A stretch of DNA of 64,000 bases from an uncultured Gammaproteobacteria bacterium (GTDB lineage Bacteria; Pseudomonadota; Gammaproteobacteria; Pseudomonadales; JAHEGP01). The stretch is from positions 38,915 through 102,914 of the forward strand of contig CAVROQ010000010.1 of NCBI GenBank assembly GCA_963722805.1, in the 5' to 3' direction. The notes under the pieces are model-generated. The model was given only the letters and a program-made list of their open reading frames with translations. It was not told the origin of the DNA and made no database searches. The translations under genes and the position numbers were made by a program. This document shows, piece by piece, positions 1 through 64,000 of the stretch (positions are counted from its first letter, which is position 1; the number at the start of each line of letters is the position of its first letter).

Positions 1-138
1 GGTGTTGTCGTCGACACTGAGCGGCGTTAAGCCTTTGTCCCGCAACTGCTGCCGGGCCTGGCGCTTGCTCTCCGCCTCGATCAACCCTTTGAGAGATTTG
101 CCACGCTGATCCAGCGCAGCATAGCTGAATGCTGCCAC
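1..138 (-). CDS. gspF: Type II secretion inner-membrane platform protein GspF, N-terminal 46 codons only (gene runs off the left edge)
   Basis: Minus-strand translation from GTG at 138 gives VAAFSYAALDQRGKSLKGLIEAESKRQARQQLRDKGLTPLSVDDNT, the typical GspF/PilC-family N-terminus. It starts 4 nt after the gspE stop codon. Confidence 0.8.
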   Translation of the reverse strand, partial: MAAFSYAALDQRGKSLKGLIEAESKRQARQQLRDKGLTPLSVDDNT

Positions 139-142
139 CGTT

Positions 143-1681
143 CTAGTCCTCCTGAGTCACCCGAAGCACTTCTTCGATAGTAGTGATTCCCGACTTTACA
201 CGGCGGAAACCGTCTTCTCGAATGCCGCTGGTGTGCTCACGAATTTGCAGGATAATTTCGGCCTCGGCACAGCGGTCATGAATCATGCGCCGCATCGAGT
301 CATCAACCATGACCAATTCATAAATGCCTATTCGCCCCCGGTAGCCCTGCTGATTGCACTGATCACAACCCATGGCACGAAATAATTGTGGCTTGTCCAA
401 AGCGGCTGCCAGGCCCAAAAGCTCGGATTCTGCAGTATCTGGCTCATACGCCTGCTTACAATCCGGGCACAGGGTTCGCACCAGGCGTTGGGCAATGACC
501 GCCACCAGGCTGGAGGCCAGCAAGAACGGCTCCACGCCCATATCTTCGAGCCGGGTAATCGCACCAACTGCGGTGTTGGTATGCAGTGTCGACAAAACAA
601 GGTGACCTGTCAGGCTGGCCTGCACCGCTATTTCAGCGGTTTCAAGATCCCGAATTTCGCCCACCATCACGACGTCCGGGTCCTGGCGCAAGATGGCACG
701 CAGCCCTCGCGCAAAAGTCATATCTGTCTTGGTGTTAACCTGTGTTTGGCCGATACCGTCGAGGTTATATTCGATCGGATCTTCAACCGTAAGTATATTG
801 CGAGTCGCGTTGTTGATTTCACTCAATGATGCATACAGGCTGGTGGTCTTGCCCGACCCGGTTGGGCCGGTGACCAATACAATGCCATGGGGACGCGCCA
901 GTACCTGCTCCAGACGCTGCAAATCAGAGGGCGCCATACCCAGGCTGTCGAGCTGTAAGCGACCTGCCTGCTTATCCAGCAAACGCAACACCACCCGCTC
1001 TCCCGCGCTGGAGGGCATGGTCGATACTCGAACATCCACTTCACGCCCACCTACGCGCAGGCTGATGCGACCATCCTGAGGTACGCGCTTTTCCGCAATG
1101 TCCAGCTTTGCCATGACTTTGATGCGCGATACCAACAGTGGCGCCAACTCCCGCCGCGGGTGCAGGATTTCCTGCAGCATACCGTCTACCCGGGCGCGAA
1201 CCGCGAGGCGCTTTTCGTAAGTTTCAATATGCACATCCGAAGCATTTTGCTTCACCGCTTCGGCAAGGATAGCGTTAATGAGGCGAATAACCGGAGCGTC
1301 ATCCTGTTGCTCCAGTAGATCCGCAGTCTCGGGTAAGCTGTTGGCCAGTGCGGTCAGATCTATATCCTCTCCCAGATCTTCTGCCGCTTGCATCGCTTCA
1401 CCAGACTTGCTTTCGTAGTATTTCCCCATCGCCTGGTCAAATTCGTCAGACTCAAGCAATTGGCAGGCAAATGGCGTACCTATAAACCTGCGAACCTCGC
1501 TCAAGGCTTCGGCCAACAAGCCTGCACGATAGAACAGTGTCAAACGCTGTTGATCATCCGCTGCCAAAAAAGCCCCGTAGCGGCGGGCAAAGCCGTAGGG
1601 TAGCTGCTCTGAATGCACAGGCTGATATTCGGCCGGCTGCTCCGCAGTTACAGCGACCATAGACTCTGGATTTGCTTGCAA
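143..1681 (-). CDS. gspE: Type II secretion ATPase GspE
   Basis: 512-aa ORF with Walker [10 protein letters not shown] and the secretion-ATPase core ([32 protein letters not shown]). The C-terminal tetracysteine motif CPDC...CDQC is present. It is followed by gspF. Confidence 0.95.
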   Translation of the reverse strand: MQANPESMVAVTAEQPAEYQPVHSEQLPYGFARRYGAFLAADDQQRLTLFYRAGLLAEALSEVRRFIGTPFACQLLESDEFDQAMGKYYESKSGEAMQAAEDLGEDIDLTALANSLPETADLLEQQDDAPVIRLINAILAEAVKQNASDVHIETYEKRLAVRARVDGMLQEILHPRRELAPLLVSRIKVMAKLDIAEKRVPQDGRISLRVGGREVDVRVSTMPSSAGERVVLRLLDKQAGRLQLDSLGMAPSDLQRLEQVLARPHGIVLVTGPTGSGKTTSLYASLSEINNATRNILTVEDPIEYNLDGIGQTQVNTKTDMTFARGLRAILRQDPDVVMVGEIRDLETAEIAVQASLTGHLVLSTLHTNTAVGAITRLEDMGVEPFLLASSLVAVIAQRLVRTLCPDCKQAYEPDTAESELLGLAAALDKPQLFRAMGCDQCNQQGYRGRIGIYELVMVDDSMRRMIHDRCAEAEIILQIREHTSGIREDGFRRVKSGITTIEEVLRVTQED

Positions 1682-1874
1682 TTCAGCACCCTCTTAGACA
1701 GTTAAAGCACGGCATTCCGGTGGACCTAATAACGCTCAATTTTTGGTATTTTTTATCAATATATGAACCGTAGCACACTATCGAGAAACTGGAGACCAAT
1801 CTGCATTCGCGCTCACAGTCGCCAACTATAATGTTGTAAAAATGTGAACTTCACGCACTTCGGGGGAATACAAG

Positions 1875-2492
1875 ATGGGCCAGAGTGGAACCCTGTCAGG
1901 TCTGGCCGAACGGTTTGGGCTGACCGGTATATCTCAGGTAACGATCGCTTCTGTGACCGCGCTCAGCCTGGCCGCGCTAGGCTGGTCTATAAGTCAGACA
2001 CTATTACAGCAGAACGACTACTCCAGCACGGTATCGTCTGCGCAGCAGCAATCCATGCCGGACTTGAACCTGGTCAGCCAGGCAAATTTATTTGGCAAGA
2101 TCGGTTCGACGCCACCACCAGACAGCAGTGAACTACCTTCGACTCGTTTGCAATGGGTGTTACAGGGAGTCTTTACGGGTACCGCACCAGATAACGGCAG
2201 TGCCATCATACTTGCCGGAGAACAGAGCGCGCAGCTATACAAGGCCAAGCAGACAATGCCCGGTGGCGCCCAGCTAACTGAGGTTCACCCCGACCACGTG
2301 GTCATCAACCTCAATGGTCGCCTGGAGACCCTGCGCTTCCCTACCATTGGCTCTATGCCGAGAGTTGAAGATGCAATAAAGCCAATAGGCGAACCCATAA
2401 TGGATATTGCAGAAGAGACCGCGAGCAATCGTCGCGAGATTGTTCGGCAGCGTCTGGAAATGTTGCGCCAACGCGCGCTGAGCCGCCCTTGA
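1875..2492 (+). CDS. gspC: Type II secretion protein GspC (XcpP-like, no PDZ domain)
   Basis: 205-aa ORF immediately upstream of gspD, with an N-terminal TM segment (VTIASVTALSLAALGW). An HR-like domain follows (RLQWVLQGVFTG...AIILAGEQSAQLYKAKQTMPGGAQLTEVHPDHVVINLNGRLETLRFP). The short coiled-coil-like tail is too short to hold a PDZ domain. A GGGGGA Shine-Dalgarno precedes the ATG. Confidence 0.7.
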   Translation: MGQSGTLSGLAERFGLTGISQVTIASVTALSLAALGWSISQTLLQQNDYSSTVSSAQQQSMPDLNLVSQANLFGKIGSTPPPDSSELPSTRLQWVLQGVFTGTAPDNGSAIILAGEQSAQLYKAKQTMPGGAQLTEVHPDHVVINLNGRLETLRFPTIGSMPRVEDAIKPIGEPIMDIAEETASNRREIVRQRLEMLRQRALSRP

Positions 2493-2503
2493 AGGAGTCC
2501 GGA

Positions 2504-4435
2504 TTGAAACACTTAAAACCAATACTGCTGTGCATCGCACTGGCCGTTGCCAGTCTATCAGCACTGGCGCAGGGCGAGCGCAACATTACCATGAACATGC
2601 AGGATGCCGAAATTCGCGCCTTAATCCAGTGGATGGCAGATAAAAGCGGCAAGAACTTTGTAGTGCACCGAGACGTGAAAGGCTCCGCGACAGTTGTCTC
2701 CGCAGAACCGGTCAGCCTTGACGAGGCCTGGCAAATGTTTTTGCAGGTACTCGAACTCAATGGTTATGCTGCAGTAAGCTCCGGCCAGTCAGTGAAGGTT
2801 CTGCCGGCCCCCAAGGCTTCACAATCTGCCGGTAACGCCGACGCAAGCCTCGCCGGAGATATTAAAGTCAGCATCATCCGCCTGCAACACGTGCCGGCAC
2901 AGGAACTTAGCGTACAGCTGAAGCCGCTAATGAGTGAAGCCGGTGTCATCACCGCGTATTCCCAGACCAATGCTCTGATAGTTTCCGACCGGGGAGACAA
3001 TATCGAGCGCATACGCCGCCTTAGCCGGCAAATTGACCAGAGCGGTGATTCATCATTCGACCTGGTCAAATTGAAACATGCGGATGCTTTTGAGCTCCTC
3101 AAGTCGGTCAGCGGTTTGATGAGTGAAGAACTCAAACAATCGGGTTTGGCTGTGTCGATGTCGGTTGACCAGCGCAGCAATGCGATTCTGCTGGCTGGCA
3201 ATAGTTATCAGCGTACTAAGGTAAAAAAGCTGGTGCAGCAGTTGGATAAACCGATGGAAGCTACTGCTGGAACCCAGGTGATATATCTTCACTATGTGGA
3301 TGCGGAGGAATTAGTACCCGTACTGCGAGGCACCCTTGATCACATCAACGAAGACTCCATGGAGAGTTCTACCCCTGCCAGTGTCGAGGCAAGTAAAGCC
3401 GCCAACGCCCTGGTGATCAATGCACCGCCAGCCATCCAGGCCCGCATCAAGCGAGTCATAAAACAGTTAGACATCCGCCGCGCCCAGGTGTTGGTAGAAG
3501 CACTTATTGTCGATGTTATGGAAGACGATGGCCGCGAATTGGGGATTAGCTGGATCACCTCAGACCTGGCCGAGGAAAACCGTACGGGTGGTTTTGCAGC
3601 CAACAACACCACCGGCGCTCTGGGCATAGGCAGCACCATCGCCGATAGCGACGGTGAAATTATTGATGTTATTCCCGGCGCCGGACTGAGTTTTGGCTAT
3701 ATAAAGGATGGAGACCTGCGAGCCGTGTTTCGAGCGCTCTCTACCAAGACTCGTTCCAACGTCATATCCACCCCTAGCGTGGTGGCTCTGGACAACGAGG
3801 AGGCTTCATTGCTGGTCGGTCAGAATGTGCCCTTTGTCACCGGCCAATCCACCGGTGCCGCTTCGCAAACCGACAACCCTTTTACCACCGTCCAGCGACA
3901 GGATATCGGTACTACCCTGAAAATTACGCCTCGCATCAATCGTGGCGACTCGGTAACGCTGAAGATTGAGCAAACCACTGAGCGAATAAACAACGAAGCT
4001 TCCTCGTCAGCTGTCGACCTGGTAACTAACAAACGCCAGATTCTCACGAACGCCCTGATCCGGGATGGAGAAATTCTGGTTCTCGGGGGCCTGATCAGCG
4101 ACGAAGAGTCTGATTTGGTCCAGAAAACACCGCTACTTGGCGACCTGCCGATACTCGGCCACCTGTTTCGCTCCAAGGGCAAGCTGAAACAAAAAACCAA
4201 TCTGATGGTGTTTATTCACCCGGTGATTTTGAAAGATGAAATGCAAGTTGCCGATGTCACACAGCGCCGCTATGACTTCATGCGCCAAGTACAGAAGTCC
4301 TACCGTAATCGAGAGCGTGTTGACTGGAACCAGGAACCACCGCTATTGCCGGACTATGACGAATTTAAGCCCGGTGGTTCAGTTACGCCAGAGGGTATGA
4401 TCGCACCACAGGGCATTGTAAGCGGGAAGCGCTAG
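2504..4435 (+). CDS. gspD: Type II secretion outer-membrane secretin GspD
   Basis: The track ORF is 2489..4435. I prefer the TTG at 2504, which is preceded by AAGGAG and gives the signal peptide MKHLKPILLCIALAVASLSALAQG. N0-N3 domains and a C-terminal secretin core are recognisable (ISTPSVVALDNEEASLLVGQNVPFVTG, LVLGGLISD, KTPLLGDLPILGHLFRS). Confidence 0.93.
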   Translation: MKHLKPILLCIALAVASLSALAQGERNITMNMQDAEIRALIQWMADKSGKNFVVHRDVKGSATVVSAEPVSLDEAWQMFLQVLELNGYAAVSSGQSVKVLPAPKASQSAGNADASLAGDIKVSIIRLQHVPAQELSVQLKPLMSEAGVITAYSQTNALIVSDRGDNIERIRRLSRQIDQSGDSSFDLVKLKHADAFELLKSVSGLMSEELKQSGLAVSMSVDQRSNAILLAGNSYQRTKVKKLVQQLDKPMEATAGTQVIYLHYVDAEELVPVLRGTLDHINEDSMESSTPASVEASKAANALVINAPPAIQARIKRVIKQLDIRRAQVLVEALIVDVMEDDGRELGISWITSDLAEENRTGGFAANNTTGALGIGSTIADSDGEIIDVIPGAGLSFGYIKDGDLRAVFRALSTKTRSNVISTPSVVALDNEEASLLVGQNVPFVTGQSTGAASQTDNPFTTVQRQDIGTTLKITPRINRGDSVTLKIEQTTERINNEASSSAVDLVTNKRQILTNALIRDGEILVLGGLISDEESDLVQKTPLLGDLPILGHLFRSKGKLKQKTNLMVFIHPVILKDEMQVADVTQRRYDFMRQVQKSYRNRERVDWNQEPPLLPDYDEFKPGGSVTPEGMIAPQGIVSGKR

Positions 4436-4695
4436 CCCGAATGATGCTCCATCACAACTATAAAAACCCGATCGAGTATCCTCGCTCTGGCGGCGATCTT
4501 GACCAGAAAACGACCCTGGATCTTGCCAGCGAGTAAATCTTCCAGGGCCTGGGTTGTCTGCTCCAATGGGATATCCTGTACCAGATAAGCCAGCTTGTCG
4601 CTGCGGTTGTGCACGGCGATCCAGACCCAGACAACCGTTTCTTCCTCCAGCACCGCTTCATCCGAATCGCTGCCCAGCAAACCTGCCCCGCGCAA
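4432..4695 (-). pseudogene. C-terminal relic of a YhdH/AcuI-type (MDR family) quinone/acrylyl-CoA reductase
   Basis: The 87-aa ORF contains LLGSDSD...WVWIAV...DIPLEQTTQALEDLLAGKIQGRFLVKI. This matches the last 60-70 residues of YhdH/AcuI proteins (LQGVDSV...AWQRLV...ISLSEAPNFAEAIINNQIQGRTLVKV). The roughly 250 N-terminal residues are absent because sohB ends at 4729. The normal stop is lost, so the reading frame runs into the gspD stop. Confidence 0.45.
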
Positions 4696-4728
4696 GATAC
4701 AAGGAATTGGGTTACGAACTGTATTGGC

Positions 4729-5805
4729 CTAGGAAAAAAAACGTGTCTGCTGCAAGCTCTGCCACAGGCGATCAATAGCGGAACTCATCGCGCCCTCTGC
4801 AGCAAGCCCAAGCCGCTCCTGCCACGTTTTCTTGGCAACATATTTGAGCTGGTATATATCTGCGCTGGAGCGCTGATCCATCAAATACTGATCACTGGTA
4901 CCCAACTGGTCGATAAGCTGCATCTCGAGGGCCTTGGTGCCGAACCAGACTTCACCTGTCGATATTACATCAATATCTATAGCGGGCCGATGTTCAGCGA
5001 CAAACTCCTTGAACAGGGCGTGAGTCTGTTCAAGCTCTTCAACAAACTTCTCGCGACCCTTTTCAGTGTTTTCGCCAAAAATTGTCAGAGTGCGCTTGTA
5101 CTCTCCAGCGGTCAACATTTCGAAATCCACATCGTGCTTCTTTAACACTTTATGAAAATTCGGTATCTGGGCCACTACCCCAATCGAGCCAATCATGGCG
5201 AAAGGCGCGCCGATAATTTTGTTACCGATACAAGCCATCATATAACCGCCGCTGGCTGCAACCTTATCGACACACACCGTTAACGGTATCTGTTTGTCTC
5301 GCAAACGGTCCAGCTGTGATGCAGCCAGCCCGTAGGAATGCACCATACCTCCGCCGCTCTCAAGTTTGACGACGACCTCGTCGCAGCTACGGGCTATGGT
5401 CATTACCGCTGAGATTTCCTCTCGTAGCTGGGAAACTGCACTCGCCCTGATGTCGCCGTCAAAATCGATAACGTACAGGCGACGCCTTGCATCGTCAGCA
5501 GCTTCAGGCTTATTCCGTATGTTGTGCTTGAGTGCCCTTTTCTTTTCTGCATGTGCCTTTTTCTCAGCTTTCTTTTTTTGCTTCTGCTGTTGCTTCAACT
5601 CGGCGGGGTCGAGCATTACCTCTTGCATATTCTGCGCCATGTTGTCGAAGCGATCGTTTAAGTGCTGCACTTCAATATGGCCGGGGTCAGGACGTTGACC
5701 ACGACTACCCGCCGATGCGGCGATGCCGATAACGATGGCAAAAGCGGCGACTAAAGTTATCGCTTTCAACAAAAAAAGGCCGTACTCGGCCGCAAATTCA
5801 ACCAC
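4729..5805 (-). CDS. sohB: Inner-membrane S49 serine peptidase SohB
   Basis: The track ORF is 4729..5916. The likely true start is the GTG at 5805, giving VVEFAAEYGLFLLKAITLVAAFAIVIG, a SohB-type N-terminal TM segment. The S49 core is present (VDKVAASGGYMMACIGNKIIGAPFAMIGSIGV), and there is a lysine-rich linker. Confidence 0.85.
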   Translation of the reverse strand: MVEFAAEYGLFLLKAITLVAAFAIVIGIAASAGSRGQRPDPGHIEVQHLNDRFDNMAQNMQEVMLDPAELKQQQKQKKKAEKKAHAEKKRALKHNIRNKPEAADDARRRLYVIDFDGDIRASAVSQLREEISAVMTIARSCDEVVVKLESGGGMVHSYGLAASQLDRLRDKQIPLTVCVDKVAASGGYMMACIGNKIIGAPFAMIGSIGVVAQIPNFHKVLKKHDVDFEMLTAGEYKRTLTIFGENTEKGREKFVEELEQTHALFKEFVAEHRPAIDIDVISTGEVWFGTKALEMQLIDQLGTSDQYLMDQRSSADIYQLKYVAKKTWQERLGLAAEGAMSSAIDRLWQSLQQTRFFS

Positions 5806-5912
5806 TGCGCACTCCAAATCATTGTAATAGATGCCAACGACGGTCCCCGGAGGAAACCGCCAAGAAGGCGTTTTAGAAGGTAGAACCGACGGCCGGCACC
5901 GGAGTGCTGGTA

Positions 5913-6551
5913 TCAATGACCCAGGGCGACTGTCGCCGCTTCGTTCAGCGGACGGGCAATTAAACCATGTTGGCCTAGTGAAATGGAATAGATGGCGCCA
6001 TCGACCATCGGCAGGAACGAAGCACTGGTGCGCAGTGCGTCGATAAATGGGAACAATAATCGGTAGCGACGGACACTGTCCCAGGCATCAACTACACCCG
6101 ATGTAGTGGCCACTTTGTAGACTGATTTGGGAGCGCTTTGTTGCTCTTCGAGACTCAGGTAGCGGCCACTCAGTTGATCTATACGATATAAGGGCTTGGC
6201 GGGAATACCGTCGACCCATTTGAGCATCCGGGCATCCAGCTGCCATTGCTCACCACTGAGAGGGTAGCGCGATTCGTTACCAGCACTATCGACCAGCAGC
6301 GCTTCATAACTCCGGCTACCCATCTGTTCAAAACTGATATTCGCGATCAACTGTTCATAGCTAGCCTCTTCGTATGCCAGCAGGTCGTAGCTAAAGAAGC
6401 CCATTGCCGCAGCCATGCCGAGCGCACCAAACGCCGCCATTCCCCTTGCCCAGGGTATAAACCATTGCAGGTGACCGACCAAGCGCAGACCAAGGTAAGC
6501 GAAGCCCAGCCCAAGGACTATTACAAACAGCGGCAGTAACCAGCTAATCAT
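5913..6551 (-). CDS. Hypothetical membrane protein (two N-terminal TM helices plus a soluble domain)
   Basis: 212-aa ORF with hydrophobic segments ISWLLPLFVIVLGLGFAYLGL and GMAAFGALGMAAAMGFF. It starts 18 nt downstream of the FimL-like gene on the same strand. I recognise no family. Confidence 0.6.
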   Translation of the reverse strand: MISWLLPLFVIVLGLGFAYLGLRLVGHLQWFIPWARGMAAFGALGMAAAMGFFSYDLLAYEEASYEQLIANISFEQMGSRSYEALLVDSAGNESRYPLSGEQWQLDARMLKWVDGIPAKPLYRIDQLSGRYLSLEEQQSAPKSVYKVATTSGVVDAWDSVRRYRLLFPFIDALRTSASFLPMVDGAIYSISLGQHGLIARPLNEAATVALGH

Positions 6552-6569
6552 GACAAATACCCACCCACG

Positions 6570-8249
6570 CTATGCTGCAAAGCCAAGTTCTGAAATGCTG
6601 TCTTCAGCAATCGTCAACAAATCACGGTTCTCGTGCTCCGAGACCGATAATTCGTCCAGGTAGTACTCAAGACTGATCAGTGCATCAGCCAGGGTCTCTA
6701 CTGCCTGCCGGGTTTGATCGGTCGCTTCGCGCACGCCAAAGTGATCGATATAGTTGATGCAGTTTCTCAGCACTGTAGCTGCCCGTTCATGACCCAGTAT
6801 CTGGAATGCTCCTTGAACCATGGTTAAACTGGCTCCCACATTGGCCACGTGTACAGCATCGAAACCGGAATCCAGGTAGGCGCTTATCCCTCGTTTCGCC
6901 AGGCTTATCGCCGATTTGCTCTCATTGATCACGACCCCTGTCGCTTCATCCAGCATCTCGCGAGCAAGCATCCCACTGCCTTGCTGCCCGCACGCCATTG
7001 CACGATCGTTAAAACAGTCGGGATTCCTGAGGGTGTTCTCAACCAACAGTAAGGCCTCGGCAAGAGACTGCATGGCGTCTTTTTCGATAATGCCCGCCGC
7101 CATACTCTGGTTAAACGTAAAGGCTTTGTCGAGCAGCACTCCCTTGAGCCGGAGAAATCCGGCATTTCCCAAAGTTTCGCCAATCGCTTGCAGACGATTG
7201 GCGGCAGTCGAAGCCAAGCCAACAGTCATGGCATCACGATTTGCCTCAAGCAACTCTTTAAGGGTCTGCAATTGTTCGCGCAGAGCCTGGGCCACCGTAT
7301 TCAATGCCTCAATAGAAGACTTGCCCAATGATTCCTCAAGCTCCGCCAGCTCTGCATCGTCGAAAGGTGGCGCCGGCAAACTGTACTGGCGACAGATGCC
7401 CGCGCGTAGCGGCGAGTCACCACCCGCGAGCAGCAGTAAACAGAGTAAGGCATCGCGGTCCAGAGGCAACAGCTCGGCCGGCTGATTTGTACCGGGCTTA
7501 AAACGCTGACGCAGATAGCCGTCAACCAGGGCCAACATACGTTTGCGAGCAGCGCTCATTCGCAGTGAACCTGATCTCAGCTGCTGCAGCACAGCGCCGA
7601 CCAGCAGCCACCACTCCTCATTGGCCAGGCTGACAAAATTTTGTCGCAGGCGATTTACAGCACGCTCCATCAAACCCATGCTGGACGGAACATTTTTGTC
7701 TCGCAACACGGCTAGCAAACCGACTTCATACATATGCAAAAGACGCTTTGCCCGCGACAGTTCTTCCTCAACCAGACTATATTCTTCGCCAGCCGCCAGC
7801 TCAGGAATCCTGCCCGGCTGAAAGTTGAGTAATTGAGCTTCCAACAGGCCCGGCTGACGCAGTATTGCGCGCAAGCGATTGATGGTTTCAGCAATAAGTA
7901 GGGGGTTTAGCTGCTGCGTGTCTATGCTGCTATCGATATATCGCTCAAGACCAATAAATCCGGCGGTCACCGCAGCCTGGGTGGATTCGCCAGGTTCCAA
8001 ACCACCAGCCACCATCGCCTCGCAGCACTGCAATAAAGAAGCGGAAAGTTCTACCGCTCCACAAAATTCGACAAGCCGCAAAATGCCACTGACCTGGCGT
8101 AATTCGACGATAGCGTTATCAATCAAGGTGGCAGCTGCAGGCTCTCGCAGCCACGCATCAACATATTGCCTCGCGGTAGCCAGGCTCTTTTGCAGCTCTT
8201 CTTGCACCAGCATCGCTGATTGCAGGTTAATTGGTATTAAGAAAGGCAC
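6570..8249 (-). CDS. fimL: FimL-like scaffold protein (ChpA N-terminus-like, degenerate Hpt domains)
   Basis: 559 aa, mostly helical and Leu/Ala-rich. The N-terminus QEELQKSLATARQYVDAWL...NAIVELRQVSGILRLVEFCGAVELSASL follows the pattern of FimL/ChpA Hpt-like repeats. Size (P. aeruginosa FimL is about 558 aa) and neighbourhood (nhaB, dnaQ, rnhA, gloB, mltD) match the Pseudomonas fimL locus as I recall it. Confidence 0.5.
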   Translation of the reverse strand: MPFLIPINLQSAMLVQEELQKSLATARQYVDAWLREPAAATLIDNAIVELRQVSGILRLVEFCGAVELSASLLQCCEAMVAGGLEPGESTQAAVTAGFIGLERYIDSSIDTQQLNPLLIAETINRLRAILRQPGLLEAQLLNFQPGRIPELAAGEEYSLVEEELSRAKRLLHMYEVGLLAVLRDKNVPSSMGLMERAVNRLRQNFVSLANEEWWLLVGAVLQQLRSGSLRMSAARKRMLALVDGYLRQRFKPGTNQPAELLPLDRDALLCLLLLAGGDSPLRAGICRQYSLPAPPFDDAELAELEESLGKSSIEALNTVAQALREQLQTLKELLEANRDAMTVGLASTAANRLQAIGETLGNAGFLRLKGVLLDKAFTFNQSMAAGIIEKDAMQSLAEALLLVENTLRNPDCFNDRAMACGQQGSGMLAREMLDEATGVVINESKSAISLAKRGISAYLDSGFDAVHVANVGASLTMVQGAFQILGHERAATVLRNCINYIDHFGVREATDQTRQAVETLADALISLEYYLDELSVSEHENRDLLTIAEDSISELGFAA

Positions 8250-8523
8250 TGTCTGTTACTCCCTGTCACCTCTGGACCACTGCCAGGTGAGGCCCGTTGT
8301 CTGATTGCCCAAGTATAGTTGGCGCCGCTACACTCACTATTGTTTCGCCCTACCAGTGACTATGGATTCCAGACATAGAGACGTACTTCACAAAATCGGC
8401 AGCTATCTGCAACGCCGGAGCGGGATCATTCTTTTATAAATTGCTGCAAAACGGTTTCCTTTGCGCGCCCAACCAAAGAGCATCTATCCGCTGTTATGCC
8501 AAGCTTCTGCCTCGAAAGGATAA

Positions 8524-8856
8524 AAGCGTCGTTACGGCCTGCGACATGCAATAGGACGTAATTGTCCGGGGCAGACACCCATATGGTCCAAGTGGGCAAT
8601 TGCCGGGGTTCTGATAATCGATTTGCTGTTACTTTAGTTGGTAGGGCCCAAACTAAGCGGCTGGGCATTGATCGGCGAATTTATATTCACCCTAACACTT
8701 GCTCGCAGGTACTATCCATTGCAGCCAGGCGGATTGCTGGCCATCGAGGCGACCTTGCTGAGCCTCACCCAAGACGATTTACCGGCAAGCGCACACTGGT
8801 TTCGAGGTGCTGATGCTGCAGATTTTTATGGTAGCCGGCATCTACGTTTATAACGT
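8524..8856 (+). pseudogene. nhaB: Relic of Na+/H+ antiporter gene nhaB (N-terminal ~110 codons; start lost, in-frame stop, frameshift, remainder deleted)
   Basis: Frame 1 reads [70 protein letters not shown]. This matches E. coli Nha[71 protein letters not shown]. There is no in-frame ATG and a TAG lies at 8635-8637. The match then continues in another frame ([15 protein letters not shown] versus VLLLLMFMVAGIYFM). Only about 230 bp remain before dnaQ, whereas the full gene is about 1.5 kb. Confidence 0.75.
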
Positions 8857-9088
8857 TGGTGAGGGCTTCGATTCCTTGAACCACACAGTCGCCTCTGGCC
8901 ATACCCTTGACTCACCGTATGACAAAGTAACGATCGCGGTGTCTACGAGTATAACCGCGCAGACCTTGAGAGCTTTCGCGCAATCTGATGATACCCGGCC
9001 CGGTAGGAACCGCCCTTGGCGGTGCAGCCGTCGATGTTTTTCATCGCCAATGGGGTACTGTCGATGATCAGCGTTCCCGCCACCTGAC

Positions 9089-9820
9089 TCAAGACCCTTC
9101 CAGGAGACTGCGACTCCACACGCAATTGCCACCACTTTTGGCATCAATCAGGGCCAACATGGCTTCATGGGCCACTTCTTCGGCTGCGGTTGCCACGGGT
9201 ACTGGCAAGGTAGGCCGGTCCGCTGACAGCTGCAGGCGTTCTTCAGCTTCGGGACTCGACCTGTTGGTCATCTCTCCCTGTCCACCCAGCGCCAGATCGG
9301 TCTGGCCCGACGTCATCGCAACGTAGACATCCGCCAGGATCTCGGCATCAAGCAAGGCGCCGTGCAAATCGCGTTGAGTATTGTCGACAAAGTATCGGGC
9401 GCATAGTGCGTCGAGATTATTCCGCCGCCCCGGGTGTATCTGGCGAGCCATAACCAGGGTATCTATTACCCCACAATAACTCTCTACCCTATCGTAGTCG
9501 TTGGCAAACAGCGCCAGCTCGTTATTAATGAAACCAAGATCAAAGGGGGCGTTGTGTATGATCAGCTCAGCCCCTTGGATAAACGCCATAAATTCCGCAG
9601 CAATCACCTCAAATTCAGGCTTGTCTGCAAGAAACTCATTGGTGATGCCGTGGACTTCGATGGCACCGGCATCAATTTCGCGGCGGGGGTTGATATATTG
9701 ATGATAAGTTCGCCCGGTGAGCCGGCGATCGACCATCTCAACACAGCCGATTTCAATGATCCGGTGCCCCTGCTCTGGCTCTAACCCGGTAGTCTCCGTA
9801 TCGAGAATAATCTGCCTCAT
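9089..9820 (-). CDS. dnaQ: DNA polymerase III epsilon subunit (3'-5' proofreading exonuclease)
   Basis: 243 aa. ExoI motif [13 protein letters not shown], Exo[15 protein letters not shown] and Exo[17 protein letters not shown] are all present. The start overlaps the rnhA stop (ATGA). Confidence 0.96.
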
Positions 9821-10263
9821 GAAATGGTCTGCCCCAATTGTTTAATCCCCTGGTTCGCCAGCTGATCAGCGCGCTCGTTTCCAGGGTGGCCGCTATGGCC
9901 TTTTACCCAGTGCCAGTTGATGGTGTGTGATGCAACCACCTTGTCCAGCGCGCGCCACAGGTCTTCATTTTTCACGGGCTTTTTTGCCGCCGTGCGCCAG
10001 CCCCGCACTTTCCAGTTAGCCAGCCATTCGGTGATACCTTTACGAAGGTATTGGGAGTCCGTATACAGGTCGACCTGGCTCGGTCCCTTCAGTGCCTCGA
10101 GTGCCTTGATCGCCGCCAATAGCTCCATGCGGTTATTGGTTGTTACCGGCTCACCGCCAAATAGAACTTTCTCGTGGGTGCCGGATACCATCAAAGCGCC
10201 CCATCCCCCAGGGCCCGGATTGCCTTTGCAGGCACCATCTGTATAAATTTCAATAGACCGCAT
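9817..10263 (-). CDS. rnhA: Ribonuclease HI
   Basis: [25 protein letters not shown]...[18 protein letters not shown]...[37 protein letters not shown]...[18 protein letters not shown] is collinear with E. coli RnhA. The track ORF extends to 10317. The ATGs at 10269 and 10263 are the plausible starts, and 10263 has better AGG spacing. Confidence 0.93.
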
Positions 10264-10270
10264 AGACATC

Positions 10271-11044
10271 CTAAGGTGTTTTTTTCGAGGGTGGCAAGCC
10301 ACTGCGAGCAGCGCCAAGGGGCACCAATTCTGGCCTCCAAACCCGCCAACGCGGTTTCAGCGGCGTGAGCCCCACTTTTTGTTTGCGGGCCTCTATGACG
10401 TAGACGCCACCAAAAGGCAAAGAATAGCGCTCGGCATAATCCCACAGCCTGGTCATTTTCCCCAACATCCCCGGTGCTTGCAATGGAAGATGGTGAAACG
10501 TGTGGTGAATGTCAGTAACCCGCATATCCAGCAGCGAGAGCCAATCCATCGCCCGCCGGGAACTGATCATGTGGCCTCGCCACGGACTGTCACGATAACC
10601 AGCTAACACTCGTGTTCGCAATCCAAAAAGGCTCCAGGGGTTGATACATACTAATAACAGAGAGCCACGGGGCATCAACACCCGGTGAGCTTCCCGCAGG
10701 ATACGGTGGGGATGGCGACTGAATTCGAGTACATGGTGCAGCACGACGACATCCATGCTGTCACTTTCCAGGGGTAGGGCCTCAAAATGCGCCACGGCGC
10801 CGCTGCGCCCTGGCTGGCCGGGAGATGCAGCAAGCTGGAAGCGATGGCGGATTTTGCTCCCGCCACTGAGATCCTGGTGCACCAGCGCGCTCATTTGCAG
10901 TAAGTAGTAGCCAAACAGACGGTCGAGCCGCTGGTCAAGCAGCGTCATTTCACGCTGCAGTAATATTCTACCCAACTCCGACTCAAACCACTCTTCAAGC
11001 GCCGGTCGATATGCGTAGACATCATCATGATCAGGGAATGACAT
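10271..11044 (-). CDS. Class I SAM-dependent methyltransferase (YafS-like)
   Basis: 257 aa, occupying the position that yafS holds in the conserved gloB / yafS-rnhA-dnaQ arrangement. A methyltransferase-11-type region is present ([42 protein letters not shown]). Confidence 0.75.
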
Positions 11045-11175
11045 GGGTAGGCTCCTGAGTGGCCATGGGAAGCTGCCCGGCTAGAGTTTGGTTCTCCGGG
11101 GGCTGCATTTTTAACCTTTAGCTTTTCATTTATGGTTACAATAGAGCCTTTGCGGCCCCATATTCAAGTGACAGT

Positions 11176-11949
11176 ATGATCAACATAGAACCGATATCAG
11201 CCTTCAGTGATAATTATATATGGTTACTCCACGATGCCAATACTGCCTGGGTAGTGGATCCCGGTGATGCTGCGGTTGTCGTCGATGCCATAGCGCGCAT
11301 CGGCAAGCCCCTTGGTGGAATTCTCTTGACCCATCATCATTTCGACCATACCGGCGGGGTTGAGGAGCTGGTGCAACGCTACCAGCCCAAAGTTTTTGGG
11401 CCCACCAACCCTGCCATAAAAGGCGTGAACACAAGCCTCAAACAGGGCGACAGCGTCGACGTGATGGGCGTCCAGTTCGACATACTGGAAGTACCAGGAC
11501 ATACCCTCGATCATATTGCATACTTCGCCCCTGACTATCAGCCGGGGCCCCTGCTGTTTTGCGGTGACACCTTGTTCGCAGGAGGATGTGGACGTATTTT
11601 CGAGGGAACTGCGCCGATGATGTATGCGTCGCTGCAACAATTGGCTTCACTTCCCACCCTCACCCAGGTGTTCTGCGCCCATGAATATACCCTGGCAAAT
11701 CTGGCTTTTGCAGCGGCGGTTGAGCCGGCGGCAGCGGCCATCCGGGATCGCATCAGCCGCGACCAGGGGCGGCGTAAACAAGGTTTGCCCACTGTGCCGT
11801 CGCAACTGGGCGAAGAGTTACAAACCAATCCTTTTCTGCGCTGCAGCCAGTCGAGTGTAACGGCAGCAGCGACACGCCGGGCTGGCAGGCCGCTACCGGA
11901 TGACGAGGCCGTGTTCGCAGAAATCAGAGCCTGGAAAAACGATTTCTGA
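11176..11949 (+). CDS. gloB: Hydroxyacylglutathione hydrolase (glyoxalase II)
   Basis: 257 aa with SDNYIWLL, the metallo-beta-lactamase motif THHHFDHTGG, PGHTLDHIAY and CAHEYTLANLAFA. It is divergent from the methyltransferase operon. Confidence 0.95.
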   Translation: MINIEPISAFSDNYIWLLHDANTAWVVDPGDAAVVVDAIARIGKPLGGILLTHHHFDHTGGVEELVQRYQPKVFGPTNPAIKGVNTSLKQGDSVDVMGVQFDILEVPGHTLDHIAYFAPDYQPGPLLFCGDTLFAGGCGRIFEGTAPMMYASLQQLASLPTLTQVFCAHEYTLANLAFAAAVEPAAAAIRDRISRDQGRRKQGLPTVPSQLGEELQTNPFLRCSQSSVTAAATRRAGRPLPDDEAVFAEIRAWKNDF

Positions 11950-11952
11950 CAC

Positions 11953-12116
11953 CAATGGCACTTACTTAACGCCACTACAGTGATTTGCGGAGCCCCGGTG
12001 TGTTCGATCCGCGGGCGTCTGCGGCAGGGATGCCGCAGTCGAGCCTCCAGGGAGGGATTCACGGCGTGCCGCGGATCGAACACACTGGGGTACATCCGCT
12101 TAAGTAAGTGCCATTC
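11953..12116. mobile_element. MITE-like nonautonomous element (164 bp) with 16-bp perfect terminal inverted repeats and an 11-bp flanking direct repeat
   Basis: The TIR AATGGCACTTACTTAA (11954-11969) is matched by its reverse complement at 12100-12115. It is flanked by the direct repeat ATTTCTGACAC at 11942-11952 and 12117-12127. Internally, 22-bp arms are nested (11993-12014 / 12069-12090, one G-U position). The central hairpin is CTGCGGCA-GGGA-TGCCGCAG (12019-12038). The element has no coding capacity. Confidence 0.7.
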
Positions 12117-12474
12117 ATTTCTGACACGAAAATTCTGTCATTAGCCGGCAATATTGGTCCACCGGGCAATGCTATTAAAATCGGGACCGTCGCTCTCCCT
12201 GGTCGAGACAAGCACTTACGCCAGCTGGCTCGCCCTAAGATAGCCGCACTATCTGGCAAATGCGCGGCGGGCAAAGCATAATGCGGGCTGTAATCATAAA
12301 CCCAAGGGTGAAACAGTAACCCAGTGCTCATCCTGAAGGCGCCGCCTTGACCGGCAACTTTGACATTTCTAGACTTTACGCTGCCATGCCAGGATAGATA
12401 TTGCGGGAGAAGGAACGTTGCAAGCAGGCAATAAAAGCAAGAAAAAAACATCTCAGATTATCTGTCAAAACGCT

Positions 12475-12687
12475 GTGAAGCCAACATTCCTGGCTGTTGT
12501 CGTTGCTATGGTAAGCGCCTGTGGCAGCAGTCCCATGCAGCCCGGGGCATCGCAAAGCCAGCTTCCCGGCGAGTCGATGAAAACGGCTTCTACGCTACCG
12601 CCAGAGCCCACCCCGCTTGCCCAGACACCAATTGACATCGCGGCGTTCCGGTCTATGACCAGCGGAGCCCCTGCAGTGCCAACCTGA
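12475..12687 (+). CDS. mltD: Lipoprotein signal peptide plus linker segment of MltD, out of frame with the catalytic ORF
   Basis: The GTG at 12475 gives MKPTFLAVVVAMVSAC-GSS, a classic lipobox, followed by a Pro/Ser/Thr-rich linker. The ORF stops at 12685-12687. The MltD body is open in the next frame from 12659. Confidence 0.55.
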   Translation: MKPTFLAVVVAMVSACGSSPMQPGASQSQLPGESMKTASTLPPEPTPLAQTPIDIAAFRSMTSGAPAVPT

Positions 12688-12694
12688 AGATTCG

Positions 12695-14146
12695 TTGGCA
12701 TTGAGCTGGAACCAAGCCCAGCACAATGATGTCTGGGCGCGGCTTAGAGCGGGATTCCAGTTGGATCACGACAGTAACCAACCCCGGGTCAAGGCAGAGC
12801 TGAAGTGGTTTGCCACTCATCAGTCCTATATCGACCGGGTTGTCGAACGCGCCAACCCCTACCTTTACTACGTTGTCGAGCAACTCGAAAGCAACAATAT
12901 ACCCACGGAATTGGCATTGCTGCCCATTGTAGAGAGTTCCTACAACCCGTTCGCCTATTCCCACGGTCAAGCGGCAGGGATTTGGCAGTTCATTCCTAAC
13001 ACCGGCAAGATGTACGGCCTGAAGCAAAATTGGTGGTATGACGGGCGTCGCGATATTCGCGCCTCAACCCGCGCCGCAATCCAGTATTTGAGCGAATTGA
13101 ACAAGCGCTATAAAGGTGACTGGGAACTTACCATGGCTGCCTATAATGCGGGCCTGGGGAATGTCGATCGCGCCATCCGACGCAATCGCAAACAGGGCAA
13201 GCCGACTGACTTCTGGTCGCTGCAGCTACCCAAGGAAACGCGCGCCTATGTGCCGCGCTTACTGGCGGTGGCCAAAATCGTCGCCAATCCTGCCGAATAC
13301 AATGTCCACTTAAACCCGGTACCCAACCAACCCTTTTTTCATCCCGTCGCTATCGGCGGCCAACTGGATCTTAGCGACGCCGCGCGCCTGGCCCAGGTTA
13401 GCCTGGAAGATATGTATCGGCTAAATCCCGGCTTTAATCGCTCGGCTACTGACCCGAAAGGTCCCTTCGAGCTACTGCTACCCGCTGAGCGGGCCGATGC
13501 CTTTTCACTCAAGTTAGAGCAGCTCGCAAAAACAGGCGGCACGGGCTGGGGGCAGTACAAGGTCAAATCAGGGGACAACCTCGGCGCGATAGCAATGCGT
13601 CACAGCACCACCGTCAACGCGATCAAACAGGCAAACCAGCTCAGCAGCAATACCATTCGCCCCGGCCAGCAGCTGATGATTCCAAAATCAAGCCATGCGG
13701 CAGGCTATTCGGCACCGGGCTCGGCTGCTGCGCGTGTCGCGGCCAACCAGGGCGGACCCGGCGGCAAGTCGGATCGCAAGCGCATTGAATACCGGGTACG
13801 CGCCGGGGACTCCATGTGGAAAATTGCGCAACAACACGGCGTGTCGATAACAGATCTGGCGCGCTGGAATAACCTCTCTGCCAAAGCTACGATTCATCCT
13901 GGCACGGAACTAGCCTTATGGGCCGACAACATCCCTGAGCCAGGTTCGCAGAGCAGTGCAAAGCTGCCGGAGCAAGTGCGCAAAGTGGGTTACACGGTTC
14001 GCAGCGGCGACTCATTGGCGCGCATCGCCTCAAGGTTTAATGTCAATCTCAACGATATTCTTAAATGGAACCCGCTAGACCGGCCAGAGTACCTTCGGCC
14101 CGGGCAAAGCCTGACGCTTTATATCGATGTAACCAAGGTAAACTGA
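12695..14146 (+). CDS. mltD: Membrane-bound lytic murein transglycosylase D (SLT domain plus three LysM repeats), body of the gene
   Basis: DVWARLRAGFQL...LLPIVESSYNPFAYSHGQAAGIWQFIPNTGKMYGL...AAYNAG form the GH23 catalytic Glu region. Three LysM repeats are present (YKVKSGDNLGAIA..., YRVRAGDSMWKIA..., YTVRSGDSLARIA...). This frame has no signal peptide. Confidence 0.92.
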   Translation: MALSWNQAQHNDVWARLRAGFQLDHDSNQPRVKAELKWFATHQSYIDRVVERANPYLYYVVEQLESNNIPTELALLPIVESSYNPFAYSHGQAAGIWQFIPNTGKMYGLKQNWWYDGRRDIRASTRAAIQYLSELNKRYKGDWELTMAAYNAGLGNVDRAIRRNRKQGKPTDFWSLQLPKETRAYVPRLLAVAKIVANPAEYNVHLNPVPNQPFFHPVAIGGQLDLSDAARLAQVSLEDMYRLNPGFNRSATDPKGPFELLLPAERADAFSLKLEQLAKTGGTGWGQYKVKSGDNLGAIAMRHSTTVNAIKQANQLSSNTIRPGQQLMIPKSSHAAGYSAPGSAAARVAANQGGPGGKSDRKRIEYRVRAGDSMWKIAQQHGVSITDLARWNNLSAKATIHPGTELALWADNIPEPGSQSSAKLPEQVRKVGYTVRSGDSLARIASRFNVNLNDILKWNPLDRPEYLRPGQSLTLYIDVTKVN

Positions 14147-14490
14147 GACCTTCTGTGGTAAAGTCTCCGCTTGGTCCCAGCAGGCCGATTGACCATCATT
14201 CGGGACCGATTGGGTTAGTGGCTGAATACGCAAACTGCGCGGGAGTAACACCAGCGATTGTGGGTGGCGATTTTCCTCCAGACACTGGCTAGAACAGCAA
14301 GATTGTTAATGTGATTGCAACCACGCTTCCAGCTTTTACTACCAAGGCAAGGGTTCTCTGCAATGCTGTAAACAACGCGGTGATTCTGCGGCCCACGCCC
14401 CTGCTTTTCCTCGAAGCCACGGGTCCCGCGCCCTGTCGTGGCTTGCCGCGGCATCCTGCGGCAGCTTCTTATACAACCAGCTAGGCCATC

Positions 14491-15516
14491 ATGACTGCTT
14501 ATTTTATTCGCCGACTGTTGTTGGTCATTCCTACTTTTATCGGCATTACCTTACTGGTTTTCGCGATTACCCGCGTCGTTCCCGGCGGCCCGATAGAAAG
14601 AATGATGACGGATGCGATGCTATCCAGCAGCGACGCGGCCAGCGCGCAAACCGACACCCGCAGCGGTAGCACCCTATCCGATGAGCAGCTCGCGGAATTA
14701 CAAGCCTACTACGGGTTCGACCAACCGACACTGCCTGCCTACTTTACCTGGCTGGGCAAGGTGCTTCGACTCGATCTGGGGACTTCCACCCGCTACCAGG
14801 ATCCCGTGTGGGACATCATTGCCGAACGTTTCCCGGTATCCAGCTTTTATGGCATTGCCACCCTCATCATCACCTATGCGGTCTGTATACCTCTCGGTAT
14901 AGCCAAGGCAATACGCCACGGCAGCCGCTTCGATCATATCAGCTCCGGCGTGGTGTTTTTTGGTTATGCGGTACCCAGCTACGTTATCGGCATTGCTCTT
15001 ATCGTGGTATTTGCCTCATGGCTCGACTGGTTTCCCCTCGGTGGCTTCGTCTCTGATGACTTCGAGGATTACTCATGGTGGGGAAAGGTCCGCGATCTGC
15101 TATGGCATGCCGTGCTGCCTCTCGCTGCCTATACGGCAGGTAGTTTTGCGGTAACAACTTTCATGATGAAAAACACATTGATGGATAATCTGTCGGCAGA
15201 TTATGTGCGCACCGCCATTGCCAAAGGTGAGAGCTTTGACGGGGCTGTTCGCAATCATGCGCTGCGCAACAGCCTGATCCCTATCGCCACTTCTTTCGGT
15301 AACAATATCTCACTGCTATTGGGAGGTTCATTCCTGATAGAAACCATTTTTAATATCGACGGTATCGGCCTGCTGGGTTTTGAATCCATCGTAGAGCGAG
15401 ACTACCCGATCGTTATGGGCATACTTGTTATATCTTCGCTGCTTTTCCTTATCGGTAATATTCTATCTGACATCTGCGTTGCACTTGTTGACCCTCGCAT
15501 CAGGTTTGGGGAATAG
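14491..15516 (+). CDS. yejB: Peptide/microcin-C-type ABC importer permease (YejB-like)
   Basis: 341 aa. The N-terminus MTAYFIRRLLLVIPTFIGITLLVFAITRVVPGGP resembles YejB/DppB, and the protein is multi-TM. Confidence 0.85.
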   Translation: MTAYFIRRLLLVIPTFIGITLLVFAITRVVPGGPIERMMTDAMLSSSDAASAQTDTRSGSTLSDEQLAELQAYYGFDQPTLPAYFTWLGKVLRLDLGTSTRYQDPVWDIIAERFPVSSFYGIATLIITYAVCIPLGIAKAIRHGSRFDHISSGVVFFGYAVPSYVIGIALIVVFASWLDWFPLGGFVSDDFEDYSWWGKVRDLLWHAVLPLAAYTAGSFAVTTFMMKNTLMDNLSADYVRTAIAKGESFDGAVRNHALRNSLIPIATSFGNNISLLLGGSFLIETIFNIDGIGLLGFESIVERDYPIVMGILVISSLLFLIGNILSDICVALVDPRIRFGE

Positions 15517-15519
15517 GCT

Positions 15520-16575
15520 GTGAAGTGGTTACGCCTGAATCCGATTACCGTCAAACGCTGGCAACGCTTTCGCGCGATTCGACGCGGCTACTGGTCGGCT
15601 GTAATCCTCGGCGCGCTGATTTTATTCAGCTGCTTCGCCGAACTGTTTATTAATAACCGGGCGCTGTTGGTGATATATGAGGGAGAGTGGTTTTTCCCTA
15701 CCTATGGTGCGATTATGCCTGGCCGGGAGTTTGGTCTGGATTACGACTACGAAACCGACTACAGGGAACTGCAGCAAAGCTTTGCTGAAAAGCCGGACAG
15801 CCGCAACCGGGTGATTATGCCCCTTGTCCCCTACAGTCCGCTGGAAACTGACCTGCGTTACGACGACTTTCCGCCCTATGCTCCCTCAATATCACAACGG
15901 CATTATCTGGGGACCGATACCACCGGCAGGGATATCGTTGCTCGACTGGTTTACGGCTTTCGCATCGCCATCTGGTTTTCTCTCATACTTCTGGCCTGCA
16001 ACTACCTGATCGGCGTTACCCTGGGATGCATGATGGGATTCTGGGGTGGAGCGTTCGACCTGGTTTTTCAGCGACTGATAGAAATCTGGTCGAATATTCC
16101 ATTTCTCTACGTCATTATGATTGTCGCCTCGATTGTACCGCCAGGCTTTTGGACCCTGCTCGGCATCATGATCATCTTCGGATGGACCAGTATGACGTGG
16201 TACATGCGAACGGCCACTTATAAAGAAGGAGCGCGTGATTATGTGATGGCTGCGCGTGCACTGGGAGCGTCCAATTCAAGAATTATCTTTCGCCATATAC
16301 TGCCCAATACCGTTTCAACAATTGTCACATTCGTGCCCTTTTCGGTGGCATCAGGCATCACCGCACTAACTGCACTCGACTACCTGGGATTTGGCCTGCC
16401 GCCCCCGACTCCGAGCTGGGGCGAACTGCTCAAGCAAGGAACCGATAACCTTGAATCGGTGTGGATTGCAGGCGCTGTGGTGCTGGCGATGACCGTGGTA
16501 CTGATGCTGGTAACCTACATTGGCGAAGCCATCCGCGAAGCCTTTGATCCGAGAAAATTCAGCTACTATGAATAA
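15520..16575 (+). CDS. yejE: Peptide ABC importer permease (YejE-like)
   Basis: 351 aa. LNPITVKRWQRFRAIRRGYWSAVILGALILFSCFAELFINNRALLVIYEGEWFFP parallels the E. coli YejE N-terminus. A DppC-type EAA region is present. Confidence 0.85.
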   Translation: MKWLRLNPITVKRWQRFRAIRRGYWSAVILGALILFSCFAELFINNRALLVIYEGEWFFPTYGAIMPGREFGLDYDYETDYRELQQSFAEKPDSRNRVIMPLVPYSPLETDLRYDDFPPYAPSISQRHYLGTDTTGRDIVARLVYGFRIAIWFSLILLACNYLIGVTLGCMMGFWGGAFDLVFQRLIEIWSNIPFLYVIMIVASIVPPGFWTLLGIMIIFGWTSMTWYMRTATYKEGARDYVMAARALGASNSRIIFRHILPNTVSTIVTFVPFSVASGITALTALDYLGFGLPPPTPSWGELLKQGTDNLESVWIAGAVVLAMTVVLMLVTYIGEAIREAFDPRKFSYYE

Positions 16576-18379
16576 TATTCGCCGCTTGCAAAGCCTTATC
16601 GTCGCCCTACTGCTTTCCGTTTGTCTCAACACCCGGGCAGAGCCACACAGTTTGCCCGACAATTTGCAATGGCAAACCAATTCTGAGGACCCCATCTTTG
16701 CATCCCCCGAAGCTATTCGCGGCGGGCGTTTTCGTACCTTTATGCTGAGTTTTCCCCTGACTCTGCGCTTGGTCGGCCCTGATTCCAACGGTGGTTTTGC
16801 GGGCTACATGCGGGCAAACAATTTGTCACTGGTTAGCATTCACCCGGACACCCTGAATCCAATCCCCGAGCTGGCCACCCATTGGGCCTTCGATCCCGAC
16901 GGTAAAACCGTATATTACCGACTTGATCCCGATGCCCGCTGGTCCGATGGAAAACCGGTCACCGCCGATGACTATATCTACACCCTTGTCTTTATGCGCT
17001 CCAAATATATCGTCGCTCCCTGGTACACCAACCACTTCACTAACGTTATTCAAGAGGTGCGGAAATACGACGACCACACCATTGCCATCAAAGGGGCGAC
17101 GGTAAAGCCGAGGGAGGAATTACTTTTCGAGTACGGGATAAGCCCCACACCCGCCCACTTCCATAAGCTCGACGAGAACTGGGTGAAAGACTACAACTGG
17201 AAGATTGAGCCCAATACCGGGCCCTACCAGATATGCCAGATCCGCAAAGGCAAATACATTGAATTCTGTCGCAAGCAAAACTGGTGGGGTAACGAAAGAC
17301 GTTACAACCGCCACCGTTTCAATCCGGACGAGGTAAGAGTAAAGGTCATACGCGATATCAATATCGCTTACCAGCATTTCGTCAAAGGTGAATTGGATAC
17401 CTTCGGCCTGGTAATGCCATCTTTCTGGCATAAAAAGGCCAGGGGCAAAATGTACGACAATGGCTATATTGGCAAGATCGTTTTTTACAACGAAGTGCCA
17501 CAACCCGCCAACGGCATTTATCTGAATGAAGATGACCCGCTCTTCGCTGACCGGGATGTGCGTTACGGATTTGCCCATGCGATGAATATCGACAAGATAT
17601 TGCGCACTGTTTTGCGCGGCGACTATGCCCGCCTGCAAACCATGAATGAGGGCTATGGCGACTACTCCAATCGGACCATTCGCGCCCGCGAGTTCGATCT
17701 CGACAAAGCTGAGCAATACTTCAGCAAAGCTGGCTGGCAGCAACGCGGCCCGGATGGTATACGCCTTAAGCAAGGGGAGCGTTTCTCGGTCCGCGTCACC
17801 TATGTCAACCCTTCGCATACTCCACGATTGGTGGTGCTTAAAGAAGAAGCTCGCAAAGCCGGGATCGAATTGAACCTGCAACTATTGGATGCCTCAGCGG
17901 GCTTTAAGCAGATACTCGAGAAAAAGCATCAGGTCGCATGGATGGGCTGGTCCGGCGGCGGTTTAGCACCGCGCTACTGGCAGTTTTTTCATTCAGATAA
18001 TGCGCATGTGGCCCAAACCAATAACATTACCAACACCGACGACCCACAGATGGACGAGACCATTGCGGCTTATCGCTCAGCCAAAGATAAGCAGTCCAGA
18101 GTTGAGCTCGCGCAACAACTGGAACAACAAGTGTATGACATTGGCTCGGTAATCCCCACGTTTAAGGTGCCGTACACTCGGGAGGCATTCTGGCGCTGGA
18201 TCAAGCTGCCGGATTTTCACGGCACTCGCACGTCGAGTGTTTTATTTTCTCCATTTGGATCTTCCGATGGACTCTTCTGGATCGATCCGGAAGAGAAGCT
18301 GCGGATCCAGCAGGCCCGACGCAATGGCGAAAAGCTGGAACCGATTTTCGTTGAAGATACTCGCTGGCGTCTACCATGA
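16568..18379 (+). CDS. yejA: Family-5 extracellular solute-binding protein (YejA-like)
   Basis: The track ORF starts at 16520. The ATG at 16568 gives the signal peptide MNNIRRLQSLIVALLLSVCLNTRAEP and overlaps the yejE stop. At about 600 aa it has an SBP_bac_5-like length. Confidence 0.85.
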   Translation: MNNIRRLQSLIVALLLSVCLNTRAEPHSLPDNLQWQTNSEDPIFASPEAIRGGRFRTFMLSFPLTLRLVGPDSNGGFAGYMRANNLSLVSIHPDTLNPIPELATHWAFDPDGKTVYYRLDPDARWSDGKPVTADDYIYTLVFMRSKYIVAPWYTNHFTNVIQEVRKYDDHTIAIKGATVKPREELLFEYGISPTPAHFHKLDENWVKDYNWKIEPNTGPYQICQIRKGKYIEFCRKQNWWGNERRYNRHRFNPDEVRVKVIRDINIAYQHFVKGELDTFGLVMPSFWHKKARGKMYDNGYIGKIVFYNEVPQPANGIYLNEDDPLFADRDVRYGFAHAMNIDKILRTVLRGDYARLQTMNEGYGDYSNRTIRAREFDLDKAEQYFSKAGWQQRGPDGIRLKQGERFSVRVTYVNPSHTPRLVVLKEEARKAGIELNLQLLDASAGFKQILEKKHQVAWMGWSGGGLAPRYWQFFHSDNAHVAQTNNITNTDDPQMDETIAAYRSAKDKQSRVELAQQLEQQVYDIGSVIPTFKVPYTREAFWRWIKLPDFHGTRTSSVLFSPFGSSDGLFWIDPEEKLRIQQARRNGEKLEPIFVEDTRWRLP

Positions 18380-19353
18380 GCATTCTAGAGGTTAAGCAAC
18401 TGCAAACAAGTTTCGCCACCGAACAGGGCAGAGTCCAGGTGCTGGACCGCGTCAACTTGCAGGTCAATAGTGGTGAGACTCTGGGTATTGTGGGCGAATC
18501 CGGCTGTGGAAAAAGTATTACCGCATTGTCGATAATGCGTTTGCTGCCCCAACCTTCCGGGCGCATCGACGGCGGCCAGATTCTGTTTCAGGGGCAGGAT
18601 CTTGTGCGAGCGACACCGGAATCGATGCACTCGATTCGCGGTAGGCAAATAGCGATGATCTTCCAGGAGCCCATGACGGCGCTCAATCCAGTGCAAAAGA
18701 TTGGCAAACAGCTGCAGGAGCCCTTCTTGTTGCACTGTCCCGAGATGTCGAGCTATGACCGCATCAAACGAGCCACCGGGTTGCTCGCTGAAGTGGGAAT
18801 CCCCTCGCCGGAAAAACGTCTCAATGAATATCCCCACCAGATGTCTGGCGGCATGCGCCAGCGTGTGATGATAGCCATAGCACTGGCGTTAAAGCCGGCG
18901 TTACTGATTGCAGACGAACCAACCACTGCGCTTGACGTGACGATACAGGCTCAGATCCTGGCATTGATCAAGACACTGCGGGAGCGCCATGGTACTGCCG
19001 TTATGCTGATTACCCATGACCTCGGAGTCATCGCTGAAACCTGTGACCGTATCGTGGTCATGTATGCGGGACGAGTAGCTGAATCTGCTAGTGTGGTGCA
19101 GTTGTTTCGCCAGCCCTCCCACCCTTACAGTGTCGGTTTGCTGGGCTCAATTCCGCGCCTGGATAGCGAATCTCGCACAGTACTGAATACCATTCCCGGT
19201 GTCGTTCCATCTATTGATCAGTTGGGTCATGGTTGCCGCTTCGCTGGTCGCTGTAGTTATGCGCGGGAGCAGTGCCGCGCCGAGCAGCCAGCAATGCAGC
19301 CAGTTGGCGACGATCACCAGGCCGCCTGCTACTTCTGGCAGGAGGTGGTCTAG
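18376..19353 (+). CDS. ABC transporter ATP-binding protein (DppD/YejF N-half-like)
   Basis: 325 aa with Walker A GESGCGKS, signature MSGGMRQRV, Walker [13 protein letters not shown] and the oligopeptide C-terminal Cys cluster. Confidence 0.92.
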
Positions 19354-20331
19354 ATGAGTGAGCCATTGCTGCAAGTCCTGCAGTTGAGCAAACACTTCCC
19401 TATTCGTGGCGGTGTATTTCGCCGGACGGTGGCTGAGGTTCACGCTGTCGATAACGTGTCATTCGATATTTATCCCGGTGAGACTCTCGGTCTGGTGGGC
19501 GAATCCGGCTGTGGTAAGAGCACCATCGGAAAAACCCTGCTGAAGCTACTTGGGCGCTTCGACGGCGAGATCTGGTTTCAGGGGCAACCACTTCACAGCT
19601 TGTCTTCCAGCGCAATCAAAGATCTGCGCAAAGACATCCAGATTGTTTTCCAGGACCCGATGGAGTCCCTCAACCCTCGGCACACGGTAGGCGAGATCAT
19701 CGAGGAACCGCTTATTATCCACCGCCAGGGAGACAGTGCCAGCCGCAGACAAAAGGTTATCCAACTGGCAGAACGTGTAGGCTTGTCGGCCAGTGCCCTC
19801 GACCGGTATCCTCATGAATTTTCTGGTGGCCAACGCCAGCGTATCGGTATTGCCCGAGCCATTGCTCTGGATCCTCGGCTTATTGTCTGCGATGAGCCGG
19901 TTTCTGCTTTGGACGTTTCAATCCAATCACAGATCCTGAACCTGCTGCTAGAATTGCAGAGAGATCTCAACATTGCGCTATTGTTTATTTCCCATGACCT
20001 GGCCGTTGTAAAACACATCTCTCACCGCATTGCGGTGATGTACCTGGGAAATATCGTTGAAATTGCGGATGCCGGAACCTTATATCTGCAACCCCGGCAC
20101 CCTTACACTCGCTCCCTCATTGACGCCATACCCAAGCCCTACCCTGGCTTTGACAAAGAGCGTGAACTTCTGCCGGGTGAGCCGCCCTCTCCCATCCACC
20201 CGCCTGCCGCTTGTCGCTTTCACCCGCGCTGCCCGATGGCACAAGAAAAATGTCGCGAAGTCGCACCGGAAATTGAAAAGGTGGGTGAAAACCATCAAGT
20301 GGCTTGTCACTTTTGGCGAGAAACTCTGTAA
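19354..20331 (+). CDS. ABC transporter ATP-binding protein (DppF/YejF C-half-like)
   Basis: 325 aa with Walker [10 protein letters not shown], signature FSGGQRQRI and Walker B LIVCDEPVSALD. It starts immediately after the previous stop. Confidence 0.92.
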   Translation: MSEPLLQVLQLSKHFPIRGGVFRRTVAEVHAVDNVSFDIYPGETLGLVGESGCGKSTIGKTLLKLLGRFDGEIWFQGQPLHSLSSSAIKDLRKDIQIVFQDPMESLNPRHTVGEIIEEPLIIHRQGDSASRRQKVIQLAERVGLSASALDRYPHEFSGGQRQRIGIARAIALDPRLIVCDEPVSALDVSIQSQILNLLLELQRDLNIALLFISHDLAVVKHISHRIAVMYLGNIVEIADAGTLYLQPRHPYTRSLIDAIPKPYPGFDKERELLPGEPPSPIHPPAACRFHPRCPMAQEKCREVAPEIEKVGENHQVACHFWRETL

Positions 20332-20466
20332 CGGCTATTGGCAAGTGAAACTTACGTGAGGAAACCTGCTCAGGCCACCTCGCGAGACGGCACCGCAATC
20401 CCGAAAAAAAGCTGCGCCCAAATAAAAAAACGTTAGCCGATCGCTGCGGCCCGGGAATCGAATAGT

Positions 20467-23400
20467 CTAGTTGCGCGAAAGGTGCTCGAGTTGATCAGCA
20501 CTGCTTAAGTATAACTCCTCGATCTTTTCAACCGGGATAGGCCTGCTTAGATAGTAGCCCTGAGCAATATCGCAGCCCTGCTTCTTCAAGAAGGCTCGCT
20601 GCAATTCTGTCTCGACTCCCTCGGCGACGACGCTCACATTAAGCACATGCGCAAGATCAATAATGGTTTTAACGATATCGGCATCAACCTGGTTGGTGAC
20701 AATATCAACGACAAAAGAACGATCGATCTTGATGACATCAACAGGGAAGCGCTTGAGATAATTTAGTGAAGAGTAACCTGTGCCGAAGTCGTCTATTGCA
20801 AGACTGAGCCCCATCGCCCTGAGCTTGGCCAGCGTGGCAATAACCTGATCGGGCTCCTCCATAATAGTGCTTTCGGTGATTTCCAACTCAAGGTACTGGG
20901 CCGGCAGGCCGGTTTCCCTGAGTATCAAGGCTATGGTATCGACCAATCCGGGATTGATAATCTGCTTGCCGGACAAATTTACCGAAGCGCACATCATCTT
21001 GAAACCGCGCTTGCGCCAACTCTGCAATTGCTCACAGACTTCCCGCAATACCCATTCACCCAGAGGCAAAATATGTCCTGTCTCTTCAGCAAGGTAGATA
21101 AACTCGTCTGGACCTACCAGACCTCGCTCCGGATGCTCCCATCGTATCAGGGCTTCCATCGCCGTCACCTTGCCCGTCTTGAGGTCTTCCTGAGGCTGGT
21201 AAAAGATCACAAATTCGCCGCGATCGAGGGCACCGCGCAAATCGTTCTCTAGCTGCAGGCGGCGACTCACATCCGCCTCCATTTGACTTTCATAGAACTG
21301 GTAGCGATCGCCCAGCTTCTTGGCTCGGTACATCGCCATGTCGGCACTTTTCAGCAAGGTGCCGATATCCTCCCCATGATCGGGAAACATTGCGATACCG
21401 ATACTGGTGCTGACGTACATTTCCTTGCCCATAAAAACAAACGGACGCGACAGCTGCTGATGGATTTTCTCTGCCACGTTGGCAACTGCTTCGGGCGATT
21501 TAACCCGGTCCAGCAATATCGTAAATTCATCGCCACCGAAGCGGGCGACCATATCTTCCTTACGCAGGCAGCCCTGGACCCGTTCAGAGAAATACTTGAG
21601 TAGCAGGTCTCCGGTTTCGTGGCCGAGGGTATCATTGACCAACTTAAAGCGATCCAGGTCAAGAAACATCAGGGCCAGCATACTGCTTTCGGGCCTCGGT
21701 CGTGCCAGAGCCTCGCCAAAATGCTCGTTGAACATTACCCGGTTCGGCAGCCCGGTAAGGGTATCTTTATAAGCCAACTGATGGACGTGGCGCTCTGCAT
21801 GATGGGCTTGCACCAGGTGTGTAATTCGTTTGCTCAATACCCAGAAATTTACAGGTTTGGCGATATAGTCAGTTGCTCCCGACGCAAATGCCTTGTTGAT
21901 CGAAGCCTCGTCATTGAGCGCGGTAATAATCAGCACGGGTACCTTGCGGGTCTGTGACAAATTTTGCAGCAGCGCACAGGCTGTGAAACCGTCCATTTTC
22001 GGCATGACGGCATCCATCAGCACCAGGTCCGGGGCCTGCTCTTCGCACTGGCTAAGGGCCTGCTCTCCATCTGCCGCCTCTTCAATCCAGTAACCTTCGT
22101 TACGCAATACTTCTGCCATAGCCATGCGGGAGCCGCGATCATCGTCGACGATCAGGATTCTGGGTTGCCCCGAATAACCAGGGTCAAGCTCGGTATTGGC
22201 GACATCCTCGGGGGTGGCTGCTGCTAACCTGGCCGCATCCTCTGAAAAATCTCCCTGCTTCAACCACGCCACCAGCGCATGACTCGCGGCACATACTTCA
22301 CCAACTTTCTTCTCGGCTCCCTCCAATTCGTCCTTGCGGGCCTGCGATTCCAATTGCTGGCTGATTTCAACCAGCCGCACTGCCCCGACGTTGCTTGCAC
22401 TACCCTTTATCGTATGGGCGATAACCGCCAACTTTATAGAGTCGCGCTGCTCCAGAGCCTGCTCCAGCGCTTCGAGATAAAGCGGCAGATCTTCCACGAT
22501 TGCCGCAATGACTTTTTCAACCGCCGGCCCAAGCTGGGCCTCAAGGTTTCGTAGCACCTGAATGTCTATGATCTCGGAAGTGTTCTCGATATCCTGGCCG
22601 CCGACAACAATCTCTTCCGGTTCAAAACCCTCGATATGCTCCCAGTTTTCGTCATCCGTTGGCCCCGATGCATCCAACCAACGTAACAGCTTTTCTTTCA
22701 GGGCATCCCGGCTAAGCGGCTTGGCCAGATAGTCATCCATTCCCACCGAGAGGCAGCGTTCGCTTTCACCCTCAGTGACGTTGGCAGTCATGGCGATGAT
22801 CGGCACATGGCTGTCTTCTGCCTCATACTCCCGGATAATTGCAGTTGCCTTATATCCGTCCAACTCGGGCATATGACAATCCATCAGCACCAGGTCGTAA
22901 CTAGCCCGGGCGATCTGGGCGAGGCATTCCTTGCCATTATTGACCACATCAGCCTGACATCCCATACGCTCGAGCATTGCCAACGCCACCTGCTGATTGG
23001 CACGATCATCCTCTACCACCAATAGCCGGCTGCCGCGAAACATAATGGCCGAGGGTTCGAGGAGTTTGCGTTGGGTAGATGCGGCATCGCCGGTTTTTTG
23101 AATTTCATTGATACAGCTCACAAGGTGATTACGCAACACCGGCTTGGTTAACACCGCGCTGGCATAATTTGCGCAAGTTGAGTCAGCAACAGACCCATAC
23201 CGCTGGATAAATATGACGCCCGCCTGCCGTAGCACCGGAACACCGCGCATATAACGCAACAGTTCAAAGCCGCGGCCACCATCGAGCATTTCGTCAAGGA
23301 GTACAAGCGTAAACGGCTGCTGTGAAGAGGCCTCGACCAGCTTTTCCTGTGCCTCATCAAAACTTGAGGCAACATCCCACTGGACACTGTTGCCATCGAG

Positions 23401-24966
23401 CATACAGCCAAGACTGCGCTGCATCAGAGGGTTGTTATCGATAATAAGCATGCGACCATGAGTGGACTTGATGCGGAGCAGCTTTGACGGGGTAGCCTCG
23501 CCACCTTGTTGCAACAGCGGCAGGGTAAACCAAAACCGGCTGCCCTCACCAGAGTCGCTGTCAACACCCATATCACCGCCCATCAACTGCACCAGTTGGC
23601 GAGAGATAGTCAACCCAAGTCCAGTGCCGCCAAACTTGCGTGTGGTAGATTCATCGCCCTGGGAGAATACTTCAAAGATCCGCTCTTGCTGCTCTTCGCT
23701 GATACCTATTCCAGTATCCCAGACTTCAAAGCGCAAATCGATGCTGTCAGTATTCATATTGATCACAGAGGCTTCAATGCCCACCGAGCCATGCTCGGTA
23801 AACTTGATAGCATTACCCGCGAGGTTTACCAACACCTGACGTATTCTATCGCTGTCTCCAATCAGGTATTCAGGAATTTCGGCTGCCGCAACATAAGCGA
23901 AATCAATATTCTTACGCTGGGCCTGTGGCCCCAGTAACACAACAATTTGCTCGAGGCATTCGTTCAGGTCGAACTCACGCAGCGATAACTGCGCTTTGCC
24001 TGCTTCATTTTTGGAGAAGTCCAGCAGATCATCAATCAGGCAGAGGAGAGACTCCGCCGAGCTTCGGGCTACTCCCACAAATTCCTTCTGCTTTTCACCA
24101 AGGCGCATGTCACTGAGCAGATCAAGCATGCCGAGCACGCCGTTCATAGGGGTTCGCAGCTCATGGCTCACATTGGCAGCGAACTCTCCCTTGGCTTTAG
24201 CAGATTCCAGAGCCTGGTCCCGTGCTAACCGCAGCGCCTCTTCCCTGCCGTCCAGCACGTCCATCATGGTATTGAAAGCGCTCTCCATATCGCGAATATC
24301 GCTGGTACCTCGCAGCTCTGCCCTGACCGCGTTCTCACCTTGCTCCGCCTTGCGCATGGTGCGGGCCAGATTCTGCAGGGGCCGGGTTAACCTTCCGGTA
24401 ATGGTGAGCAATGCGAGTAACAAAAAGGAGGCCAGAGCTATTGAGACCAGCAAGTTGTAACGAAAAATACTGCTCTCCATATTGTTGAGTGTTGCCTTGC
24501 TCATCATCACCCTGACATGACCAATCAGTTCCGGGCCATCGGCAACATTGGCAAATGGCGAATCTGCCCCACTGCCGCTATAAACCGGGGAATCGAAGTG
24601 CCAGGCTTCGGGAGTTTCCTGAAACAAAGCCAGTTCCGTGGAATGGGCACCACGAGAATAACCATCGGGGAGATCGCTAAACAATATGCGCTCTCTGACA
24701 TCAGTTATTTCAACAGCCTCGATATCGGGGAAGGCTTTGATAACAACAGCGGCCTCCGTCGCGCTATCTTCACTGCTATAAAGGAGGGCCAGGGTGCTTT
24801 GCTCGGCAAAGCTTTCTGTCAACTTGAGTCCTTCACCGATTAGCCGCTCGCGCAGCTTTTGGCTGGTCAGCTCAGAGATGACTATGCTCGAAATCAAGGC
24901 CAGCAAAAGCATACCAAGACTGAAGATAATGCCTAGCTGGTTTCTGAAGCTGATATTCTTAAGCAT
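20467..24966 (-). CDS. Multidomain hybrid sensor: TM-periplasmic domain-TM-HAMP-HisKA-HATPase-(atypical REC)-REC-Hpt-REC-GGDEF-EAL
   Basis: Domains read from N- to C-terminus:
- H-box FAANVSHELRTPMNGV;
- ATPase GNAIKFT...DTGIGIS...GGTGLGLTISRQLV;
- atypical REC RMLIIDNNP...LVLLDEML;
- REC LLVVEDDRANQ...LVLMDCHMPELDG...LAKPL;
- Hpt AHTIKGSASNVGA;
- REC ILIVDDDRGS...LVLMDAVMPKMDG...IAKPV;
- GGDEF with I-site RKEDMVARFGGDEF;
- EAL with EALIRW, ELEITES, DDFGTGYSSL, KIDRSF and EGVET. Confidence 0.95.
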   Translation of the reverse strand: MLKNISFRNQLGIIFSLGMLLLALISSIVISELTSQKLRERLIGEGLKLTESFAEQSTLALLYSSEDSATEAAVVIKAFPDIEAVEITDVRERILFSDLPDGYSRGAHSTELALFQETPEAWHFDSPVYSGSGADSPFANVADGPELIGHVRVMMSKATLNNMESSIFRYNLLVSIALASFLLLALLTITGRLTRPLQNLARTMRKAEQGENAVRAELRGTSDIRDMESAFNTMMDVLDGREEALRLARDQALESAKAKGEFAANVSHELRTPMNGVLGMLDLLSDMRLGEKQKEFVGVARSSAESLLCLIDDLLDFSKNEAGKAQLSLREFDLNECLEQIVVLLGPQAQRKNIDFAYVAAAEIPEYLIGDSDRIRQVLVNLAGNAIKFTEHGSVGIEASVINMNTDSIDLRFEVWDTGIGISEEQQERIFEVFSQGDESTTRKFGGTGLGLTISRQLVQLMGGDMGVDSDSGEGSRFWFTLPLLQQGGEATPSKLLRIKSTHGRMLIIDNNPLMQRSLGCMLDGNSVQWDVASSFDEAQEKLVEASSQQPFTLVLLDEMLDGGRGFELLRYMRGVPVLRQAGVIFIQRYGSVADSTCANYASAVLTKPVLRNHLVSCINEIQKTGDAASTQRKLLEPSAIMFRGSRLLVVEDDRANQQVALAMLERMGCQADVVNNGKECLAQIARASYDLVLMDCHMPELDGYKATAIIREYEAEDSHVPIIAMTANVTEGESERCLSVGMDDYLAKPLSRDALKEKLLRWLDASGPTDDENWEHIEGFEPEEIVVGGQDIENTSEIIDIQVLRNLEAQLGPAVEKVIAAIVEDLPLYLEALEQALEQRDSIKLAVIAHTIKGSASNVGAVRLVEISQQLESQARKDELEGAEKKVGEVCAASHALVAWLKQGDFSEDAARLAAATPEDVANTELDPGYSGQPRILIVDDDRGSRMAMAEVLRNEGYWIEEAADGEQALSQCEEQAPDLVLMDAVMPKMDGFTACALLQNLSQTRKVPVLIITALNDEASINKAFASGATDYIAKPVNFWVLSKRITHLVQAHHAERHVHQLAYKDTLTGLPNRVMFNEHFGEALARPRPESSMLALMFLDLDRFKLVNDTLGHETGDLLLKYFSERVQGCLRKEDMVARFGGDEFTILLDRVKSPEAVANVAEKIHQQLSRPFVFMGKEMYVSTSIGIAMFPDHGEDIGTLLKSADMAMYRAKKLGDRYQFYESQMEADVSRRLQLENDLRGALDRGEFVIFYQPQEDLKTGKVTAMEALIRWEHPERGLVGPDEFIYLAEETGHILPLGEWVLREVCEQLQSWRKRGFKMMCASVNLSGKQIINPGLVDTIALILRETGLPAQYLELEITESTIMEEPDQVIATLAKLRAMGLSLAIDDFGTGYSSLNYLKRFPVDVIKIDRSFVVDIVTNQVDADIVKTIIDLAHVLNVSVVAEGVETELQRAFLKKQGCDIAQGYYLSRPIPVEKIEELYLSSADQLEHLSRN

Positions 24967-24993
24967 CAATTAATCTAACCTTTGGCCTCTGGC

Positions 24994-25965
24994 CTATTGT
25001 CTCGGAAAAACAACGTCTATTTCTCGAATTCTGGCGCGCGAAATATTCAAGCCCAAGTGCTCCGCAGTCCGAATATTCACCGCTCTCAGCAAGTCCCGTG
25101 CGTGTTCAATTCCGATATTATTGCCGTCTCGCTTGGCCACAAGCGCCTTGGCTATCGAATTGCCAAGGCCCTGATTGTCTGGATAGAGTGAGAATAGAAC
25201 ACCCTTTGAAACATAGGAAGGGTTACTGGAAAATACCAATAACTTGCGGTTCCATGCCCCCTTTAAGACATGGTACAAAACTGACCGTTCGCGCAGTGCA
25301 ATATCTCCCTGCAATAGCCAGACACTATCTTGTCCCGGGGCCAGGGTTTTAAACAAAGCCCGGTACCGGCTTGCGGATTCGGACAGTGATTCAATCAAAT
25401 AGGCTTCCAGTTGAAGACCATGCGCTGCGGCAACGGCTTTGGCTCGCTGCATCAAGCGCCCATGAAGCTTTTGCTGGTAAATGACGTGAACGGTTTTGAT
25501 TTCTGGCGCCAGAGCAACAAGCTCACGAAACATTTCGTCGGGGTCAGGTGCCAGGGTTATGGCGGTAAAGTCCGGCTCAACTGTCACCGGAGCCGCTAAT
25601 ATCGCGCTGCTGATGGTCAAGTAACTGGGCGGCAGTTGTTGCACAAAGTCCATAGCCTGGTTGCCCAACGCGACCACGGTTTTCAATTGGGTGCTGTCCA
25701 TGATAGCGACGACATCATCCAGGCTGGCATTACGCGCAAGCACCCGATCTTTCACCTCCCCCGGGTAACCCGCTCGAATGCCCTCGATAATATCAGTAAA
25801 TACGCGGACATAGGGGTCTGGCACATCGGGATATAGCACTACGATATCATCGGCAACATCGCCCTGTGCGAACACCGGAATTGCAAGCAAAAGCAGCTGA
25901 ATACCGCAAACCAGCACCGTGGCGGTTTTGAAGCGCAACCATTGGCCCCAGAGCACAGACTTCAA
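24994..25965 (-). CDS. Periplasmic type-I binding protein, ABC_sub_bind (PF04392)-like, with no cognate permease or ATPase nearby
   Basis: 323 aa with signal peptide TATVLVCGIQLLLLAIPVFAQG. An alternating beta-alpha PBP pattern is visible. The C-terminus RAVNIRTAEHLGLNISRARIREIDVVF resembles the typical end of the PF04392 family. The gene ends 24 nt upstream of the hybrid kinase gene. Confidence 0.55.
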   Translation of the reverse strand: MKSVLWGQWLRFKTATVLVCGIQLLLLAIPVFAQGDVADDIVVLYPDVPDPYVRVFTDIIEGIRAGYPGEVKDRVLARNASLDDVVAIMDSTQLKTVVALGNQAMDFVQQLPPSYLTISSAILAAPVTVEPDFTAITLAPDPDEMFRELVALAPEIKTVHVIYQQKLHGRLMQRAKAVAAAHGLQLEAYLIESLSESASRYRALFKTLAPGQDSVWLLQGDIALRERSVLYHVLKGAWNRKLLVFSSNPSYVSKGVLFSLYPDNQGLGNSIAKALVAKRDGNNIGIEHARDLLRAVNIRTAEHLGLNISRARIREIDVVFPRQ

Positions 25966-26019
25966 CGTAGCGCCTTACCAAGGTTACAGCCGCACAACGG
26001 CTTGCTTGACATCGTCCGA

Positions 26020-26841
26020 TCAGTCATGGGTCACCGGGCGCTCCTTGACACCGGTATATTTAATATCGTCACAGCTCAAAGGCAAAAACGATCCTGGCGG
26101 ATTTTTATGATTCTCCTCATAGCAGGCGTGGATTCCACCATTTACACAAAGACTGAATACAATGTAGCCTTGATACTGATCAAGGCCTTGATCAAGCCAA
26201 AAAGCACTCAGGTAACCCGCCAGGTTTAACGATTCACCGTATTTTTTACCGAGATACTCCTGAATACGGTAAGCGGCAGTCAGGTGGGCCCCGTCTGCAA
26301 ACCCCAGATTTCCGGCGACTCTTTGCATTGCGGCGACTCTTTCATCGCCGGCCGCTATCGGGCGCAAATACCCAGGAACCATAATCTTGCCTTTGCGTTT
26401 CGCATGACCTTCAATAAAATCTGCGGCCGATTGCCCGGCGAGCAACGACTTCCTGGCTTGGGCAATAAAACTAAGGGTATCCATTACAGTGCCTGGCCCA
26501 TACACCCTGGAATCGCTGGCCATGATACCGGCGCATATTGCAGCTGAGGGTAATACCCGCGCATCACCTCCTAACGCCCCGATCTGGTTACACCAGATTC
26601 TGGGGTCAGGCCAGCTCAAACATATAAATGCGCTCTCCATCCAATCAGATAGCCGTTTTTCCGGCATTTTACCGGTTACATTCAATAGCAACACCTGGAA
26701 GAAGCTCGCCTTCCCAACCAGGTCATCCATCATTGAGTAGCCCTGATTGGAAACGCCTTGCCCAAGCACCCAACCGCCTTTCCGGGAATAAATCTGGCCG
26801 CGGCGTTTATGCCAATAATCCTGGGGAGCGACGTCAGTCAT
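26020..26841 (-). CDS. Citrate synthase-fold protein B (citryl-CoA lyase-like, canonical catalytic His positions substituted)
   Basis: Likely start is the ATG at 26841 (MTDVAPQDYW; the track ORF extends to 26910). Family-like segments are SMMDDLVGKASFFQVLLLNVTGKMPEKRL, WPDPRIW, MVPGYLRPIAAGDERV and NLAGYLSAFWLDQG. GYLR replaces GFGHR, and GPGTVM replaces GPLHGGA. No signal peptide is present. Confidence 0.55.
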   Translation of the reverse strand: MTDVAPQDYWHKRRGQIYSRKGGWVLGQGVSNQGYSMMDDLVGKASFFQVLLLNVTGKMPEKRLSDWMESAFICLSWPDPRIWCNQIGALGGDARVLPSAAICAGIMASDSRVYGPGTVMDTLSFIAQARKSLLAGQSAADFIEGHAKRKGKIMVPGYLRPIAAGDERVAAMQRVAGNLGFADGAHLTAAYRIQEYLGKKYGESLNLAGYLSAFWLDQGLDQYQGYIVFSLCVNGGIHACYEENHKNPPGSFLPLSCDDIKYTGVKERPVTHD

Positions 26842-27685
26842 CCGATCCACTCCACTGATAGTGATAATGGCTATCGCTAACAAAGGGCATGTCCGTGATC
26901 GGTTTACCACTCATTTCAATACCATGCGCCAGCAAGCCGGGGCTGGATGCCAGTTGAAACAGGCCTGCACCAACATTTGGCGAAAACCCCAGCTCGGTAA
27001 AGATGGCGGCAGCAATGCCAGGCATTTGCCACCCAAGATTCGAACTGCGCATACCACTCACAAACGCCACACCCCAGGCCAACGCTTCGTTGTCTGGAAA
27101 GGATTGATGTAATCGCACTGCCGCGGCATCTGCGAAGGTATCGACACCTGCAAAGCAGCTGCCGAAGCCAGGTGCCACGCAAATGGGTTCTCCCTCAGCA
27201 CGCGGCTTATCCTGCAGCTCCTGGCTCAGCTCTACAGCCAGGACCAGGGGATCTTTACGGATGTTTTTACGCAGAAACTTAATCGCATTGCGTACTTGTG
27301 CAGCGCCAAGATGCTCACCGCCAAGCAACGCAAGCCCGATCGGCAAAAGATGCAGCGGATCGGCCCTGGACACGCTGGCATTCATCACGGCACGAGTACC
27401 CGCGTGGCGCGGGCCGGGATTTGCTAGCAAGATCAGTATTTGTTGCAATTGAGACGCTTGCCCGGCACTGGGAAGTTCACCTTTCAATAAGCAAAAAATA
27501 ACCTCAACCAGGCTTCTGCGCTCCATTAGGTCGAGCACATCGTAGCCATGCCATAACACCCGCTGCGCCACAAAGGGGTTTTCCGGGTCAGGAATTTCCT
27601 GGCAGACCTTGGTACTCACCTTGTCGGAAAACACATCGCCACGAGCTTTTACAAGCGCTTCTTCAGGCGAGTTCAGTTTTGTCAT
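26834..27685 (-). CDS. Citrate synthase-fold protein A (citryl-CoA lyase-like, GFGH His replaced)
   Basis: 283 aa. Family-like segments are RVLWHGYDVLDLMERRSLVEVIFCLLKGELPSAGQ, LANPGPRHAGTRAVMNASVSRADPLHLLPIGLALLGGEHLGAA and APGFGSCFAG. Canonical enzymes read PGFGHRVY at that last position. The start overlaps the receptor stop (TAATG), and the stop overlaps the start of protein B (ATGACTGA). Confidence 0.55.
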   Translation of the reverse strand: MTKLNSPEEALVKARGDVFSDKVSTKVCQEIPDPENPFVAQRVLWHGYDVLDLMERRSLVEVIFCLLKGELPSAGQASQLQQILILLANPGPRHAGTRAVMNASVSRADPLHLLPIGLALLGGEHLGAAQVRNAIKFLRKNIRKDPLVLAVELSQELQDKPRAEGEPICVAPGFGSCFAGVDTFADAAAVRLHQSFPDNEALAWGVAFVSGMRSSNLGWQMPGIAAAIFTELGFSPNVGAGLFQLASSPGLLAHGIEMSGKPITDMPFVSDSHYHYQWSGSDD

Positions 27686-29901
27686 TAGAATTGATACCTG
27701 ATTTTGCCGTAAATAGCCCTGCCGGCCAGCGGGAAGTCACCGGGTACCAGAGATCCTCCGGGGATAGCCGCCTCACCCGGGCTCGGCTCGTAAGCCTCGA
27801 CATCGAATACGTTGTTCACTATCAGCGAAATATCCATATGATTGATGATATTGGTACGGCGCAGCACCAGCGACGTGAGCGTGTAATCACCTATCGGATC
27901 GCGCGGGTCTCCAGCTTCACGCTTGCGATCGGCGACCCATTTTGCCTGGCCATTCAGCTCCCAGTCATATGCGAAATTCCACCGCAGATCGGCGAACAGC
28001 TGGTGTTGTGGCGCGTTAGGAACATCTTTATCAGAATCATCGAAATAGGATTTCTGCCAGGCGTAATGTGTCTTCAGGGAAAGGCTTGATGTCATACGCC
28101 ATTCAGCTTCGATTTCGAAGCCGTAACCCGTCTGTCCGCCCGTATTTTTTGCCCGCCGGGCACCCGATTCCACAAGGTCCCCATTGCCATCTAGTTCTTC
28201 CGCTTCAACCGGTACAAACTGAATCAGGTCATCAATCTCGTAATAATAAACATTGAGTCCGGTGCTCAAGTCGAAGGTAGGACGGTAGTCGAAAGCCACC
28301 TCCAGGGTATTGATCGTTTCCGGATCAAGGTCGGGATTCCCAAGGCCTACGGGATTGTTTTCAACAAACAGCTCGGCAAACGATGGCGCCCTGAAGGCCC
28401 GCCCATAGAGAAATTTGGTGGTGAGATCCTGGCGGGTATTCCAAACCAGCGCGACCCGGGGGTTAACCGTTGAGCCAAAATCCGAGTAGTGATCATAACG
28501 AACGCCGAGGGTAAGGTTCCAATCTGAGGCCAGGGCCCATTCGTCCTGCAGCGAAGCGTAATAAACCGTGCGACTCTCGTCGGGGATAAAGTTGTATTCC
28601 GTCCCGGTCACAGAGGTCAATGCCCCATCAATAACCTGATAAACCTCCACCGGATTTAATGCCAGACCACCATAATTCTTGGTCTCTTCGCCATGCAGCC
28701 TGGCGTAGATCAGGCCGCCAGCGAGACGAATAGTGTGACGATCAAAACCCGTGTAAAAGGCTGAGGTATCCAGGCGCTGGTGCTCTTCATACACTTCAGG
28801 ATTACCCAGCATACCGTCAGTAAAAAGCCCAAAGCCGGCGATAGAGTCCGGAATAAAAGCGCCATCCTCGTCAAATTGAATCGCTGCGATGTTACCGTCT
28901 GCACCCAATGGCAGTAGCGCACCCGCCGGGAATAAATCCTGCTCGGACTTGGTGTTGATATCCATATAACTCAGCTTGGCTTCATACTCCCAATACTTGA
29001 CGCTATCCCGGTTGACGTAAGCCAGGTCGACAAGATAATTATTCGCCTCAGATGTACCCCCCGGGTCTAATGCCAACGCCAGGCCGGGTCCCACACCCGC
29101 CTGCTGTCGCCAATTCCAGGCTGAGAATTTCCAGTGCTGCCAGCTGATCGCAGCCCGAATATCCGCTCGTTTTTCATCCGTCGCCGCTTGAGACGGCGCC
29201 AGAGAGGCTGTCGTCTGCAGAAAATTGTCAATCGTGGTCTGTGCATCTGCATCGATTATGCGGCCACTATCCCCATCGGTTTTGAGAAAATTCGCTGAAA
29301 ACATCAGCTCGACCTCTCCCAGCTGGCTGCCGTTGAGCAGCCACAGCTCCTGGGTATTAAATGAGCCGGCCCGCACACCGAGTTGAGTACCATCAATCTG
29401 CTTGCTGGTTTTAGTAATGACATTGATGACACCGGCAAAAGCGTCGGCACCGTATATGGCTGAACCCGGGCCCCGAATCACCTCAACCCTTGCAATATTA
29501 CTGACAGGAAGTGTGTTTTTCGCGCCACGATCGCCAAAATAGAGTTGGGTAATAGGCGTTCCATCCACCAGCATCAGCACCTGGGGATTTTTGTCCGTAT
29601 GAATACCTCGCATCGAATAAATCGGCGAGAAGCGGTAGGAGGAAAGCGCGACATGCAATCCCGGCACGGTTTCCAACACCTGGTCCAGGTTTGCTGCACC
29701 CATTGCCTCGATTTCACTGGCAGTAATCACCGTAGCAACGGCCGGCGCCTCGGATATGGCCAATTGCTGGCCGGTGGCGATACTGACGAAATCCTCATCA
29801 CCGAAGGACAGCAACAGGTCTTCGTCAGCGGCGTGGCTGGCGGCGGCAAGCGGCACCAGCAATGCTAACCAATGGCGATGATAACGAACTAAATTAGTCA
29901 T
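27685..29901 (-). CDS. TonB-dependent outer-membrane receptor
   Basis: The ATG at 29901 gives signal peptide MTNLVRYHRHWLALLVPLAAASHA (the track ORF extends to 29943). The plug domain is present (ISEAPAVATVITASEIEAMGAANLDQVLETVPGLHV...VEVIRGPGSAIYGADAFAGVINVITK). A long beta-barrel follows and ends in the terminal aromatic motif GKIRYQF. Confidence 0.92.
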   Translation of the reverse strand: MTNLVRYHRHWLALLVPLAAASHAADEDLLLSFGDEDFVSIATGQQLAISEAPAVATVITASEIEAMGAANLDQVLETVPGLHVALSSYRFSPIYSMRGIHTDKNPQVLMLVDGTPITQLYFGDRGAKNTLPVSNIARVEVIRGPGSAIYGADAFAGVINVITKTSKQIDGTQLGVRAGSFNTQELWLLNGSQLGEVELMFSANFLKTDGDSGRIIDADAQTTIDNFLQTTASLAPSQAATDEKRADIRAAISWQHWKFSAWNWRQQAGVGPGLALALDPGGTSEANNYLVDLAYVNRDSVKYWEYEAKLSYMDINTKSEQDLFPAGALLPLGADGNIAAIQFDEDGAFIPDSIAGFGLFTDGMLGNPEVYEEHQRLDTSAFYTGFDRHTIRLAGGLIYARLHGEETKNYGGLALNPVEVYQVIDGALTSVTGTEYNFIPDESRTVYYASLQDEWALASDWNLTLGVRYDHYSDFGSTVNPRVALVWNTRQDLTTKFLYGRAFRAPSFAELFVENNPVGLGNPDLDPETINTLEVAFDYRPTFDLSTGLNVYYYEIDDLIQFVPVEAEELDGNGDLVESGARRAKNTGGQTGYGFEIEAEWRMTSSLSLKTHYAWQKSYFDDSDKDVPNAPQHQLFADLRWNFAYDWELNGQAKWVADRKREAGDPRDPIGDYTLTSLVLRRTNIINHMDISLIVNNVFDVEAYEPSPGEAAIPGGSLVPGDFPLAGRAIYGKIRYQF

Positions 29902-30212
29902 AAAACGCGGCCTGAAGACAGATGAACTTTTGAAATGCGGCACGCTCCCGGTGCTCTGCTTCTGCCCGGTGTTGGTTTATTAATTATTGGCAGCAACTGC
30001 TTTGAACGACTAGCTGGCATCTCTCTCAACGCTTATGCAAGGCTTTATTTGACGATAACTCCAGACTTTACTAAAGACTTGAAAGCTTAAGAGAAAGCCT
30101 AGGTTAGGCCAGGGAATCATGCCACCATATATCGCTTTAATTCTAATTGTCAGGTCGGTAACAATTGGGGGCGTTTCAGCCGCTGGAAGACGCACCCTGA
30201 CTGATATTCAAA

Positions 30213-32195
30213 TCATGCCCCAAGTACCTGGGCCCTGAGGTCCATGGGCGGCACCTCATCTGGATCGACGCAGATATCGAGCAGGGTCGGGCCATGTTCG
30301 TGATAAATATCTTCAATGCTTAAATCCAGTAAATCCTGGGGACAGCGAATCCTGAAACTGCGTATGCCCATAGCCTTTGCGATCGCGCTAAAATCAACAT
30401 CCGGCAAGTCATAGCCAATCGGTTCTGCGCCCGTGAGTTTTTGGCCGTGCTTTACCATGCCCAAGGCTCCGTCATTCAAAACGATAAACACAACCGGCAC
30501 CCTATGCTGCTGAGCCACAGACATCTCCTGACCACTCATCAGCATGCTGCCGTCACCGGTAATGCATACCGTAATCTGCCTGGGAGCAGCCAATGCAGCG
30601 CCTACCGAAGCGCCTATAGCCCATCCCATCGAAGAAAACTCGAGGGCCGCCTGGAATAGCCCGCCTACACTGCTACGCCGGCCTGACTCTGCGTCCTTGC
30701 GCGCTATACCCCGGGCCTCATGACGACGCTCCAGAATACGCCTGTCAAAAGGGTTAAGATAATGGATGGCCCAAACTACGCTATTGCCCGCATCCGCGAG
30801 ATAGCGAGTGCTGGGCGGAAACAAACGTGTCAGGTATGCCATCAACCACTGCGGTTTTACCAGTGCCTGCTCCCAGCCGGGAGTGCCGTCCATATCGAGG
30901 GGCTCGTTAGCACCCCTACTTTTACTTTCACCCAGTTGCGAGCGCAAATGCTTGACCTTAGCGTCTTCAGAAAACTCAGAGCCGCACGCATCTTTTTCAT
31001 CAAAGGACGCCAAAATACTCTCAAAAATTGAGACCAGCCTGCCGCGTACATGGAGTCTCGCCATGGGTGAGCGGGTAAAATTGCTGGCAAGCGGTTCGAC
31101 ATGGATCAGGCGACGATTGAGCAAGGCATGGAGATCCCAACCATTACTGGAAAACTCGCCGAGACAAGTTCCTACCGCGACCACCGTGTCGACATCCACA
31201 TCCAGCAGCGCCTTACGGGCGCTTTCATGACCACCAAAGCCGATCACCCCGCAGTAAAGGGGATGATATGAACTGATCAGCCCCTTGCCGTCCGGGGTTG
31301 TTACAATCCTTGCATTCAGCTTGAACGCCACTCGAAGTATCAGCGCGATGGCCTCGTGGCAGCCCTCACCGAGCACGAACACCGTTCCGGAAGAATCCTC
31401 CAATTGGGCGCAAAACTCCTGCACCGCAGTCTCATCTTGCATGTGCGGGGCACGCAGCAGGGCCCGGGCATCGTACCTGGGTTTGTCAATCGACAAGGGG
31501 CTACGAAGAATATCCAGGGGAACACTGAGGTGAACCGGGCAGCTGCTACTAATAGCCGTCATAATCGCAGTAATCAGTTTTTGCTCGAATTGCTCTACAT
31601 GGCTCACCATGGTGTTGTAACCCGTGCAGAACTGGAACATACCAACGGTATTAACGCCAGTGTCCGATGACTCTTGCAGAGCTTTACGACCAAAATTATT
31701 AAGCGCAGTCTGCGCCGTAATTACCAGCAACGGGACGTTATTTTCGTAGGCAGACGCGACACCGGTAATAAGGTTAGTTGTGCCCGGGCCAGTGGTGGCG
31801 CAGCAGACACCCAGTTTGCCGCTATTGCGGTTATAACCGTGGGCCATAAAAGCAGCACCGGTCTCATGCCTGGCAACAATAGCCCGGGGGCCGCCACAAC
31901 GCTCGCTTCTTGCCAGGGCATTATAAAGCGGCTCTATGGCACCGCCCGGCACACCAAAAATATAATCCACATCGATCGAAGACAAATAAGCCACTAGCAG
32001 GTCACTGGTATTAAAGGGCCTTGGTTCACGCGCCACTTCAGCGCCATGAAAAACCTTTTCGGCGGGCAATTGCGACACCCGAGCTTGCTGCAGTGACAAT
32101 TGCGCCTGGTCTTTAACAAATTGCCCCATAAACCCTGACTCCTCGAAAGCTCTGTCGGACCACTGAGTGAATCTATCAGTATTCTTTTTCTTCAA
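30213..32195 (-). CDS. Thiamine-diphosphate-dependent enzyme (acetolactate synthase large subunit-like) with N-terminal extension and internal insertions
   Basis: The Pyr domain reads YIFGVPGGAIEPLYNAL...ARHETGAAFMAHGY...CCATTGPGTTNLITGVASAYENNVPLLVITAQ. The ThDP-binding motif is GDGSMLMSGQEMSVAQQHRVPVVFIVLNDGALGMV. The canonical fold begins at about residue 62 of the 660-aa ORF, so the start codon is uncertain. Confidence 0.85.
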   Translation of the reverse strand: MKKKNTDRFTQWSDRAFEESGFMGQFVKDQAQLSLQQARVSQLPAEKVFHGAEVAREPRPFNTSDLLVAYLSSIDVDYIFGVPGGAIEPLYNALARSERCGGPRAIVARHETGAAFMAHGYNRNSGKLGVCCATTGPGTTNLITGVASAYENNVPLLVITAQTALNNFGRKALQESSDTGVNTVGMFQFCTGYNTMVSHVEQFEQKLITAIMTAISSSCPVHLSVPLDILRSPLSIDKPRYDARALLRAPHMQDETAVQEFCAQLEDSSGTVFVLGEGCHEAIALILRVAFKLNARIVTTPDGKGLISSYHPLYCGVIGFGGHESARKALLDVDVDTVVAVGTCLGEFSSNGWDLHALLNRRLIHVEPLASNFTRSPMARLHVRGRLVSIFESILASFDEKDACGSEFSEDAKVKHLRSQLGESKSRGANEPLDMDGTPGWEQALVKPQWLMAYLTRLFPPSTRYLADAGNSVVWAIHYLNPFDRRILERRHEARGIARKDAESGRRSSVGGLFQAALEFSSMGWAIGASVGAALAAPRQITVCITGDGSMLMSGQEMSVAQQHRVPVVFIVLNDGALGMVKHGQKLTGAEPIGYDLPDVDFSAIAKAMGIRSFRIRCPQDLLDLSIEDIYHEHGPTLLDICVDPDEVPPMDLRAQVLGA

Positions 32196-33044
32196 ACGGG
32201 CACTTGCTATCCAGCCTGCCCGCTTGCGATATTGCCCCTACAGAAACGCCAAAATCTTTATTAGTTATGCCTAATGCAAAAACAAACACTCACCCCTCTC
32301 TGCCGAGTGGGCGAACCTTGATCATCCATGACTGAGTTACCTTACAATTCCTGCGAGCCTTCCCGACCCCTGAGTCCAATCTTATTATTTTGGCTTATTC
32401 AGACCCTGTCTTCCCAATTCTCAAGCTCGCAATAGTTACCAACTTCAGTACCCACGCTAGGCCAGCGCGCCCGTTTTCAAATAAGGAGATCACTGCCACA
32501 AGCACCGCCCTGCCTTGCCCACAGAACTCGCTGCATTCGCTTGTTTACTATAGCTACCAACGCGCAACCCGGATAGCTAGAGACGTCCGTACTAAAACGC
32601 TTCTCCTTTCTTTATAACTCATTGGCCCGTACACAAACAACCACCAAACAAGCGTTTTCTGCGAAGTAGACCAAATTTTTTTTTATGCAAGCTAATGCTA
32701 AAACTATTTGCAGCGCCTACCCATTATTCAGTGCGGCGATGCCCGAAGCCAGCGGTCGTTGCTCGATGCTTAAAACCACAACGGCCGACCAACCGGGATA
32801 TGCGCAACCGTTCAAGCAGCTATGTATCAAGGGTATTAGAATTTAGCAGCCCTGAAATCGGGGATGACTACCAGCTCTTGCAGAGCAGACAAGCCAAACC
32901 GCCATAACACACAACGGCACACAGCTTATCAGCACGGTTTGATTCTGGTAGCAGCGGTAAAAAACATCGCCACCAGACATTTTTTGTTGCAGATCCGACG
33001 GGCGATGCACCAAAACTCAAGTCGTCATCAACCGCCGATGACCC

Positions 33045-33773
33045 TCAAGACTTTGTTGCCTGGCCGACTAGTTCATCAACCAACAGCGGCAACAATGCGC
33101 CCGCCGCACCACAACGGTGCTCAACAAAATCGTTTGGCTGCGGCGAAGGCTCAGGATTAAGTTCAATGGTGTGGGCCCCGGCGCGTCTGGCGATCTCGAC
33201 AAACCCGGCAGCAGGATACACATTGCCAGATGTACCGACCGCAATAAATACGTCGCTCTGTTGAAGCGCCGCCATTATGCGCTGCATAAAATGCGGCATT
33301 TCCCCAAACCAAACAACGTCCGGCCGCAATCGCCCCACCGTGTCGCATTGGCCGCAGGTATCTGAGACAAAAAAGTCATCGTGCTGCTTCACTACATCCC
33401 CGCAGTGATCGCAACGCATGCGCAGCAGCTCACCATGCATATGCAGGACCCGCCGGCTTCCCGCCTTTTCATGCAGGTTGTCGACATTCTGGGTTACCAG
33501 CGTCAACGCATCTCCCACTTCTGACTCGAGTCTTGCCAGCGCCAAATGAGCTGGATTAGGCTGAATTTCCGCCGCCAATAGCTGCCGCCGACGCTCATTA
33601 TAAAACTCCAACACTAACTCCGGATTAGTGTTGAAGGCTTCGGGCGTGGCGAGCTGCTCGGCTCGAAAATTACGCCATAAGCCACCCTCTCCACGAAAAG
33701 TCTGCAAGCCGGATTCCGCCGAAATCCCGGCTCCAGTTAGCACCACAATAGATTTGAACATACCAGGGAACAC
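33045..33773 (-). CDS. cobB: NAD-dependent protein deacylase (Sir2 family, CobB)
   Basis: The sequence shows VVLTGAGISAESGLQTFRG, QNVDNLHEKAG, HGEL, Zn-ribbon cysteines CDHCG...CGQC, and VGTSGNVYPAAGF. The start may be the second ATG at 33761. Confidence 0.92.
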   Translation of the reverse strand: MFPGMFKSIVVLTGAGISAESGLQTFRGEGGLWRNFRAEQLATPEAFNTNPELVLEFYNERRRQLLAAEIQPNPAHLALARLESEVGDALTLVTQNVDNLHEKAGSRRVLHMHGELLRMRCDHCGDVVKQHDDFFVSDTCGQCDTVGRLRPDVVWFGEMPHFMQRIMAALQQSDVFIAVGTSGNVYPAAGFVEIARRAGAHTIELNPEPSPQPNDFVEHRCGAAGALLPLLVDELVGQATKS

Positions 33774-33887
33774 CTATTCGAATCAGTATGACTTCCAGCA
33801 ATTTCCGATGCCAGCTTGGCCTTATTGCCCTTGCACCGGTGCCAGCTTACTATAGAGGCCGGTGCCAAACTATCGAGGAATCAGAGC

Positions 33888-34367
33888 ATGGCAGTTGGCG
33901 TACTTTTTGTCTGTCTTGGCAATATTTGTCGCTCACCAGTCGCCCAGGGAATGCTCGAAAAAAAGGCGCTGGGGCAAGGACTGGAAAATGCGCTGACGAT
34001 AGACTCATGTGGCACCGCAGACTTCAATATTGGCAAACCCCCCGACCCCAGGGCAGTAGCTGCTGCAAGCCGAGCCGGCTATAACATTGGAAACCAATTT
34101 GCACGTCAGCTAAAGCCCGCAGATTATCAAGTGTTTCGCTATATTGTCGCCATGGACCGGGTCATCCTGGTTAATTTGCAAAGCTGGGCACCTCCGGAAT
34201 TTGCCGGTGAATTGGCGCTACTCATGTCGTATTACCCCAACGCCATGTCGCAGCTGGTCGCAGACCCCTATTACGAGACCGAAGAAAAATTTGATAGTAT
34301 GATTGAGACTATGGAGCCCGCACTGGATGCCTTACTTGCCCACATCAAACACAATCACAGTATCTGA
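33888..34367 (+). CDS. Low-molecular-weight protein-tyrosine phosphatase
   Basis: The ATG at 33888 gives MAVGVLFVCLGNICRSPVAQGM with the CX5R(S) P-loop. The DPYY motif lies near the C-terminus. The track ORF starts earlier, at 33816. Confidence 0.9.
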   Translation: MAVGVLFVCLGNICRSPVAQGMLEKKALGQGLENALTIDSCGTADFNIGKPPDPRAVAAASRAGYNIGNQFARQLKPADYQVFRYIVAMDRVILVNLQSWAPPEFAGELALLMSYYPNAMSQLVADPYYETEEKFDSMIETMEPALDALLAHIKHNHSI

Positions 34368-34566
34368 GCTACGATGAAGCCTCCTAACGAGCATTGGTTT
34401 ATCCAAGCTCGAATACCTGGCTGCATGTCGTTGGGGCGCAATAGCGTCAGCTTGTGGCAAGACCATGCTCCGCAACATCGGCCATGGTGCCCAGGCCGGC
34501 CAGAAAAAAGCACCCGCTGTCTCGCCTGAACAGGGACGATGCCAGTCGAGCAAAATGCAGTAAATT

Positions 34567-34671
34567 ATGGCTAGCATTCGCCTCGACAAGTACATTTCCG
34601 ATATAACCGAACTCTCCCGCAAACAAGTCCGGCAAGCGATCCGGGGACGGCGGATATCGGGTGGACGGTGA
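34567..34671 (+). CDS. rsuA: S4 RNA-binding N-terminal segment of RsuA, separated from the catalytic body by a 1-nt frameshift
   Basis: The ATG at 34567 gives MASIRLDKYISDITELSRKQVRQAIRGRRIS and then runs into a TGA at 34669. Skipping one G of the GGG run at 34659-34661 gives ...RRISVDGEVVT, continuous with the downstream ORF and collinear with E. coli RsuA (MRLDKFI...GNRVTVDGEIV). Confidence 0.7.
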   Translation: MASIRLDKYISDITELSRKQVRQAIRGRRISGGR

Positions 34672-35266
34672 GGTCGTCACCATGCACCAGCTTCAAGTGG
34701 ACTGCGACAGCGTAGTCAAGCTCGATGGAACAGCTTTGCGACCGCCAGGTTTACGCTATTTTATGTTGTACAAGCCGTCAGGCGTTATTTGTGCCAACCG
34801 TGATTCTCACCATACAACGGCCATTGATCTGCTGCAGGCAGAACAATGCGACAACTTGCAAATAGCCGGCAGGCTCGATATCGATACTACCGGCCTGGTA
34901 TTGCTGACCGACGATGGGCAATGGAATCATCGACTCACCAGCCCCCGCTATAGTTGCGTCAAGGAGTACCTTGTTGCCACTGCCGAAACCATTTCAAGCG
35001 ACGCGATAGATCGCTTCAGCAAAGGTGTACTGCTGCAACCGGAAAACAGGCTTACACGTCCCGCTCGACTGGAACTTCTCGACCCCAGCCACGCCAGACT
35101 TTTTCTGAGTGAAGGCCGCTATCACCAGGTGAAACGCATGTTCGCAGCGCTAGGCAATGCCGTTATCAGCTTGCACCGCAGCGCAGTGGGCGATATTCGC
35201 CTTGATGACAAATTGCAGCCAGGTGAATATCGACCACTCGAAGCCTCCGAAATAGCTGCCATTTAG
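34661..35266 (+). CDS. rsuA: 16S rRNA pseudouridine(516) synthase RsuA, catalytic body
   Basis: YFMLYKPSGVICANRD, the catalytic Asp motif AGRLDIDTTGLVLLTDDGQWNHRLTSP, and EGRYHQVKRMFAALGN are collinear with E. coli RsuA. Confidence 0.9.
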   Translation: MDGEVVTMHQLQVDCDSVVKLDGTALRPPGLRYFMLYKPSGVICANRDSHHTTAIDLLQAEQCDNLQIAGRLDIDTTGLVLLTDDGQWNHRLTSPRYSCVKEYLVATAETISSDAIDRFSKGVLLQPENRLTRPARLELLDPSHARLFLSEGRYHQVKRMFAALGNAVISLHRSAVGDIRLDDKLQPGEYRPLEASEIAAI

Positions 35267-35268
35267 CG

Positions 35269-36339
35269 ATGACTGCCGATCCCGCCCTAACTCTTCTAAT
35301 AAACAGCTTGCATTATCACCTGCAACAATCGCATCAACACCAGAGTTCGTTACTAGTGATTGCCGATGAGCATTTGGCTGCCCTGGCCAACCCACCTGTT
35401 GACACGAGATTACTCTACCTGAGCAATCGCTATGACGTTGCGGGGAACCTGGCGAAACATGGCGCGCAGGCCAACTTGAGCGATTTCGAGTTCAACGCTT
35501 ATCCACCCGCTGCCTTTGCCGCAATTGTCTACCGCATTTCCAAGGAAAAAGCGGTTGTACACCACATTGTCAATGCCGCTGGGCGCCTGCTAGATAAGAA
35601 CGGCCAACTCATATTGATTGGCCACAAGCAGGAAGGCCTCAATAGTTACAGCCGACAAGCAAAGCAATATTTAGGTGGCACTATGAGCCAGATGCGCGAT
35701 ACCAAAGGCTATCGCGCTATTACCATAGGGCGAGGAGCTGAGCTTGGCACACCCTTGGACGACAGTGATTATTCCCAAATTCGCGCCACCCTGGAAACCG
35801 AGCAAGGCGGGACTCTTTTCAGCAAGCCCGGCGTGTATGGCTGGAGGAAAATAGACCGCGGCAGCCGCCTGCTGGTAGAGGCGATTCGCGATTTTCTTGC
35901 CGGTGATTCTTTGCGGCAGCTCAACAGGGTACTCGATCTAGGCTGCGGCTATGGCTACCTTAGCGTCACGCTGGCGGGCCTGGGGGCCAGCCATGTTGTG
36001 GCCACCGACAACAACATTGCGGCGGTTACAGTCTGCCGACGGAACTTTTATGCCCACAACATCGCGGGCCAAGTAATAGCCGATGATTGCGCAGCTCACA
36101 TCGAACAGCTGTTTGACACGGTGGTCTGTAATCCCCCATTTCACCAGGGCTTTAATACCAGCCGATCAATCACCCTCAAATTCCTGCAGCAGGCAAGGCG
36201 CCGGCTTTTGCCGTCGGGACGGGCTTTTTTTGTGGTCAACCAGTTTGTCGGGATAGAAGCGGGAGCCGCCGAGGTGTTTTCATCGGTTGTTGAAATCTAT
36301 CGCGGCGAGGGATTCAAGGTATTGCTAATGCAGGCCTGA
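35269..36339 (+). CDS. rsmC: 16S rRNA (guanine-N2)-methyltransferase RsmC-like
   Basis: 356 aa with two methyltransferase-like halves. SAM motif VLDLGCGYGYLSV and catalytic NPPFHQG are present. The gene starts 2 nt after rsuA. RsmC versus RlmG cannot be settled by eye. Confidence 0.7.
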   Translation: MTADPALTLLINSLHYHLQQSHQHQSSLLVIADEHLAALANPPVDTRLLYLSNRYDVAGNLAKHGAQANLSDFEFNAYPPAAFAAIVYRISKEKAVVHHIVNAAGRLLDKNGQLILIGHKQEGLNSYSRQAKQYLGGTMSQMRDTKGYRAITIGRGAELGTPLDDSDYSQIRATLETEQGGTLFSKPGVYGWRKIDRGSRLLVEAIRDFLAGDSLRQLNRVLDLGCGYGYLSVTLAGLGASHVVATDNNIAAVTVCRRNFYAHNIAGQVIADDCAAHIEQLFDTVVCNPPFHQGFNTSRSITLKFLQQARRRLLPSGRAFFVVNQFVGIEAGAAEVFSSVVEIYRGEGFKVLLMQA

Positions 36340-36495
36340 ATGCCGCTTGCGACTCAAGCTCCGTACCCGCTTGCCAGGACCGAAAGCCTCGCACCGAAAT
36401 ATCCTCTCGCAGATCAGGGCAAATATCACTACAATGCTGCCCCTTAAATTCTTTCCCTTAAATTACCGCACACTCAAATTGGTCACTGAAGCTTT

Positions 36496-37572
36496 ATGGC
36501 ACATGAAGTTGTAGAAAACCTGAACGTACAGTCGCAGCAGGTATTAATTACCCCCAGCGAACTGAAAAGCGAGCTACCACTGTGTGATAGATCCCTCGAT
36601 ACGGTCACCTCAAGTCGACAGGTCATTCGGGACATTCTCGACCGCAAAGATCCGCGCCTGTTCGCCGTAGTTGGTCCCTGCTCGATCCACGATGTCGACG
36701 CGGCCATGGACTATGCCGAACGGCTGAGCAAGCTGGCTGAAGAGCTCAAGGACACGATTTATATCGTGATGCGGGTCTATTTTGAGAAGCCCCGCACCAC
36801 TGTCGGCTGGAAGGGCCTGATCAACGATCCCTACATTAACGACTCCTTCAAAATACAGGAAGGTCTGCATATTGGTCGCAAGCTGCTACTGGACATTACT
36901 CGTCTGGGTCTACCGACCTCAACCGAAGCGCTGGACCCTATTTCTCCCCAGTACCTGCAAGATTTGATCAGCTGGTCTGCAATCGGTGCCCGGACCACGG
37001 AATCGCAGACTCATCGGGAAATGGCCAGTGGCCTTTCCTCTGCGGTGGGATTCAAGAACGGTACTGACGGCGGCCTGGTTGTGGCAATCAATGCGCTTAA
37101 CTCGGTGTCCAGGCCACACCGTTTCCTTGGAATCAACGGCGAAGGCCAGGTATCGGTCATTCACACCAAGGGCAACCCCTACGCACACGTAGTATTACGC
37201 GGCGGCTCAAGTGGCCCGAATTACGATTCCGTGCATATCAAACTGTGCGAACAGGAGCTCCAAAAAGCAGGGCTGCGTGCCAATATCATGGTCGACTGCA
37301 GTCATGCTAACTCTAACAAGAATTATGAGCTGCAACCCCTGGTCATGGAAAACGTAAGCAACCAGATTATTGAAGGCAATCAGTCGATTGTCGGGGTTAT
37401 GATTGAAAGCAATATCGGCGCCGGCAACCAATCCATCCCCGAAAATCTTTCCGACCTCAAATACGGGGTCTCGATTACCGATGCTTGCATAGACTGGGAC
37501 ACCACTGTCGAGACCCTGCGAGAATCGGCTAGACGAATGGCTCCGGTTCTGCGTGGTCGCCTGCAAACTTAA
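36496..37572 (+). CDS. 3-deoxy-7-phosphoheptulonate (DAHP) synthase, class I
   Basis: 358 aa. The sequence shows LITPSELKSELP, GPCSIHD, RVYFEKPRTTVGWKGLINDP, ISWSAIGARTTESQTHREMASG, and IMVDCSHANS. The isozyme (Phe/Tyr/Trp-sensitive) is not assignable. Confidence 0.93.
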   Translation: MAHEVVENLNVQSQQVLITPSELKSELPLCDRSLDTVTSSRQVIRDILDRKDPRLFAVVGPCSIHDVDAAMDYAERLSKLAEELKDTIYIVMRVYFEKPRTTVGWKGLINDPYINDSFKIQEGLHIGRKLLLDITRLGLPTSTEALDPISPQYLQDLISWSAIGARTTESQTHREMASGLSSAVGFKNGTDGGLVVAINALNSVSRPHRFLGINGEGQVSVIHTKGNPYAHVVLRGGSSGPNYDSVHIKLCEQELQKAGLRANIMVDCSHANSNKNYELQPLVMENVSNQIIEGNQSIVGVMIESNIGAGNQSIPENLSDLKYGVSITDACIDWDTTVETLRESARRMAPVLRGRLQT

Positions 37573-37648
37573 GACACGATTACAACAGTCCTTTTACTAC
37601 AGGAAGCAGCGGTGAAGCAGGCTACGCTACTGGTACTGCCTACGCGGG

Positions 37649-38236
37649 CTATTTGAAATAAGCATTCTCGCGCACTGAATGGTCGGTAATATCGCGCACC
37701 CCGGCAAGCTCCGGTAGCTGCTGCAACAGGGTTTTCTCAACACCCTGCTTTAAAGTTGCATCCACCATGCCGCAGCCTTGACAGCCGCCGCCAAACTGGA
37801 GAATGGCATAGCCGTCTTCAGTGATTTCCGTCAGGCTTACCTCACCACCGTGAGCGGCCAGCGACGGGTTTATCTCGTTATAGAGAATGTAATTCACCCG
37901 GTCGTCCAGCGGACTATCGTCCCCCACCCGTGGCATTTTCGAGTTGGGTGCCTTGATGGTTAGCTGCCCGCCAAACTTGTCTGCCGCGTAATCAACCATT
38001 GCTTCATCGAGGAACGGCACGCTGCGCTTCTCGAAAAAGGCGTTGAAAGATGGGTACGCCACCTGTTCGTCGTCTGCCGTAGCGTCACCATCGCGACAGT
38101 AGGCTATGCACGTTTCCGCCCCCGGCGTACCTGGCGCATTAACAAACATTCGCACGCCGAGCACACCGCCCTCTTGCTTGCTCAATAGCTCCGCCAGATA
38201 TTGCTGTGCGGATTCTGTGATCGTAATGTTGACCAT
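37649..38236 (-). CDS. nfuA: Fe-S cluster carrier protein NfuA
   Basis: The ATG at 38236 gives [18 protein letters not shown], an A-type degenerate domain. It is followed by an Nfu domain with GGGCQGCGM. The track ORF extends to 38269. Confidence 0.9.
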
Positions 38237-38405
38237 AAACACCCACTTCCTCTGCTTTGGATGCATCATAAAATATTTCCGAGTCTTTTGGTAGGTTATT
38301 ACGTCATCACCTGACGTGACACTGCGGTTTCTGCTAGAATATTGGGTGTTTTATCGTTTGACACATCTTCTTTCTACCTTACATCCACACATCCACGGGA
38401 TCAGC

Positions 38406-41400
38406 ATGAACCAGGCAAAGCAGGCTACCGCAGCATTTGAGCAACAGTTAAAGAAGCGCATACTTTTGCTGGACGGGGCCATGGGGAGCATGATCCAGAA
38501 CTACGAACTGAGCGAGGCCGACTACCGCGGAGACCGCTTCAGTGATTTTCATAGAGATCTGAAGGGGAACAACGACCTGTTAACCCTGACCCAACCGCAG
38601 ATCATTGCCGATATTCACCGCGCATACCTGGAAGCCGGCGCGGATATTATTGAAACCAACACCTTTAATTCGACGCGCTCCTCGCAGGAAGATTATGAAC
38701 TCAGTGAGCTGGCCCACGAACTCAATCTGGCAGCGGCGCAGATTGCCCGCCGGGTTGCTGATGAAGTTACCGCCAGCACCCCGGAGCAACCCCGGTTTGT
38801 AGCGGGGGTTATCGGCCCCACCGGCAAGAGCGCCAGTATCTCCAGGCGAGTCGAAGACCCCGGGCACCGCGATATTACGTTTGATCAACTTGTCGAAGAC
38901 TACAGCAATTCACTTGATGGCCTGATACAGGGCGGAATCGATCTGGTGCTAATCGAAACGGCGTTCGATACGCTCAACGCCAAAGCTGCAGTGTTTGCGA
39001 CCCGGCGCTATTTTTCGGAACATGCCATTGAACTTCCACTGTTGATATCTGGCACCCTGCCCGATGAGTCAGGCCGCACTCTCTCGGGACAAACACCAGA
39101 GGCATTCTGGAACTCGTTACGTCACTCGCGACCCACCAGCATTGGCCTCAACTGCGCCCTTGGAGCGGACAAGCTGCGCCCATACATTGAAGAGTTATCT
39201 CGCTGCGCTGACACCCTGGTTTCTGCGCACCCGAACGCGGGGCTGCCAAACGAATTCGGTGAATACGATGAAACCCCGGAACAGATGGCTGCGGTGCTAG
39301 GTGGATTCGCCGACGACGGGTTGGTCAATATCATCGGCGGCTGTTGTGGTAGCACGCCCGCCCATATCGAAGCCATCGCCAGGCGTATTGAGGGTTGCGC
39401 CCCAAGGGCCATACCCAAGCTGCCCAGCGCCTGTCGTCTGAGTGGCCTGGAACCTTTTAACATCACCAGCGACTCTCTTTTTGTCAATGTCGGCGAACGC
39501 TGCAACATCACCGGCTCAGCGCGTTTTAAGCGGCTCATACTTGACGATGACTACGATACTGCGCTGCAGGTAGCCTTGGAGCAGGTCGAAAATGGCGCGC
39601 AGATCATCGACATCAACATGGATGAAGGCATGCTCGACTCGACTCGGGCAATGGTCACTTTCCTAAACCTTGTCGCATCGGAGCCGGATATCTCCCGGGT
39701 GCCGATTATGGTCGATTCCTCCAAATGGGAAGTCATAGAGGCTGGCCTTAAATGCATCCAGGGCAAATCTATTGTCAACTCTATCAGCCTCAAGGAAGGT
39801 GAAGCCGAGTTTATCGACCGAGCCGAAAAATGTCTGGCTTATGGTGCGGCGGTCGTGGTCATGGCGTTTGATGAGCAGGGCCAGGCAGACACACTCGAGC
39901 GTCGTGAGCAAATTCTCCAGCGCGCCTATCGTATTCTGGTAGAACAGGTCGGCATGCGATCCGAGGATATTATATTTGACCCTAACGTGTTTGCGGTGGC
40001 GACCGGCATTGAAGAGCATAATAACTATGGCGTCGATTTCATTGAAAGCTGCCGCTACATCCGCAACAACCTCCCCGGGGCACTCATCTCGGGGGGCATC
40101 AGCAATGTGTCGTTCTCTTTTCGTGGCAACAATGCAGTGCGCGAGGCAATTCACGCCGTTTTTCTCTACCACGCCATCAAGGCCGGTCTTAGCATGGGTA
40201 TTGTCAATGCCGGGCAATTGGCAATCTATGAAGACATAGATCCGGAATTAAAGGAGGCGGTAGAAGACATTATTCTCAATCGGCGACCCGATGCCACCGA
40301 GCGCATGCTCGACCTTGCCACCCGCTTCGAGGGTGAACAAAAAGACGAGAAAAAGCAGCTTGAATGGCGCAGCTGGCCGGTGATCAAGCGTCTGGAATAC
40401 GCACTTGTCAAAGGCATCACCGGCTTTATTGAAGAAGACACTGAGCTGGCCCGGCAACAGGCCGACCAGCCCATAGAAGTTATCGAAGGTCCTCTGATGG
40501 ACGGCATGAACGTGGTGGGCGACCTGTTCGGCCAGGGCAAAATGTTTTTACCCCAGGTGGTCAAATCAGCTCGAGTAATGAAGCAGGCAGTAGCCTACCT
40601 GACACCCTTTATCGAAGACGCCAAACAGGCCAGTGGCGCCACTTCCGCCAATGGCAAAGTACTGATGGCCACGGTAAAAGGCGATGTGCACGATATTGGC
40701 AAAAACATTGTTGGAGTTGTACTGCAGTGCAATAATTTCGAGGTTATCGATCTGGGCGTGATGGTGTCCAGTGAGACTATTCTGCAGCAAGCCCGGGAAC
40801 ACAATGTCGATATAATCGGCCTGAGTGGGCTGATCACCCCTTCTCTCGATGAGATGGTCAATGTAGCCAAGGAAATGCAGCGCCAGGGGCTGAGCATCCC
40901 ACTGATGATCGGCGGGGCAACGACGTCCAAGGCCCACACCGCGGTAAAAATTGACCCCATGTACCAGGCTAACCAGGCAGTGTATGTGCCCGACGCATCC
41001 CGCAGCGTTTCTGTAGCAACTACCCTGATCAGCGAGGATCATCGCGACGCATTCATCCAGGCCCGACGTGAGGAATACCAGCAGGTACGGGAACGTAACG
41101 CGAAGCGCAGGGCGAAAAACCGGCTGCTCAAGCTCGAAGCGGCCAGAAATAATGCACCCGACTTCGACTGGGCAAACTACAGCCCTCCTCGTCCCTCCTT
41201 CCTCGGTGTCAAGGTCATTGACAACATCCCGCTGCAGGACCTGATAGACACCATCGACTGGACGCCGTTTTTTATCTCCTGGGAACTGGCGGGGAAGTTT
41301 CCCGCTATCCTCGAAGACAAGAAGGTGGGGGAAGCGGCGCGCAACCTATACCAGGATGCCCAGGCCATGCTTAAACGCATGATTGACGAAGACCTGGTGC

Positions 41401-42104
41401 AGGCCAAAGCAGTGCTGGGTTTCTGGCCTGCAGCCCAGGATGGCGACGACGTGATCGTCTATCGTGACGAAGAGCGCCAACAAGAATTGGCACGCCTCTA
41501 TCATCTGCGCCAACAAACCGACAAGCCCATTGCGGGCCCCAACTTCTGCTTGTCAGACTACATCGCCCCGGTCGATACCGTCCCTGACTATATCGGTGGT
41601 TTCATAGTGACCGCCGGGCACGGTGTTGAAGCACTGGCGGCGCGCTGGCAAGAGGAACACAATGATTACGATAGTATTCTCCTGAAAGCCCTCGCCGATC
41701 GACTGGTTGAATCATTGGCCGAGCAACTTCACCGTCAGGTCCGCAAGCAACTGTGGGGCTATGCAAGGACAGAAAACTGGAGTAACGAAGAGCTGATTCG
41801 GGAGAAATACCAGGGCATTCGCCCAGCGCCCGGCTACCCGTCGTGCCCGGATCACAGCGAAAAAACCACGCTGTTCAGTATGCTGGAGGCAAGCACCAAC
41901 ATCGGCGTCGAGTTAACCGAGCATTTTGCAATGACCCCCGCCTCCTCGGTCAGCGGCTTTTATTACTCACATCCCGAGGCACGCTATTTTGCGGTAGGGA
42001 AAATCAGTCGCGACCAGGTCGAAGACATGGCCAAGCGGCGCAATCTCACAGTGCAGCAGCTGGAGAACTGGCTCATGCCAAATCTGGATTACGACCCGGT
42101 TTAA
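38406..42104 (+). CDS. metH: Cobalamin-dependent methionine synthase
   Basis: The ATG at 38406 gives [31 protein letters not shown]. Hcy-binding, pterin-binding, B12-binding ([11 protein letters not shown], the DxHxxG motif) and AdoMet-activation domains are all present, about 1232 aa in total. Confidence 0.97.
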
Positions 42105-42320
42105 GCCTGTGATAAGCCGAGCATATGTGTTGACGGCTGGCCAACGTGACTGTTAATGGCGAGCTGAGATTAAGCGCATTTCCCGGAGCGCCGGAGAAAC
42201 TGTGTAGTATAATGGTCCCCTGGCCAGAGATGGCAAGCACGGCCTGTAAAGCACCGACTCACCATTGCGCTAATGCGCGCCGGCCCGCGACAGACCCGCT
42301 CAACTTCGAGGAGAATTGGC

Positions 42321-42563
42321 TTGGTAGACAATGAGGCTGGCAACAATCCGCCCGACACCACGGGAAAAAAGCGCCCCGGCTGGCACCATGCGGTCGGCAG
42401 CGTGCTTGCGGCTGGTTTTGGTGTGCAAAGCAAGAAGAACCGGGAGCGTGACTTTCAGCATGGTAAGCCGATCGTGTTTATCATTACCGGCCTGGTTTTC
42501 ACCATACTGTTTATTGCCACCGTCATTATGGTGGTAAACGCTGTTCTGGAAAACGCTGGTTAA
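42321..42563 (+). CDS. DUF2970-like small membrane protein
   Basis: SVLAAGFGVQSKKNRERDFQHGKPIVFIITGLVFTILFIATVIMVV follows the DUF2970 pattern. The TTG at 42321 lies 7 nt after GAGGAG. The track ORF begins at 42273. Confidence 0.55.
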   Translation: MVDNEAGNNPPDTTGKKRPGWHHAVGSVLAAGFGVQSKKNRERDFQHGKPIVFIITGLVFTILFIATVIMVVNAVLENAG

Positions 42564-43013
42564 CATGCCTATTTTGGCTTGTGCCCGACCGGGCTCAAAC
42601 CGCGGAAGTTTTCCGAAGCCAGATGCTTACTGGCCGGCCACCCAGAATACCGCGGCCGCTATGACAATCGTCAATATTGCCAGTGCGGCGAAGGCGTCGG
42701 CGGAAGAGTCATTGTAGTCGGTTGCTGGGGTAGTCATTTCGGGCTCGTTGGCTCCAGTGTTCATGATAAAATCCGCTAGGTTGTTTCGTTGGGCGCGCAT
42801 TATGCCCCAACTAACAATAGTGTAACAAGCACCATGGATCAGCAAAACCGTCGCTAATCGTTATATCTATATAAGCAATCAATAATTTGATTGTCTGGTG
42901 GTTTCTGGTATTTTGCGCTCCGCGATAGCGGAGCAAATATACCGAGGTCCACTTTTAAACCGATCCAGGCCATGGACAGCCTGTCACTGCCATCTTCAGG
43001 GGTTGCATCAAGC

Positions 43014-44678
43014 ATGTATGTCTATGACGCGATTGACCAGAAAATGCTCGACCAGCGTGTTGCGCAGTTTCGAGGCCAAACCGAACGCTACTTAAACGGC
43101 GAGCTCAGCGAAGCAGAGTTCCTGCCGTTGCGGCTGCAAAACGGTCTTTACGTGCAAAGGCTGGCTCCTATGCTGCGGGTCAGCATACCCTACGGCCTGC
43201 TATCTTCCCGCCAGTTGCGCCAGCTTGCTTATATTTCGCGACATTACGACAAAGGTTTTGCGCATATCAGCACTCGCCAAAACATCCAGTACAACTGGCC
43301 TCGCCTGGAAGAAGTACCGGACATTCTCGCTGATCTTGCCAAGGTGCAGATGCACGCGATACAAACCAGTGGTAACTGCATTCGCAACGTAACTACCGAT
43401 GAATATGCAGGCGTGGCACCGGACGAGCTTGAAGACCCCCGCCCCTGGTGTGAAATAGTCCGGCAGTGGGCAACATTTCACCCTGAGTTTGCCTATCTAC
43501 CGCGCAAGTTCAAAATTGCGGTTTGCGGCAGCGAAAGTGACCGGGCTGCTACCTACCTCCACGATATCGGAGTGGAACTGGTTTCGACTGCGGATGGCGA
43601 GACTGCATTCAAGGTGCTGGTAGGAGGTGGCCTCGGTCGTACCCCGGTCATTGGCTCAGTGATACATGAAAATCTTCCTCAACAGCACTTGCTTAGCTAC
43701 CTTGAGGCCATCCTCAGGGTCTACAACCAGCACGGCAGGCGTGACAACAAATATAAGGCGCGCATCAAGATTCTGGTGCGAGCGATGGGCGTTGAACAAT
43801 TTCGCGAAAGGGTCAACACCGAGTGGGCAGACTTAAAGGACGGGCCGACCACACTGACCCCGGAGGCGATTGCCAGGGCCAAAGCCAGCTTTACACGGCC
43901 CGACTACGACAAGCTTGATCCGCTTGCCGATGAATCAGAACTGCAGCGCCAGGCTGCCGGCAACCCGGCTTTCGGCAACTGGCTCAAGCGCAACGTCGTC
44001 GGTCATCGGGTAGCGGGCTACGCCATCGTCAACATCTCACTGAAGGCAACCGGGATTGCACCTGGAGACATCAACGACGCTCAAATGGATGCGATAGCCG
44101 ACATGGCAGATGCCTGGTCGATGGGCGAAATTCGCACCACACACCAGCAAAACATAGTTCTGGCCGATGTCCGTAAAAGTGATCTGTTTGAGCTTTGGAG
44201 CAAGGCTGAACCGCTGGGCCTGGCAACCGCCAACATAGGCTACCTCACCGACATTATATGCTGTCCCGGCGGCGACTATTGCGCTCTGGCCAATGCCAAG
44301 TCCATTCCCATTGCGGAGGCAATTCAACGCCGCTTTGACGATATGGATTTCATCTACGACCTGGGTAAGCTCGACCTCAACATATCGGGCTGCATGAATG
44401 CCTGCAGCCATCATCACGTGGGCCATATCGGCATACTCGGGGTCGACAAAAAGGGCCGTGAGTATTACCAGGTTTCGCTCGGCGGCCATGCCGGCAAAGA
44501 CGCTTCACTGGGTAAAATACTGGGGCCAGCGTTTGAGCCAGAACAAATTCCCGATGTAATCGACACGATACTGCAAACCTTCATTGAACTGCGGGTTGCT
44601 GACGAATCATTCCTGGCCACCTTCCGCCGGGCGGGCATTGAGCCTTTCAAGGAGCGCGTTTATGCCACGGCTGATTAG
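43014..44678 (+). CDS. cysI: Sulfite reductase hemoprotein-like (siroheme/4Fe-4S nitrite-sulfite reductase family)
   Basis: The ATG at 43014 gives MYVYDAIDQKMLDQRVAQFRGQTERYLNGELSEAEFLPLRLQNGLYVQR. Cluster and siroheme cysteines are present (CPGGDYCALA, SGCMNACSHHHVGHIGILG). It is followed by a DUF934 gene, as in Pseudomonas-type cysI loci. Confidence 0.85.
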   Translation: MYVYDAIDQKMLDQRVAQFRGQTERYLNGELSEAEFLPLRLQNGLYVQRLAPMLRVSIPYGLLSSRQLRQLAYISRHYDKGFAHISTRQNIQYNWPRLEEVPDILADLAKVQMHAIQTSGNCIRNVTTDEYAGVAPDELEDPRPWCEIVRQWATFHPEFAYLPRKFKIAVCGSESDRAATYLHDIGVELVSTADGETAFKVLVGGGLGRTPVIGSVIHENLPQQHLLSYLEAILRVYNQHGRRDNKYKARIKILVRAMGVEQFRERVNTEWADLKDGPTTLTPEAIARAKASFTRPDYDKLDPLADESELQRQAAGNPAFGNWLKRNVVGHRVAGYAIVNISLKATGIAPGDINDAQMDAIADMADAWSMGEIRTTHQQNIVLADVRKSDLFELWSKAEPLGLATANIGYLTDIICCPGGDYCALANAKSIPIAEAIQRRFDDMDFIYDLGKLDLNISGCMNACSHHHVGHIGILGVDKKGREYYQVSLGGHAGKDASLGKILGPAFEPEQIPDVIDTILQTFIELRVADESFLATFRRAGIEPFKERVYATAD

Positions 44679-45147
44679 GGACAACCAGGTTGTCGAAGAC
44701 GAATGGACCCAGCTGGCAGCCGGAGCCGACCTGCCTGCTGACACGGACAAGCTGCTGATAGCGGCCAGCGACTGGCCGCAGCAACGCCAGCAGATACCGC
44801 AGGGTAGCAAGATCGGTGTATGGATCGATGGTGACGGTGATATCGAAAACATTAGCGCCGATCTCAAGACTTTCGAGGTGTTGGCCATCAACTTCCCGGT
44901 TTTTAGCGATGGACGGGGCTACTCGCTGGCCCGACTGCTGCGACAGCGCCATCGCTTCCAGGGTGAGCTGCGCGCCATTGGCGATGTGTTGCCCGATCAA
45001 CTGTATTACATGAGGCGCTGCGGCTTCGATAGCTTTGCATTGCGTGCCGATCGCGACCCTGAAGCCGCCCTCGACGCCCTCAGCCCTTTCTCAGAGAGCT
45101 ATCAGGCCGCTACTGACCAGCCTGTACCACTATTCCGCCGTCGTTAA
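44662..45147 (+). CDS. DUF934 protein (sulfite-reduction-associated)
   Basis: The ATG at 44662 gives MPRLIRDNQVVEDEWTQL...FPVFSDGRGYSLARLLRQRHRFQGELRAIGDVLPDQLYYMRRCGFDSF. It overlaps the cysI 3' end by 17 nt. Confidence 0.7.
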   Translation: MPRLIRDNQVVEDEWTQLAAGADLPADTDKLLIAASDWPQQRQQIPQGSKIGVWIDGDGDIENISADLKTFEVLAINFPVFSDGRGYSLARLLRQRHRFQGELRAIGDVLPDQLYYMRRCGFDSFALRADRDPEAALDALSPFSESYQAATDQPVPLFRRR

Positions 45148-45270
45148 CGGGACTGTTGTCGGAACGCCGAATCACCTATGCTAGCGTGAGCAACGCAAGG
45201 TCTCGCGGCCAGGCCGGCTAACCATAGCGACCGGCACTGGCTTGTCATCCCGTCAGGATCCGGTACTGCA

Positions 45271-46437
45271 ATGGAAGTCTCACTTACGTTTTCGTTTTTT
45301 ATCATTTTTAGCGGGGCCGCCCTACTAGCTTCTATGTCCCTGTACGCCAGGCAGCCGCTGCTGATTGCGTATATCTGCCTCGGCGCCATTGTCGGGCCGT
45401 TTGGACTGGGCTGGGTGAGCGACATGCGACTGCTGTCGGATATCGCTCACGTTGGCATTCTCTTCTTACTGTTCCTGCTGGGGCTCGATATGCATCCCCA
45501 GTCCCTCTTGGCAGTGATGCGCAAAGCCTCGCTGGTGACCCTCATCAGCTCGGCACTGTTCAACCTTACAGGCTTCGGCGTGGCAATGCTGTTTGGCTTC
45601 AGCCTGACCGAATCCCTGATCATCGGCGCCGCCATGATGTTCTCAAGTACCATCATTGGGATCAAATTACTGCCAACTACCATACTTCACCATCGCCACA
45701 TCGGTGAACTCATGATCGGGATCTTGCTGGTGCAGGACGTACTGGCTATTTTCGTGCTACTGGCGCTGCTGAGTGGCGGTGAGGGCCATTTCGATATCCT
45801 GGCATTTGCCAAAGTGATCGCCGCCCTGCCGTTGCTGATTGGCGCTGCGTACCTGATGGTTCGCTACATACTGCTACCATTGATTACCCGTTTCGACCGC
45901 TTTCAGGAATATATTTTCCTGCTTGCGATAGGCTGGTGCCTGGGATTGGCAGAATTAAGCCACTGGCTTGGCTTGTCTTCAGAAATTGGAGCTTTTATCG
46001 CCGGGGTAACCATTGCAACAAGCCCGATATCGCAGTTTATTGCAACCAGCTTGCGGCCGCTGCGTGACTTTTTTCTCATCATGTTCTTTTTCTCAGTTGG
46101 CGCCAGTTTCGACCTGTCGATGCTGGCGTCAATCTGGTTACCGGCGGCCCTGCTTGCAACCCTGATGTTGGCCGGCAAGCCGGTAGTTTTTCGTTTTTTG
46201 TTGCGCGGGATGAGTGAGAAAAGGGTGTTGGCCTGGGACCTCGGCTTACGCCTGGGCCAAATCAGCGAATTCTCGCTCCTCATCGCTTATCTCGCCGTGG
46301 CCCAGGGCTTACTGAGCAAAGAGGGTTCACACTTGATTCAGGCGGCCGCAATCATGACTTTTATTGTGTCCAGCTATGTGGTGGTATTGAATCTCCCCTC
46401 ACCCATTGCTATTTCTGATAAGTTGCGGCGCGACTAA
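45271..46437 (+). CDS. Cation:proton antiporter (CPA2/Kef-type membrane domain, no RCK domain)
   Basis: 388 aa, polytopic. The N-terminal pattern QPLLIAYICLGAIVGPFGLGWV...HVGILFLLFLLGLDM is typical of Na_H_Exchanger family proteins. Confidence 0.8.
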   Translation: MEVSLTFSFFIIFSGAALLASMSLYARQPLLIAYICLGAIVGPFGLGWVSDMRLLSDIAHVGILFLLFLLGLDMHPQSLLAVMRKASLVTLISSALFNLTGFGVAMLFGFSLTESLIIGAAMMFSSTIIGIKLLPTTILHHRHIGELMIGILLVQDVLAIFVLLALLSGGEGHFDILAFAKVIAALPLLIGAAYLMVRYILLPLITRFDRFQEYIFLLAIGWCLGLAELSHWLGLSSEIGAFIAGVTIATSPISQFIATSLRPLRDFFLIMFFFSVGASFDLSMLASIWLPAALLATLMLAGKPVVFRFLLRGMSEKRVLAWDLGLRLGQISEFSLLIAYLAVAQGLLSKEGSHLIQAAAIMTFIVSSYVVVLNLPSPIAISDKLRRD

Positions 46438-46507
46438 CGCCAGGCGATTCTCGGTTGCACCCCCGGCAGCTGCAACATTGCCCACTTGGCCCGGGTCCCC
46501 GGATTTT

Positions 46508-47074
46508 TTACTCCTTGAATACCAGAGTGAAATACACCGGTACAACAGTATCAATACTGGCCAACGACGCCAGTGACCGCAGCTTTTCGACACCGCCCTC
46601 AAGACCAAAATCTGCAACGCTTATCAGTATCGGCTTTTCGGTGGTTGCTCGCAGTGTGCCGTCGGCCAGTCGTGTCACCCGCACCAAAGTTGCCAGCGGG
46701 TGCTCAAAGCCATGAAGGTTGAGGCGTGCACTGATCTCAAGCAAGGCTTCTTCACCAACCTTGAGGGGTAAAACCGCTCCCATGGGCACCTGGGCTGTGA
46801 CCACTGCTGTGGGGAAGTCCACCACATTGAACAGGTACTCGCGCATTCGCTGGTCTCGCTGCGAGATCAGCGAATCGACCGAACTCAGGTCGATATCCAG
46901 AGTGAGTGCTCCAGCCGGACTCAGAGCCCCCGAGATTTGTGCAAAGCTGCCCACCTCCGCCACACTGCCGTTCTTGATGCTAAGGTAATTGAGCGAAGAT
47001 CGCTCCGAATCCAGCACCTGAGCGACCGCACCAGAGCTCAAGAAAAAACCCAACAAAAGCGTGATTATCTTCAT
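46508..47074 (-). CDS. YceI-like periplasmic protein
   Basis: 188 aa with signal peptide MKIITLLLGFFLSSGAVAQ. A YceI-like pattern follows (SSLNYLSIKNGSVAEVGSF...LDIDLSSVDSLISQRDQRMREYLFNVVDFPTAVV). Confidence 0.7.
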   Translation of the reverse strand: MKIITLLLGFFLSSGAVAQVLDSERSSLNYLSIKNGSVAEVGSFAQISGALSPAGALTLDIDLSSVDSLISQRDQRMREYLFNVVDFPTAVVTAQVPMGAVLPLKVGEEALLEISARLNLHGFEHPLATLVRVTRLADGTLRATTEKPILISVADFGLEGGVEKLRSLASLASIDTVVPVYFTLVFKE

Positions 47075-47118
47075 ATCTTACTCCCGGGTGGAAAATTCGC
47101 TGCAATACCAAAAGACAT

Positions 47119-47142
47119 AAAAAAGCCGACCCTGGGGCCGGC
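47119..47142 (-). terminator. Rho-independent terminator downstream of etfA
   Basis: The minus strand reads GCCGGCCCCAGGGTCGGC followed by TTTTTT, a GC-rich 7-8 bp stem. It lies 23 nt after the etfA stop. Confidence 0.6.
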
Positions 47143-47164
47143 ATAATTCAGTCGACTGACGCCG

Positions 47165-48097
47165 CTACAATTGCTCGTTGAGTTGCGGCACCGCTTCAAA
47201 CAAATCGGCAACAAGACCGTAGTCGGCAACCTGGAAGATAGGCGCATCTTCATCCTTGTTAATTGCCACGATAACCTTGCTGTCTTTCATCCCCGCCAGA
47301 TGCTGGATTGCGCCGGATATACCGACCGCAATATACAAATCTGGCGCAACAATTTTACCGGTTTGACCTACTTGCATATCGTTGGGTACAAAACCAGCAT
47401 CAACGGCCGCGCGTGATGCACCAACAGCAGCACCCAATTTGTCCGCTACCTGGTAAAGCATTTCAAAGTTGTCGCCGTTCTGCATGCCACGACCACCAGA
47501 GACCACAACGCTGGCAGCGGTGAGATCTGGACGATCAGACTTCGCCAGTTCCTCGCCAACAAAGGAGGAAACCCCTGCGTCATGTACCGCAGCGACTGCC
47601 TCAATAGCAGCGCTTCCGCCTTCGGCGGCGGCGGCATCGAATGCGGTACCACGAACCGTTATCACCTTGATGGGATCGCTTGATTGCACTGTGGCTATAA
47701 CGTTACCGGCGTAGATCGGACGTTTGAAAGTATCTGCCGACTCAACCGCGACGATTTCCGATATTTGGTCAACGTCAAGCAAAGCAGCCGCGCGCGGCAG
47801 GTAGTTTTTGCCGCTGGTAGTGGCAGGCGCCAATACGTGGCTGTAATCCTTGCCTAACTCAGCTACCAGCAGGCCAATATTCTCGGCTAGTTGGTGCCCA
47901 TAGACCGCATTGTCTGCGACCAAAACCTTGCTGACCCCGGCTACCGCAGCTGCCTCTTCGGCCACCGCACCACAGTCGTGCCCGGCTACCAGAACCACTA
48001 CATCACCGCCAATCTGGCTGGCGGCGGTAACAGTGTTGCGAGTTGCCGCATTCAAAGTTTGATTATCGTGCTCCGCTACAACGAGAATGCTCATCAA
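47165..48097 (-). CDS. etfA: Electron transfer flavoprotein subunit alpha
   Basis: 310 aa. [22 protein letters not shown] and the FAD-binding C-terminal region [45 protein letters not shown] are present. Confidence 0.95.
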
Positions 48098-48843
48098 ATC
48101 ACCTTCGCTTCATTTTTGAGTTTGTCTACCAATTGCTCAACCGACTCGACCTTGATGCCGGCTTTGCGCTCAGCCGGCGGCTCAACTTTCAAGGTTTTGA
48201 TATTGCCAGAGACTTCAACGCCGAGATCGGCGGGTGAATAAACGTCGAGCTGCTTTTTCTTGGCTTTCATGATATTCGGCAGTGACGCATAACGCGGCTC
48301 GTTCAAACGCAGGTCTGCGGTAACTACCGCCGGCATGGTGATAGCAAGAGTCTGCAAACCAGCGTCTACCTCACGGGTAACCTTAAGTTTGCCTTCTTCA
48401 ACGACTATCTCCGAGGCAAAAGTCCCCTGCCCCATCGACGCCAGCGCCGCCAACATTTGTCCGGTTTGGTTGTTATCGCCATCGATCGACTGCTTCCCGA
48501 GAATCACGAGATCGGGCTGCTCCTTGGCCACTACACCATTGAGCAGTTTGGAGATGGCTAGCGGCTGCAAGTCACCTTCGACTTCTACCTGGATACCTCG
48601 GTCCGCACCCAGCGCCAACGCAGTTCGAATCTGCTCCTGACAGGCTTTAGGACCAATTGAAACCGCTACTACCTCCGTTGCGACGCCTTTTTCCTTCAAG
48701 CGCACAGCTTCCTCCACAGCAATTTCACAAAACGGGTTGATCGCCATTTTTACATTGGCAAGATCAACCGCGGATCCGTCTGATTTGGGGCGTACTTTGA
48801 CGTTGTAATCGACAACTCTCTTAACCGCAACGAGTACTTTCAT
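48094..48843 (-). CDS. etfB: Electron transfer flavoprotein subunit beta
   Basis: 249 aa with [18 protein letters not shown]...[16 protein letters not shown]...[21 protein letters not shown]. The stop overlaps the etfA start. Confidence 0.95.
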
Positions 48844-49244
48844 ATGGCATTCACTCTTGACTGAAAAAAGACATATAGCCGCTCCCTGTTAGCACCGATA
48901 GCCTTGGCCGAAAAGTAAGCTTATTACGCTTCTAAACCACTGTAACCGACACGAATGGAGCGATTAAAAAGGGCGACCATGGTGACTGGAAATGGCTTTT
49001 AGGTCAAGAGTCCACAACTATTTTACGCGTCAAGGCGAGTGGGCTGCATTCACGCGCACTGTACTTGTGCACTATTAGATAGACGTGCTGCCTGGAAAAA
49101 TCGGGCCATGCGTAAACCTTGACATCAAGATGCAGGCACTCATTGGCTACCGAGCTCAGCTATCGGTATAATCACTCCACCAACGGATTAACTGGATGGG
49201 TGCAACGCCGGAGTAACCGGTGACACCCAGTTTGTTTGTTTAGC

Positions 49245-50915
49245 ATGAGGAGAGCCCCCTTGGAACGCGAAGCCATGGAATTCGATGTCGTGATCGTAGG
49301 AGCAGGCCCTGCCGGCTTGTCTGCAGCCTGTCGCATCATGCAGCTAGCGGCCGAAAAGCAGCTGGAAATTAGCGTGTGTGTGGTAGAAAAAGGCTCTGAA
49401 GTAGGAGCGCACATCCTCTCCGGCGCGGTACTCGAGCCGCGCGCCTTGAATGAGTTGTTCCCAAACTGGAAAGAAATGGGGGCACCGCTCAATACAGCAG
49501 TTAATGAGGATCAGTTTTTTTATTACACCAGCGCGACAGGAGCCAAGCAACTACCGCACTTCCTGATACCCAAGCCTACCCACAACGATGGCAACTACAT
49601 TGTCTCAATGGGGAACGTCTGTCGCTGGCTGGCGGAGCAGGCTGAAGGCCTTGGGGTCGAAATTTATCCGGGCTTTGCAGCGGCAGAGGTGCTGTATCAT
49701 GACGATGGGCGGGTTAAGGGCGTCGCGACTGGCGATATGGGTGTGTCTGCGACAGGCGAACACAAAGACAGCTACATGCCCGGCATGGAACTACACGCAA
49801 AGTACACGCTTTTTACCGAGGGCTGCCGCGGCAACCTGGGCAAACAGCTGATAGCCAAATTCAACCTTGATGAAGGTGTCGACCCCCAGCACTACGGACT
49901 GGGCATTAAGGAAATTTGGAAAATACCTGCAAAAAAGCATTCACCGGGCTTGGTTGTTCATGGCCTCGGATGGCCTCTAACTGAAAGTGGTGCCAGCGGT
50001 GGAGCCTTTCTTTATCATGCAGAAGACTGCCAGGTTTATCTTGGGTTTATCACTGACCTGAATTATTCGAACCCTTTCCTCAGCCCGTTCGAAGAGTTTC
50101 AGCGCTGGAAAAAACATCCCGAAACGCTCAAGTATCTCGAAGGGGGCGAGCGCATTTCCTATGGCGCAAGAGCAATCGCCAAAGGCGGCCTGAACTCCCT
50201 GATCAAAATGCAATTTCCTGGTGGCCTGATATTAGGCTGTGACGCTGGCACCCTGAATAGCGTGAAAATCAAGGGCAACCACACCGCTATGAAGAGCGGA
50301 ATGCTGGGGGCAGAAGCCGTGGTAGAAGCCATGGCGCTCGGCGAAAATGCGCCTGCTACCCTGGACAGCTATGCTGAGAAATTTGAGCAGTCGTGGCTTC
50401 ACGAGGAGCTATATAGCACTCGCAATTTTTCCGGCTATATGCACAAATTTGGCGGGCTGTTGGGTGCCGGCATGGTATGGCTGGATCAGAACATCTTTCG
50501 CGGCCATATGCCGTTCACCCTGCGCGACACAGTCCCCGACTATGCCACGCTCAAGCTCGCTTCCGCAAGCAAGCCCATCAGCTACCCCAAGCCTGACAAT
50601 AAAATCACCTTTGACCGTCTGTCTTCGGTATTCCTGTCCAACACCAATCACGAGGAAGATCAGCTCTGTCACCTGACCCTGAAAGACCCTTCCATTCCCA
50701 TCGAGAAAAACCTGCCGATGTACGATGAACCGGCCCAGCGCTACTGCCCTGCCGGAGTCTATGAGATAGTAGACACCCCCGAGGGCGGCAAGCGTTTCCA
50801 GATTAATGGCCAGAACTGCGTGCATTGTAAAACCTGCGACATAAAAGATCCGGCGCAAAATATTGTATGGGTAACTCCGGAAGGGATGGGGGGACCTACC
50901 TACCCCAATATGTAG
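49245..50915 (+). CDS. Electron transfer flavoprotein-ubiquinone oxidoreductase
   Basis: FAD motif MEFDVVIVGAGPAGLSAA is present, with the C-terminal ferredoxin-like cluster motif CPAGVYE...CVHCKTCDIKDP. It is divergent from etfBA. Confidence 0.94.
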   Translation: MRRAPLEREAMEFDVVIVGAGPAGLSAACRIMQLAAEKQLEISVCVVEKGSEVGAHILSGAVLEPRALNELFPNWKEMGAPLNTAVNEDQFFYYTSATGAKQLPHFLIPKPTHNDGNYIVSMGNVCRWLAEQAEGLGVEIYPGFAAAEVLYHDDGRVKGVATGDMGVSATGEHKDSYMPGMELHAKYTLFTEGCRGNLGKQLIAKFNLDEGVDPQHYGLGIKEIWKIPAKKHSPGLVVHGLGWPLTESGASGGAFLYHAEDCQVYLGFITDLNYSNPFLSPFEEFQRWKKHPETLKYLEGGERISYGARAIAKGGLNSLIKMQFPGGLILGCDAGTLNSVKIKGNHTAMKSGMLGAEAVVEAMALGENAPATLDSYAEKFEQSWLHEELYSTRNFSGYMHKFGGLLGAGMVWLDQNIFRGHMPFTLRDTVPDYATLKLASASKPISYPKPDNKITFDRLSSVFLSNTNHEEDQLCHLTLKDPSIPIEKNLPMYDEPAQRYCPAGVYEIVDTPEGGKRFQINGQNCVHCKTCDIKDPAQNIVWVTPEGMGGPTYPNM

Positions 50916-50933
50916 CGGGCTAACTATGTCGAT

Positions 50934-50974
50934 GCGCCAGTCCAGGATCCGCCGGCTGCTGGCGCGTTTCTTTG
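50934..50974 (+). terminator. Putative intrinsic terminator after the ETF-QO gene
   Basis: GCGCCAGT...GCTGGCGC forms a stem of at least 8 bp (50934-50965), followed by GTTTCTTTG. It lies 19 nt after the stop. Confidence 0.4.
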
Positions 50975-51097
50975 CGGGATAAAGGCAACAGGAAGTACGC
51001 TTTTCGTGATGTGCTATGGTGCTTTAGAGTAGCAGGCAAGGGACTTTTTCAGCACGCGTTCAGCAGGCAAAATCAAGCTCAAATCGGCTGCCGCCAT

Positions 51098-51622
51098 TTA
51101 ATCAATCGCAAAGAAAGTCCCACAACTCCAGACCCCTGTACGCCCCTTATGCTTCACAGCCAAATCGACCAACTGGTAATAAACTGGCCGGCTTAGTTTG
51201 GCTGTTAGTCCGGGGCGAACCTGAATGTATGGCTTGGGGCTTGCTGCGGTATTGTCTAACACCAGCCGATGCTCTGCATCGACAGAAACCTCTTCACCAA
51301 CATTAGTGACAAACCGAAGTACTTGCACATCACCTTGTAAGCTGGAGGCCATTGCAACAGCCATGAATGGCGCGTCTTCCACCCTAATCTGCCACTTTTC
51401 TACCGGTGTAACCAGCACGAAACCACATTCGTCTTCATAACGCAGGATAGAGGCGAACAATTTTACCAGTTCAAAGCGCTCAATAGCCGTGCCGTCGTGA
51501 AACCAGTTGCCATTGCCATCAATAAGAATATCGATACTCCCACTCAACGCCGGGTTCCAGGCGTCTAGCGGCGGCCTTTTGCCGGTTCCGATCTGCGCTA
51601 GCATACGCTCTACAGAATCCAT
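51098..51622 (-). CDS. DUF1285 domain protein
   Basis: 174 aa. PPLDAWNPALSGSIDILIDGNGNWFHDGTAIERFELVKLFASILRYEDE follows the DUF1285 pattern as I recall it. It lies 12 nt downstream of serA. Confidence 0.6.
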   Translation of the reverse strand: MDSVERMLAQIGTGKRPPLDAWNPALSGSIDILIDGNGNWFHDGTAIERFELVKLFASILRYEDECGFVLVTPVEKWQIRVEDAPFMAVAMASSLQGDVQVLRFVTNVGEEVSVDAEHRLVLDNTAASPKPYIQVRPGLTAKLSRPVYYQLVDLAVKHKGRTGVWSCGTFFAID

Positions 51623-51634
51623 TACCCTTTACCT

Positions 51635-52804
51635 CTACAGCAGCCGCACATTAATTACACCTTCTACTGCTTTAAGTTTTGCAAGCACATCGGGCGAGGG
51701 AGCGGTGGCAAGGTCGAGCAGATTATAGGCAATGTCGTTGCGACTTTTGTTAAGCAAATCGATTACGTTAATGTCAGCATCCGCCAACACCGATGTCACA
51801 TGACCAAGCATTTTTGGCACATTGTAGTTGGTGATAGCCAATCGCGAACCACCCGTGCGCTCCAGTTCAAGACTTGGAAAATTCACCGAATTAGCAATGT
51901 TGCCGTTTTCAAGAAAATCTCGTAGCTGTTTGGCGACCATTATCGCGCAATTATCTTCCGCTTCATCGGTGCTGGCACCGATATGAGGCATACAAATATT
52001 GCCGGGCAGAGATAGTAACTCCGGATGCGGAAAGTCAGAAATATATTTCCGCAACTTGCCGCTCTCCAAGGCCTGCTTCACGGCGCTGACATCGACAATT
52101 TCATCGCGGGCAAAGTTGAGCAGGACAGCCTGGTCACGAAACGATTTTAGCGCTTCGGCATTTACCAGCTTACGAGTTGCATCAAGGGCTGGCAAATGCA
52201 GAGACACAAAGTTAGAGCGTGAGAACAGCGCAGTAAGATTCTCCATTTTTTTCACATCACTGGGCAGGCGCCAGGCTGCATCGACCGAAAGCGCCGGATC
52301 GAAGCCGATCACCTCCATACCCAACAACAGTGCCGTTTGCGCGACCCGTGAGCCAATGGCCCCCAAGCCAACCACACCCAGCACTTGACCGGCCAGCTCA
52401 TTGCCTTTGAACTGCTTCTTCTCTTTCTCCAGCAATGCACTCATCGCTTTGTAGTCGCCCATATTGGACAAGCTTCGGGCGTAGTCAATTCCCTCAACAA
52501 TACCCCTGGACCCCAGCAACAACCCGGCAATTACCAGTTCCTTAACCGCATTGGCGTTGGCACCCGGTGCATTGAAAACCGGGATGCCACGCTCAGTGCA
52601 CGCAGGGAGCGGAATATTATTGACCCCTGCGCCGGCGCGGGCAATGGCTTTAACTGTACTGCCAACCTCTTCGATAGACAGCTTGTAACTACGCAACATG
52701 ATGGCGTCGGGATTGGCAATCTCGCTCGCGACTTCGTAACTCTCACGGGGCAGTTGCTCTAGCCCCTTTACCGAAATCTGGTTGTAGGTTCGCACCTTGT
52801 ACAC
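51635..52804 (-). CDS. serA: D-3-phosphoglycerate dehydrogenase (with C-terminal ACT domain)
   Basis: 389 aa. The NAD motif GVVGLGAIGSRVA and the 2-hydroxyacid dehydrogenase signature (LLNFARDEIVD, PHIGAST) are present. The ACT-like tail reads RLAITNYNVPKMLGHVTSVLADADINV. Confidence 0.85.
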   Translation of the reverse strand: MYKVRTYNQISVKGLEQLPRESYEVASEIANPDAIMLRSYKLSIEEVGSTVKAIARAGAGVNNIPLPACTERGIPVFNAPGANANAVKELVIAGLLLGSRGIVEGIDYARSLSNMGDYKAMSALLEKEKKQFKGNELAGQVLGVVGLGAIGSRVAQTALLLGMEVIGFDPALSVDAAWRLPSDVKKMENLTALFSRSNFVSLHLPALDATRKLVNAEALKSFRDQAVLLNFARDEIVDVSAVKQALESGKLRKYISDFPHPELLSLPGNICMPHIGASTDEAEDNCAIMVAKQLRDFLENGNIANSVNFPSLELERTGGSRLAITNYNVPKMLGHVTSVLADADINVIDLLNKSRNDIAYNLLDLATAPSPDVLAKLKAVEGVINVRLL

Positions 52805-52882
52805 GTTTCACAGTTCCTCTATCAACACACTGTTTCATCATGCCGCTTCAAAACGCGCAGTTCGCACACGGCAACGGGAAGC

Positions 52883-52908
52883 GCTGCTGACAAGCAGTTG
52901 TCAGCAGC
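52883..52908 (-). terminator. Perfect 11-bp stem / 4-nt loop hairpin 13 nt downstream of ppiD (no clear U-tract)
   Basis: The plus strand reads GCTGCTGACAA-GCAG-TTGTCAGCAGC. It sits between the ppiD stop (52921) and the serA start (52804). Confidence 0.4.
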
Positions 52909-52920
52909 GACGAATCGGAC

Positions 52921-54807
52921 TTACAGGCGCTCTATATCGGCAGTATCCTGTAGCGACAAACGATAGCTTTGGAGAACCCGCTCTGAGCGATAGCGCGACA
53001 ACAGTCGCTTCATCCCTTGCTGACTATCAACATCAAGGTCTGCCAGAGAACCAGGAACCACTTTATTTACGGCAATCAGGGCCACCCGTCCATCAGTGAG
53101 TGGGCGGATGACGAAATTGGATTTCCCACCCTCGGGTGGGCTCAACTGAAAAGCAGCCTCAGCAATTTCGAGGGGCAGTTGGGTAGCGTTTTCGCGACTG
53201 ATGTCGGTAAACTGCTGAAAATCAAGTCCTGCCTCATCGGCCAGAGCGGCAAGCGGCTGCCCTTCCCGGACAGCACCGAGCATATCTTCTGCCTGCTGCA
53301 CCATATACTCTGTCGCCTTTTCACGATGCAAACGCTCACTCAACTGCTGCTCGACCTCTGCAAAAGGAATAGGCGTTGCCGGCTCGCGCTCGGCGATACG
53401 CAGCACTACAGCCTCGGACGGCGACAATTCAACCACCTCGCTATTAGCACCCTGCTCCAGCACAATGCTGCTGAAAGCTTCAGCGACCAGACGGTTATCT
53501 GCAAACAGCCCCTCGTTTGCGCCAGCACGAGTAAACTGCGAAGAGGTTTGGGTCTGCAATGATAGCTGTTCGGCTACTGAGTCAAGATCTGCGGCATTAA
53601 AACTGATGTCCTTCAACTCTTCGAGTCCAATAGCGTACAGTGGCTCAGCCTGTTCTACTTGCAACGCTTGCTTGATCTCGTCACGCCGAGATGCATAATC
53701 GGCGACCTCAGCCTCCTCTACTTCCACCAGCTTCACCAGATGCCAGCCTGAATCCGTTTGTATAGGAGCCGAGACTCCCCCAACCTCAAGTTCTGCAAGA
53801 GCCTTTTCGAAGGCCTCAGGAAAGGCTGTGCCATCGGAATAGCCCAGGTCTCCCCCCGTTTCCCGCGAGCCTATGTCGTCAGAAAGCTCTCGTGCCAGGT
53901 CGTTGAAGGACTCGCCTGAGGCAATCCGCGCGGCAATTTCCTCAAGTTGCTGACGGCTATCGTCGTCAGATCTTACTTCGTCTGTCTCAAGCAGAATATG
54001 CGCAGCGCGACGACGTAAGACAGAGCCGTTATCAGCAAGACTGGCATCATAGACCTCACGCATCTCGTCTTCTTCAATTTCGGGATAGAAATCCTCCAGA
54101 CGCAATTGAATATATTGAACGGAAACCTTTTCTTCAGTGGTAAATTCCTGGGGGTGATCATCGAAATATGCTTTGACCTCGGCCGGGTCAACCGACACTT
54201 TCTGTTCCGCCTGCTCCATTGTCATTAACGCGTAGGCGATATCACGCTTCTGGGCCGAAATACGCGCTGCCAACTCGAGGTCAGTGCTGGTTACAAACTC
54301 AGTAGCAGCAAGTCCACTAAGGAGTTGGTTCACGAGCAATTGCTTTTTCATCGCGTCTTTATACTGGGTAGGAGTCATACCACTACCGCGCACCAGCGCA
54401 TCAAATCGCTGGGGCGAAAAACTACCGTCCACCTGGAACTCGGGCTGCTGCAATATCATCTGGTCAACAACTTGATCAGGAATCAGCAAGTCGCTGTCCT
54501 CGGCAGCTGATTCAAGCATTCGTTGCTGCACCAATTGATCCAGAACCGGGCCGCGCAATGCCGCCTCGTCTATCTGTGAAGGGTCGACATCCTGCCCCAT
54601 GCGCGCCAGCATTTGCTGGCGTTGACGATAGACTTGCTGATTAAGCTCAAGCTCAGATATCGCCTTGCCATTAACTTTTGCTACATCCGGGTTGCCGGAG
54701 TCAAGAAAAAAAGCATCCACTCCCCACAGCACGAAGGGAACAGTAATAAGACCAATGATAACCTTAGCGACAATGCCCTGAAGGTTAGACCGAATTTGTT
54801 GCAGCAT
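52921..54807 (-). CDS. ppiD: Periplasmic chaperone / peptidyl-prolyl isomerase PpiD
   Basis: 628 aa. The N-terminal anchor is MLQQIRSNLQGIVAKVIIGLITVPFVLWG. A SurA-N-like region and a parvulin-like region (AAHILL...SGWHLVKL) follow. It occupies the position after hupB seen in the conserved tig-clpPX-lon-hupB-ppiD string. Confidence 0.88.
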   Translation of the reverse strand: MLQQIRSNLQGIVAKVIIGLITVPFVLWGVDAFFLDSGNPDVAKVNGKAISELELNQQVYRQRQQMLARMGQDVDPSQIDEAALRGPVLDQLVQQRMLESAAEDSDLLIPDQVVDQMILQQPEFQVDGSFSPQRFDALVRGSGMTPTQYKDAMKKQLLVNQLLSGLAATEFVTSTDLELAARISAQKRDIAYALMTMEQAEQKVSVDPAEVKAYFDDHPQEFTTEEKVSVQYIQLRLEDFYPEIEEDEMREVYDASLADNGSVLRRRAAHILLETDEVRSDDDSRQQLEEIAARIASGESFNDLARELSDDIGSRETGGDLGYSDGTAFPEAFEKALAELEVGGVSAPIQTDSGWHLVKLVEVEEAEVADYASRRDEIKQALQVEQAEPLYAIGLEELKDISFNAADLDSVAEQLSLQTQTSSQFTRAGANEGLFADNRLVAEAFSSIVLEQGANSEVVELSPSEAVVLRIAEREPATPIPFAEVEQQLSERLHREKATEYMVQQAEDMLGAVREGQPLAALADEAGLDFQQFTDISRENATQLPLEIAEAAFQLSPPEGGKSNFVIRPLTDGRVALIAVNKVVPGSLADLDVDSQQGMKRLLSRYRSERVLQSYRLSLQDTADIERL

Positions 54808-54833
54808 CGAAAACTCCCGATTGCTGATGGTTC

Positions 54834-54863
54834 AAAAAAAAAGCGCACCTTATGGGATGCGCT
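54834..54863 (-). terminator. Rho-independent terminator of hupB
   Basis: The minus strand reads AGCGCATC-CCATAA-GGTGCGCT, an 8-bp stem, followed by a run of nine T. It lies about 55 nt after the hupB stop. Confidence 0.8.
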
Positions 54864-54915
54864 TCTTGCCCTGTACGGACTTTATCAATCCTCGATAAAA
54901 CGTCTCAGTCCGAAA

Positions 54916-55188
54916 TTAATTAACCGCGTCTTTCAATGCCTTGCCGGCTTTAAAACCGGGAATCTTCGCCGCGGCAATTTCAATCGGCGCGCCAGTTTGT
55001 GGATTGCGACCCGTGCGCGCAGCACGATCTTTAACCGAGAAAGTTCCAAAACCAACCAGAACAACCTGGTCGCCGGCTTTCAGCGTTTCAATGATATTCT
55101 CGACCACTGCATCAAGAGCTCGGGTAGCCGATGCCTTTGAAAGATCAGCCGATTCTGCGATGGCATCGATAAGTTCAGATTTGTTCAC
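54916..55188 (-). CDS. hupB: DNA-binding protein HU-beta
   Basis: 90 aa. The sequence reads [90 protein letters not shown]. Confidence 0.96.
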
Positions 55189-55349
55189 AATTAGTCCCCT
55201 TATTTGGATATATGTTCAAGCGACCCATGCAATTACTGGTGATAAGTAACAAGCGGGTTTGACGACGGATTTACAAGAATGAGATTCTGGCGCCTTTATA
55301 CCAAGCGCCTTGTAACGGGTCAAGAACGTTGAGCCTGCCAACGGCGTAA

Positions 55350-57776
55350 TTAGTGTGTATTTATGCGCGACGCACCATCAGAGGGCGTATCAATGTTGCT
55401 ATCCATGCCCGCCAGGTATTCCTCATCGGGAATGGGCTCAGGCATATGCTCCAGCGCGATTTTCAGCACCTCCTCAATCCATTTTACGGGTTTGATCTCC
55501 AGATCCTTTTTAATATCATCGGGAATCTCTCGAAGATCCCGCACATTTTCCTCGGGTATGATGACCGTGCGTATGTTCCCGCGATGCGCAGCCAGCAACT
55601 TTTCCTTGAGCCCACCGATTGGCAGCACTTGGCCACGCAGGGTTATTTCTCCGGTCATAGCTACATTACCCTTGACCGCAATACCGGTAAGCACAGACAC
55701 CATCGCTGTGCACATTGCAATGCCAGCACTCGGTCCATCCTTTGGTGTCGCTCCCTCAGGCACGTGAATATGAATGTCAGTTTTCTCGTGAAAATTAGCC
55801 GGGATGCCCAGCGATTGCGACCGACTTCTAACCACTGTCGTCGCTGCCTGGATGGACTCTTGCATGACATCACCCAGAGAGCCGGTTTTTACCTGACGGC
55901 CTTTACCTACTACGGCAGACGCTTCGATTGTCAGCAAATCACCGCCTACCTGGGTCCACGCCAAACCGATAACCTGCCCCACCTGGTTTTCTTCTTCAGC
56001 GAGCCCGAATTTGAACTTTCTGACACCGAGATAATGCTCTATTTCTTCTGCACCAATTTGCGCCGGAGCAATGACGGTCTCCTGGATAACTTCCTTGACG
56101 AGCTTGCGGCAAATTTTAGCAATCTCGCGCTCCAGCCCGCGCACTCCGGCTTCCCGGGTATAGTAACGAATTATCTCTTCAATCGACGTATCAGTTAGCT
56201 CCAGCTCATCGGGCTTAAGTCCATTGCGTTCGATTTGCTTGGGCAACAGATACTTCTGGGCAATGCGGAGCTTTTCAGCTTCTGTATAACCGGGTATGCG
56301 AATAATCTCCAGGCGATCCAGCAACGCCGGTGGAATATTCATAGAATTGGCAGTGCAAAGAAACATAACTTCTGAGAGATCGTAGTCCACTTCAAGGTAG
56401 TGGTCGTTAAAACTTTTGTTTTGCTCCGGATCCAAGACTTCCAGCATCGCACTGGCGGGATCGCCGCGGTGATCCATCCCCATCTTGTCGATCTCATCGA
56501 GCAAAAACAGCGGGTTCTTGACGCCCACCTTTGTCATTTTTTGTACTACCTTACCCGGCAAGGAACCGATATAGGTGCGGCGGTGACCACGAATTTCAGC
56601 CTCGTCACGCACGCCGCCAAGTGCCATACGAATAAACTTTCGGTTAGTCGCCCTTGCAATCGACTCTCCCAACGAGGTCTTACCCACTCCGGGTGGGCCA
56701 ACCAGGCACAATACCGGGCCGTTGAGTGTTCGTACGCGCTGTTGTACTGCAAGGTATTCAAGAATGCGATCTTTCACTTCCTCGAGACCGTAGTGATCCC
56801 GATCAAGCACATCCTGGGCTTTCCTCAGGTCGATACGAGTTTTGCTGCGTTTCTTCCAGGGCACGCCCACCATCCAGTCGATATAGCTTCTTACCACAGA
56901 AGCTTCAGCCGACATCGGAGACATCATTTTTAACTTGCCTAACTCCGCACGAGTCTTGTCCCTGGCCTCCTTGGGCATACCCGCCTGCTCGATTTTCTTC
57001 TCGAGCAATTCGAGCTCATTAGGTGTTTCTTCCATGTCACCCAGTTCACTCTGGATAGCTTTCATCTGCTCATTGAGATAATACTCGCGCTGACTTTTTT
57101 CCATCTGGCTCTTAACCCGCCCACGGATTTTTTTCTCTACCTGGTGCAGATCAATCTCTCCGCCGAGCAGCGCCATTAACATGTCGACGCGTTCAGCAAT
57201 ATCGGGCAACTCGAGGATTTCTTGCTTTTTATCGATATTCAGCGACATGTGCGCAGCAATTGTATCCGCCAGCCTTCCTATTTCCTCGATACCACTCAAG
57301 GATGTCAATACTTCAGGAGGCACTTTCTTGCTTAAATTGACATAGCGCTCGAACTGCTCCAACAGCGACCCGACCAGCGCCTCTTCCTCCTTATCCTCCA
57401 GACTACTAGAGTAAAGACGCCGCGCAACTGCATTAAAGAAACCCTGCTCTTCATTGACGCTTTCGATACCGGCACGAAAACTGCCTTCTACCAGTACCTT
57501 TACCGTACCGTCGGGTAGCTTCAACAGTTGCAGAATAGTGGAAACCGTGCCCAGGCGATAAAAGCCATCGACGTCGGGGTCATCATCAGCGGCGCTTTTT
57601 TGAGCGACCAACAATACCTGCTTATCACCACCCATGGCCTTTTCGAGGGCCTGAATAGATTTCTCGCGGCCAACAAACAGGGGGATCACCATATGCGGAT
57701 AAACAACGACATCTCGTAACGGCAAGAGCGGCAACTCAAGGCTTTCAATCGAACTGTTCAGAGGGGCTTTATCCAC
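55350..57776 (-). CDS. lon: ATP-dependent Lon protease
   Basis: 808 aa. The LON N-domain is present (LPLLPLRDVVVYPHMVIPLFVGR). The AAA+ Walker A is GPPGVGKTS. The protease domain contains the catalytic Ser (PKDGPSAGIAM). Confidence 0.98.
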   Translation of the reverse strand: MDKAPLNSSIESLELPLLPLRDVVVYPHMVIPLFVGREKSIQALEKAMGGDKQVLLVAQKSAADDDPDVDGFYRLGTVSTILQLLKLPDGTVKVLVEGSFRAGIESVNEEQGFFNAVARRLYSSSLEDKEEEALVGSLLEQFERYVNLSKKVPPEVLTSLSGIEEIGRLADTIAAHMSLNIDKKQEILELPDIAERVDMLMALLGGEIDLHQVEKKIRGRVKSQMEKSQREYYLNEQMKAIQSELGDMEETPNELELLEKKIEQAGMPKEARDKTRAELGKLKMMSPMSAEASVVRSYIDWMVGVPWKKRSKTRIDLRKAQDVLDRDHYGLEEVKDRILEYLAVQQRVRTLNGPVLCLVGPPGVGKTSLGESIARATNRKFIRMALGGVRDEAEIRGHRRTYIGSLPGKVVQKMTKVGVKNPLFLLDEIDKMGMDHRGDPASAMLEVLDPEQNKSFNDHYLEVDYDLSEVMFLCTANSMNIPPALLDRLEIIRIPGYTEAEKLRIAQKYLLPKQIERNGLKPDELELTDTSIEEIIRYYTREAGVRGLEREIAKICRKLVKEVIQETVIAPAQIGAEEIEHYLGVRKFKFGLAEEENQVGQVIGLAWTQVGGDLLTIEASAVVGKGRQVKTGSLGDVMQESIQAATTVVRSRSQSLGIPANFHEKTDIHIHVPEGATPKDGPSAGIAMCTAMVSVLTGIAVKGNVAMTGEITLRGQVLPIGGLKEKLLAAHRGNIRTVIIPEENVRDLREIPDDIKKDLEIKPVKWIEEVLKIALEHMPEPIPDEEYLAGMDSNIDTPSDGASRINTH

Positions 57777-57844
57777 GAATAACTCCGTTTTTCAATACAG
57801 GACACCACGCCACTGTATTGTTGAGTGTGCTAGATTACTTGAGT

Positions 57845-57872
57845 GAATGGGGTCTGCAAGACGTATTTCAAG
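57845..57872 (-). promoter_or_regulatory. Sigma-32 (heat-shock) type promoter upstream of lon
   Basis: The minus strand reads CTTGAAA-13 nt-CCCCATTC, against the consensus CTTGAAA-N13/14-CCCCATnT. It lies about 70 nt upstream of the lon ATG, in the clpX-lon spacer. Confidence 0.6.
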
Positions 57873-57940
57873 GTCGCTCGCGCGATCTTTACGAAGATCT
57901 CGTGGGGACGCCGGGCCCACCTCAACGGGCGGGCAGTGCA

Positions 57941-59245
57941 TCAATCCTCTGGTGCAGCTCTAGCGGCCGTTTCCTGGGTTTCGTATACCACAAAAGGTTC
58001 CGAGTCGCCCTTGATGACCGACTCATCTATTACGACTTTGCTGACGTTCTCTTCCGAGGGAATCCGATACATGGAGTCAAGCAATACCGATTCAAGGATG
58101 GAGCGCAATCCTCGAGCACCGGTTTTTCGCTCCATTGCCTTTACCGCGATAGCACGCAACCCATCTTCGCGAAAATCTACTTCGACGTCTTCCATGTCAA
58201 ACAATTTGGCATATTGCTTGGTCAGGGCATTGCGCGGCTCGGTCAAGATACGCACCAGGGCCTCCTCGTCGAGTTCTTCGAGAGTTGCAATCACTGGCAG
58301 GCGGCCAACAAATTCCGGTATCAAACCGTAGCGTACGAGATCTTCGGGCTCAAGGTCGTGCAAGACCTCGCCGATGTTCTTACTGTTTTCCTTGCTTTTC
58401 ACCTCGGCGCTAAAGCCAATTCCGCCCTTCTCAGAGCGATCGCGTATAACTTTCTCCAGCCCGGCAAACGCCCCACCGCATATAAACAGAATATTGGACG
58501 TATCAACCTGGAGGAATTCCTGTTGTGGGTGCTTGCGCCCGCCCTGTGGCGGTACGGATGCCACAGTTCCCTCAATAAGCTTGAGTAGCGCCTGTTGGAC
58601 GCCTTCACCCGACACATCACGGGTAATTGACGGATTGTCGGACTTGCGCGATATCTTGTCGATTTCATCTATGTAAACGATGCCCATTTGGGCCCGTTCA
58701 ACATCGTAGTCGCATTTCTGCAACAATTTCTGGATGATGTTTTCGACGTCCTCCCCCACATAACCGGCCTCGGTCAGGGTGGTGGCATCTGCGATAGTGA
58801 ACGGCACATCGAGCAAACGCGCCAGGGTTTCCGCCAGCAGGGTCTTGCCGCTACCGGTGGGACCGACCAGCAGTATGTTGCTCTTGCCCAGTTCAACCAG
58901 GCTGTCGCCCTTAGCTTTTCCCTTCGACTTTTCCTCATAGCGCAGGCGCTTGTAATGATTGTAAACCGCAACCGCCAGCACTTTTTTGGCGCGGGTCTGG
59001 CCGATCACGTAATCGTCGAGAATGTTGCTGATCTCCTGGGGAGTCGGCAGGGTCTCGCGTGAGCCATCAGAACCGCTCTCCTGCACCTCTTCCCGGATAA
59101 TGTCGTTGCACAGGTCGACGCATTCATCACAGATAAACACAGACGGTCCGGCGATCAACTTTCTCACCTCATGCTGGCTTTTACCGCAAAATGAGCAGTA
59201 CAAGAGCTTGCCCTTGTCTTCGCTGCCTCGCGTGTCGTCAACCAT
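57941..59245 (-). CDS. clpX: ATP-dependent Clp protease ATP-binding subunit ClpX
   Basis: 434 aa. The zinc-finger is [30 protein letters not shown] and the Walker A is [11 protein letters not shown]. The IGF-like loop region is also present. Confidence 0.98.
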
Positions 59246-59348
59246 GCAGTCTGCACCTCTGGATTTTTAATCGAAACTTAAAGATGGAGATTTTTAAAGC
59301 ATTTTGCAAGCCCCTTTTTCCCAGCTTGCAAATTAATCGCCAAAAACC

Positions 59349-59990
59349 TCAGCTTTCCCGATGCTCCAAAACTTCATCAATGAGCCCGTATTCTTTGGAC
59401 CGCTGGGCGTCCATAAAGTTGTCCCGCTCGGTATCTCGGCGAATCGACTCTATGTCTTGCCCGGTATGCTCGGCCATCAACTGGTTGAGTTTTTCCCGGA
59501 TGATCAGGATCTCGCGCGCTGCTATGTCGATATCAGTCGCCTGACCCTGGGCACCGCCACTAGGCTGGTGAATCATGGTGCGCGCGTTAGGTAGCGCATA
59601 GCGCTTGCCCTTGGTGCCACCCCCCAGCAGAAAAGCGCCCATGCTGGCCGCCTGGCCGATACACATGGTGCTGATATCCGGCTTGATGAATTTCATCGTA
59701 TCGTAAATTGCAAGCCCGGCAGTCACCGAACCTCCCGGGGAATTAATATATAGATGAATATCCTTGTCGGGATTCTCTGACTCCAGGAAAAGCAGCTGGG
59801 CTACTACCAGATTGGCCATGTGGTCTTCAATCGGGCCGACGATAAACACCACGCGCTCTTTCAGCAGGCGCGAATAGATGTCATAGGATCGCTCCCCGCG
59901 GGCAGACTGCTCCACCACCATTGGAACCAATCCAATGCCCCTTTCTTCTAGTGCTGTGTAACCACCGGGTTTAATCACCTGTTTCTCCAA
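59349..59990 (-). CDS. clpP: ATP-dependent Clp protease proteolytic subunit ClpP
   Basis: 213 aa. [28 protein letters not shown] is present. The catalytic Ser lies in GQAASMGA and the His in MIHQP. Confidence 0.98.
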
Positions 59991-60101
59991 TGTAGGAACC
60001 AGTCAAAATACTCACTTGAACATAATTAACGGCTCGGTATAAAGCAAGCCTGAGACCTCAGTACAAGCAGGTTGAGATCTATCCAACTTAGCGGTTTCGC
60101 C

Positions 60102-61466
60102 TTATCCCTTATCGGGACTCTGCTCTCCTGCGGCATCATCACCATCGGTGACGGATTCGGCAGCAGGTGCCGGCGCAACCGCCTGCTCATAGCTTTGGGG
60201 CTGCTCAGTGATGGTGGCCGTTGACATGATCTTGTCGACAGCTTCATCTTCCAGAACCGCCGACTCAACTGAGCGCAGCAGTTCCTCGTTGCCATAGTAA
60301 TAGTTCACAACTTCGGCGGGGTCCTGGTAAGTCGCAGCAATTTCTTCCACCATCGCCCGGACTTTGGCAGGGTCCGCCTTCAACGCCTCGGTCTTGATCA
60401 ACTCTCCAAGAATCAAGCCCAATGACACTCTCCGCTGTGCTTGCTCTTTGAACATATCGTCTGGCAGGATTGATGCGTCGAACTGCGCTGCGGCTTCACC
60501 AAACTGCTGCAACATCTGCTTCCGCAGCACTTCAATTTCACCACCCACCAGGGCTGCCGGCAGCTGCACATCATGCATGTCGATCAGTTGATCCATCACC
60601 TGCTGCTTTACCTTGTTAGATACCGCTTTTTTCAATTCGCGGCGCATGTTGTCGGCTACCTGCTGACGAAACTCCTCTTCGCCCCCCTCCGAGACACCAT
60701 ATCGGGCAAAGAATTCCGCATTCAGCTGCGCAGGCTTATGTTCCTTGACTTCGTTGACACGAATGGCAAATTCCACCGCCGCGCCTTTAAGATCTTCGTT
60801 GTGGTAATCCTCCGGGAAACTCAGCGCAAGGGTCTTTTCGTCGCCTGCAACCAGACCGACAATACCGTCCTCGAATCCTGGAATCATACGCCCCGAGCCA
60901 AGCACCAGATCAGTGCCTTCTGCGCTGCCGCCATCAAATGGCTCGCCATCCCGGGTGCCGCGGTAGTCAATATTGACCTCGTCGTCTTTGGCTGCAGCGC
61001 GCTGCACCGCCTCGAATACGCCTTGCTGCTTTCGAAACACCTCGATCATGCGATCGATATCTGCATCTTCAACTTCGGCGACCGCCTTGTTCACGTTAAT
61101 AGTCGCCAGGTCTCCCAGGCTTATCTCGGGATAGATCTCGAAGGTAGCAACGTATTTCAGATCCTTGCCGGGGGTCATTTCCTTGGGTTCAATTTTGGGT
61201 TGACCAGCCGGCTGCAATTCTTCCTTCATCACCGCCTCGTAGAAAGTTTGGCTCATCACTTCACCGACAACTTCCTGACGCACACCATTGCCATAGCGCT
61301 GGCGAATGACCTTCATCGGCACTTTGCCGGGCCTAAAGCCATCGATGCGCACCGTACCTGCGGCTTTTTGCAGGCGTTTGTCGATTTCCTGCTCGATCCG
61401 TTCGGCGGGCACTCCAATCGTCAGTCTACGTTCCAGACCGGTGGTTGTTTCAATGGAAACCTGCAT
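60102..61466 (-). CDS. tig: Trigger factor (ribosome-associated chaperone / PPIase), with an acidic C-terminal tail
   Basis: MQVSIETTTGLERRLTIGVPAERIEQEIDKRLQKAAGTVRIDGFRPGKVPMKVIRQRYG matches the trigger-factor N-terminus. An FKBP domain follows. The roughly 25-residue C-terminal extension is Ala/Asp/Glu-rich. Confidence 0.96.
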   Translation of the reverse strand: MQVSIETTTGLERRLTIGVPAERIEQEIDKRLQKAAGTVRIDGFRPGKVPMKVIRQRYGNGVRQEVVGEVMSQTFYEAVMKEELQPAGQPKIEPKEMTPGKDLKYVATFEIYPEISLGDLATINVNKAVAEVEDADIDRMIEVFRKQQGVFEAVQRAAAKDDEVNIDYRGTRDGEPFDGGSAEGTDLVLGSGRMIPGFEDGIVGLVAGDEKTLALSFPEDYHNEDLKGAAVEFAIRVNEVKEHKPAQLNAEFFARYGVSEGGEEEFRQQVADNMRRELKKAVSNKVKQQVMDQLIDMHDVQLPAALVGGEIEVLRKQMLQQFGEAAAQFDASILPDDMFKEQAQRRVSLGLILGELIKTEALKADPAKVRAMVEEIAATYQDPAEVVNYYYGNEELLRSVESAVLEDEAVDKIMSTATITEQPQSYEQAVAPAPAAESVTDGDDAAGEQSPDKG

Positions 61467-61539
61467 GTAAATACCTCGAATTCAATACCCTGACCCAGCC
61501 GACCCTGCCTGCTGGTTGCGATGATGACAAGTCAATGAA

Positions 61540-61624
61540 TGGTGCGGGTGGGGAGACTCGAACTCCCACGCCTTGCGGCACCAGAACCTAAATCTGGCGT
61601 GTATACCAATTTCACCACACCCGC
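61540..61624 (-). tRNA. tRNA-Leu (anticodon UAG), with encoded CCA
   Basis: The minus strand reads GCGGGTGTGGTGAAATTGGTATACACGCCAGATTTAGGTTCTGGTGCCGCAAGGCGTGGGAGTTCGAGTCTCCCCACCCGCACCA. The fold shows:
- a 7-bp acceptor stem;
- a 3-bp D stem;
- anticodon stem CCAGA/TCTGG with loop TTTAGGT;
- a long variable arm;
- T arm GGGAG-TTCGAGT-CTCCC. Confidence 0.95.
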
Positions 61625-61803
61625 GCACGCTGACGTAAACTTTCAAACAGAAGCAGACCACATTCTAATGTAATTTCTTAGAATGTGTTGGTATCTCGTT
61701 GAAATAAAATGCTCTTATAGACAATTCTGATCATGAACGAGCGTCGACAAGCGCTGCATTTTGCCACAATGTACAGGCCCGTTCAACAGCAGATACCAGC
61801 CAT

Positions 61804-63135
61804 TCAGCCGGGTCTTGCTACAAGCACGGTCGCAGGCCCATCCCCACTCTGACCGACGCATATCGACACCATCGCCGCCGGCACCAGGCAGGCTTGCTCT
61901 GGCGACAACAGACAATCGCCGACCATCACCTCTCCCTCGACCGCCATCACCAGCACATAACTGCCATCCAGCTCAATGCAATGCCTACTTTCATGCTGCA
62001 ATATCCAACGTTGCACCTCAAAGTCGGCAAAATCGACAATTCTCTCTACCAGAACACCGTCGCCCTGGTAACACACCGTAAAGGGCTCCTGAGCTTCAGG
62101 TTCCAGGGTCATCAAAGCAACCCCTTCGTCGGTATCCCAGTGCTGCTGAGTCAGTACTTTCTGAGCAAATGATAGAATTTTACGCTCGTAAACCGGAGTC
62201 TGAAATTCCACCGTCCTCACCCCATGCTGCAAGGCGTGAGGCGTGTAACATGGCACCTTGACGACGTCCCCGACCCGCAGCGGCATAAGCTGCGTGAAAG
62301 CTTCCATCTCTCCTCTCAATCTGCGCTCCTCGCTTAGCAGCGCTATATCCAGGGACTGCTGCCAGGCCATTATCTGGTCCGGCGACAGCGGTGCATTCAG
62401 CGCGATACCCTGCTCTTCTCGCCTGAGGTCAAGTGCTGCGTCGATTTTGCGACGCACAAGCTCGTAAGCGCCAACGCTTGCGCGGTAAGCGGCCTTGAAA
62501 TCGGTTTCATCGGGGTAATTCGAACGCACTCGGGGGTCGAAGCCAAACCGGATAGCACCGGTGCCGTCCGGCCAGGCAGCCTCGTCAACATGGGTCACCA
62601 CATAAACTTCGCGCTTTTCTTCATGCAGTTCGAAGTAGAGATCTCCCCACACCACCGCGGGTAGCGGATCAAGAATCTTCAGCAACACCAACTCCCGCGG
62701 CCCGCCGGTTAGCCAGGGTGCCAGGGTTTCCAGCACCCAGGGTAAAGGCACTGATTCGCCAGCCGAGGCCGCAACGCCGCAAACGCCTCGCTGCTCCACA
62801 CCGGTGTACCAAATTTCCTGGCCCCAGGGTTTGGGAATATGGACTCGGTCCAGCCGCAGCGGACTAAGCAGGGAGAAACTGCCAATGGCTTGGCTATCCG
62901 GGCCGGCACCTCGAAAGGATAATGCTGCGGGCGCCAGACCGGTGGGTAGTCGCTGCAGGGTAACCAAGAGCTCGAAATACGTTATCGGCTTATCCGGCAG
63001 CCAGTAGCAATCAAGCTCAACCAGGCAGCTGATACGGTGTGTTTCGCCTACTGTCGTCGCGCCAAGCCTGTTTGCCTGTTGCTCAATCCAGCCCCCCACC
63101 TTTGCCGCAGCAAGCGTTTCCATTGCCATCCTCAC
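61804..63135 (-). CDS. Cupin-fold protein, type I phosphomannose isomerase-like core with an extra N-terminal domain of about 100 aa
   Basis: 443 aa. The motifs IPKPWGQEIWYTG, LLKILDPL, FELHEEKREVYVV and VPCYTPHALQHGVRTVEFQTP are arranged as in bacterial PMI-type cupins but are divergent. The gene lies 25 nt downstream of the GH84-like gene. Confidence 0.45.
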   Translation of the reverse strand: MRMAMETLAAAKVGGWIEQQANRLGATTVGETHRISCLVELDCYWLPDKPITYFELLVTLQRLPTGLAPAALSFRGAGPDSQAIGSFSLLSPLRLDRVHIPKPWGQEIWYTGVEQRGVCGVAASAGESVPLPWVLETLAPWLTGGPRELVLLKILDPLPAVVWGDLYFELHEEKREVYVVTHVDEAAWPDGTGAIRFGFDPRVRSNYPDETDFKAAYRASVGAYELVRRKIDAALDLRREEQGIALNAPLSPDQIMAWQQSLDIALLSEERRLRGEMEAFTQLMPLRVGDVVKVPCYTPHALQHGVRTVEFQTPVYERKILSFAQKVLTQQHWDTDEGVALMTLEPEAQEPFTVCYQGDGVLVERIVDFADFEVQRWILQHESRHCIELDGSYVLVMAVEGEVMVGDCLLSPEQACLVPAAMVSICVGQSGDGPATVLVARPG

Positions 63136-63160
63136 TAATCTGTCCAGGAGATCGCCCTGA

Positions 63161-64000
63161 CTAATCCGTCAGGCATGCCGGGTCAAAGCTGTAGTCGCCC
63201 TGCAGCCAGCCAAGTATTTCATCCGCAAAGGGATGGTCAAACACGCCATATTCCTTGACCAGACGCTGCTGCCGAGCGGAGTCGATTGCATCCAGACCTT
63301 CATCATTAAAAAGAATCAGGTCGCGCTGCAATAAGCTGCCCAGGGCTCGGGGAACGGTGCGGCCCAGTGCCTGCTCAAAATCAGGGGCAGGCGAGAGACA
63401 TGTCGGCATGGTACACAATGCCACGCGTGATAGGCAGGCCTGGTTCATCGGGTTTGCCAAATGGCCACGTGACCATTGCCGGATATCCGCGGGGCGCCCA
63501 CAAAATGGCCGCAGGTTCAAGCGGCGACTCATCTTGGCGCCATCGTTGACCGGGTAATTGTCCCATAACACCGGTGCTCGCTGCATCGCCTCAGTAATAG
63601 CCGAGACACTTTCCCGGCTGAAACGCTCAGAGCAGACTCGCTCACCCGTCCAGAAAAAGTCTATTGCAGAATCCAACTCACGGCCCAATTGATGCCAATA
63701 GCGCTGCGGCATGGCACCAAAAACCCGCTCCAACACCGGATCATCGCTATAAAAAGTCGGACACATAATAATCCGCGATGCGCTGCTGCGGCTGGCAATA
63801 TCTTCTACCATTCTCACCTGCAATCGGGCCAGGTTGGGCACATCACCACGCATATCATCAAACAGAACACACAGAATATCGGGACGCAGCTGGTCGATGG
63901 CAGCGAGTTTGGGCTCCAGGCGCTCCAGGGTGCGGGAACTATAATCGATATACGCATCCAGCGGCGAGAGGCCAAGCCCCCATTGGACCTTGCAGTCACG
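63161..64000 (-). CDS. GH84-like beta-N-acetylglucosaminidase (O-GlcNAcase family), C-terminal ~280 codons; 5' end lies outside the window
   Basis: The reading frame is open to position 64000. ILCVLFDDMRGD matches the GH84 LFDDI catalytic Asp-Asp region. Downstream, VLWDNYPVNDG matches the WDNxPVND(Y) motif. Confidence 0.55.
   Translation of the reverse strand, partial: RDCKVQWGLGLSPLDAYIDYSSRTLERLEPKLAAIDQLRPDILCVLFDDMRGDVPNLARLQVRMVEDIASRSSASRIIMCPTFYSDDPVLERVFGAMPQRYWHQLGRELDSAIDFFWTGERVCSERFSRESVSAITEAMQRAPVLWDNYPVNDGAKMSRRLNLRPFCGRPADIRQWSRGHLANPMNQACLSRVALCTMPTCLSPAPDFEQALGRTVPRALGSLLQRDLILFNDEGLDAIDSARQQRLVKEYGVFDHPFADEILGWLQGDYSFDPACLTD

Follow-up and report, generated by a model that had tools for sequence, protein, structure and literature searches.

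Why should a long hairpin begin exactly where a housekeeping gene ends? In the stretch of DNA analysed here (64,000 nucleotides, hereafter the window) the stop codon of gloB lies inside one copy of a short direct repeat, and the second copy follows on the far side of 164 bp of highly structured DNA. A sequence-only reading of the locus had taken this DNA for a MITE-like mobile element that had landed on the stop codon and left the protein intact. Our analysis supports this view and extends it. With a probability of roughly 85%, the element is a non-autonomous MITE derived from an ISPen1-like insertion sequence (IS), itself of the IS4 subgroup of the IS4 family. The features on which the argument draws are the following.

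11176..11949, + strand: gloB (hydroxyacylglutathione hydrolase), 257 aa; from the ORF list and TIGR03413, with C-terminal codons identical in relatives.
11942..11952, no strand: left copy of the target-site duplication, ATTTCTGACAC, holding the gloB stop; relatives have a single copy, ATTTCTGACA.
11953..12116, no strand: the 164-bp element, probably a non-autonomous IS4-family MITE with ISPen1-type ends; from the terminal inverted repeats (TIRs), the duplication and the empty sites.
11953..11969, + strand: left TIR, CAATGGCACTTACTTAA, 16 nt perfect, with a terminal C against the G of the family.
11993..12014, + strand: left arm of the internal hairpin module, an inverted repeat and helix 1 of alignment A4.
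12019..12038, + strand: apex hairpin 1, CTGCGGCA-GGGA-TGCCGCAG; CAGGGATG at 12025-12032 fits CANGGANG.
12041..12066, + strand: conserved core string GAGCCTCCAGGGAGGGATTCACGGCG, common to YPAL/RU-2/Ysr224 and at least 120 metagenomic copies.
12046..12057, + strand: apex hairpin 2, TCCA-GGGA-GGGA; CAGGGAGG at 12048-12055 fits CANGGANG.
12069..12090, + strand: right arm of the internal hairpin module, an inverted repeat in alignment A4.
12100..12116, - strand: right TIR, TTAAGTAAGTGCCATTC; in full-length copies the transposase stop codon lies inside this repeat.
12117..12127, no strand: right copy of the target-site duplication, ATTTCTGACAC, an exact direct repeat.

The basic anatomy is as first described. 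Two exact 11-bp direct repeats bracket the element, and just within them AATGGCACTTACTTAA (16 nt) occurs at 11954-11969 on the plus strand and at 12100-12115 on the minus strand as a perfect inverted pair. An exact 16-mer is expected by chance about 3e-5 times per 64 kb, and the probability of an 11-mer repeat at a fixed offset is about 2e-7. A chance origin of the repeats is negligible. On either side a further base stands between the 11-bp and the 16-nt repeat, C at 11953 and C at 12116, which the sequence-only reading had left out although its 16-nt repeats are indeed perfect. These two bases are the element's terminal bases (the family consensus is G...C), and hence the TIR extends over 17 nt and is mismatched at its outermost position. 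On the left the element ends in C where the family has G.

The gene itself appears untouched. Its ORF ends at 11949, and the TGA at 11947-11949 falls within the left direct repeat. The GloB protein scores 320.9 bits against TIGR03413, with residues 4-257 covering profile positions 1-248 of 248, that is, the full length up to the profile's end. The left copy of the duplication keeps the last codons and the TGA; hence GloB is unchanged, and the predicted effect on gloB at the protein level is nil. The element itself has a transposase-free size of 164 bp, and the ORFs that overlap it are short and spurious.

Inside the TIRs, two arms of 22 nt are 95% complementary, a G.T position being the sole exception. 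The nested palindrome reported earlier (TIRs, 22-nt arms, an 8-bp stem with a GGGA loop) stands, except that the second hairpin at 12046-12057 had been missed. Folded as RNA, the 186 nt reach -103 kcal/mol (z = -8.7), and none of 200 shuffled sequences is equally stable, in agreement with the very stable structure that had been expected. This stability raises an alternative: the DNA might be native to gloB, a conserved, structured terminator or 3'-UTR element that is not mobile at all. A very stable hairpin directly 3' of the gloB stop is what such an element would look like, and there is only one copy in the 64-kb window, as had been noted before: allowing up to three mismatches, we find no further match to AATGGCACTTACTTAA there. 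A canonical Rho-independent terminator does not fit. The stem has the A/T-rich TIR at its base, CAUUUCUGA follows without a U-tract, and our terminator and promoter scan called no site at 11942-12127. The terminator role that had been suggested is therefore one that we do not retain. A role as stabiliser might be proposed, purely by analogy with YPAL (see below).

The loci of related bacteria speak against this alternative. The element is missing from three syntenic gloB-mltD loci (L123, L124 and L125), each with a single copy of ATTTCTGACA. There, rnt, rnhA and a methyltransferase gene lie on one strand, gloB and mltD on the other. In the alignment the relatives read ...GGAAAAACGATTTCTGACA-ACGAG... 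once, without the element, and their gloB-mltD spacer measures 314-316 bp against 468 bp here. The conserved mltD leader, when folded, showed no covariation. GloB of the nearest other relatives is 93% and 87% identical. An independent assembly (L122) has the element as well; the exact GloB protein recurs on an ENA contig (L121, 521 kb) with an identical element and on a Logan contig that stops 28 bp into it. Judged from these alignments, the relatives' loci are a classical empty site, which favours mobility. The sequence-only reading had held that orthologous loci with the same sequence and no direct repeats would point to a conserved terminator; what the three relatives have is no element and a single copy of the target. 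Since the element is absent from all three orthologous loci, with its single target copy kept there, and since its TIRs are identical to those of an IS family and come with an exact 11-bp duplication, we give the native terminator almost no credence.

Which IS family could have supplied the ends? We scanned one genome per species for the 16-mer, found at least 120 loci and then paired the ends within each locus. The matches listed come chiefly from Gamma- and Betaproteobacteria, other phyla contributing some, and they yield 47 paired elements, 7 of which are 1427-1534 bp long and 37 at most 300 bp. In one full copy (L002, 1508 bp between the repeats) lies a gene for a 477-aa protein, which matches NF033592 (IS4 family transposase) at 225 bits as well as Pfam DDE_Tnp_1; the stop codon of this gene falls within the right repeat. 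On plasmids of Pseudomonas veronii and Aeromonas caviae, homologues of this transposase bear the annotation IS4 family transposase. The left end is also the same in the P. veronii copy. The IS4 element of E. coli and Shigella is a distant match to the L002-type transposase.

The search for an IS with matching TIRs, which had been recommended, led to ISPen1, an IS4-family element of P. entomophila whose left and right inverted repeats (IRL and IRR) are given as TGGCACTTACTTAA (genome announcement, PMC7378034). Members of the IS4 subgroup measure 1400-1650 bp, have ends of the form -AATR--------WTW---- and make direct repeats of 10-13 bp (PMC2266710, Table 1). CAATGGCACTTACTTAA agrees with this end consensus, its positions 2-5 being AATG and its positions 14-16 TTA. 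Size (through the 1.43-1.53-kb copies), ends and direct-repeat length are thus all those of the IS4 subgroup. The empty sites, the IS4-family TIRs and the 11-bp duplication rule together bear out the view of a MITE-like mobile element.

Short and long elements of the family share homology over only about 17-19 bp per end, so that descent from a specific parent by internal deletion is no more than conceivable. Three loci (L191, L196 and L244) have the CAATGG...TTAAC left end and homologous arms in common with the window element; they sit in different flanks, each with its own duplication, and hence form a dispersed subfamily. No match to the 164 bp was found by blastn in E. coli genomes or PLSDB plasmids, and the MITE family appears undescribed, with an ISPen1-like element as its probable mobiliser. 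Within the 64-kb window there is one copy of the element and no IS4-family transposase, as judged by tblastn with the family transposase.

The family also offers an explanation of why the element lies on a stop codon. Among the matches listed, 20 of the 47 pairs show an 11-bp direct repeat in the register of the window (15 perfect, 5 with one mismatch), and 35 of the 47 have G...C as terminal bases. A target logo built from 141 flanks is palindromic, GGGYCWGRCCC, and is bordered by A-rich sequence on its upstream side and by T-rich sequence on its downstream side. The target core TCTGAC includes TGA, and hence the placement on the stop codon is partly explained by target preference. A preference for ..TCWGAC.. 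explains this placement better than coincidence does. The target in the window, AAAAACG-ATTTCTGACAC, matches consensus positions 4-9 and 11, that is, only 7 of 11. This partial match counts against the MITE reading, as do the C at the left terminus, the short end homology with full-length copies, and a window that has a single copy and no IS4-family transposase.

From the ends, the duplication, the empty sites, the family membership and the target consensus, all of which are direct observations, the likely course of events can be reconstructed. A transposase of the ISPen1 group, encoded elsewhere, would have recognised the 17-bp ends and mobilised the element in trans. DDE cut-and-paste transposition would then have placed it in ATTTCTGACAC, an 11-bp target that takes in the last bases of gloB, where staggered cuts 11 bp apart and their repair would have duplicated the target. 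The end of gloB would have been chosen through the palindromic target core of the family and its A-rich 5' and T-rich 3' flanks. This insertion probably happened later than the split from the relatives whose GloB is 87-93% identical. What was carried between the ends would be passenger DNA, a YPAL-like hairpin module. Read-through from gloB would now produce a very stable 3' hairpin, which may affect the gloB/mltD transcript.

The passenger has relatives of its own. With cmscan, the minus strand of 12012-12110 matches Ysr224 (RF02770) at 27.4 bits (E = 2e-4), which is below the gathering score of 70; the match spans the full model yet stays under the threshold, and homology is restricted to the core. 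The other Rfam matches were spurious miRNA hairpins, and no Csr/Rsm RNA family was among them. RU-2/YPAL of Y. pestis, a repeat of 168 nt, contains GCGTCCGCGCCAAGGATGGCGCGGCTCGAGCCTACATGGATGTATTTACGGCGTC (Delihas, PMC2759123), and its counterpart in the window is GCGTCTGCGGCAGGGATGCCGCAGTCGAGCCTCCAGGGAGGGATTCACGGCGTG. From this pair we conclude that Ysr224 is part of YPAL and that the core in the window is homologous to it. YPAL is reported to have no terminal repeats, to have internal inverted repeats and to make duplications of 3-26 bp (Delihas, PMC2229807). It is also reported to insert beside dyad symmetry, to be co-transcribed with upstream genes and to affect transcript stability (PMC2229807).

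A blast of the element against the TIR loci listed gave internal matches at two of them (L008 and L033), and a pattern search added two more (L067 and L077). All four named genomes with the core belong to the Gammaproteobacteria, and in all four the core sits in TIR-bearing MITEs. In a metagenome collection, a degenerate 26-nt core pattern returned at least 120 loci and at least 129 copies, with at most 3 per contig. Among the matches listed, an ISPen1-type repeat lies within 140 nt of 11 of 129 core copies, and 118 of 129 are without one.

Such numbers invite the question whether the mobile unit is the internal YPAL-like module, moving independently of the TIRs, for example as a single-strand hairpin that some enzyme recognises, so that the ISPen1-type ends would be the remnants of a MITE that it once invaded. 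The many metagenomic copies without these ends would be expected on that account, as would the internal inverted repeats and the duplications of variable length in YPAL, and so would the strand-specific wobble mismatches that occur without an orientation bias relative to genes (see below). Against it, the duplication in the window abuts the TIR termini exactly and its 11 bp are the value of the IS4 subgroup, and all 164 bp, with the TIRs, are missing from the empty site. There is also no transposase or recombinase gene that recurs beside the 120 core-bearing loci: an all-against-all blastp of flanking ORFs produced housekeeping families only. We regard an independently mobile module as quite improbable at this locus, and continue with the MITE as the unit that moved and the module as its cargo.

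The architecture of the module is conserved, its arms are not. The arms (about 23-40 bp) are wholly different between copies and complementary within each copy, and they close a three-way junction that bears two hairpins. One could think of the variable arms as inverted target duplications; we rejected this idea, the arms being located inside the TIRs and homologous within the subfamily of the window element. In alignment A4 (66 sequences) the share of paired cells is 90%; shuffling lowers it to 59.5%, and sliding the partners lowers it to 34-42%. Double changes occur in 32 of 40 pairs (806 cells), and the covariation score is 0.73 versus 0.17. All 66 sequences keep the loop-closing C-G in both hairpins; the next pair up, A-U, is frequently broken, and hence the loop is effectively ANGGAN. 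Hairpin 1 lies outside the search pattern, and even so 96 of 120 unique copies have C[AC]NGGANG there. The GGAs of the two hairpins are 22-23 nt apart in the family and 23 nt apart in the window. Mismatches in the arms are also uneven, with G.T occurring 136 times and A.C 42 times (p = 9e-13); in A4, corrected for composition, the counts are 79 and 32 (p = 1e-4). The excess of G.T points to a constraint that acts on the strand with the GGAs in single-stranded form. A single-stranded DNA intermediate that some enzyme recognises would account for the strand bias just as well.

If the constrained single strand is RNA, a candidate partner suggests itself. CsrA/RsmA recognises ligands such as the CAGGA(U/A/C)G repeats of CsrB, the SELEX sequence RUACARGGAUGU and GGA in an ANGGAN hexaloop, and one CsrA dimer bridges two sites that are 10-63 nt apart (PMC6849547; PMC7652899). 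At the level of sequence the window holds what a dual CsrA/RsmA site would need: two hairpin-loop GGAs that fit CANGGANG, at a distance within the bridging range. The module might thus act at the RNA level, its two ANGGAN hairpins binding a CsrA/RsmA dimer, or the long hairpin blocking 3' exonucleases, with the effect that the stability of gloB (or mltD) mRNA is changed or CsrA is titrated. Such a role is tentative and, in our judgement, doubtful. Beyond the loops and their spacing, it would be in keeping with the commonest form of hairpin 2 in the family, CUACAGGGAUGU, which agrees with the SELEX sequence at 11 of 12 positions, with the invariant loop-closing C-G, with the G.T excess and with the reported co-transcription of YPALs and their effect on transcripts. 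It also suits this role that the GGA strand in the window is the sense strand of gloB and mltD, and that the named genomes with the core are all Gammaproteobacteria.

Other observations make us cautious. In co-directional contexts 13 modules are sense and 12 antisense, which on crude ORF calls amounts to no bias. Covariation in an inverted repeat is no proof of RNA function. The stem of hairpin 1 has 8 bp, and SELEX ligands mostly have at most 4 bp (PMC7652899). The window copy has a mutated hairpin 2, with G in place of the usual U after GGA; CAGGGAGG still satisfies CANGGANG. The 64-kb window contains no csrA gene, and a csrA search of the window and the loci, which found nothing, is uninformative. 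In the literature that we searched, no paper links CsrA to YPAL or MITEs. Modules do adjoin the 3' ends of genes: within 100 nt, same-strand upstream genes outnumber opposite-strand ones 32 to 13, and for downstream genes the opposite strand prevails 47 to 21 (crude, home-made ORF calls). It is possible, though unlikely, that the selected feature of the module is the ANGGAN pair, that this pair forms a high-affinity dual site for a CsrA/RsmA dimer and that the repeats scatter such handles or decoys. CsrA binding is a lead here, and an uncertain one, and not a finding.

What do these results mean? The insertion offers a clean, datable case in which a palindromic target preference would have steered an IS4-type MITE onto a stop codon and left the gene undamaged, and a probable mobiliser, ISPen1-like, can be named for a seemingly undescribed MITE family. 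The cargo is the more interesting thread. A module of about 100 nt is common to the Yersinia YPAL repeats (where it is annotated as the sRNA Ysr224) and to at least 120 environmental copies. If its twin GGA hairpins do bind CsrA/RsmA, dispersed repeats of this kind would add to the Csr/Rsm network a layer that has gone unrecognised. Across gammaproteobacterial genomes they would bring neighbouring transcripts under Csr/Rsm control or, taken together, titrate CsrA. We found no paper in the literature searched that proposes handles or decoys for CsrA on mobile repeats.

How does the element compare with known systems? Its TIRs are identical to those of ISPen1, (G)AATGGCACTTACTTAA(G) against TGGCACTTACTTAA. 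The related copies of 1.43-1.53 kb encode a DDE transposase that matches NF033592; the window element has 164 bp and none, and its interior is unrelated passenger DNA. A parallel in organisation is offered by the MIC231 cassettes of the Bacillus cereus group, non-autonomous elements flanked by IS231 ends in which IS4-family ends enclose passenger DNA. MIC231 cassettes are moved in trans and use a palindromic target of the GGG(N)5CCC type, and they carry genes. IS4-family ends around a passenger are found in both; the subgroup and the host phylum differ, and the cargo in the window is a structured non-coding module only.

ERIC and Correia/NEMIS elements are likewise small repeats bounded by TIRs, which are co-transcribed with their neighbours and form long hairpins that affect mRNA processing or stability (PMC2229807). 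They differ from the window element in their TA targets and termini, have no sequence similarity to it, and rely on different or unidentified transposases. YPAL is closer in content. A core of about 55 nt, GCGTC-hairpin-GTCGAGCCTNCANGGANGNATTNACGGCGT, is homologous and is enclosed by long complementary arms in both, and both are repeats of about 165 bp that lie just downstream of genes, with filled and empty sites. YPAL is without TIRs and its duplications are variable, whereas TIRs of the ISPen1 type bound the window element and its duplication measures 11 bp. Compared with the genes for CsrB/RsmZ-type sRNAs, finally, the module is a dispersed repeat within a long hairpin and has two putative sites only. 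What it has in common with those sRNAs and with the SELEX ligands is GGA presented in a C-G-closed ANGGAN hexaloop, with two sites within bridging distance of each other.

The internal hairpin module (a YPAL-like unit with complementary arms and two apex hairpins) occurs more than once on several of the contigs that carry its core. The contig L127 carries two copies (21-118 and 871-968) with a separation of 850 bp. The arms of these two copies differ at about eight positions, each of which is compensated in the opposite arm, and there are no uncompensated intermediates between them. Full compensation of this kind suggests that selection is very strong, or else that copying proceeds by a mechanism which restores perfect palindromes. 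Among the matches listed, the contigs L139, L167, L189, L193 and L200 carry modules as inverted pairs spaced by 200-330 bp, and the contig L172 holds three copies within 5 kb. At L221 (about 3400-3560) a nested insertion has added about 80 nt to the apex of one module copy, inside hairpin 1.

Besides its wobble bias, the module shows a second strand asymmetry. In our alignment of 66 module sequences the left arms (columns 1-23) are rich in G, at 42%, and the right arms (columns 77-99) in C, at 39%. Among mismatches between the arms, purine-purine A.G/G.A mismatches (82) far exceed C.T/T.C mismatches (25).

Around the MITE at the gloB stop codon, short-read contigs encoding an identical GloB (L122 and a 1456-bp Logan contig from ERR12037370) end 28 bp into the MITE or 2 bp past the stop codon. 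These breaks are consistent with graph branching, whether its cause is repeats or the co-occurrence of relatives with the empty site. Further downstream, a stretch of about 180 nt 5' of mltD (12255-12440) is 100% identical to the element-free loci of two relatives (L123 and L124), although their GloB is only 93% identical, and it is about 93% identical to that of a third (L125). This conservation is far above that of the adjacent coding DNA. An Rfam search of the stretch returned no match, and no covariation was present among the three sequences compared. The 575-aa mltD itself is broken into two frames because of a 1-bp insertion at 12659 (TATG-A-CCAGC), seen by comparison with the ENA contig L121, which is otherwise identical, and with the relatives L123 and L125. 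Either the frameshift is genuine, or the extra base arose as an error in sequencing or assembly.

Features mentioned in the text (window coordinates unless a locus is named)
L193 212-309 and 476-573: example of an inverted module pair
L122 3067: end of short-read contig with identical GloB
12347-12375: promoter-like TTGACC-17-TAGACT, within the conserved stretch
12418..12687 and 12695..14146: ORFs of the mltD region, with the 1-bp insertion
L105 7380-7544: example of a MITE with the GTCATCCCCGCGAAAGCGGGGA... motif

Among the matches listed for the 16-nt terminal repeat (L001-L120), many elements are inserted at AAAA-GGGGTCWGACCCC-TTTT, which is palindromic and has A/T-rich shoulders. Such sites may reflect pure transposase preference; alternatively, the elements may target another short repeat or a terminator-like sequence. 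A different set of ISPen1-type MITEs (L049, L074, L083, L086, L100 and L105) shares the internal motif GTCATCCCCGCGAAAGCGGGGA... beside the terminal repeat. Hence, the same ISPen1-type ends carry several unrelated cargos.

Follow-up and report, generated by a model that had tools for sequence, protein, structure and literature searches.

We found that six same-strand genes in the window, which is the whole stretch of 64,000 nucleotides analysed from an uncultured gammaproteobacterium, belong to a real gene cluster that is conserved across several bacterial phyla and apparently undescribed; no published description of it was found in the literature. The block comprises genes for a ThDP-dependent enzyme, a TonB-dependent receptor, two citrate synthase (CS)-like proteins (A and B), a PF04392-type solute-binding protein (SBP) and a 1500-aa sensor kinase with GGDEF and EAL domains. 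With moderate confidence, we propose that it spans the envelope as a "make, re-import and sense" module whose output is c-di-GMP.

Organization of the gene block

The six ORFs, as read from the window sequence, all lie on the minus strand between positions 20467 and 32195. The original prediction of a same-strand block was confirmed in coordinates and strand, and so were its flanks: a plus-strand Opp/Dpp-type ABC system (14491-20331) on one side and Sir2/cobB (33045-33773) on the other. Short or overlapping junctions had also been claimed, and this held for four of the five. The receptor stop overlaps the A start (TAATG), A and B overlap by 8 nt (ATGACTGA, with the ATG inside it serving as the start of B), 54 nt separate B from the binding protein gene, and the kinase gene follows that after 24 nt (to a TTG) or 27 nt (to an ATG). 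However, the ThDP/receptor junction is not tight; the gap is 269 nt if the receptor starts at GTG 29943 and 311 nt if it starts at ATG 29901. The ThDP gene may form a transcription unit separate from receptor-A-B-SBP-kinase.

The promoter of the latter unit probably lies in the spacer that precedes the receptor gene (29902..30212, minus strand), which shares 80% identity over 303 nt with the equivalent spacer in a relative (L004). An Rfam search of this spacer gave no match, no Fur box in it scored above background, and promoter and terminator scans gave no scores above those of shuffled sequences.

Conservation of the cluster

The association of these genes is far beyond chance. We compared 49 distant genomes in which the A homologue had full flanks. 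B was found in 47/49 loci, the orthologous TonB receptor (defined by >400 bits) in 46/49, the ThDP enzyme in 42/49 and a GGDEF-EAL protein in 34/49. A adjoins B in 76 of 81 loci, and 44 different gene orders were counted among 81 loci from at least five phylum- or class-level groups. When the search was started from the binding protein, the sensor gene was adjacent in all 53 of 53 loci and the receptor was present in 36 of 37. ThDP, A and B occurred together in 8-9 of 17, so that about half of the receptor-binding protein-sensor triads are without enzymes. The module recurs with shuffled order in Gamma- and Betaproteobacteria, Desulfobacterota, Magnetococcales and Nitrospirota, and in several lineages SBP-sensor kinase-receptor-A-B and ThDP-REC-GGDEF-EAL run in opposite directions. 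Its cultured carriers include Malonomonas rubra DSM 5091, Cellvibrio fibrivorans BE190 and Motiliproteus sp. MSK22-1. In addition, we found a natural ThDP-A fusion (P0367) and two single-chain A-B fusions (P0259 and P0343).

Both neighbour counts bear out the earlier suggestion that the block is one co-conserved functional module. Two of the checks proposed with it gave the same picture: co-conservation was found across genomes, and profile-HMM annotation recovered the receptor, the ThDP enzyme, the CS-like pair, PF04392 and the kinase domains. A lack of co-conservation, named there as grounds for refutation, was not observed.

Public annotation of each gene is generic ("citrate synthase", "TonB-dependent receptor"), as would be expected if unrelated genes for a housekeeping citrate synthase or citryl-CoA lyase, an acetolactate synthase, a receptor for siderophores, an orphan binding protein of the ABC type and a c-di-GMP kinase simply lay side by side. 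We regard this explanation as highly improbable. The co-conservation crosses phyla despite the shuffled order, fusion proteins link the parts, all enzyme equivalog cutoffs are widely missed and the catalytic triad is absent; furthermore, there is no Fur box, and the binding protein has no ABC permease or ATPase partner. A chance neighbourhood of unrelated genes is refuted by the co-conservation in both search directions together with the fusions.

Sensor kinase and c-di-GMP output

The 1500-aa protein (20467-24969, minus strand) has the architecture HAMP-HisKA-HATPase-REC-REC-Hpt-REC-GGDEF-EAL. Its sensor module (24253..24936, minus strand) consists of TM1, a periplasmic domain of about 130 aa, TM2 and HAMP, with hydrophobic segments at residues 12-34 and 166-189. 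From its orthologues and the family profile, the periplasmic domain is predicted to be of the GacS/BarA type (sCache_4): 11 of 14 orthologous sensor modules match Pfam sCache_4 (best E 2e-9), and the sensor-family profile matches 5O7J (E 6e-6), the structure of the GacS detector domain (PMC5595915). The window's own sensor domain gave only a weak CHASE8 match and no Pfam sCache_4 match. BarA-type detectors respond to short-chain carboxylic acids (PMC8639471), a family-level hint, by analogy, that the ligand may be an organic acid. The sensor module (residues 3-245) is homologous whether it is joined to the kinase core only, to PAS-GGDEF-EAL or to a full relay with GGDEF-EAL.

The phosphorelay (21823..24195, minus strand), delimited by Pfam domains and motifs, contains HisKA (H269 in HELRTP), HATPase_c, REC1, REC2, Hpt (H852 in HTIKGS) and REC3; REC1 is without the acidic DD pair. 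The best NCBIfam matches of the kinase, BarA (498 bits against 890 required) and TorS, did not reach their cutoffs. The output domains (20467..21774, minus strand), which extend to the stop codon, match Pfam GGDEF with 166 bits and EAL with 260 bits. The GGDEF motif (residues 1145-1149), an RxxD I-site (RKED, 1136-1139) and the EAL motifs EALIRW, ELEITE, DDFGTG and EGVET are all intact, and of 73 GGDEF-EAL proteins linked to clusters elsewhere, 71 likewise keep these motifs. These intact motifs, and the arrangements elsewhere in which the sensor is joined straight to GGDEF-EAL or belongs to a kinase that is separate from a REC-GGDEF-EAL protein, agree with the predicted output, c-di-GMP turnover.

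TonB receptor and binding protein

The receptor (27685..29943, minus strand) contains Plug and TonB_dep_Rec_b-barrel domains. Its start is likely ATG 29901, which is followed by a clear signal peptide (MTNLVRYHRHWLALLVPLAAASHA). No N-terminal signalling extension was found in it, and it reached no NCBIfam subfamily cutoff. The periplasmic binding protein (24994..25965, minus strand) has a signal peptide, seen as an N-terminal hydrophobic segment, and matches Pfam ABC_sub_bind with 26.8 bits (cutoff 25.9). A profile of 15 orthologues matches the PF04392 structures 3lkv (E 1.5e-11) and 3lft. No cognate ABC permease or ATPase partners this protein, and we propose that it may act as a co-sensor of the kinase.

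A rival reading is a partner switch like that of YfiBNR, in which the periplasmic protein (PF04392-type here, YfiR-like DUF4154 elsewhere) represses or partners the sensor domain. The TonB receptor, when loaded, would sequester or release this protein and so transduce the signal at the outer membrane, beyond simply admitting the ligand. Some orthologous clusters do swap PF04392 and the sCache_4 sensor for a separate DUF4154 protein with a CHASE8-HAMP-PAS-GGDEF-EAL protein, and Cellvibrio swaps them for a hybrid kinase that carries a fused DUF4154 domain; DUF4154 corresponds to the YfiR/HmsC family. Whichever gene the search started from, the receptor was the constant hub, and the weak CHASE8 match of the window's sensor points the same way. 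Nevertheless, we consider such a switch decidedly unlikely. The receptor has no N-terminal signalling extension, no OmpA/Pal-like YfiB was found, the PF04392 and DUF4154 profiles have no detectable homology, and PF04392 proteins are bona fide ligand binders (3lft, 3lkv). Moreover, it leaves the enzymes unexplained.

CS-like proteins and ThDP enzyme

Protein A (26834..27685, minus strand) shows weak Citrate_synt and citryl-CoA lyase matches and has neither a signal peptide nor a TM segment. It has the fold of the citryl-CoA lyase module, its active site is remodelled and its NPGPR motif is invariant. Its family (155 representative clusters at E<=1e-30) matches citryl-CoA lyase 6hxp by profile (E 3e-24), and 6hxp is also the best Foldseek match (TM about 0.7) of its AF2 model (pLDDT 82.5). 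Protein B (26020..26841, minus strand) has a citryl-CoA lyase match of 48 bits, a phmmer match to 6hxp (E 1e-10) and 6hxp as the best Foldseek match of its model (pLDDT 81); its more than 1000 homologues are all unnamed. By HHalign (probability 97.7%, identity 18%), B is a distant paralogue of A, and the two presumably form a heterodimer.

The expectation that the pair is not a characterised enzyme was upheld, since scores fall far under the curated cutoffs (60 bits against 261 for A and NCBIfam citryl-CoA lyase) and both proteins share the fold of 6hxp but not its catalytic His/His/Asp. In A, the equivalent positions hold Pro, Ser and a residue that is not conserved; B lacks the triad and retains a DPR-type Arg (DER, R168). 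A non-catalytic role is thus possible. However, invariant polar residues are kept in both families (NPGPR and R/H/E/W/Y positions in A; DER, N206, Y114, C240 and C257 in B), which suggests a working site. We infer that A and B may carry a new conserved site replacing the citrate synthase catalytic residues.

The ThDP-dependent enzyme (30213..32195, minus strand; Pfam TPP_enzyme_N/M/C) belongs to the acetolactate synthase/ScyA-like clade. Its start is more likely ATG 32129, which gives 638 aa, the length called in a near-identical ENA contig. The sequence shows a ThDP motif (GDGS...NDG) and the catalytic Glu (HE). The protein falls below all NCBIfam equivalog cutoffs (AHAS 252 against 538; ScyA-related 246 against 1000), and the closest solved structures are BbmA 8x3x (E 2e-81; about 45% identical, as estimated visually from an alignment covering the first two domains) and CsmA 8x3z. 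These closest relatives (BbmA/CsmA, AHAS, ScyA-related) appear to be carboligase types, not lyases; 2-hydroxyacyl-CoA lyase and oxalyl-CoA decarboxylase are also among the matches.

AHAS requires a regulatory subunit. A and B might likewise be non-catalytic regulatory or scaffolding subunits of the AHAS-like ThDP enzyme, binding a citrate- or CoA-like effector much as the ACT-domain small subunits serve acetolactate synthase, with chemistry in either direction. The loss of canonical catalytic residues from both proteins, the ThDP-A fusion and the translational coupling of ThDP-A-B in a divergent clade favour this idea. We still think it unlikely, because the invariant polar residues are many and A-B remain with the receptor where the ThDP gene is absent or decayed. 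The gene is missing within 10 kb in 7/49 full-flank loci where A-B-receptor persist, and it is fragmented in Thiotrichaceae, which yet keep A-B-receptor.

Biosynthesis or catabolism

Lineage-specific genes of tailoring types lie inside the clusters in a minority of loci. SDR genes are inserted in 12 or more loci; the others are Condensation/PapA-like acyltransferase, APS kinase with NoeE-like sulfotransferase, Methyltransf_2 and hexapeptide transferase genes. No inner-membrane transporter is conserved, with no membrane-transporter family in more than 3 of 161 loci, and no exporter is conserved in the clusters.

It had been suggested that an imported compound is processed in the cytoplasm. In its fullest form, an exogenous organic acid or metabolite would enter through the receptor, be sensed in the periplasm, cross the inner membrane by an unlinked transporter and be degraded by ThDP-A-B, while c-di-GMP adjusts attachment or movement toward that source. 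The co-conservation also fits this. The ThDP superfamily includes lyases and decarboxylases, two of them among the matches above, the citryl-CoA lyase ancestry of A and B is that of a cleavage enzyme, BarA-type detectors sense short-chain carboxylic acids (PMC8639471), and an orphan A lies beside fadE/fadA/fadB/fadD and a thioesterase gene in three related MAGs. However, no inner-membrane importer is recurrent in the 161 loci, the accessory genes are of methyl-, acyl- and sulfo-transfer and SDR tailoring types rather than catabolic ones, the nearest ThDP relatives are carboligases, the lyase catalytic residues are missing in A and B, and about half of the sensing triads have no enzymes. Cytoplasmic processing of an import is therefore not favoured, and we hold the catabolic route to be possible but rather improbable. 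The carboligase relatives, the tailoring genes, the missing transporter and the triads without enzymes favour biosynthesis instead.

In the make, re-import and sense module that we prefer, a three-protein cytoplasmic complex of the carboligase-type ThDP enzyme and the A/B heterodimer probably makes the sensed molecule, a small metabolite likely to bear carboxylate groups. In other lineages, SDR, O-methyl-, acyl- or sulfo-transferase enzymes would join in making it. The released molecule, possibly as a complex, would use the dedicated TonB-dependent receptor to cross the outer membrane and would remain in the periplasm, because the cluster includes no inner-membrane importer. By gene association and analogy, the PF04392-type protein may bind it and dock on the sCache_4 periplasmic domain of the kinase. 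Autophosphorylation at H269 would then pass phosphate through REC2 and Hpt H852 to REC3, which would switch the attached GGDEF/EAL pair and change c-di-GMP.

Several observations run against this scheme, namely the ThDP separation of about 300 nt in the window, the seven loci of 49 that miss the ThDP gene and its fragmentation in Thiotrichaceae, the loss of every canonical catalytic residue from A and B, the lack of an sCache_4 match for the window's own sensor domain and the minority status of the tailoring genes. In addition, since no exporter is conserved, release of the product is unaccounted for. The triads without enzymes are easier to reconcile with a shared molecule that some bacteria produce and others do not than with a catabolic route.

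Gene block and its flanks

Six ORFs lie in a row on the minus strand between positions 20467 and 32195. Profile searches assigned them to a three-domain ThDP enzyme (30213-32195), a TonB-dependent receptor with Plug and barrel domains (27685-29943), and two proteins, each about 275 aa long, that weakly resemble citrate synthase/citryl-CoA lyase and are here called A (26834-27685) and B (26020-26841). These are followed by a PF04392-type binding protein (24994-25965), which exceeds the family cutoff marginally (26.8 vs. 25.9 bits), and a 1500-aa kinase (20467-24969) containing HAMP, HisKA, HATPase_c, three REC, Hpt, GGDEF, and EAL domains. The original prediction described the junctions of this block as very short or overlapping. 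This description holds from the receptor to the kinase: the receptor and A overlap as TAATG, A and B overlap as ATGACTGA, B is separated from the binding protein by 54 nt, and the binding protein from the kinase by 24 nt. It does not hold for the ThDP-to-receptor junction, where the gap is 269 nt to the GTG at 29943 or 311 nt to the ATG at 29901, the latter opening a typical signal peptide. Promoter and terminator scans gave counts not above those of shuffled sequences and thus were uninformative on operon structure. In addition, an Rfam search by E-value over 19000-35000 gave nothing relevant that would place a riboswitch or another RNA element ahead of the receptor or ThDP genes. Fur boxes were sought in front of the receptor, ThDP, and A genes of the window and of about 80 loci, and the best matches were at background level.

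The block is flanked by an Opp/Dpp-type ABC system on the opposite strand and, on the other side, by a Sir2/CobB gene. In the ABC system (14491-20331), two permease genes are followed by that of the SBP_bac_5 binding protein (619 aa) and then by two ATPase genes, so the binding-protein gene lies in the middle and not first. This system was rejected as a member of the module because its synteny is confined to close relatives. Between the ThDP gene and cobB, a spacer of about 915 nt (32130-33044) contains no notable ORF and has no Rfam match; it was rejected as a conserved element since it shows no similarity to the corresponding region of two relatives (L004 and L005 in our numbering of homologous loci). 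A metagenome contig in ENA is near-identical to the window, and the closest genomes are uncultured gammaproteobacterial MAGs.

Co-conservation of the genes

An alignment of A homologues was used to scan one genome per species, and this yielded 80 loci. They were found in Cellvibrio, Teredinibacter, Neptuniibacter, Chromatiales, Thiotrichaceae, and Gallionellaceae/Sideroxydans, and furthermore in Desulfobulbaceae including Electrothrix, Desulfuromonadaceae including Malonomonas rubra, Magnetococcales, and Nitrospirota. The window proteins were then searched against the six-frame ORFs of these loci, and counts were taken over the 49 loci that extend 8 kb or more to each side. B was found in 47/49, an orthologous receptor (>400 bits) in 46/49, the ThDP enzyme in 42/49, and a GGDEF-EAL protein in 34/49, while the PF04392 protein and the homologous sensor module were each found in 21/49. 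Among 81 loci there were 44 distinct gene orders or orientations. Constant content with shuffled order is a classic sign of functional linkage.

The reciprocal scan used the binding protein as the query against metagenome contigs. The sensor gene adjoined the binding-protein gene in all 53 loci (53/53), and the receptor was present in 36 of the 37 loci with sufficient upstream sequence. The ThDP enzyme, A, and B occurred together in 8-9 of the 17 loci having at least 7 kb upstream. Based on the counts from the two scans, the receptor is the hub of two overlapping units, namely a sensing triad (receptor, binding protein, and sensor) and an enzyme trio (ThDP enzyme, A, and B).

Natural fusions connect several of these proteins. 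A profile search over 1.84 billion representative proteins found an 885-aa protein (P0367) in which the ThDP enzyme is fused to an A-type domain, and two single-chain A-B fusions (P0259 and P0343). The sensor module of the window kinase, consisting of TM1, the periplasmic domain, TM2, and HAMP (residues 3-245), is homologous end to end across three kinds of proteins. In the first kind it is followed by the kinase core only, and a separate REC-GGDEF-EAL protein is encoded nearby; in the second kind, from Gallionellaceae, it leads directly into PAS-GGDEF-EAL; and in the third kind it precedes the whole relay and GGDEF-EAL, as in the window protein. Through these fusions, A is connected with both the ThDP enzyme and B, and the sensor with c-di-GMP enzymes.

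Several loci depart from the common pattern. In three related gammaproteobacterial MAGs (L033:9977-10813, L037:9884-10720, and L038:10001-10837), an A-type protein occurs alone, without B, receptor, or ThDP enzyme, and its gene comes immediately after those for a 4HBT thioesterase and fadE-fadA-fadB-fadD. This location may point to a link between the A family and acyl-CoA. One Thiotrichaceae genome and the metagenome contigs that match it (L002, L003, and L069, about 9030-9830) have the ThDP gene upstream of A in short fragments (84 and 78 bits) beside intact A, B, and receptor genes, reflecting either gene decay or an assembly error. In a betaproteobacterial MAG (L007:8850-11722), the B and receptor genes are broken into several frames, and the cluster is either pseudogenised or affected by long-read frameshift errors. 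In Cellvibrio (L071:3505-5046, also L020, L036, L044, and L081), the genes ahead of the cluster encode a full-length BdpA (BAR domain-like protein A; 786 bits vs. a cutoff of 750), a glyoxalase-fold protein, an unknown protein of 310 aa, and a REC-EAL protein; this neighbourhood could reflect synteny within the lineage or form part of an extended regulon. In addition, the unrelated lineages Chromatiales and Cellvibrio both have a class I fructose-1,6-bisphosphatase gene adjoining that of the ThDP enzyme (L009:4403-5404, L034:4424-5428, L070:16438-17550, and L082:16370-17338).

The enzyme trio

A and B are distant paralogues according to a profile-profile comparison (HHalign probability 97.7%, 18% identity). 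Both have the all-alpha fold of citrate synthase and citryl-CoA lyase (CS/CCL). The citryl-CoA-lyase module 6hxp was matched by the A profile with an E-value of 3e-24 and by B in phmmer with 1e-10. It was also the top Foldseek match of the AF2 models of both proteins (pLDDT 82 for A and 81 for B), with a TM of 0.67-0.73. The NCBIfam curated cutoffs of the PRK06224 models were missed (A, 60 bits vs. 261; B, 47.8 bits vs. 193). Pfam PF00285 had no match in B and matched A with 34.7 bits over residues 41-126 only. In HMMER alignments to 6hxp, the catalytic triad of His (DH), His (GxGH), and Asp (NVD) is absent in both proteins: the corresponding residues of A are N-P, G-S, and one that is not conserved, and in B both His are deleted and Asp is replaced by Ala. 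These replacements hold family-wide. Most citrate ligands are likewise replaced or deleted in these alignments, and B retains only the DPR-type arginine, as DER. The invariant positions of A include NPGPR, PGFG, and PGLLAHG.E, and those of B are S-W/Y-P-D-P-R, G-D-E-R, N206, Y114, C240, and C257. An Fe-S or metal site formed by four conserved Cys of B was dropped as a candidate, since a divergent clade keeps only C240 and C257. Judged by these scores and residues, neither A nor B is a functional member of the citrate synthase/citryl-CoA lyase family. Public sources name such proteins only 'citrate synthase' or 'hypothetical'.

Compared with citryl-CoA lyase and citrate synthase (6hxp being the CCL module of ATP-citrate lyase), A and B share the fold and the size, with a TM of about 0.7, and presumably the dimer architecture. 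However, they form a hetero-pair of distant paralogues without the catalytic His/His/Asp, score only 48-60 bits against NCBIfam cutoffs of 193-261, and are fused or coupled to a ThDP enzyme.

The ThDP enzyme has the complete Pyr/middle/PP architecture (TPP_enzyme_N, M, and C). The cofactor motif GDGSMLMSGQEM...NDGALG and the catalytic Glu in HETGAAF can be read in the translation. All equivalog cutoffs were missed, namely those of TIGR00118 for the AHAS large subunit (252 vs. 538), ScyA-related (246 vs. 1000), and ScyA (219 vs. 1020), so the window enzyme stays well under the cutoff of the ScyA-related acyloin-forming ThDP enzymes. The closest solved relatives are BbmA (PDB 8x3x) and CsmA (8x3z), with an E-value of 2e-81, followed by acetolactate synthases. 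Identity to BbmA/CsmA, counted by eye in the printed alignment over the Pyr and middle domains only, is roughly 45%, and the window enzyme differs from these two by about 60 extra residues inserted ahead of its PP domain.

Receptor and binding protein

The receptor has a signal peptide after the ATG at 29901, a Plug domain (84.8 bits), and a 22-strand barrel domain (143.6 bits), as expected of a TonB-dependent receptor. It does not look like a transducer of the FecA/FpvA type: there is no STN match, the plug starts at residue 64 of the ORF, and no FecR or ECF sigma genes are present in the cluster.

The binding protein carries an N-terminal hydrophobic export signal, and the profile of its orthologues matches the PF04392 structures 3lkv (E-value of 1.5e-11) and 3lft. 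No ABC permease or ATPase to serve it in transport was found in the cluster, and the adjacent Opp-type system carries its own SBP_bac_5 protein on the other strand. A conserved inner-membrane transporter or exporter was rejected: of the polytopic membrane protein families encoded within 3 kb of the core genes, none was shared by more than 3 of the 161 loci. Thus, the cargo of the receptor is most simply read in the periplasm.

Sensor kinase and c-di-GMP output

The periplasmic domain of the kinase belongs with the detectors of GacS and BarA. sCache_4 was matched by 11 of 14 orthologous periplasmic domains, and the family profile matches the GacS detector domain 5O7J (PMC5595915) with an E-value of 6e-6; the window copy itself has only a weak CHASE8 match. 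The related periplasmic domain of BarA detects protonated short-chain carboxylic acids (PMC8639471). The BarA/GacS arrangement of sCache_4 with HAMP-HisKA-HATPase-REC-Hpt is therefore present, its sCache_4 part through the orthologues and the family profile. The protein falls short of the BarA equivalog (498 bits vs. a cutoff of 890), and its C-terminus is REC-GGDEF-EAL instead of a separate UvrY/GacA regulator.

In the phosphorelay, H269, the aspartates of REC2 and REC3, and H852 of Hpt are all preserved. The first of the three REC domains (23095-23445, kinase residues 509-625) lacks the N-terminal acidic pair (IIDNN vs. DD) and may be a pseudo-receiver. The GG(D/E)EF, RxxD I-site, EAL, DDFGTG, and EGVE motifs were all located, and a bifunctional GGDEF-EAL enzyme is predicted from them. 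The c-di-GMP motifs are also intact in 71 of 73 cluster-linked GGDEF-EAL proteins elsewhere.

Variant lineages replace the PF04392/sCache_4 pair around the same receptor-A-B-ThDP core, and there are two arrangements. In one, a YfiR-like DUF4154 protein occurs with a CHASE8-GGDEF-EAL protein, and in the other, seen in Cellvibrio, a DUF4154 domain is fused to a hybrid kinase. Shared ancestry between the PF04392-type protein and YfiR-like DUF4154 was rejected (HHalign probability 0.2%). In addition, clusters of the cable-bacteria type in Desulfobulbaceae (L045:5007-6194 and L051:5724-6548) encode two periplasmic binding proteins, of PF04392 and of the PF12974 phosphonate-binding type, together with sCache_3 and PAS kinases. 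No GGDEF-EAL protein was found within 10 kb there, and thus the output may differ in these clusters.

Comparison with known systems

In LuxP-LuxQ (AI-2) and TorT-TorS (TMAO), a binding protein is likewise encoded beside a membrane hybrid kinase, and TorS and LuxQ were among the best NCBIfam matches to the kinase core, with no curated cutoff reached. The ligand partnership is presumed here from gene adjacency: we propose, by analogy, that the ligand-bound binding protein would dock on the periplasmic domain of the kinase, as backed by the adjacency of the two genes in every locus of the reciprocal scan. However, the binding protein of the module is of the PF04392 type, the detector is a GacS/BarA-like sCache_4, a dedicated TonB receptor gates access, and the output is a fused REC-GGDEF-EAL instead of a DNA-binding regulator.

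BarA was the top NCBIfam match, and the window kinase shares with BarA/GacS the detector family and the HAMP-HisKA-HATPase-REC-Hpt order. It differs in an extra REC and in the C-terminal REC-GGDEF-EAL that takes the place of UvrY/GacA. Furthermore, the module kinase always comes with a binding protein and with a TonB receptor, which to our knowledge is not the case for BarA and GacS.

Two-component control of REC-GGDEF-EAL proteins is known from RavS/RavR and PdeK/PdeR of Xanthomonas and from Lpl0330/Lpl0329 of Legionella. The split forms of the module correspond to such a sensor kinase and REC-GGDEF-EAL regulator, and the window protein is the fused equivalent. However, those systems use PAS or other sensors, without TonB receptor, binding protein, or linked enzymes.

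In YfiBNR (TpbB), a periplasmic partner likewise controls a membrane c-di-GMP enzyme on a cue from an outer-membrane component, and the orthologous Thiotrichaceae and Cellvibrio clusters carry YfiR-like DUF4154 with CHASE8 or kinase partners. In contrast, the window has a PF04392 protein whose profile is unrelated to DUF4154, and its outer-membrane component is a TonB receptor and not an OmpA-like lipoprotein. No YfiR (DUF4154), YfiN CHASE8 cyclase, or YfiB reached threshold in the window and no YfiB-like gene was seen; DUF4154 and CHASE8 are confined to the variant loci.

Polysaccharide utilisation loci of Bacteroidetes combine SusC-type receptors with hybrid two-component sensors, and siderophore clusters group biosynthetic genes with the TonB receptor for their own product. 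Both resemble the module in logic, with TonB-dependent entry to the periplasm and a kinase there that senses the imported molecule. However, the module has no SusD, glycoside hydrolases, NRPS/NIS synthetases, sigma/anti-sigma pair, or Fur box, and its output is c-di-GMP. None of the known families compared has its defining features present in full in the module, and literature searches found no published description of this gene combination.

Possible function of the module

Lineage-specific genes of tailoring types are inserted inside the clusters. For instance, a short-chain dehydrogenase gene lies directly after B in at least 12 loci, and others encode a Condensation/PapA-like acyltransferase, an APS kinase with a NoeE-like sulfotransferase, a Methyltransf_2 O-methyltransferase, and a hexapeptide transferase. 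Because the relatives of the ThDP enzyme are carboligase-type, the accessory genes are of tailoring types, and triads occur without the enzymes, we favour a biosynthetic reading: the enzymes produce a small molecule of variable nature, and the receptor and the sensor then read it. We give this reading about an even chance. Against it stand the lack of a conserved exporter in the 161 loci and the persistence of A, B, and the receptor where the ThDP gene is missing or decayed; A and B might also be non-catalytic. The other reading, that the module is catabolic, seems unlikely to us.

Within the biosynthetic reading, it is a tentative possibility that the module is a previously unrecognised extracellular signal or metallophore system. 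A complex of the ThDP carboligase and the pseudo-citrate-synthases would make the molecule via new chemistry on the citrate-synthase fold. The product would re-enter through the TonB receptor dedicated to it, and the binding protein and the GacS-type detector domain would read it in the periplasm and set c-di-GMP. Non-producer species that carry the triad of receptor, binding protein, and sensor only would then be 'eavesdroppers'.

If this reading is true, a GacS-like sCache_4 detector would for the first time have a defined route for its ligand. The long-sought Gac signal of Pseudomonas has been linked to thiamine and Krebs-cycle function, and this link is a promising lead. The two large unnamed families defined here on the citrate-synthase fold have abandoned the citrate-synthase active site, and their coupling or fusion to a ThDP enzyme suggests new enzymology. 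The module is unexpected for specialists in c-di-GMP signalling, TonB transport, or ThDP/citrate-synthase enzymology, and the model is directly testable since several carriers are cultured, among them Malonomonas rubra DSM 5091, Cellvibrio fibrivorans BE190, Motiliproteus sp. MSK22-1, and Teredinibacter sp. ISS155. The inputs of c-di-GMP signalling are mostly unknown, and the genome context here nominates a full path from an outer-membrane gate to a cyclase/phosphodiesterase, together with a probable source of the ligand. The carriers include iron oxidisers (Gallionellaceae), cable bacteria, metal reducers, the polysaccharide degraders Cellvibrio and Teredinibacter, and sulfur oxidisers, and this recurrence points to a widespread but unstudied behavioural switch.

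Follow-up and report, generated by a model that had tools for sequence, protein, structure and literature searches.

How does phosphate flow choose between synthesis and degradation of c-di-GMP when the whole relay and both enzyme domains belong to the same polypeptide? The question is raised by a gene in a 64,000-nucleotide stretch of DNA (the window) from an uncultured gammaproteobacterium. Our best explanation, to which we assign as a whole a probability of about 0.65, is that the protein acts as a ligand-gated relay that would set the balance of synthase and phosphodiesterase activities through its last receiver.

One gene for a relay and its output

The earlier note had described a single open reading frame joining an H1-D1-H2-D2 phosphorelay to GGDEF and EAL domains, and we found every one of these domains and key residues to be present. 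The frame is intact and spans exactly 20467..24969, on the minus strand (no strand had been given). It begins with TTG at 24969, the next codon is ATG at 24966, and an AAAGG Shine-Dalgarno-like stretch lies upstream of these start codons. From the ATG the complete coding sequence (20467..24966, stop codon 20467-20469) specifies 1,499 amino acids, and public databases contain a protein that is 100% identical (P0001). Because E-values reach 1e-77 and many genomes have an orthologue of equal length, both chance and an assembly artefact are excluded as origins of the frame and its domains.

The N-to-C order is transmembrane segment, periplasmic sensor, transmembrane segment, HAMP, HisKA, HATPase, two receivers (REC-A and REC-B), Hpt, a third receiver (REC-C), GGDEF and EAL. 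Hydropathy places the membrane segments at residues 11-33 (24868-24936) and 170-192 (24391-24459), with a sensor of about 135 residues between them (34-168; 24463..24867) and HAMP at 189-238 (24253..24402; Pfam 31.2 bits, cut-off 25). The HisKA dimerisation and phospho-acceptor domain (258-323; 23998..24195; 72 bits) carries H1, His268, in the H-box SHELRTP, and HATPase_c (370-484; 23515..23859; 104 bits) has N385 in its N box, DTGIG at 417-421 as G1 and GGTGLG at 446-451 as G2. REC-B, a canonical receiver (649-760; 22687..23022; 95 bits), has E652-D653, T727, K749 and Asp696, the probable D1; the Hpt domain (821-894; 22285..22506; 52.1 bits, E 8e-14, cut-off 24.6) presents H2, His851, in the previously noted motif HTIKGS (851-856); and REC-C, likewise canonical (937-1048; 21823..22158; 104 bits), has D941-D943, T1015, K1037 and Asp985, the probable D2. 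The Hpt and the third receiver, on whose detection by a domain search the earlier description had been made to depend, exceed the curated Pfam cut-offs.

The relay residues H268, D696, H851 and D985 are each found in 118/118 sequences of a family alignment of full-length homologues that are 43-100% identical. The same holds in that alignment for D653, T727 and K749 of REC-B, while E652 is kept in 114/118.

Fused and split forms

Proteins with the full fusion make up at least 118 clusters, and of the 80 genome loci that matched best, 40 carry the fused core. At other loci (L046, L054, L058, L060, L065, L075, L076 and L080) the same parts are adjacent separate genes, HK-REC-REC-Hpt and REC-GGDEF-EAL, and the output modules of the fused and split forms are homologous. 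This arrangement in other genomes, together with that homology, argues that the kinase and its fused regulator are a cognate pair. The Anabaena proteins CdgK and CdgS are a characterised split analogue whose output is REC-GGDEF. The architecture is less exceptional than the earlier note implied: relay and output are truly in cis, but an Hpt in cis is already present in the unorthodox kinases BarA, ArcB and TorS, and the fusion is found in all those clusters. The protein is a member of a widespread, uncharacterised gammaproteobacterial family, a variant of known signalling parts and not a new type of system.

A rigid output module

The GGDEF domain (residues 1065-1219; 21310..21774; 166 bits) has its A-site GGDEF at 1144-1148, metal and substrate residues D1103, D1105, N1111 and D1120, and the I-site RKED at 1135-1138, exactly five residues before the A-site as had been noted. 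The EAL domain (1241-1476; 20539..21246; 260 bits) has all catalytic motifs, the five listed previously lying at 1271 (EALIR), 1360 (ELEITES), 1392 (DDFGTG), 1413 (KIDRSF) and 1449 (EGVET); the catalytic residues are E1271-A-L, N1330, E1362, E1365, D1392-D1393, K1413, E1449, E1452 and Q1469. Intact GGDEF motifs do not by themselves guarantee cyclase activity.

A proper alignment had been proposed as the way to reveal missing catalytic residues, and in the 118-sequence family alignment none is missing. The EAL catalytic set is present in 118/118 sequences, as are G1144, D1146, E1147, F1148, D1103, N1111 and D1120 of the GGDEF domain; G1145 is kept in 116/118 and D1105 in 112/118, and the RxxD I-site has R1135 in 117/118 and D1138 in 118/118. 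This invariance, or near-invariance, of catalytic residues and I-site shows both enzyme domains to be under selection.

The spacing from K1037 to the DxLT motif (D1068), where GGDEF starts, is 31 residues and that from GGDEF to EAL is 127 residues, each in 118/118 homologues, whereas among the same sequences the distances from REC-A to REC-B, from REC-B to Hpt and from Hpt to REC-C differ: a rigid output module is served by flexible relay linkers. An AF2 model (pLDDT 87.8) shows REC-C alpha5 running into GGDEF as one continuous helix (residues 112-137 of the modelled segment); this connecting helix covers residues 1041-1066 (21769..21846), and its length is constant in the family. The best Foldseek matches are MorA 4RNH (48% identity, E 3e-50) and PA0575 5M3C; the MorA GGDEF-EAL tandem is the closest solved relative, and RbdA (PA0861) and DosP are among the structural neighbours. 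By sequence, the REC-GGDEF portion matches PleD, WspR and DgcR.

The principal competitor to a two-way output, which we regard as unlikely though the best placed of the alternatives, is that the net activity is that of a phosphodiesterase alone, with GGDEF as an allosteric module binding GTP or c-di-GMP on behalf of EAL and with REC-C phosphorylation tuning the phosphodiesterase. In RbdA-type proteins an intact GGDEF is mainly a GTP-dependent activator of EAL, and both RbdA and DosP appear among the neighbours named above; the output half draws high-scoring NCBIfam matches to models of phosphodiesterases (DibA, E 1e-142, PRK10060 and DosP), all below their cut-offs. The REC-GGDEF enzymes PleD, WspR, DgcR and CdgS, for their part, are activated for synthesis. 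RavR and Lpl0329, the two characterised REC-GGDEF-EAL regulators and precedents for phospho-control of such bifunctional proteins, both shift toward degradation when phosphorylated, RavR moving toward phosphodiesterase activity on activation and Lpl0329 losing its diguanylate cyclase activity (bioRxiv 10.1101/604611). These precedents conflict, so phosphorylation of REC-C may turn the output either way. Against an output confined to degradation stand the GGDEF residues conserved as detailed above, the retained product-inhibition I-site, which is most easily explained by a synthesis that needs a cap, and the nearest solved relative, whose PDB title is 'tandem diguanylate cyclase - phosphodiesterase'. 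We therefore prefer an output that balances both activities.

A BarA-like kinase and its acceptor

The best NCBIfam model for the kinase half is BarA (E 4e-149, residues 245-879). The periplasmic segment of this copy has no Pfam match; family members P0018 and P0038 match sCache_4 (PF09984, the BarA/GacS type) at 31.5 and 25.7 bits, and a family HMM of the segment recognises this domain in orthologous loci as well. The sensor is homologous to the sCache_4 domain of its relatives.

A kinase of this type might also serve partners in trans, as in the transfer from the GacS/BarA Hpt to GacA/UvrY. In such a branched relay the Hpt would additionally pass phosphate to one or several stand-alone response regulators, and REC-C-GGDEF-EAL would be one output among others or a phosphate sink tuning the trans pathway. 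Some orthologues with the same sensor stop after the Hpt, among them one from Marinagarivorans (L017) whose locus continues downstream; a second (L019) has only the part from the periplasmic domain to the Hpt, but its contig ends there. Many relatives are HK-REC-REC-Hpt proteins, and a REC-GGDEF-EAL gene was not detected within the locus DNA examined for them. We nonetheless consider branching improbable, since no response-regulator gene adjoins the kinase gene in the window and the constant length of the fusion across so many clusters points to REC-C as the principal acceptor.

REC-A and REC-B

REC-A (residues 507-619; 23110..23448; 36.8 bits, cut-off 30.2) contains the motifs IIDNN (508), LLDEML (556) and LTKPV (606) from which the earlier note had suspected a pseudo-receiver. 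In an alignment with PhoB, D510-N511 replaces the acidic pair DD and Gln588 (of I587-Q588) occupies the position of Thr83, so the suspicion of atypical residues was sound; the fold is nevertheless that of a genuine receiver, and phospho-acceptor Asp558 and Lys608 are retained. Among the folded domains of the family, REC-A is conserved least (mean entropy 2.45 against about 1.2), only four of its 114 positions, including D558, K608 and P609, reaching at least 90% conservation, and no segment of the protein varies more than the REC-A/REC-B linker. Since the same domain is fully canonical (DD/D/S/K) in sister and related clades, REC-A is a true receiver decaying in this lineage and not an unrelated pseudo-domain. 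Most likely it lies outside the main relay and acts as a spacer, structural or regulatory, or at most as a weak sink for phosphate; because nearly all family members keep D558 (113/118) and K608 (116/118), it may still be phosphorylated and have a larger role than we propose.

REC-B, canonical and invariant where REC-A is not, is inferred by analogy to be D1 of the relay. Anabaena CdgK shares the HK-REC1-REC2-Hpt order with the kinase half studied here, and its REC2 is the model for REC-B: deletion of REC1 and the D1462A substitution had no phenotype, and the demonstrated route is H1149 to D1604 (REC2) to H1757 to D60 of CdgS (PMC9927289). It is very doubtful that REC-A is instead an input domain that binds c-di-GMP or another small molecule and frees REC-B for catalysis in product feedback: Caulobacter ShkA has the same HK-pseudoREC-REC order, with a Rec1 that keeps its acceptor Asp without the acidic pair and binds c-di-GMP (PMC6969517), and REC-A too has lost part of its acidic pocket and the Thr/Ser, but ShkA does not appear when REC-A is compared with the PDB at E <= 1, no conserved patch is visible on the alpha4-beta5-alpha5 surface in the family alignment, no DDR-type motif was found in the REC-A/REC-B linker, and the sister clades have an ordinary receiver here.

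Neighbouring genes and a proposed mechanism

Upstream of the kinase gene, also on the minus strand, lies a gene (24994..25965, 323 aa) for a periplasmic solute-binding-protein-like product of family PF04392 (ABC_sub_bind; 26.8 bits, only just above the cut-off of 25.9), its stop codon 24 nt ahead of the kinase ATG. The product begins with a signal-peptide-like sequence (...AIPVFA/QG) and matches PDB 3LKV (E 9e-6). Two cytoplasmic citryl-CoA-lyase/citrate-synthase-like proteins of about 280 aa each are encoded at 26834..27685 and 26020..26910 (minus strand; NCBIfam citryl-CoA lyase E 1e-12 to 1e-16, below cut-off; PDB match 6HXP), followed further upstream by a TonB-dependent outer-membrane receptor with plug and barrel domains (27685..29943, minus strand, 752 aa) and, at the head of the cluster, a ThDP-dependent enzyme of the acetolactate-synthase/ScyA-like superfamily (30213..32195, minus strand, 660 aa).

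Synteny is conserved. The PF04392 gene is directly upstream of the kinase gene in 20 of the 21 orthologous loci with upstream DNA, and the TonB-dependent receptor gene lies further upstream in those of the 20 that hold enough of it; loci with this order include the cultured Nitrosococcus halophilus and Methylomagnum ishizawai. Genes for the ThDP enzyme and the citryl-CoA-lyase-like pair usually accompany the kinase gene as well, the pair being conserved with it at many orthologous loci.

In the mechanism that we propose, the protein would be an inner-membrane, BarA/GacS-like unorthodox sensor kinase with its cognate response regulator fused to the C terminus, forming a dimeric, self-contained converter of a periplasmic signal into c-di-GMP. 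A small molecule would enter through the outer membrane by way of the co-encoded TonB-dependent receptor and be captured by the PF04392 binding protein, which would dock on the sCache_4-type domain much as in LuxP-LuxQ, TorT-TorS, ScrB-ScrC and NspS-MbaA. HAMP would then set whether the HisKA/HATPase core works as a kinase or as a phosphatase. Phosphate would pass within the dimer, over tethers of variable length, from H268 to D696 (REC-B), H851 (Hpt) and D985 (REC-C), and could flow back along this route once the kinase is switched off. The state of REC-C would be relayed by the rigid helix of invariant length to the MorA-like GGDEF-EAL tandem, shifting the balance of diguanylate cyclase and phosphodiesterase activities, with the conserved RxxD I-site limiting synthesis.

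The entire upstream cluster is absent beside one full-length orthologue (L002), so the partner genes are dispensable or can be encoded elsewhere. Presence of the binding-protein gene tracks the sCache_4-type sensor; in a sister fused clade the sensor is mostly CHASE8, and a gene for a YfiR/HmsC-like periplasmic protein lies between the TonB-dependent receptor and kinase genes.

Domain organisation of the window protein

The long ORF described in the earlier note occupies positions 20467..24969 on the minus strand of the window. It is opened by a TTG at 24969 that is directly followed by an ATG at 24966, with AAAGG a few bases upstream; our residue numbering starts at the ATG and gives a protein of 1,499 aa. 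A plus-strand reading of the interval is ruled out by stops throughout, and the possibility of an artefact or pseudogene is ruled out by the existence of a 100% identical protein and of orthologues of about 1,500 aa in many genomes.

Pfam located, in this one polypeptide, all of the domains that had been read by eye. A HAMP domain (aa 189-238; 31 bits) is followed by HisKA (aa 258-323; 72 bits), HATPase_c (aa 370-484; 104 bits), a first receiver, REC-A (aa 507-619; 36.8 bits against a cut-off of 30.2), a second, REC-B (aa 649-760; 95 bits), an Hpt domain (aa 821-894; cut-off 24.6 bits), a third receiver, REC-C (aa 937-1048), and the GGDEF (aa 1065-1219; 166 bits) and EAL (aa 1241-1476; 260 bits) domains. 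Loss of the Hpt domain or of the third receiver in such a search had been named beforehand as the outcome that would count against the architecture, and both were recovered, at 52 and 104 bits, respectively. Between two strongly hydrophobic segments (aa 11-33 and 170-192) lie about 135 residues, whose location must be periplasmic.

The kinase core has H268 within SHELRTP, N385, DTGIG at 417-421 and GGTGLG at 446-451. The phosphorylation pocket of REC-B is complete (E652-D653, D696, T727 and K749) and the Hpt domain that comes after it carries H851-T-I-K-G. With a HisKA-class kinase, receivers and an Hpt domain in the same chain, the protein belongs, by domains and residues, to the hybrid (unorthodox) histidine kinases. 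Its four phospho-acceptor sites stand in the right order: H268 in HisKA (H1), D696 in REC-B (D1), H851 in Hpt (H2) and D985 in REC-C (D2). The H1-D1-H2-D2 set of sites is thus complete, and phosphotransfer along it would be expected by analogy with the CdgK/CdgS system of Anabaena and with split gene pairs related to the window gene.

The output domains also appear competent. The GGDEF A-site (1144-1148) is intact, the RKED I-site (1135-1138) lies exactly five residues before it, as had been noted, and D1103, D1105, N1111 and D1120 are present; the domain is a predicted active diguanylate cyclase. The EAL domain has E1271-A-L-I-R, N1330, E1362/E1365, D1392-D1393-FGTG, K1413, E1449/E1452 and Q1469 and is a predicted active c-di-GMP phosphodiesterase. 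All of the motifs quoted in the earlier note, for this and the other domains, were recovered where they were expected.

Conservation of the relay and of the catalytic residues

We counted conservation in an alignment of 118 full-length homologues. Each of the four acceptors is present in 118/118, which is in agreement with the proposal in the earlier note of a complete H-D-H-D phosphorelay in cis. The remaining relay residues are scarcely less constant. The N box, the G1 box, G447, G449 and G451 of the kinase are invariant (118/118), with G446 in 107/118; so are D653, T727 and K749 of REC-B (E652, 114/118) and D942 and K1037 of REC-C (T1015, 117/118). In the GGDEF domain G1144, D1146, E1147 and F1148 are found in 118/118 and G1145 in 116/118; among the metal and substrate residues D1103, N1111 and D1120 are found in 118/118 and D1105 in 112/118; at the I-site D1138 is found in 118/118 and R1135 in 117/118. 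The EAL residues E1271, N1330, E1362, E1365, D1392, D1393, K1413, E1449 and E1452 are likewise invariant (118/118), Q1469 is kept in 117/118, and no EAL motif residue falls below 111/118. No key catalytic residue proved to be missing on alignment. This near-invariance argues that both catalytic domains and the H-D-H-D chain are under purifying selection throughout a deep family, and it is the best available sequence-level evidence for a working relay and true bifunctionality.

REC-A is a degenerating receiver

REC-A is the least conserved folded domain of the family, with a mean column entropy of 2.45 against about 1.2 for REC-B and REC-C, and conservation reaches at least 90% at only 4 of its 114 positions, D558, K608 and P609 among them. 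The acidic pair of the window protein is D510-N511, and Gln588 aligns with Thr83 of PhoB; this leaves both the Mg2+-binding pocket and the switch Thr/Ser position impaired. The acceptor Asp558 and Lys608 are still in place and are kept in 113/118 and 116/118 homologues. In two related groups REC-A is canonical, with the DD/D/S/K residues each present in nearly all of 64 sequences, and thus a true receiver seems to be decaying in the lineage of the window. The earlier description of this domain as atypical stands, given N511 and Q588, and the suggestion that it may be a pseudo-receiver is borne out in part only: the Pfam match confirms a receiver fold, and D558 and K608 are retained. REC-A is best described as a degenerating receiver that is not clearly dead.

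A role for this domain is suggested by CdgK of Anabaena sp. PCC 7120, which has the same HisKA-HATPase-REC1-REC2-Hpt order. There, deletion of REC1 or mutation of its Asp is without phenotype, REC2 and Hpt are essential, and the route H1149 to D1604 to H1757 to D60 of CdgS has been demonstrated experimentally (PMC9927289). Since the first receiver of CdgK is dispensable in a protein of the same order, REC-B would by analogy supply D1 and REC-A would be auxiliary. In both systems the relay feeds a receiver-coupled c-di-GMP enzyme. Unlike the window protein, CdgK and its regulator are separate and CdgS is a REC-GGDEF protein without EAL; CdgK senses through CHASE, PAS and GAF domains, whereas the family of the window protein has an sCache_4-type periplasmic sensor and a putative binding-protein partner.

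Kinases of the BarA/GacS/TorS/ArcB type share with the window protein the TM-periplasmic-TM-HAMP-HisKA-HATPase-REC-Hpt plan in a single chain, and a BarA/GacS-type sCache_4 periplasmic domain is found in relatives of the window protein. The window protein differs from them in the extra REC-A between HATPase and REC, in the fusion of the final regulator and in an output that is enzymatic rather than DNA binding.

The pseudo-receiver of Caulobacter ShkA (HK-pseudoREC-REC) resembles REC-A in keeping the acceptor Asp within an incomplete acidic pocket (PMC6969517), but sequence similarity between ShkA Rec1 and REC-A is undetectable and, unlike the window protein, ShkA is without an N-terminal sensor, Hpt or output domain. 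Binding of c-di-GMP by REC-A in the manner of ShkA is unsupported, ShkA not being among the PDB matches to REC-A. The family alignment of REC-A and its linker contained neither a conserved patch nor a DDR-type linker motif, and no c-di-GMP-binding residues were recognisable in REC-A.

Coupling of the terminal receiver to the GGDEF-EAL tandem

Two spacings are fixed across the family: 31 residues separate K1037 of REC-C from the DxLT at the start of GGDEF, and 127 residues separate GGDEF from the EAL Glu, each in 118/118 homologues. The spacings between REC-A and REC-B, REC-B and Hpt, and Hpt and REC-C are variable. When residues 930-1499 were modelled by AlphaFold2 from 63 family sequences (mean pLDDT 87.8), alpha5 of REC-C ran on as a single 26-residue helix (aa 1041-1066) into GGDEF. 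From the spacings and the model we infer that REC-C is coupled to the catalytic tandem by a rigid helix and that the tethers within the relay are flexible.

The closest solved structures to the output half are the MorA and PA0575 tandems of P. aeruginosa, at 45-48% identity and a Foldseek E of about 1e-50: 4RNH of MorA headed the PDB matches (48% identity, E 3e-50), then 5M3C of PA0575 (46%; 5M3C_A TM-score 0.81, normalised to the target), RbdA and DosP. The EAL domain superposes on those of MorA, MucR and BifA with TM-scores of 0.93-0.96, and the REC-GGDEF part matches PleD, WspR and DgcR by sequence. MorA and PA0575 take their input from PAS and other sensor domains and are not known to answer to a receiver that ends an internal phosphorelay.

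Receiver-controlled bifunctional GGDEF-EAL modules are also found in RavR of Xanthomonas and Lpl0329/Lpg0277 of Legionella, which are like the output module of the window protein in architecture and unlike it are free-standing and phosphorylated by separate kinases. The published precedents for the direction of receiver control disagree: phosphorylation of the REC-GGDEF-EAL proteins RavR and Lpl0329 shifts the balance to degradation (bioRxiv 10.1101/604611), while phosphorylation activates REC-GGDEF cyclases such as CdgS (PMC9927289).

Fused and split members of the family

A search of 5.8 billion protein clusters recovered the identical protein, and among the best 120 clusters listed 118 have a length of at least 1,440 aa, 43-100% identity and the same Pfam domain set, with query coverage of 97-100% for nearly all of them. 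Named sources include Nitrosococcus halophilus, N. oceani, N. watsonii, Candidatus Nitrosoglobus, Methylomagnum ishizawai, Sedimenticola, Spongiibacteraceae and Pseudomonadales; the nearest species-level genomes are MAGs of uncultured Gammaproteobacteria and Cellvibrionales, at 86-89% identity. The fused architecture highlighted earlier is real but not rare, being a recurrent gene fusion that is already in public catalogues. The homologues carry generic annotations ('EAL domain-containing protein', 'diguanylate cyclase'), and cluster look-ups returned 'diguanylate cyclase (GGDEF)-like protein' or no name.

We scanned the 80 best-matching genome loci (L001-L080) with per-domain HMMs built from the family alignment, and they fell into three groups. 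Group (a) has, in 16 loci (handles L001-L004, L006-L014, L016 and L061), the complete architecture and the periplasmic domain of the window protein within an unbroken ORF, and also takes in the frameshifted L005 and the N-terminally truncated L015. The L005 gene (5184-9691), an 86%-identical orthologue from a Cellvibrionales MAG, lies in two overlapping frames with a break between REC-B and Hpt that is probably a sequencing frameshift or a pseudogene; the window copy, unlike L005, is intact. Group (b) comprises 24 loci in which the HK-REC-REC-Hpt-REC-GGDEF-EAL core stands behind a different sensor, and its members include Methylococcales, tubeworm endosymbionts and Desulfobulbaceae; one of them, L031, ends after GGDEF at the contig end. 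Among the sensors tested in this group, two were CHASE8 and one was a weak, sub-threshold sCache_4, and two loci have PAS-like cytoplasmic N termini in place of a periplasmic sensor. Group (c) is split or kinase only: many loci carry HK-REC-REC-Hpt alone, and in L046, L054, L058, L060, L065, L075, L076 and L080 a separate REC-GGDEF-EAL gene comes directly after it. The fused and split output modules are homologous and cluster by group. This Rosetta-stone pattern of fused and split genes marks the kinase/relay half and the REC-GGDEF-EAL half as cognate partners, and on this comparison the window protein represents an ordinary two-gene system whose halves have been fused.

No NCBIfam equivalog reached its cut-off, and no curated family name applies. 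The best model for the kinase half was BarA (NF008318), with 498.4 bits against a cut-off of 890 over residues 245-879 (E 4e-149), a score that marks the kinase half as BarA-like without making the protein an orthologue of BarA. The output half was matched best by DibA, DosP and models like them, yet below cut-off (DibA 477 against 980; DosP 367 against 857), as were PRK10060, GepA, HmsP and PvrR. A study of comparative genomics has recorded, in Caulobacterales and Rhizobiales, EAL proteins that also carry HisKA, HATPase, Hpt and HAMP domains (PMC9756655). The literature within reach of our search, to which most subscription journals do not belong, held split systems and censuses only and no characterised fused member.

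The upstream gene cluster and the sensory input

The stop codon of a binding-protein gene (24994..25965, minus strand) lies 24 nt before the kinase ATG. Its product, of 323 aa, has a signal-peptide-like N terminus; it scores 26.8 bits for PF04392 (ABC_sub_bind), whose cut-off is 25.9, and matches 3LKV, a structure from that family, with an E of 9e-6. Further upstream on the minus strand are two citryl-CoA-lyase-like ORFs of about 280 aa each (26020..26910 and 26834..27685), a TonB-dependent receptor gene and a gene for a ThDP enzyme of the acetolactate-synthase/ScyA-like group. By tblastn, the binding-protein gene is immediately 5' of the kinase gene in 20 of the 21 orthologous loci with upstream DNA, the exception being L002; a TonB-dependent receptor gene stands just before it wherever the contig DNA suffices, and the ThDP and citryl-CoA-lyase-like genes are found in most of these loci. 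The gene set recurs in two cultured species, Nitrosococcus halophilus Nc4, where it lies at about 1.412-1.436 Mb of CP001798.1, and Methylomagnum ishizawai, and in both a PF04392 hit is recorded for the binding protein.

In group (b) the binding protein is absent (tblastn), and in most loci a YfiR/HmsC-like (DUF4154) gene stands directly upstream of the kinase gene; most loci with this gene also show a TonB-dependent-receptor hit upstream. By and large, the kind of accessory protein thus goes with the kind of periplasmic sensor domain, and this supports a direct partnership between accessory protein and sensor of the kind seen in LuxP-LuxQ, TorT-TorS, ScrB-ScrC, NspS-MbaA and YfiR-YfiN. In the first four of these, as here, the gene for a periplasmic binding or accessory protein is directly upstream of that for the membrane sensor, which governs a phosphorelay or a GGDEF-EAL enzyme, and YfiR-YfiN is the counterpart for the sister clade, whose YfiR/HmsC-like proteins mostly accompany CHASE8 sensors. 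Neither the PF04392 family nor the TonB-dependent receptor and enzyme genes linked to it here are known from any of those systems. An adjacent, co-inherited binding-protein gene and a periplasmic sensor are the genomic features of a binding-protein-gated sensor; a physical, ligand-dependent interaction of the two proteins is putative. Binding proteins can stimulate both kinases and diguanylate cyclases/phosphodiesterases, and the ligands in surveyed PF04392 structures are Trp, Tyr and Phe (both PMC10443332). Literature searches found no report joining a TonB-dependent receptor, a solute binding protein, a hybrid kinase and c-di-GMP, and nothing informative on the combination of YfiR, CHASE8 and TonB.

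The DUF4154 gene lies directly before the kinase gene in 20 loci among L021-L080, most of them in the sister fused clade and the rest split or kinase only. In one of them, L030 (7144-14890), it is between a TonB-dependent receptor gene and a CHASE8-sensor kinase gene, a layout that parallels the PF04392 arrangement of the window.

The six-gene cluster (24994..32195, minus strand, plus the kinase gene in the window; 2349-14500 in L081 and 3334-14545 in L082, two further loci) is conserved in genomes that range from Cellvibrionales to Nitrosococcus and Methylomagnum. The genes are not always in one order: in the window the TonB-dependent receptor gene precedes the two lyase-like genes, and in the other genomes it follows them. 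The Nitrosococcus cluster carries an additional SDR gene. L002 (9167-14515) has a 61%-identical full-length orthologue but none of the five cluster genes upstream of it; its kinase gene abuts a Sir2-family deacetylase gene, the same gene that borders the cluster in the window, at 33045..33773. Gain or loss of the cluster therefore seems to have happened in one piece. The two lyase-like ORFs overlap by 77 nt as listed, and the one given a GTG start at 26910 probably begins further downstream; the ATG of the first of them (27685) overlaps the stop codon of the TonB-dependent receptor gene, which suggests translational coupling. The ThDP enzyme (30213..32195, minus strand) has BbmA (8X3X, E 2e-81) and CsmA (8X3Z) as its best solved relatives, scores below the cut-off of the 'ScyA-related TPP-binding enzyme' NCBIfam model and has an N-terminal extension of about 60 residues compared with acetolactate synthases; a literature search on the products of BbmA and CsmA found nothing relevant.

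It is conceivable, although we consider it improbable, that the six co-inherited genes form one circuit that makes and senses its own small molecule. The cytoplasmic ThDP acyloin-synthase-like enzyme and the two citryl-CoA-lyase-like enzymes would build a secreted metabolite, which would return to the periplasm through the TonB-dependent receptor and be reported to the kinase by the PF04392 binding protein; the internal four-step relay would then flip the bifunctional GGDEF-EAL enzyme between synthesis and breakdown of c-di-GMP. Such a circuit would amount to a ScrABC-like quorum- or metabolite-sensing switch common to marine Cellvibrionales, ammonia oxidisers (Nitrosococcus) and methanotrophs.

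Value of the fused system

Every component is a textbook domain, and CdgK/CdgS, the closest split system, has already been dissected. The individual parts are not new, so what the family offers is a tractable system with an orphan signal and not a new principle. If the mechanism proposed here holds, the family would be a convenient natural single-chain model for multistep phosphorelays, in which one polypeptide has four phospho-sites and a directly measurable output, the c-di-GMP that is made or degraded, with natural split versions for comparison. It could help to explain how a phosphorylated receiver sets the two activities of a GGDEF-EAL tandem against each other and what role falls to an additional receiver in decay. 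That the kinase gene is conserved together with those for a TonB-dependent receptor, a PF04392 protein and a small set of enzymes points to a periplasmic cue that would govern the biofilm/motility decision in Gammaproteobacteria of environmental importance, among them Nitrosococcus, methanotrophs and marine Cellvibrionales.

Other features of the window

A scan of the region for promoters and terminators gave no more sites than shuffled sequence did. At 20435..20451 (minus strand), 16 nt past the kinase stop codon, a short, GC-rich hairpin with a T-run after it faces a convergent oligopeptide ABC-transporter operon (14491..20331). A 559-aa ORF (6570..8249) gave no match in a Pfam search. The rest of the window resembles ordinary chromosome (143..4435, 38316..42104, 42891..44678, 49236..50915 and 52921..57776), with genes for type II secretion (GspE and GspD), MetH, a sulfite/nitrite reductase, an ETF-ubiquinone oxidoreductase, a PpiD-like chaperone and Lon protease.

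Follow-up and report, generated by a model that had tools for sequence, protein, structure and literature searches.

Two adjacent genes, here called A and B, encode distant paralogues of the citryl-CoA-lyase fold that have kept the fold, discarded its whole catalytic apparatus and evolved a new invariant pocket; they form an obligate paralogue pair beside a gene for a TonB-dependent outer-membrane receptor. Both lie in a 64,000-nucleotide stretch of bacterial DNA, referred to below as the window. The citrate synthase/citryl-CoA-lyase fold is well studied and, to our knowledge, is known only for Claisen chemistry of the citrate type. The reading favoured here, to which a probability of roughly 45% is given, is that A and B constitute a neofunctionalised heteromeric enzyme acting on a small molecule derived from a CoA thioester or an oxo acid and tied to the cargo of the receptor.

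The family is not a local curiosity. It is found in at least 191 species genomes and more than 1000 protein clusters, and in well over 100 bacterial species the pair stands beside a TonB-dependent receptor, usually together with a thiamine diphosphate (ThDP)-dependent enzyme and a c-di-GMP sensor kinase. Environmentally important bacteria are among the carriers (nitrifiers, iron oxidisers, relatives of cable bacteria, sulfur oxidisers, Cellvibrio and Teredinibacter), and cultured representatives exist (Nitrosococcus wardiae, Malonomonas rubra DSM 5091, Cellvibrio fibrivorans and Motiliproteus sp. MSK22-1), so that the question of function is directly testable. No description of the A/B–receptor module was found in the full-text literature, nor was a family for it found in Pfam or NCBIfam. 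Current databases name such proteins ‘citrate synthase’, ‘citrate/2-methylcitrate synthase’ or ‘hypothetical’, labels by which metabolic reconstructions would be misled. The constant partnership with the receptor, and the frequent one with the ThDP enzyme and c-di-GMP sensors, suggests that a small molecule not yet described is either made or sensed.

All features of the window locus lie on the minus strand. The gene for the ThDP-dependent enzyme of the acetolactate-synthase superfamily (30213..32195; Pfam TPP_enzyme_N, M and C domains; likely start at the ATG at 32129, giving 638 aa) is followed, in the gap before the receptor gene, by a non-coding leader recognised by sequence identity among relatives (30000..30140). 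Then come the receptor (27685..29943; Pfam Plug and TonB_dep_Rec_b-barrel domains), gene A (26834..27685; 283 aa) and gene B (26020..26841; 273 aa), the last two assigned by homology to the citryl-CoA lyase of Hydrogenobacter thermophilus (PDB 6HXP). Downstream are a periplasmic binding-protein-like protein with a signal peptide (24994..25965; PF04392, ABC_sub_bind) and a membrane hybrid sensor of 1500 aa (20467..24969; Pfam HAMP-HisKA-HATPase-REC-Hpt-REC-GGDEF-EAL). The receptor ends in ...CAATTCTAATG, and its TAA overlaps the ATG of A (TAATG); at the junction of A and B (GGATGACTGA) the start of B overlaps the stop of A by 8 nt. For gene B the mechanical open reading frame begins at the GTG at 26910, and alignment of homologues places the start at the ATG at 26841 (MTDVAPQ...). 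The open reading frame translations contain the motifs given in the preliminary description (GGEHLGAA and PGFGSCFAG in A; YGPGTVM and PGYLRPIAAG in B). Inspection of the translations by eye agrees with its statement that neither protein has a signal peptide (a hydrophobic N-terminus is absent from both), and the two stop/start overlaps that it reported are present.

The shared fold is established by several searches. With phmmer against the PDB, both proteins match 6HXP over their full length (E 4.3e-11 for A and 1.1e-10 for B), and the family profiles strengthen the match (E 1.8e-24 over residues 12-231 for A; E 3.4e-18 for B). The structural model of B (pLDDT 87) retrieves 6HXP in Foldseek (E 6.5e-11; TM 0.76/0.80), followed by the core modules of ATP-citrate lyase; for A (model pLDDT 86.6) the link to 6HXP comes from sequence. 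By these comparisons, a relationship of both proteins to citrate synthase is far beyond chance. A scores 34.7 bits against PF00285 (gathering score 27), with only residues 41-126 aligned to model positions 20-103, and B has no Pfam match at E <= 0.1. Neither reaches the cut-off of any NCBIfam citryl-CoA-lyase model (PRK06224, NF004864-NF004869): the best scores are 60.0 bits against a cut-off of 261 for A and 47.8 bits against 193 for B. The citrate synthase equivalogs of NCBIfam all give 13-25 bits, where 420-590 are required. As paralogues A and B are distant, with 19% identity.

The fate of the catalytic residues was followed by column tallies over 194 A and 187 B sequences, in the register of the 6HXP alignments and in pig citrate synthase numbering. 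The equivalent of His320 is S, T, N, A, K or R in A (His in 0/194) and an invariant Arg160 or a gap in B. That of Asp375 is never kept, being T, P or V in the A family and A, N, G or S in the B family (~190 sequences each); at the window locus the region reads QMPG in A and NLAG in B. The citrate-binding Arg401 has gone from both families (~190 sequences each), and the equivalent of Arg329 is kept only in B (GDER, R168, 187/187). His274 has no counterpart among the 187 B sequences; in A it corresponds to His125, which is His in 143/194 and whose register against 6HXP is ambiguous, two alignments differing there by 2 residues. The by-eye reading of the preliminary description, that the canonical catalytic histidines of A and B are substituted, thus holds family-wide under proper alignment and extends to Asp375 and Arg401, with the qualification that A retains one candidate histidine in those 143 sequences.

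What has replaced these residues is itself strongly conserved. The hallmarks of A are NPGPRH..R (89-98), LPI, PGFG (172-175), W204, GW, Q244 and PG..AHG.E, with R93, H94, R98, Q244 and E257 as invariant polar residues. PGFG, which from citrate synthase we take to be the loop that binds the adenine of CoA, is invariant although the catalytic His that follows it has gone. B is marked by PDPRIWCN (78-85), Y114-G115, R160-P161, N206, D217 and FLPLxC257DDIxYxG, and has ~17 invariant polar residues, including D79, R81, N85, Y114, R160, D166, R168, D217, D259 and R268; many invariant charged residues occupy former active-site positions. The replacement of catalytic residues, alongside these invariant polar ones, is in keeping with a specific anionic ligand or with an active site, and not with a decaying pseudogene.

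The two proteins probably act together. Their genes are adjacent in 43-45 of the 46 species loci that have enough flanking DNA for neighbourhood counts; in 61 of 74 loci they overlap. Proteins in which A and B are naturally fused also occur (P0259, P0287, P0296 and P0323), the locus of P0259 retaining the ThDP enzyme, receptor, dehydrogenase and kinase. A heteromer is indirectly supported by the conserved overlap and by these fusions. The gene for a divergent A::B fusion lies among those of sensor kinases and shows translational coupling to one of dCache-GAF-PAS type, while neither a ThDP enzyme nor a receptor is nearby; this fits a signalling or ligand-sensing role too. Orphan A genes are found behind genes for FadB-like proteins, acyl-CoA synthetases and 4HBT thioesterases.

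Among the same 46 loci, a receptor scoring 460-1575 bits against that of the window adjoins the pair in 45. The receptor linkage proposed from the single locus is therefore conserved; the translational coupling of receptor and A, present in the window, is only one among several gene orders. The ThDP enzyme is nearby in 39 loci, a histidine kinase or GGDEF-EAL sensor in 35 and the periplasmic binder in 18, DUF4154/YfiR-like domains taking the place of the binder elsewhere. Nitrosococcus wardiae (L096), Inmirania thermothiophila (L097) and three further loci (L007-L009) share a six-gene row that ends in the same sensor architecture, and the ThDP enzyme upstream and the binder and 1500-aa sensor downstream belong to the same conserved module as A and B. 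In ~7 loci no ThDP enzyme is encoded within 10 kb, and in one lineage its gene is a pseudogene, while A, B and the receptor persist; the pair does not strictly need it, which weakens the idea of an obligatory complex. Clustering of all other neighbourhood open reading frames revealed no conserved exporter or inner-membrane importer, and an Opp-like ABC system in the window (14491-20331) is syntenic in close relatives only.

The ThDP enzyme has, by eye, the activating Glu in an HE motif and the GDG-x-N motif for ThDP. Its best NCBIfam models (acetolactate synthase, ScyA-related and 5-guanidino-2-oxopentanoate decarboxylase) give ~250 bits, far below cut-offs; as an acetolactate synthase it reaches 252 of the 538 bits required by TIGR00118 and 188-210 of the 510-551 required for AlsS, and the module contains no gene for an ACT-type small subunit of acetolactate synthase or for acetolactate decarboxylase. 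The best PDB matches are BbmA (8x3x, E 2e-81) and CsmA (8x3z), on whose structures nothing was found in the full-text literature, followed more weakly by ThDP lyases such as benzaldehyde lyase. The enzyme belongs to a well-conserved family of its own (55-60% identity across Gammaproteobacteria), named only ‘thiamine pyrophosphate-binding protein’. The receptor is recognised by PF07715 (84.8 bits) and PF00593 (143.6 bits) as TonB-dependent and is without an N-terminal signalling extension; it falls far below the cut-off of all substrate-specific NCBIfam models, and no close solved relative was found in the PDB. The binder passes ABC_sub_bind narrowly (26.8 bits; cut-off 25.9) and matches PDB 3lkv (E 9.4e-06). 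The leader upstream of the receptor gene is limited to close relatives of the window locus: it is 78% identical to that of L007, its core is ~70% identical to those of L008 and L009, and its long-range stem is weak, the few sequences showing next to no covariation. An Rfam search at E <= 1 over 19-35 kb of the window returned only a chance HIV match.

On this background, A and B would have lost the making and cleaving of citrate and citryl-CoA and evolved their polar pocket for an enzymatic step on a small CoA thioester or a metabolite derived from a 2-oxo acid, and the pair would bind the CoA ester. The heteromer would usually act with the ThDP enzyme, of carboligase or decarboxylase type, joined in many genomes by a short-chain dehydrogenase. 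The metabolite, or a product of it, may be the ligand that the TonB-dependent receptor recognises outside the cytoplasm, a step that would connect cytoplasmic chemistry with receptor cargo; where present, the binder and the histidine-kinase/GGDEF-EAL sensor would read this ligand and set c-di-GMP. As to direction, synthesis would be the likelier course: we lean towards an extracellular signal or chelator that the cell makes itself and then captures again, in preference to catabolism.

A somewhat unlikely alternative is that the pair is a non-catalytic pseudoenzyme, in other words a cytoplasmic heteromer that binds a ligand or serves as a scaffold and either regulates the ThDP enzyme or relays a metabolic cue (such as an acyl-CoA or dicarboxylate) to the kinase and c-di-GMP machinery. 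The family-wide loss of all three catalytic residues speaks for it, as does the frequency of sensors in the 35 loci mentioned above, a link that persists in the divergent fusion coupled to the dCache-GAF-PAS kinase. There are also precedents, since in ATP-citrate lyase the citryl-CoA-lyase fold acts as an oligomerisation core and acetolactate synthase is regulated by small subunits. However, the sensors sit in the membrane and have their input domains and partners in the periplasm, so that a cytoplasmic input is not obviously needed, and many positions of the former active site are occupied by invariant charged residues. In addition, a short-chain dehydrogenase gene directly follows B in ~16 loci drawn from several classes, and in Cellvibrio fibrivorans the dehydrogenase is fused to B, an arrangement typical of consecutive enzymes; this linkage favours an enzymatic role for the pair.

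It is unlikely that the module is catabolic, with the receptor importing a scarce organic compound (for example an acyloin, aromatic or carboxylate) that is degraded in the cytoplasm by the ThDP enzyme together with A/B and the dehydrogenase, and the sensor inducing the response. An operon of receptor and enzymes does resemble nutrient-uptake loci, benzaldehyde lyase-type enzymes are among the weaker PDB matches of the ThDP enzyme, and among the carriers are Cellvibrio and Teredinibacter, which degrade polysaccharides and wood. Against this, no inner-membrane transporter is conserved in the neighbourhoods, and the lineage-variable tailoring enzymes (the dehydrogenase and, in the Desulfobulbaceae version of the module, a sulfotransferase) look biosynthetic. 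The module also occurs in Nitrosococcus, Candidatus Nitrosoglobus and Gallionellaceae, which are chemolithoautotrophs, and this argues against nutrient catabolism.

A more speculative reading, to which only a slender chance is given, makes the module a new kind of circuit for self- or cell–cell signalling. The ThDP enzyme would join a 2-oxo acid to an acyl group, presented by A/B as a CoA ester, and the dehydrogenase would reduce the resulting diketone to an acyloin-type molecule. Once released, this molecule, possibly as a metal complex, could regain the periplasm only via the dedicated TonB-dependent receptor, where the binder and hybrid kinase would read it and set c-di-GMP. If true, a citrate-synthase fold with re-invented catalysis would underlie an autoinducer pathway in which uptake of the signal is energy-dependent.

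The cysteines of B invite another interpretation, a doubtful one, in which C74, C84, C240 and C257 bind an iron-sulfur cluster or Zn in the region of the former active site and the pair senses redox state or metal, or accepts electrons from the ThDP enzyme. All four are present in 167 of 187 B sequences and C257 in every one; by alignment, C84 and C240 would map to the helices that carry the equivalents of His238 and Arg401, and C257 to a place at or beside the inter-subunit Arg of RPRxxYxG. Yet individual cysteines have disappeared independently of one another (in 10 sequences, for instance, C84 is Pro). Of the divergent B' proteins, that of Nitrosococcus is without C84 and that of Inmirania without C74, C84 and C257, while the whole six-gene row is kept in both. 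An obligatory Cys4 cluster was accordingly rejected as a general feature of B. The absence from Inmirania B' of Cys257, invariant in the subfamily of the window, likewise means that a Cys-based mechanism cannot be general. That A and B serve central metabolism as ordinary subunits of a citryl-CoA lyase or citrate synthase, in line with their annotations, is highly improbable, the partial PF00285 match of A being outweighed by the NCBIfam scores, the absence of any Pfam match for B, the loss of the His320, Asp375 and Arg401 equivalents in all ~190 members per family, and a receptor and sensor context in place of the tricarboxylic acid (TCA) or reductive TCA cycle.

Among known systems, the citryl-CoA lyase 6HXP is the best match of A and B in sequence and structure. 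It and the ATP-citrate lyase core (6HXN, 6HXL and 6QCL) share with them the fold and a length of ~260-280 aa, and all are without the extra N-terminal part of citrate synthase; the PGxG loop, an N-terminal HGY..L and a C-terminal Y.G are common to 6HXP and the pair. The differences are the family-wide replacement of the His/His/Asp triad and of Arg401, the presence of two diverged paralogues in overlapping or fused genes where citryl-CoA lyase is a single gene, and a context that never includes citryl-CoA synthetase or reductive TCA genes, the neighbour being a TonB-dependent receptor. Homology to citrate synthase and 2-methylcitrate synthase (PF00285) is more distant: A passes the threshold over 86 N-terminal residues and B retains both GD(E)R, with its Arg329 equivalent, and the Asn that belongs to the NVD motif, whereas the two proteins are ~100 residues shorter and lack the catalytic triad. 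The ThDP enzyme has the three-domain architecture, activating Glu and ThDP motif of AHAS/AlsS, ScyA and BbmA/CsmA, but remains below every NCBIfam cut-off and has the A/B pair in place of a small subunit.

At the level of the module, cytoplasmic enzymes of biosynthetic appearance beside a dedicated receptor resemble siderophore and metallophore loci, from which the module differs in having no NRPS or NIS synthetase, conserved exporter, periplasmic shuttle, ABC importer or Fur-box enrichment. In a crude consensus-mismatch count upstream of 131 receptor or ThDP-enzyme genes, the best Fur-box matches were distributed as in random windows, and because the neighbourhoods have no conserved family of synthetases or transporters either, a Fur-regulated siderophore system was rejected. 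A carboligase paired with a BudC-like dehydrogenase is reminiscent of the acetolactate–acetoin–butanediol pathway. A functional analogy, and only that, can be drawn with α-hydroxyketone quorum sensing, in which a membrane histidine kinase detects a hydroxyketone made by an acyl-CoA-using enzyme and a reductase (CqsA/CqsS in Vibrio and LqsA/LqsS in Legionella). The module has no CqsA-like PLP synthase, aminotransferase-class protein or CqsS-type sensor, its sensor being a HAMP hybrid kinase with GGDEF-EAL domains. Its parts could nevertheless make and sense a molecule of similar class, by a route that, unlike CqsA/CqsS, involves a receptor and a periplasmic binder and has c-di-GMP as output.

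On the minus strand of the window, six genes lie in a row, encoding a ThDP-dependent enzyme (30213-32195), a TonB-dependent receptor (27685-29943; a 270-nt gap separates the two), protein A (26834-27685; 283 aa), protein B (26020-26841; 273 aa), a PF04392 binding-protein-like protein with a signal peptide (24994-25965) and a 1500-aa HAMP-HisKA-HATPase-REC-Hpt-REC-GGDEF-EAL sensor (20467-24969). The receptor TAA overlaps the ATG of A (TAATG), and the end of A, its TGA included, overlaps B by 8 nt (ATGACTGA); homologues place the start of B at ATG 26841, whereas a mechanical ORF list has GTG 26910. In the gap that parts the ThDP-enzyme gene from the receptor gene, ~130 non-coding nt (30000-30140, minus strand) are conserved at 78% with the related locus L007 and ~70% with L008 and L009, roughly as are the flanking proteins; a long-range stem may form there (GGTGGCAT...ATGCCAGC), Rfam gives no match, and the stretch was not found in more distant loci. 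In the ~850 nt that precede the ThDP-enzyme gene (32196-33044) there is no real-looking ORF of at least 80 aa and no Rfam hit, and blastn finds no similarity to the corresponding L007-L009 regions. Convergent with the sensor-gene end are plus-strand genes for an Opp/Dpp-type ABC transporter (14491-20331; two permeases, SBP_bac_5, two ATPases); similar genes adjoin the row in L007-L009, which are close relatives.

A and B are a citrate-synthase-fold pair lying outside the curated enzyme families. In single-sequence PDB searches, both match the citryl-CoA lyase of Hydrogenobacter thermophilus (6HXP) at full length (E 4.3e-11 for A and 1.1e-10 for B; 1.8e-24 and 3.4e-18 with family profiles). AlphaFold models from family alignments are confident (pLDDT 86.6 for A, 87.0 for B), the B model having a TM of 0.7-0.8 to 6HXP and to the citryl-CoA-lyase cores of ATP-citrate lyases. 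NCBIfam citryl-CoA-lyase models give A 60 and B 48 bits, under cut-offs of 193-261, and citrate synthase models 13-25 bits, with cut-offs above 420; the PF00285 match of A is confined to residues 41-126, and B has no Pfam hit. An hhalign comparison (probability 97.5%, 19% identity) makes the two distant paralogues, NPGPRH of A being aligned to WPDPRI of B.

Catalytic positions (pig citrate synthase numbering) were scored by alignment to 6HXP and by counting residues per column in 194 A and 187 B family members. The His320 equivalent is S, T, N, A, K or R in the A family, never His (n = 194), and an invariant Arg160 or a one-residue gap in the B family (n = 187); that of Asp375 is T, P or V in A and A, N, G or S in B, and that of Arg401 is gone from both. 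At the His274 position, only 143/194 A sequences have His, in a register ambiguous by two residues; the equivalent is missing from the B family, which has an invariant Tyr114-Gly115 region there. The Arg329 equivalent is lost in A and retained in B (GDER, R168, 187/187). New invariant residues have appeared in A (R93, H94, R98, W204, W219, Q244, H254, E257, Y274 and the PGFG loop) and in B (D79, R81, N85, Y114, R160, D166, R168, D217, C257, D259 and R268). The preliminary description had called the catalytic substitutions by eye; the motifs it quoted all occur in the window translations, and the column counts indicate that its register was essentially right and that the loss of catalytic residues is a family trait, not a local accident. 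Four B cysteines occur together in 167/187 sequences of the window's subfamily, where a Cys4 metal site is possible; independent losses of single cysteines and comparison with a divergent subfamily, A'/B', rule it out as a general B feature.

With each species represented by a single genome, relatives of A are encoded in at least 191 species, including Cellvibrio, Teredinibacter, Spongiibacteraceae, Chromatiales, Thiotrichaceae, Gallionellaceae (Sideroxydans, Gallionella), Nitrospirota, Desulfobulbaceae (also Candidatus Electrothrix) and Desulfuromonadales (also Malonomonas rubra DSM 5091). Six query proteins were mapped on 80 loci, and counts were taken from the 46 whose flanks extend 8 kb or more in each direction. 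B adjoins A in 43 of these (45 if ORF-start artefacts are allowed for), a receptor of the same subfamily (460-1575 bits) is linked in 45, and a ThDP enzyme lies nearby in 39, a kinase or GGDEF-EAL sensor in 35 and a PF04392 binder in 18, DUF4154/YfiR-like periplasmic domains taking the binder's place elsewhere. The ThDP-enzyme family is 55-60% identical in cultured Nitrosococcus wardiae (L096, CP038033.1) and Inmirania thermothiophila (L097), where the same six-gene row carries the A'/B' pair (scoring 85 and 138 bits against A and B of the window); A' has NPGPRE instead of NPGPRH, and the Inmirania B' is without Cys257. No conserved exporter or inner-membrane importer was found in the module neighbourhoods, nor Fur-box enrichment upstream of receptor or ThDP-enzyme genes, nor a riboswitch by Rfam search.

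The A-B junction overlaps in 61/74 loci, and nearly all others are within 25 nt. An exhaustive profile search returned proteins of 503-574 aa that match twice along their length, among which P0259, P0287, P0296 and P0323 are A::B fusions with both hallmark motifs; around P0259 the gene order is ThDP enzyme, A::B, receptor, dehydrogenase, kinase. These natural fusions are classical gene-fusion evidence for an A/B heteromer, and the heteromer suggested earlier from the window is supported by them and by the recurrent overlap. The proposed coupling of receptor, A and B holds for the overlaps in the window and for receptor linkage at large; since gene order varies among loci, receptor-to-A coupling is just one of several arrangements. 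Distant B relatives (P0247, 523 aa; P0309, 425 aa; P0340, 428 aa) show other architectures, namely a B-B tandem or B with unidentified C-terminal domains of ~130-160 aa.

Partner genes hint at the function. Immediately 3' of B, ~16 loci of several classes carry a gene for a PRK06500/BudC-like short-chain dehydrogenase, and in Cellvibrio fibrivorans BE190 (L050, 10768-12360) a 530-aa protein joins B in frame with a short-chain dehydrogenase at its C-terminus; at this locus the kinase encoded upstream of the receptor has an N-terminal YfiR/DUF4154-like periplasmic domain. In Desulfobulbaceae loci, a sulfotransferase gene separates B from the ThDP-enzyme gene. The ThDP enzyme carries the ThDP motif and the activating Glu, with BbmA and CsmA as nearest solved relatives and ScyA-related models among its best NCBIfam matches; its gene is absent or decayed in ~8 loci retaining A, B and receptor. 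In Thiotrichaceae MAGs (L002-L004, L070, ~9060-9830), only C-terminal fragments in several frames stand upstream of an intact A-B-receptor set, and the gene looks like a pseudogene. In a few genomes, an orphan A comes immediately after genes for a FadB-like protein, an acyl-CoA synthetase and a 4HBT thioesterase. At L037 (9977-10813) it is 27 nt 3' of the thioesterase gene, itself after the other two; there and at L041-L043 no B, receptor or ThDP enzyme is nearby.

The most economical reading is that A/B would be a neofunctionalised heteromeric enzyme for a CoA-linked or oxo-acid-derived anionic metabolite, as suggested by the kept PGFG loop, several arginines that do not vary, the fusion of B to a dehydrogenase and the acyl-CoA genes next to orphan A. 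With the ThDP enzyme, the pair may make or process a molecule handled by the receptor and the periplasmic sensor. Some carriers (e.g. Nitrosococcus, Gallionellaceae) are chemolithoautotrophs, which, with the lineage-variable tailoring enzymes, makes nutrient catabolism less likely than the biosynthesis of a signal or chelator; the lack of a conserved exporter or importer weighs against a firm choice. In the main rival reading, A/B would be a pseudoenzyme without catalysis, serving c-di-GMP signalling by ligand binding or regulation. One divergent A::B fusion is coupled to a multi-sensor kinase array and has neither ThDP enzyme nor receptor beside it; a divergent A::B fusion locus (L094) also has an SBP_bac_5 gene upstream. 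To the extent that sequence can decide, A/B is no ordinary citrate synthase or citryl-CoA lyase.

Pfam and NCBIfam have no family for B or for the A/B pair, source annotations read 'citrate synthase' or 'hypothetical', and no account of the module turned up in full-text literature searches. The pair, putatively enzymatic, departs from a known fold family and belongs to a conserved module so far undescribed.
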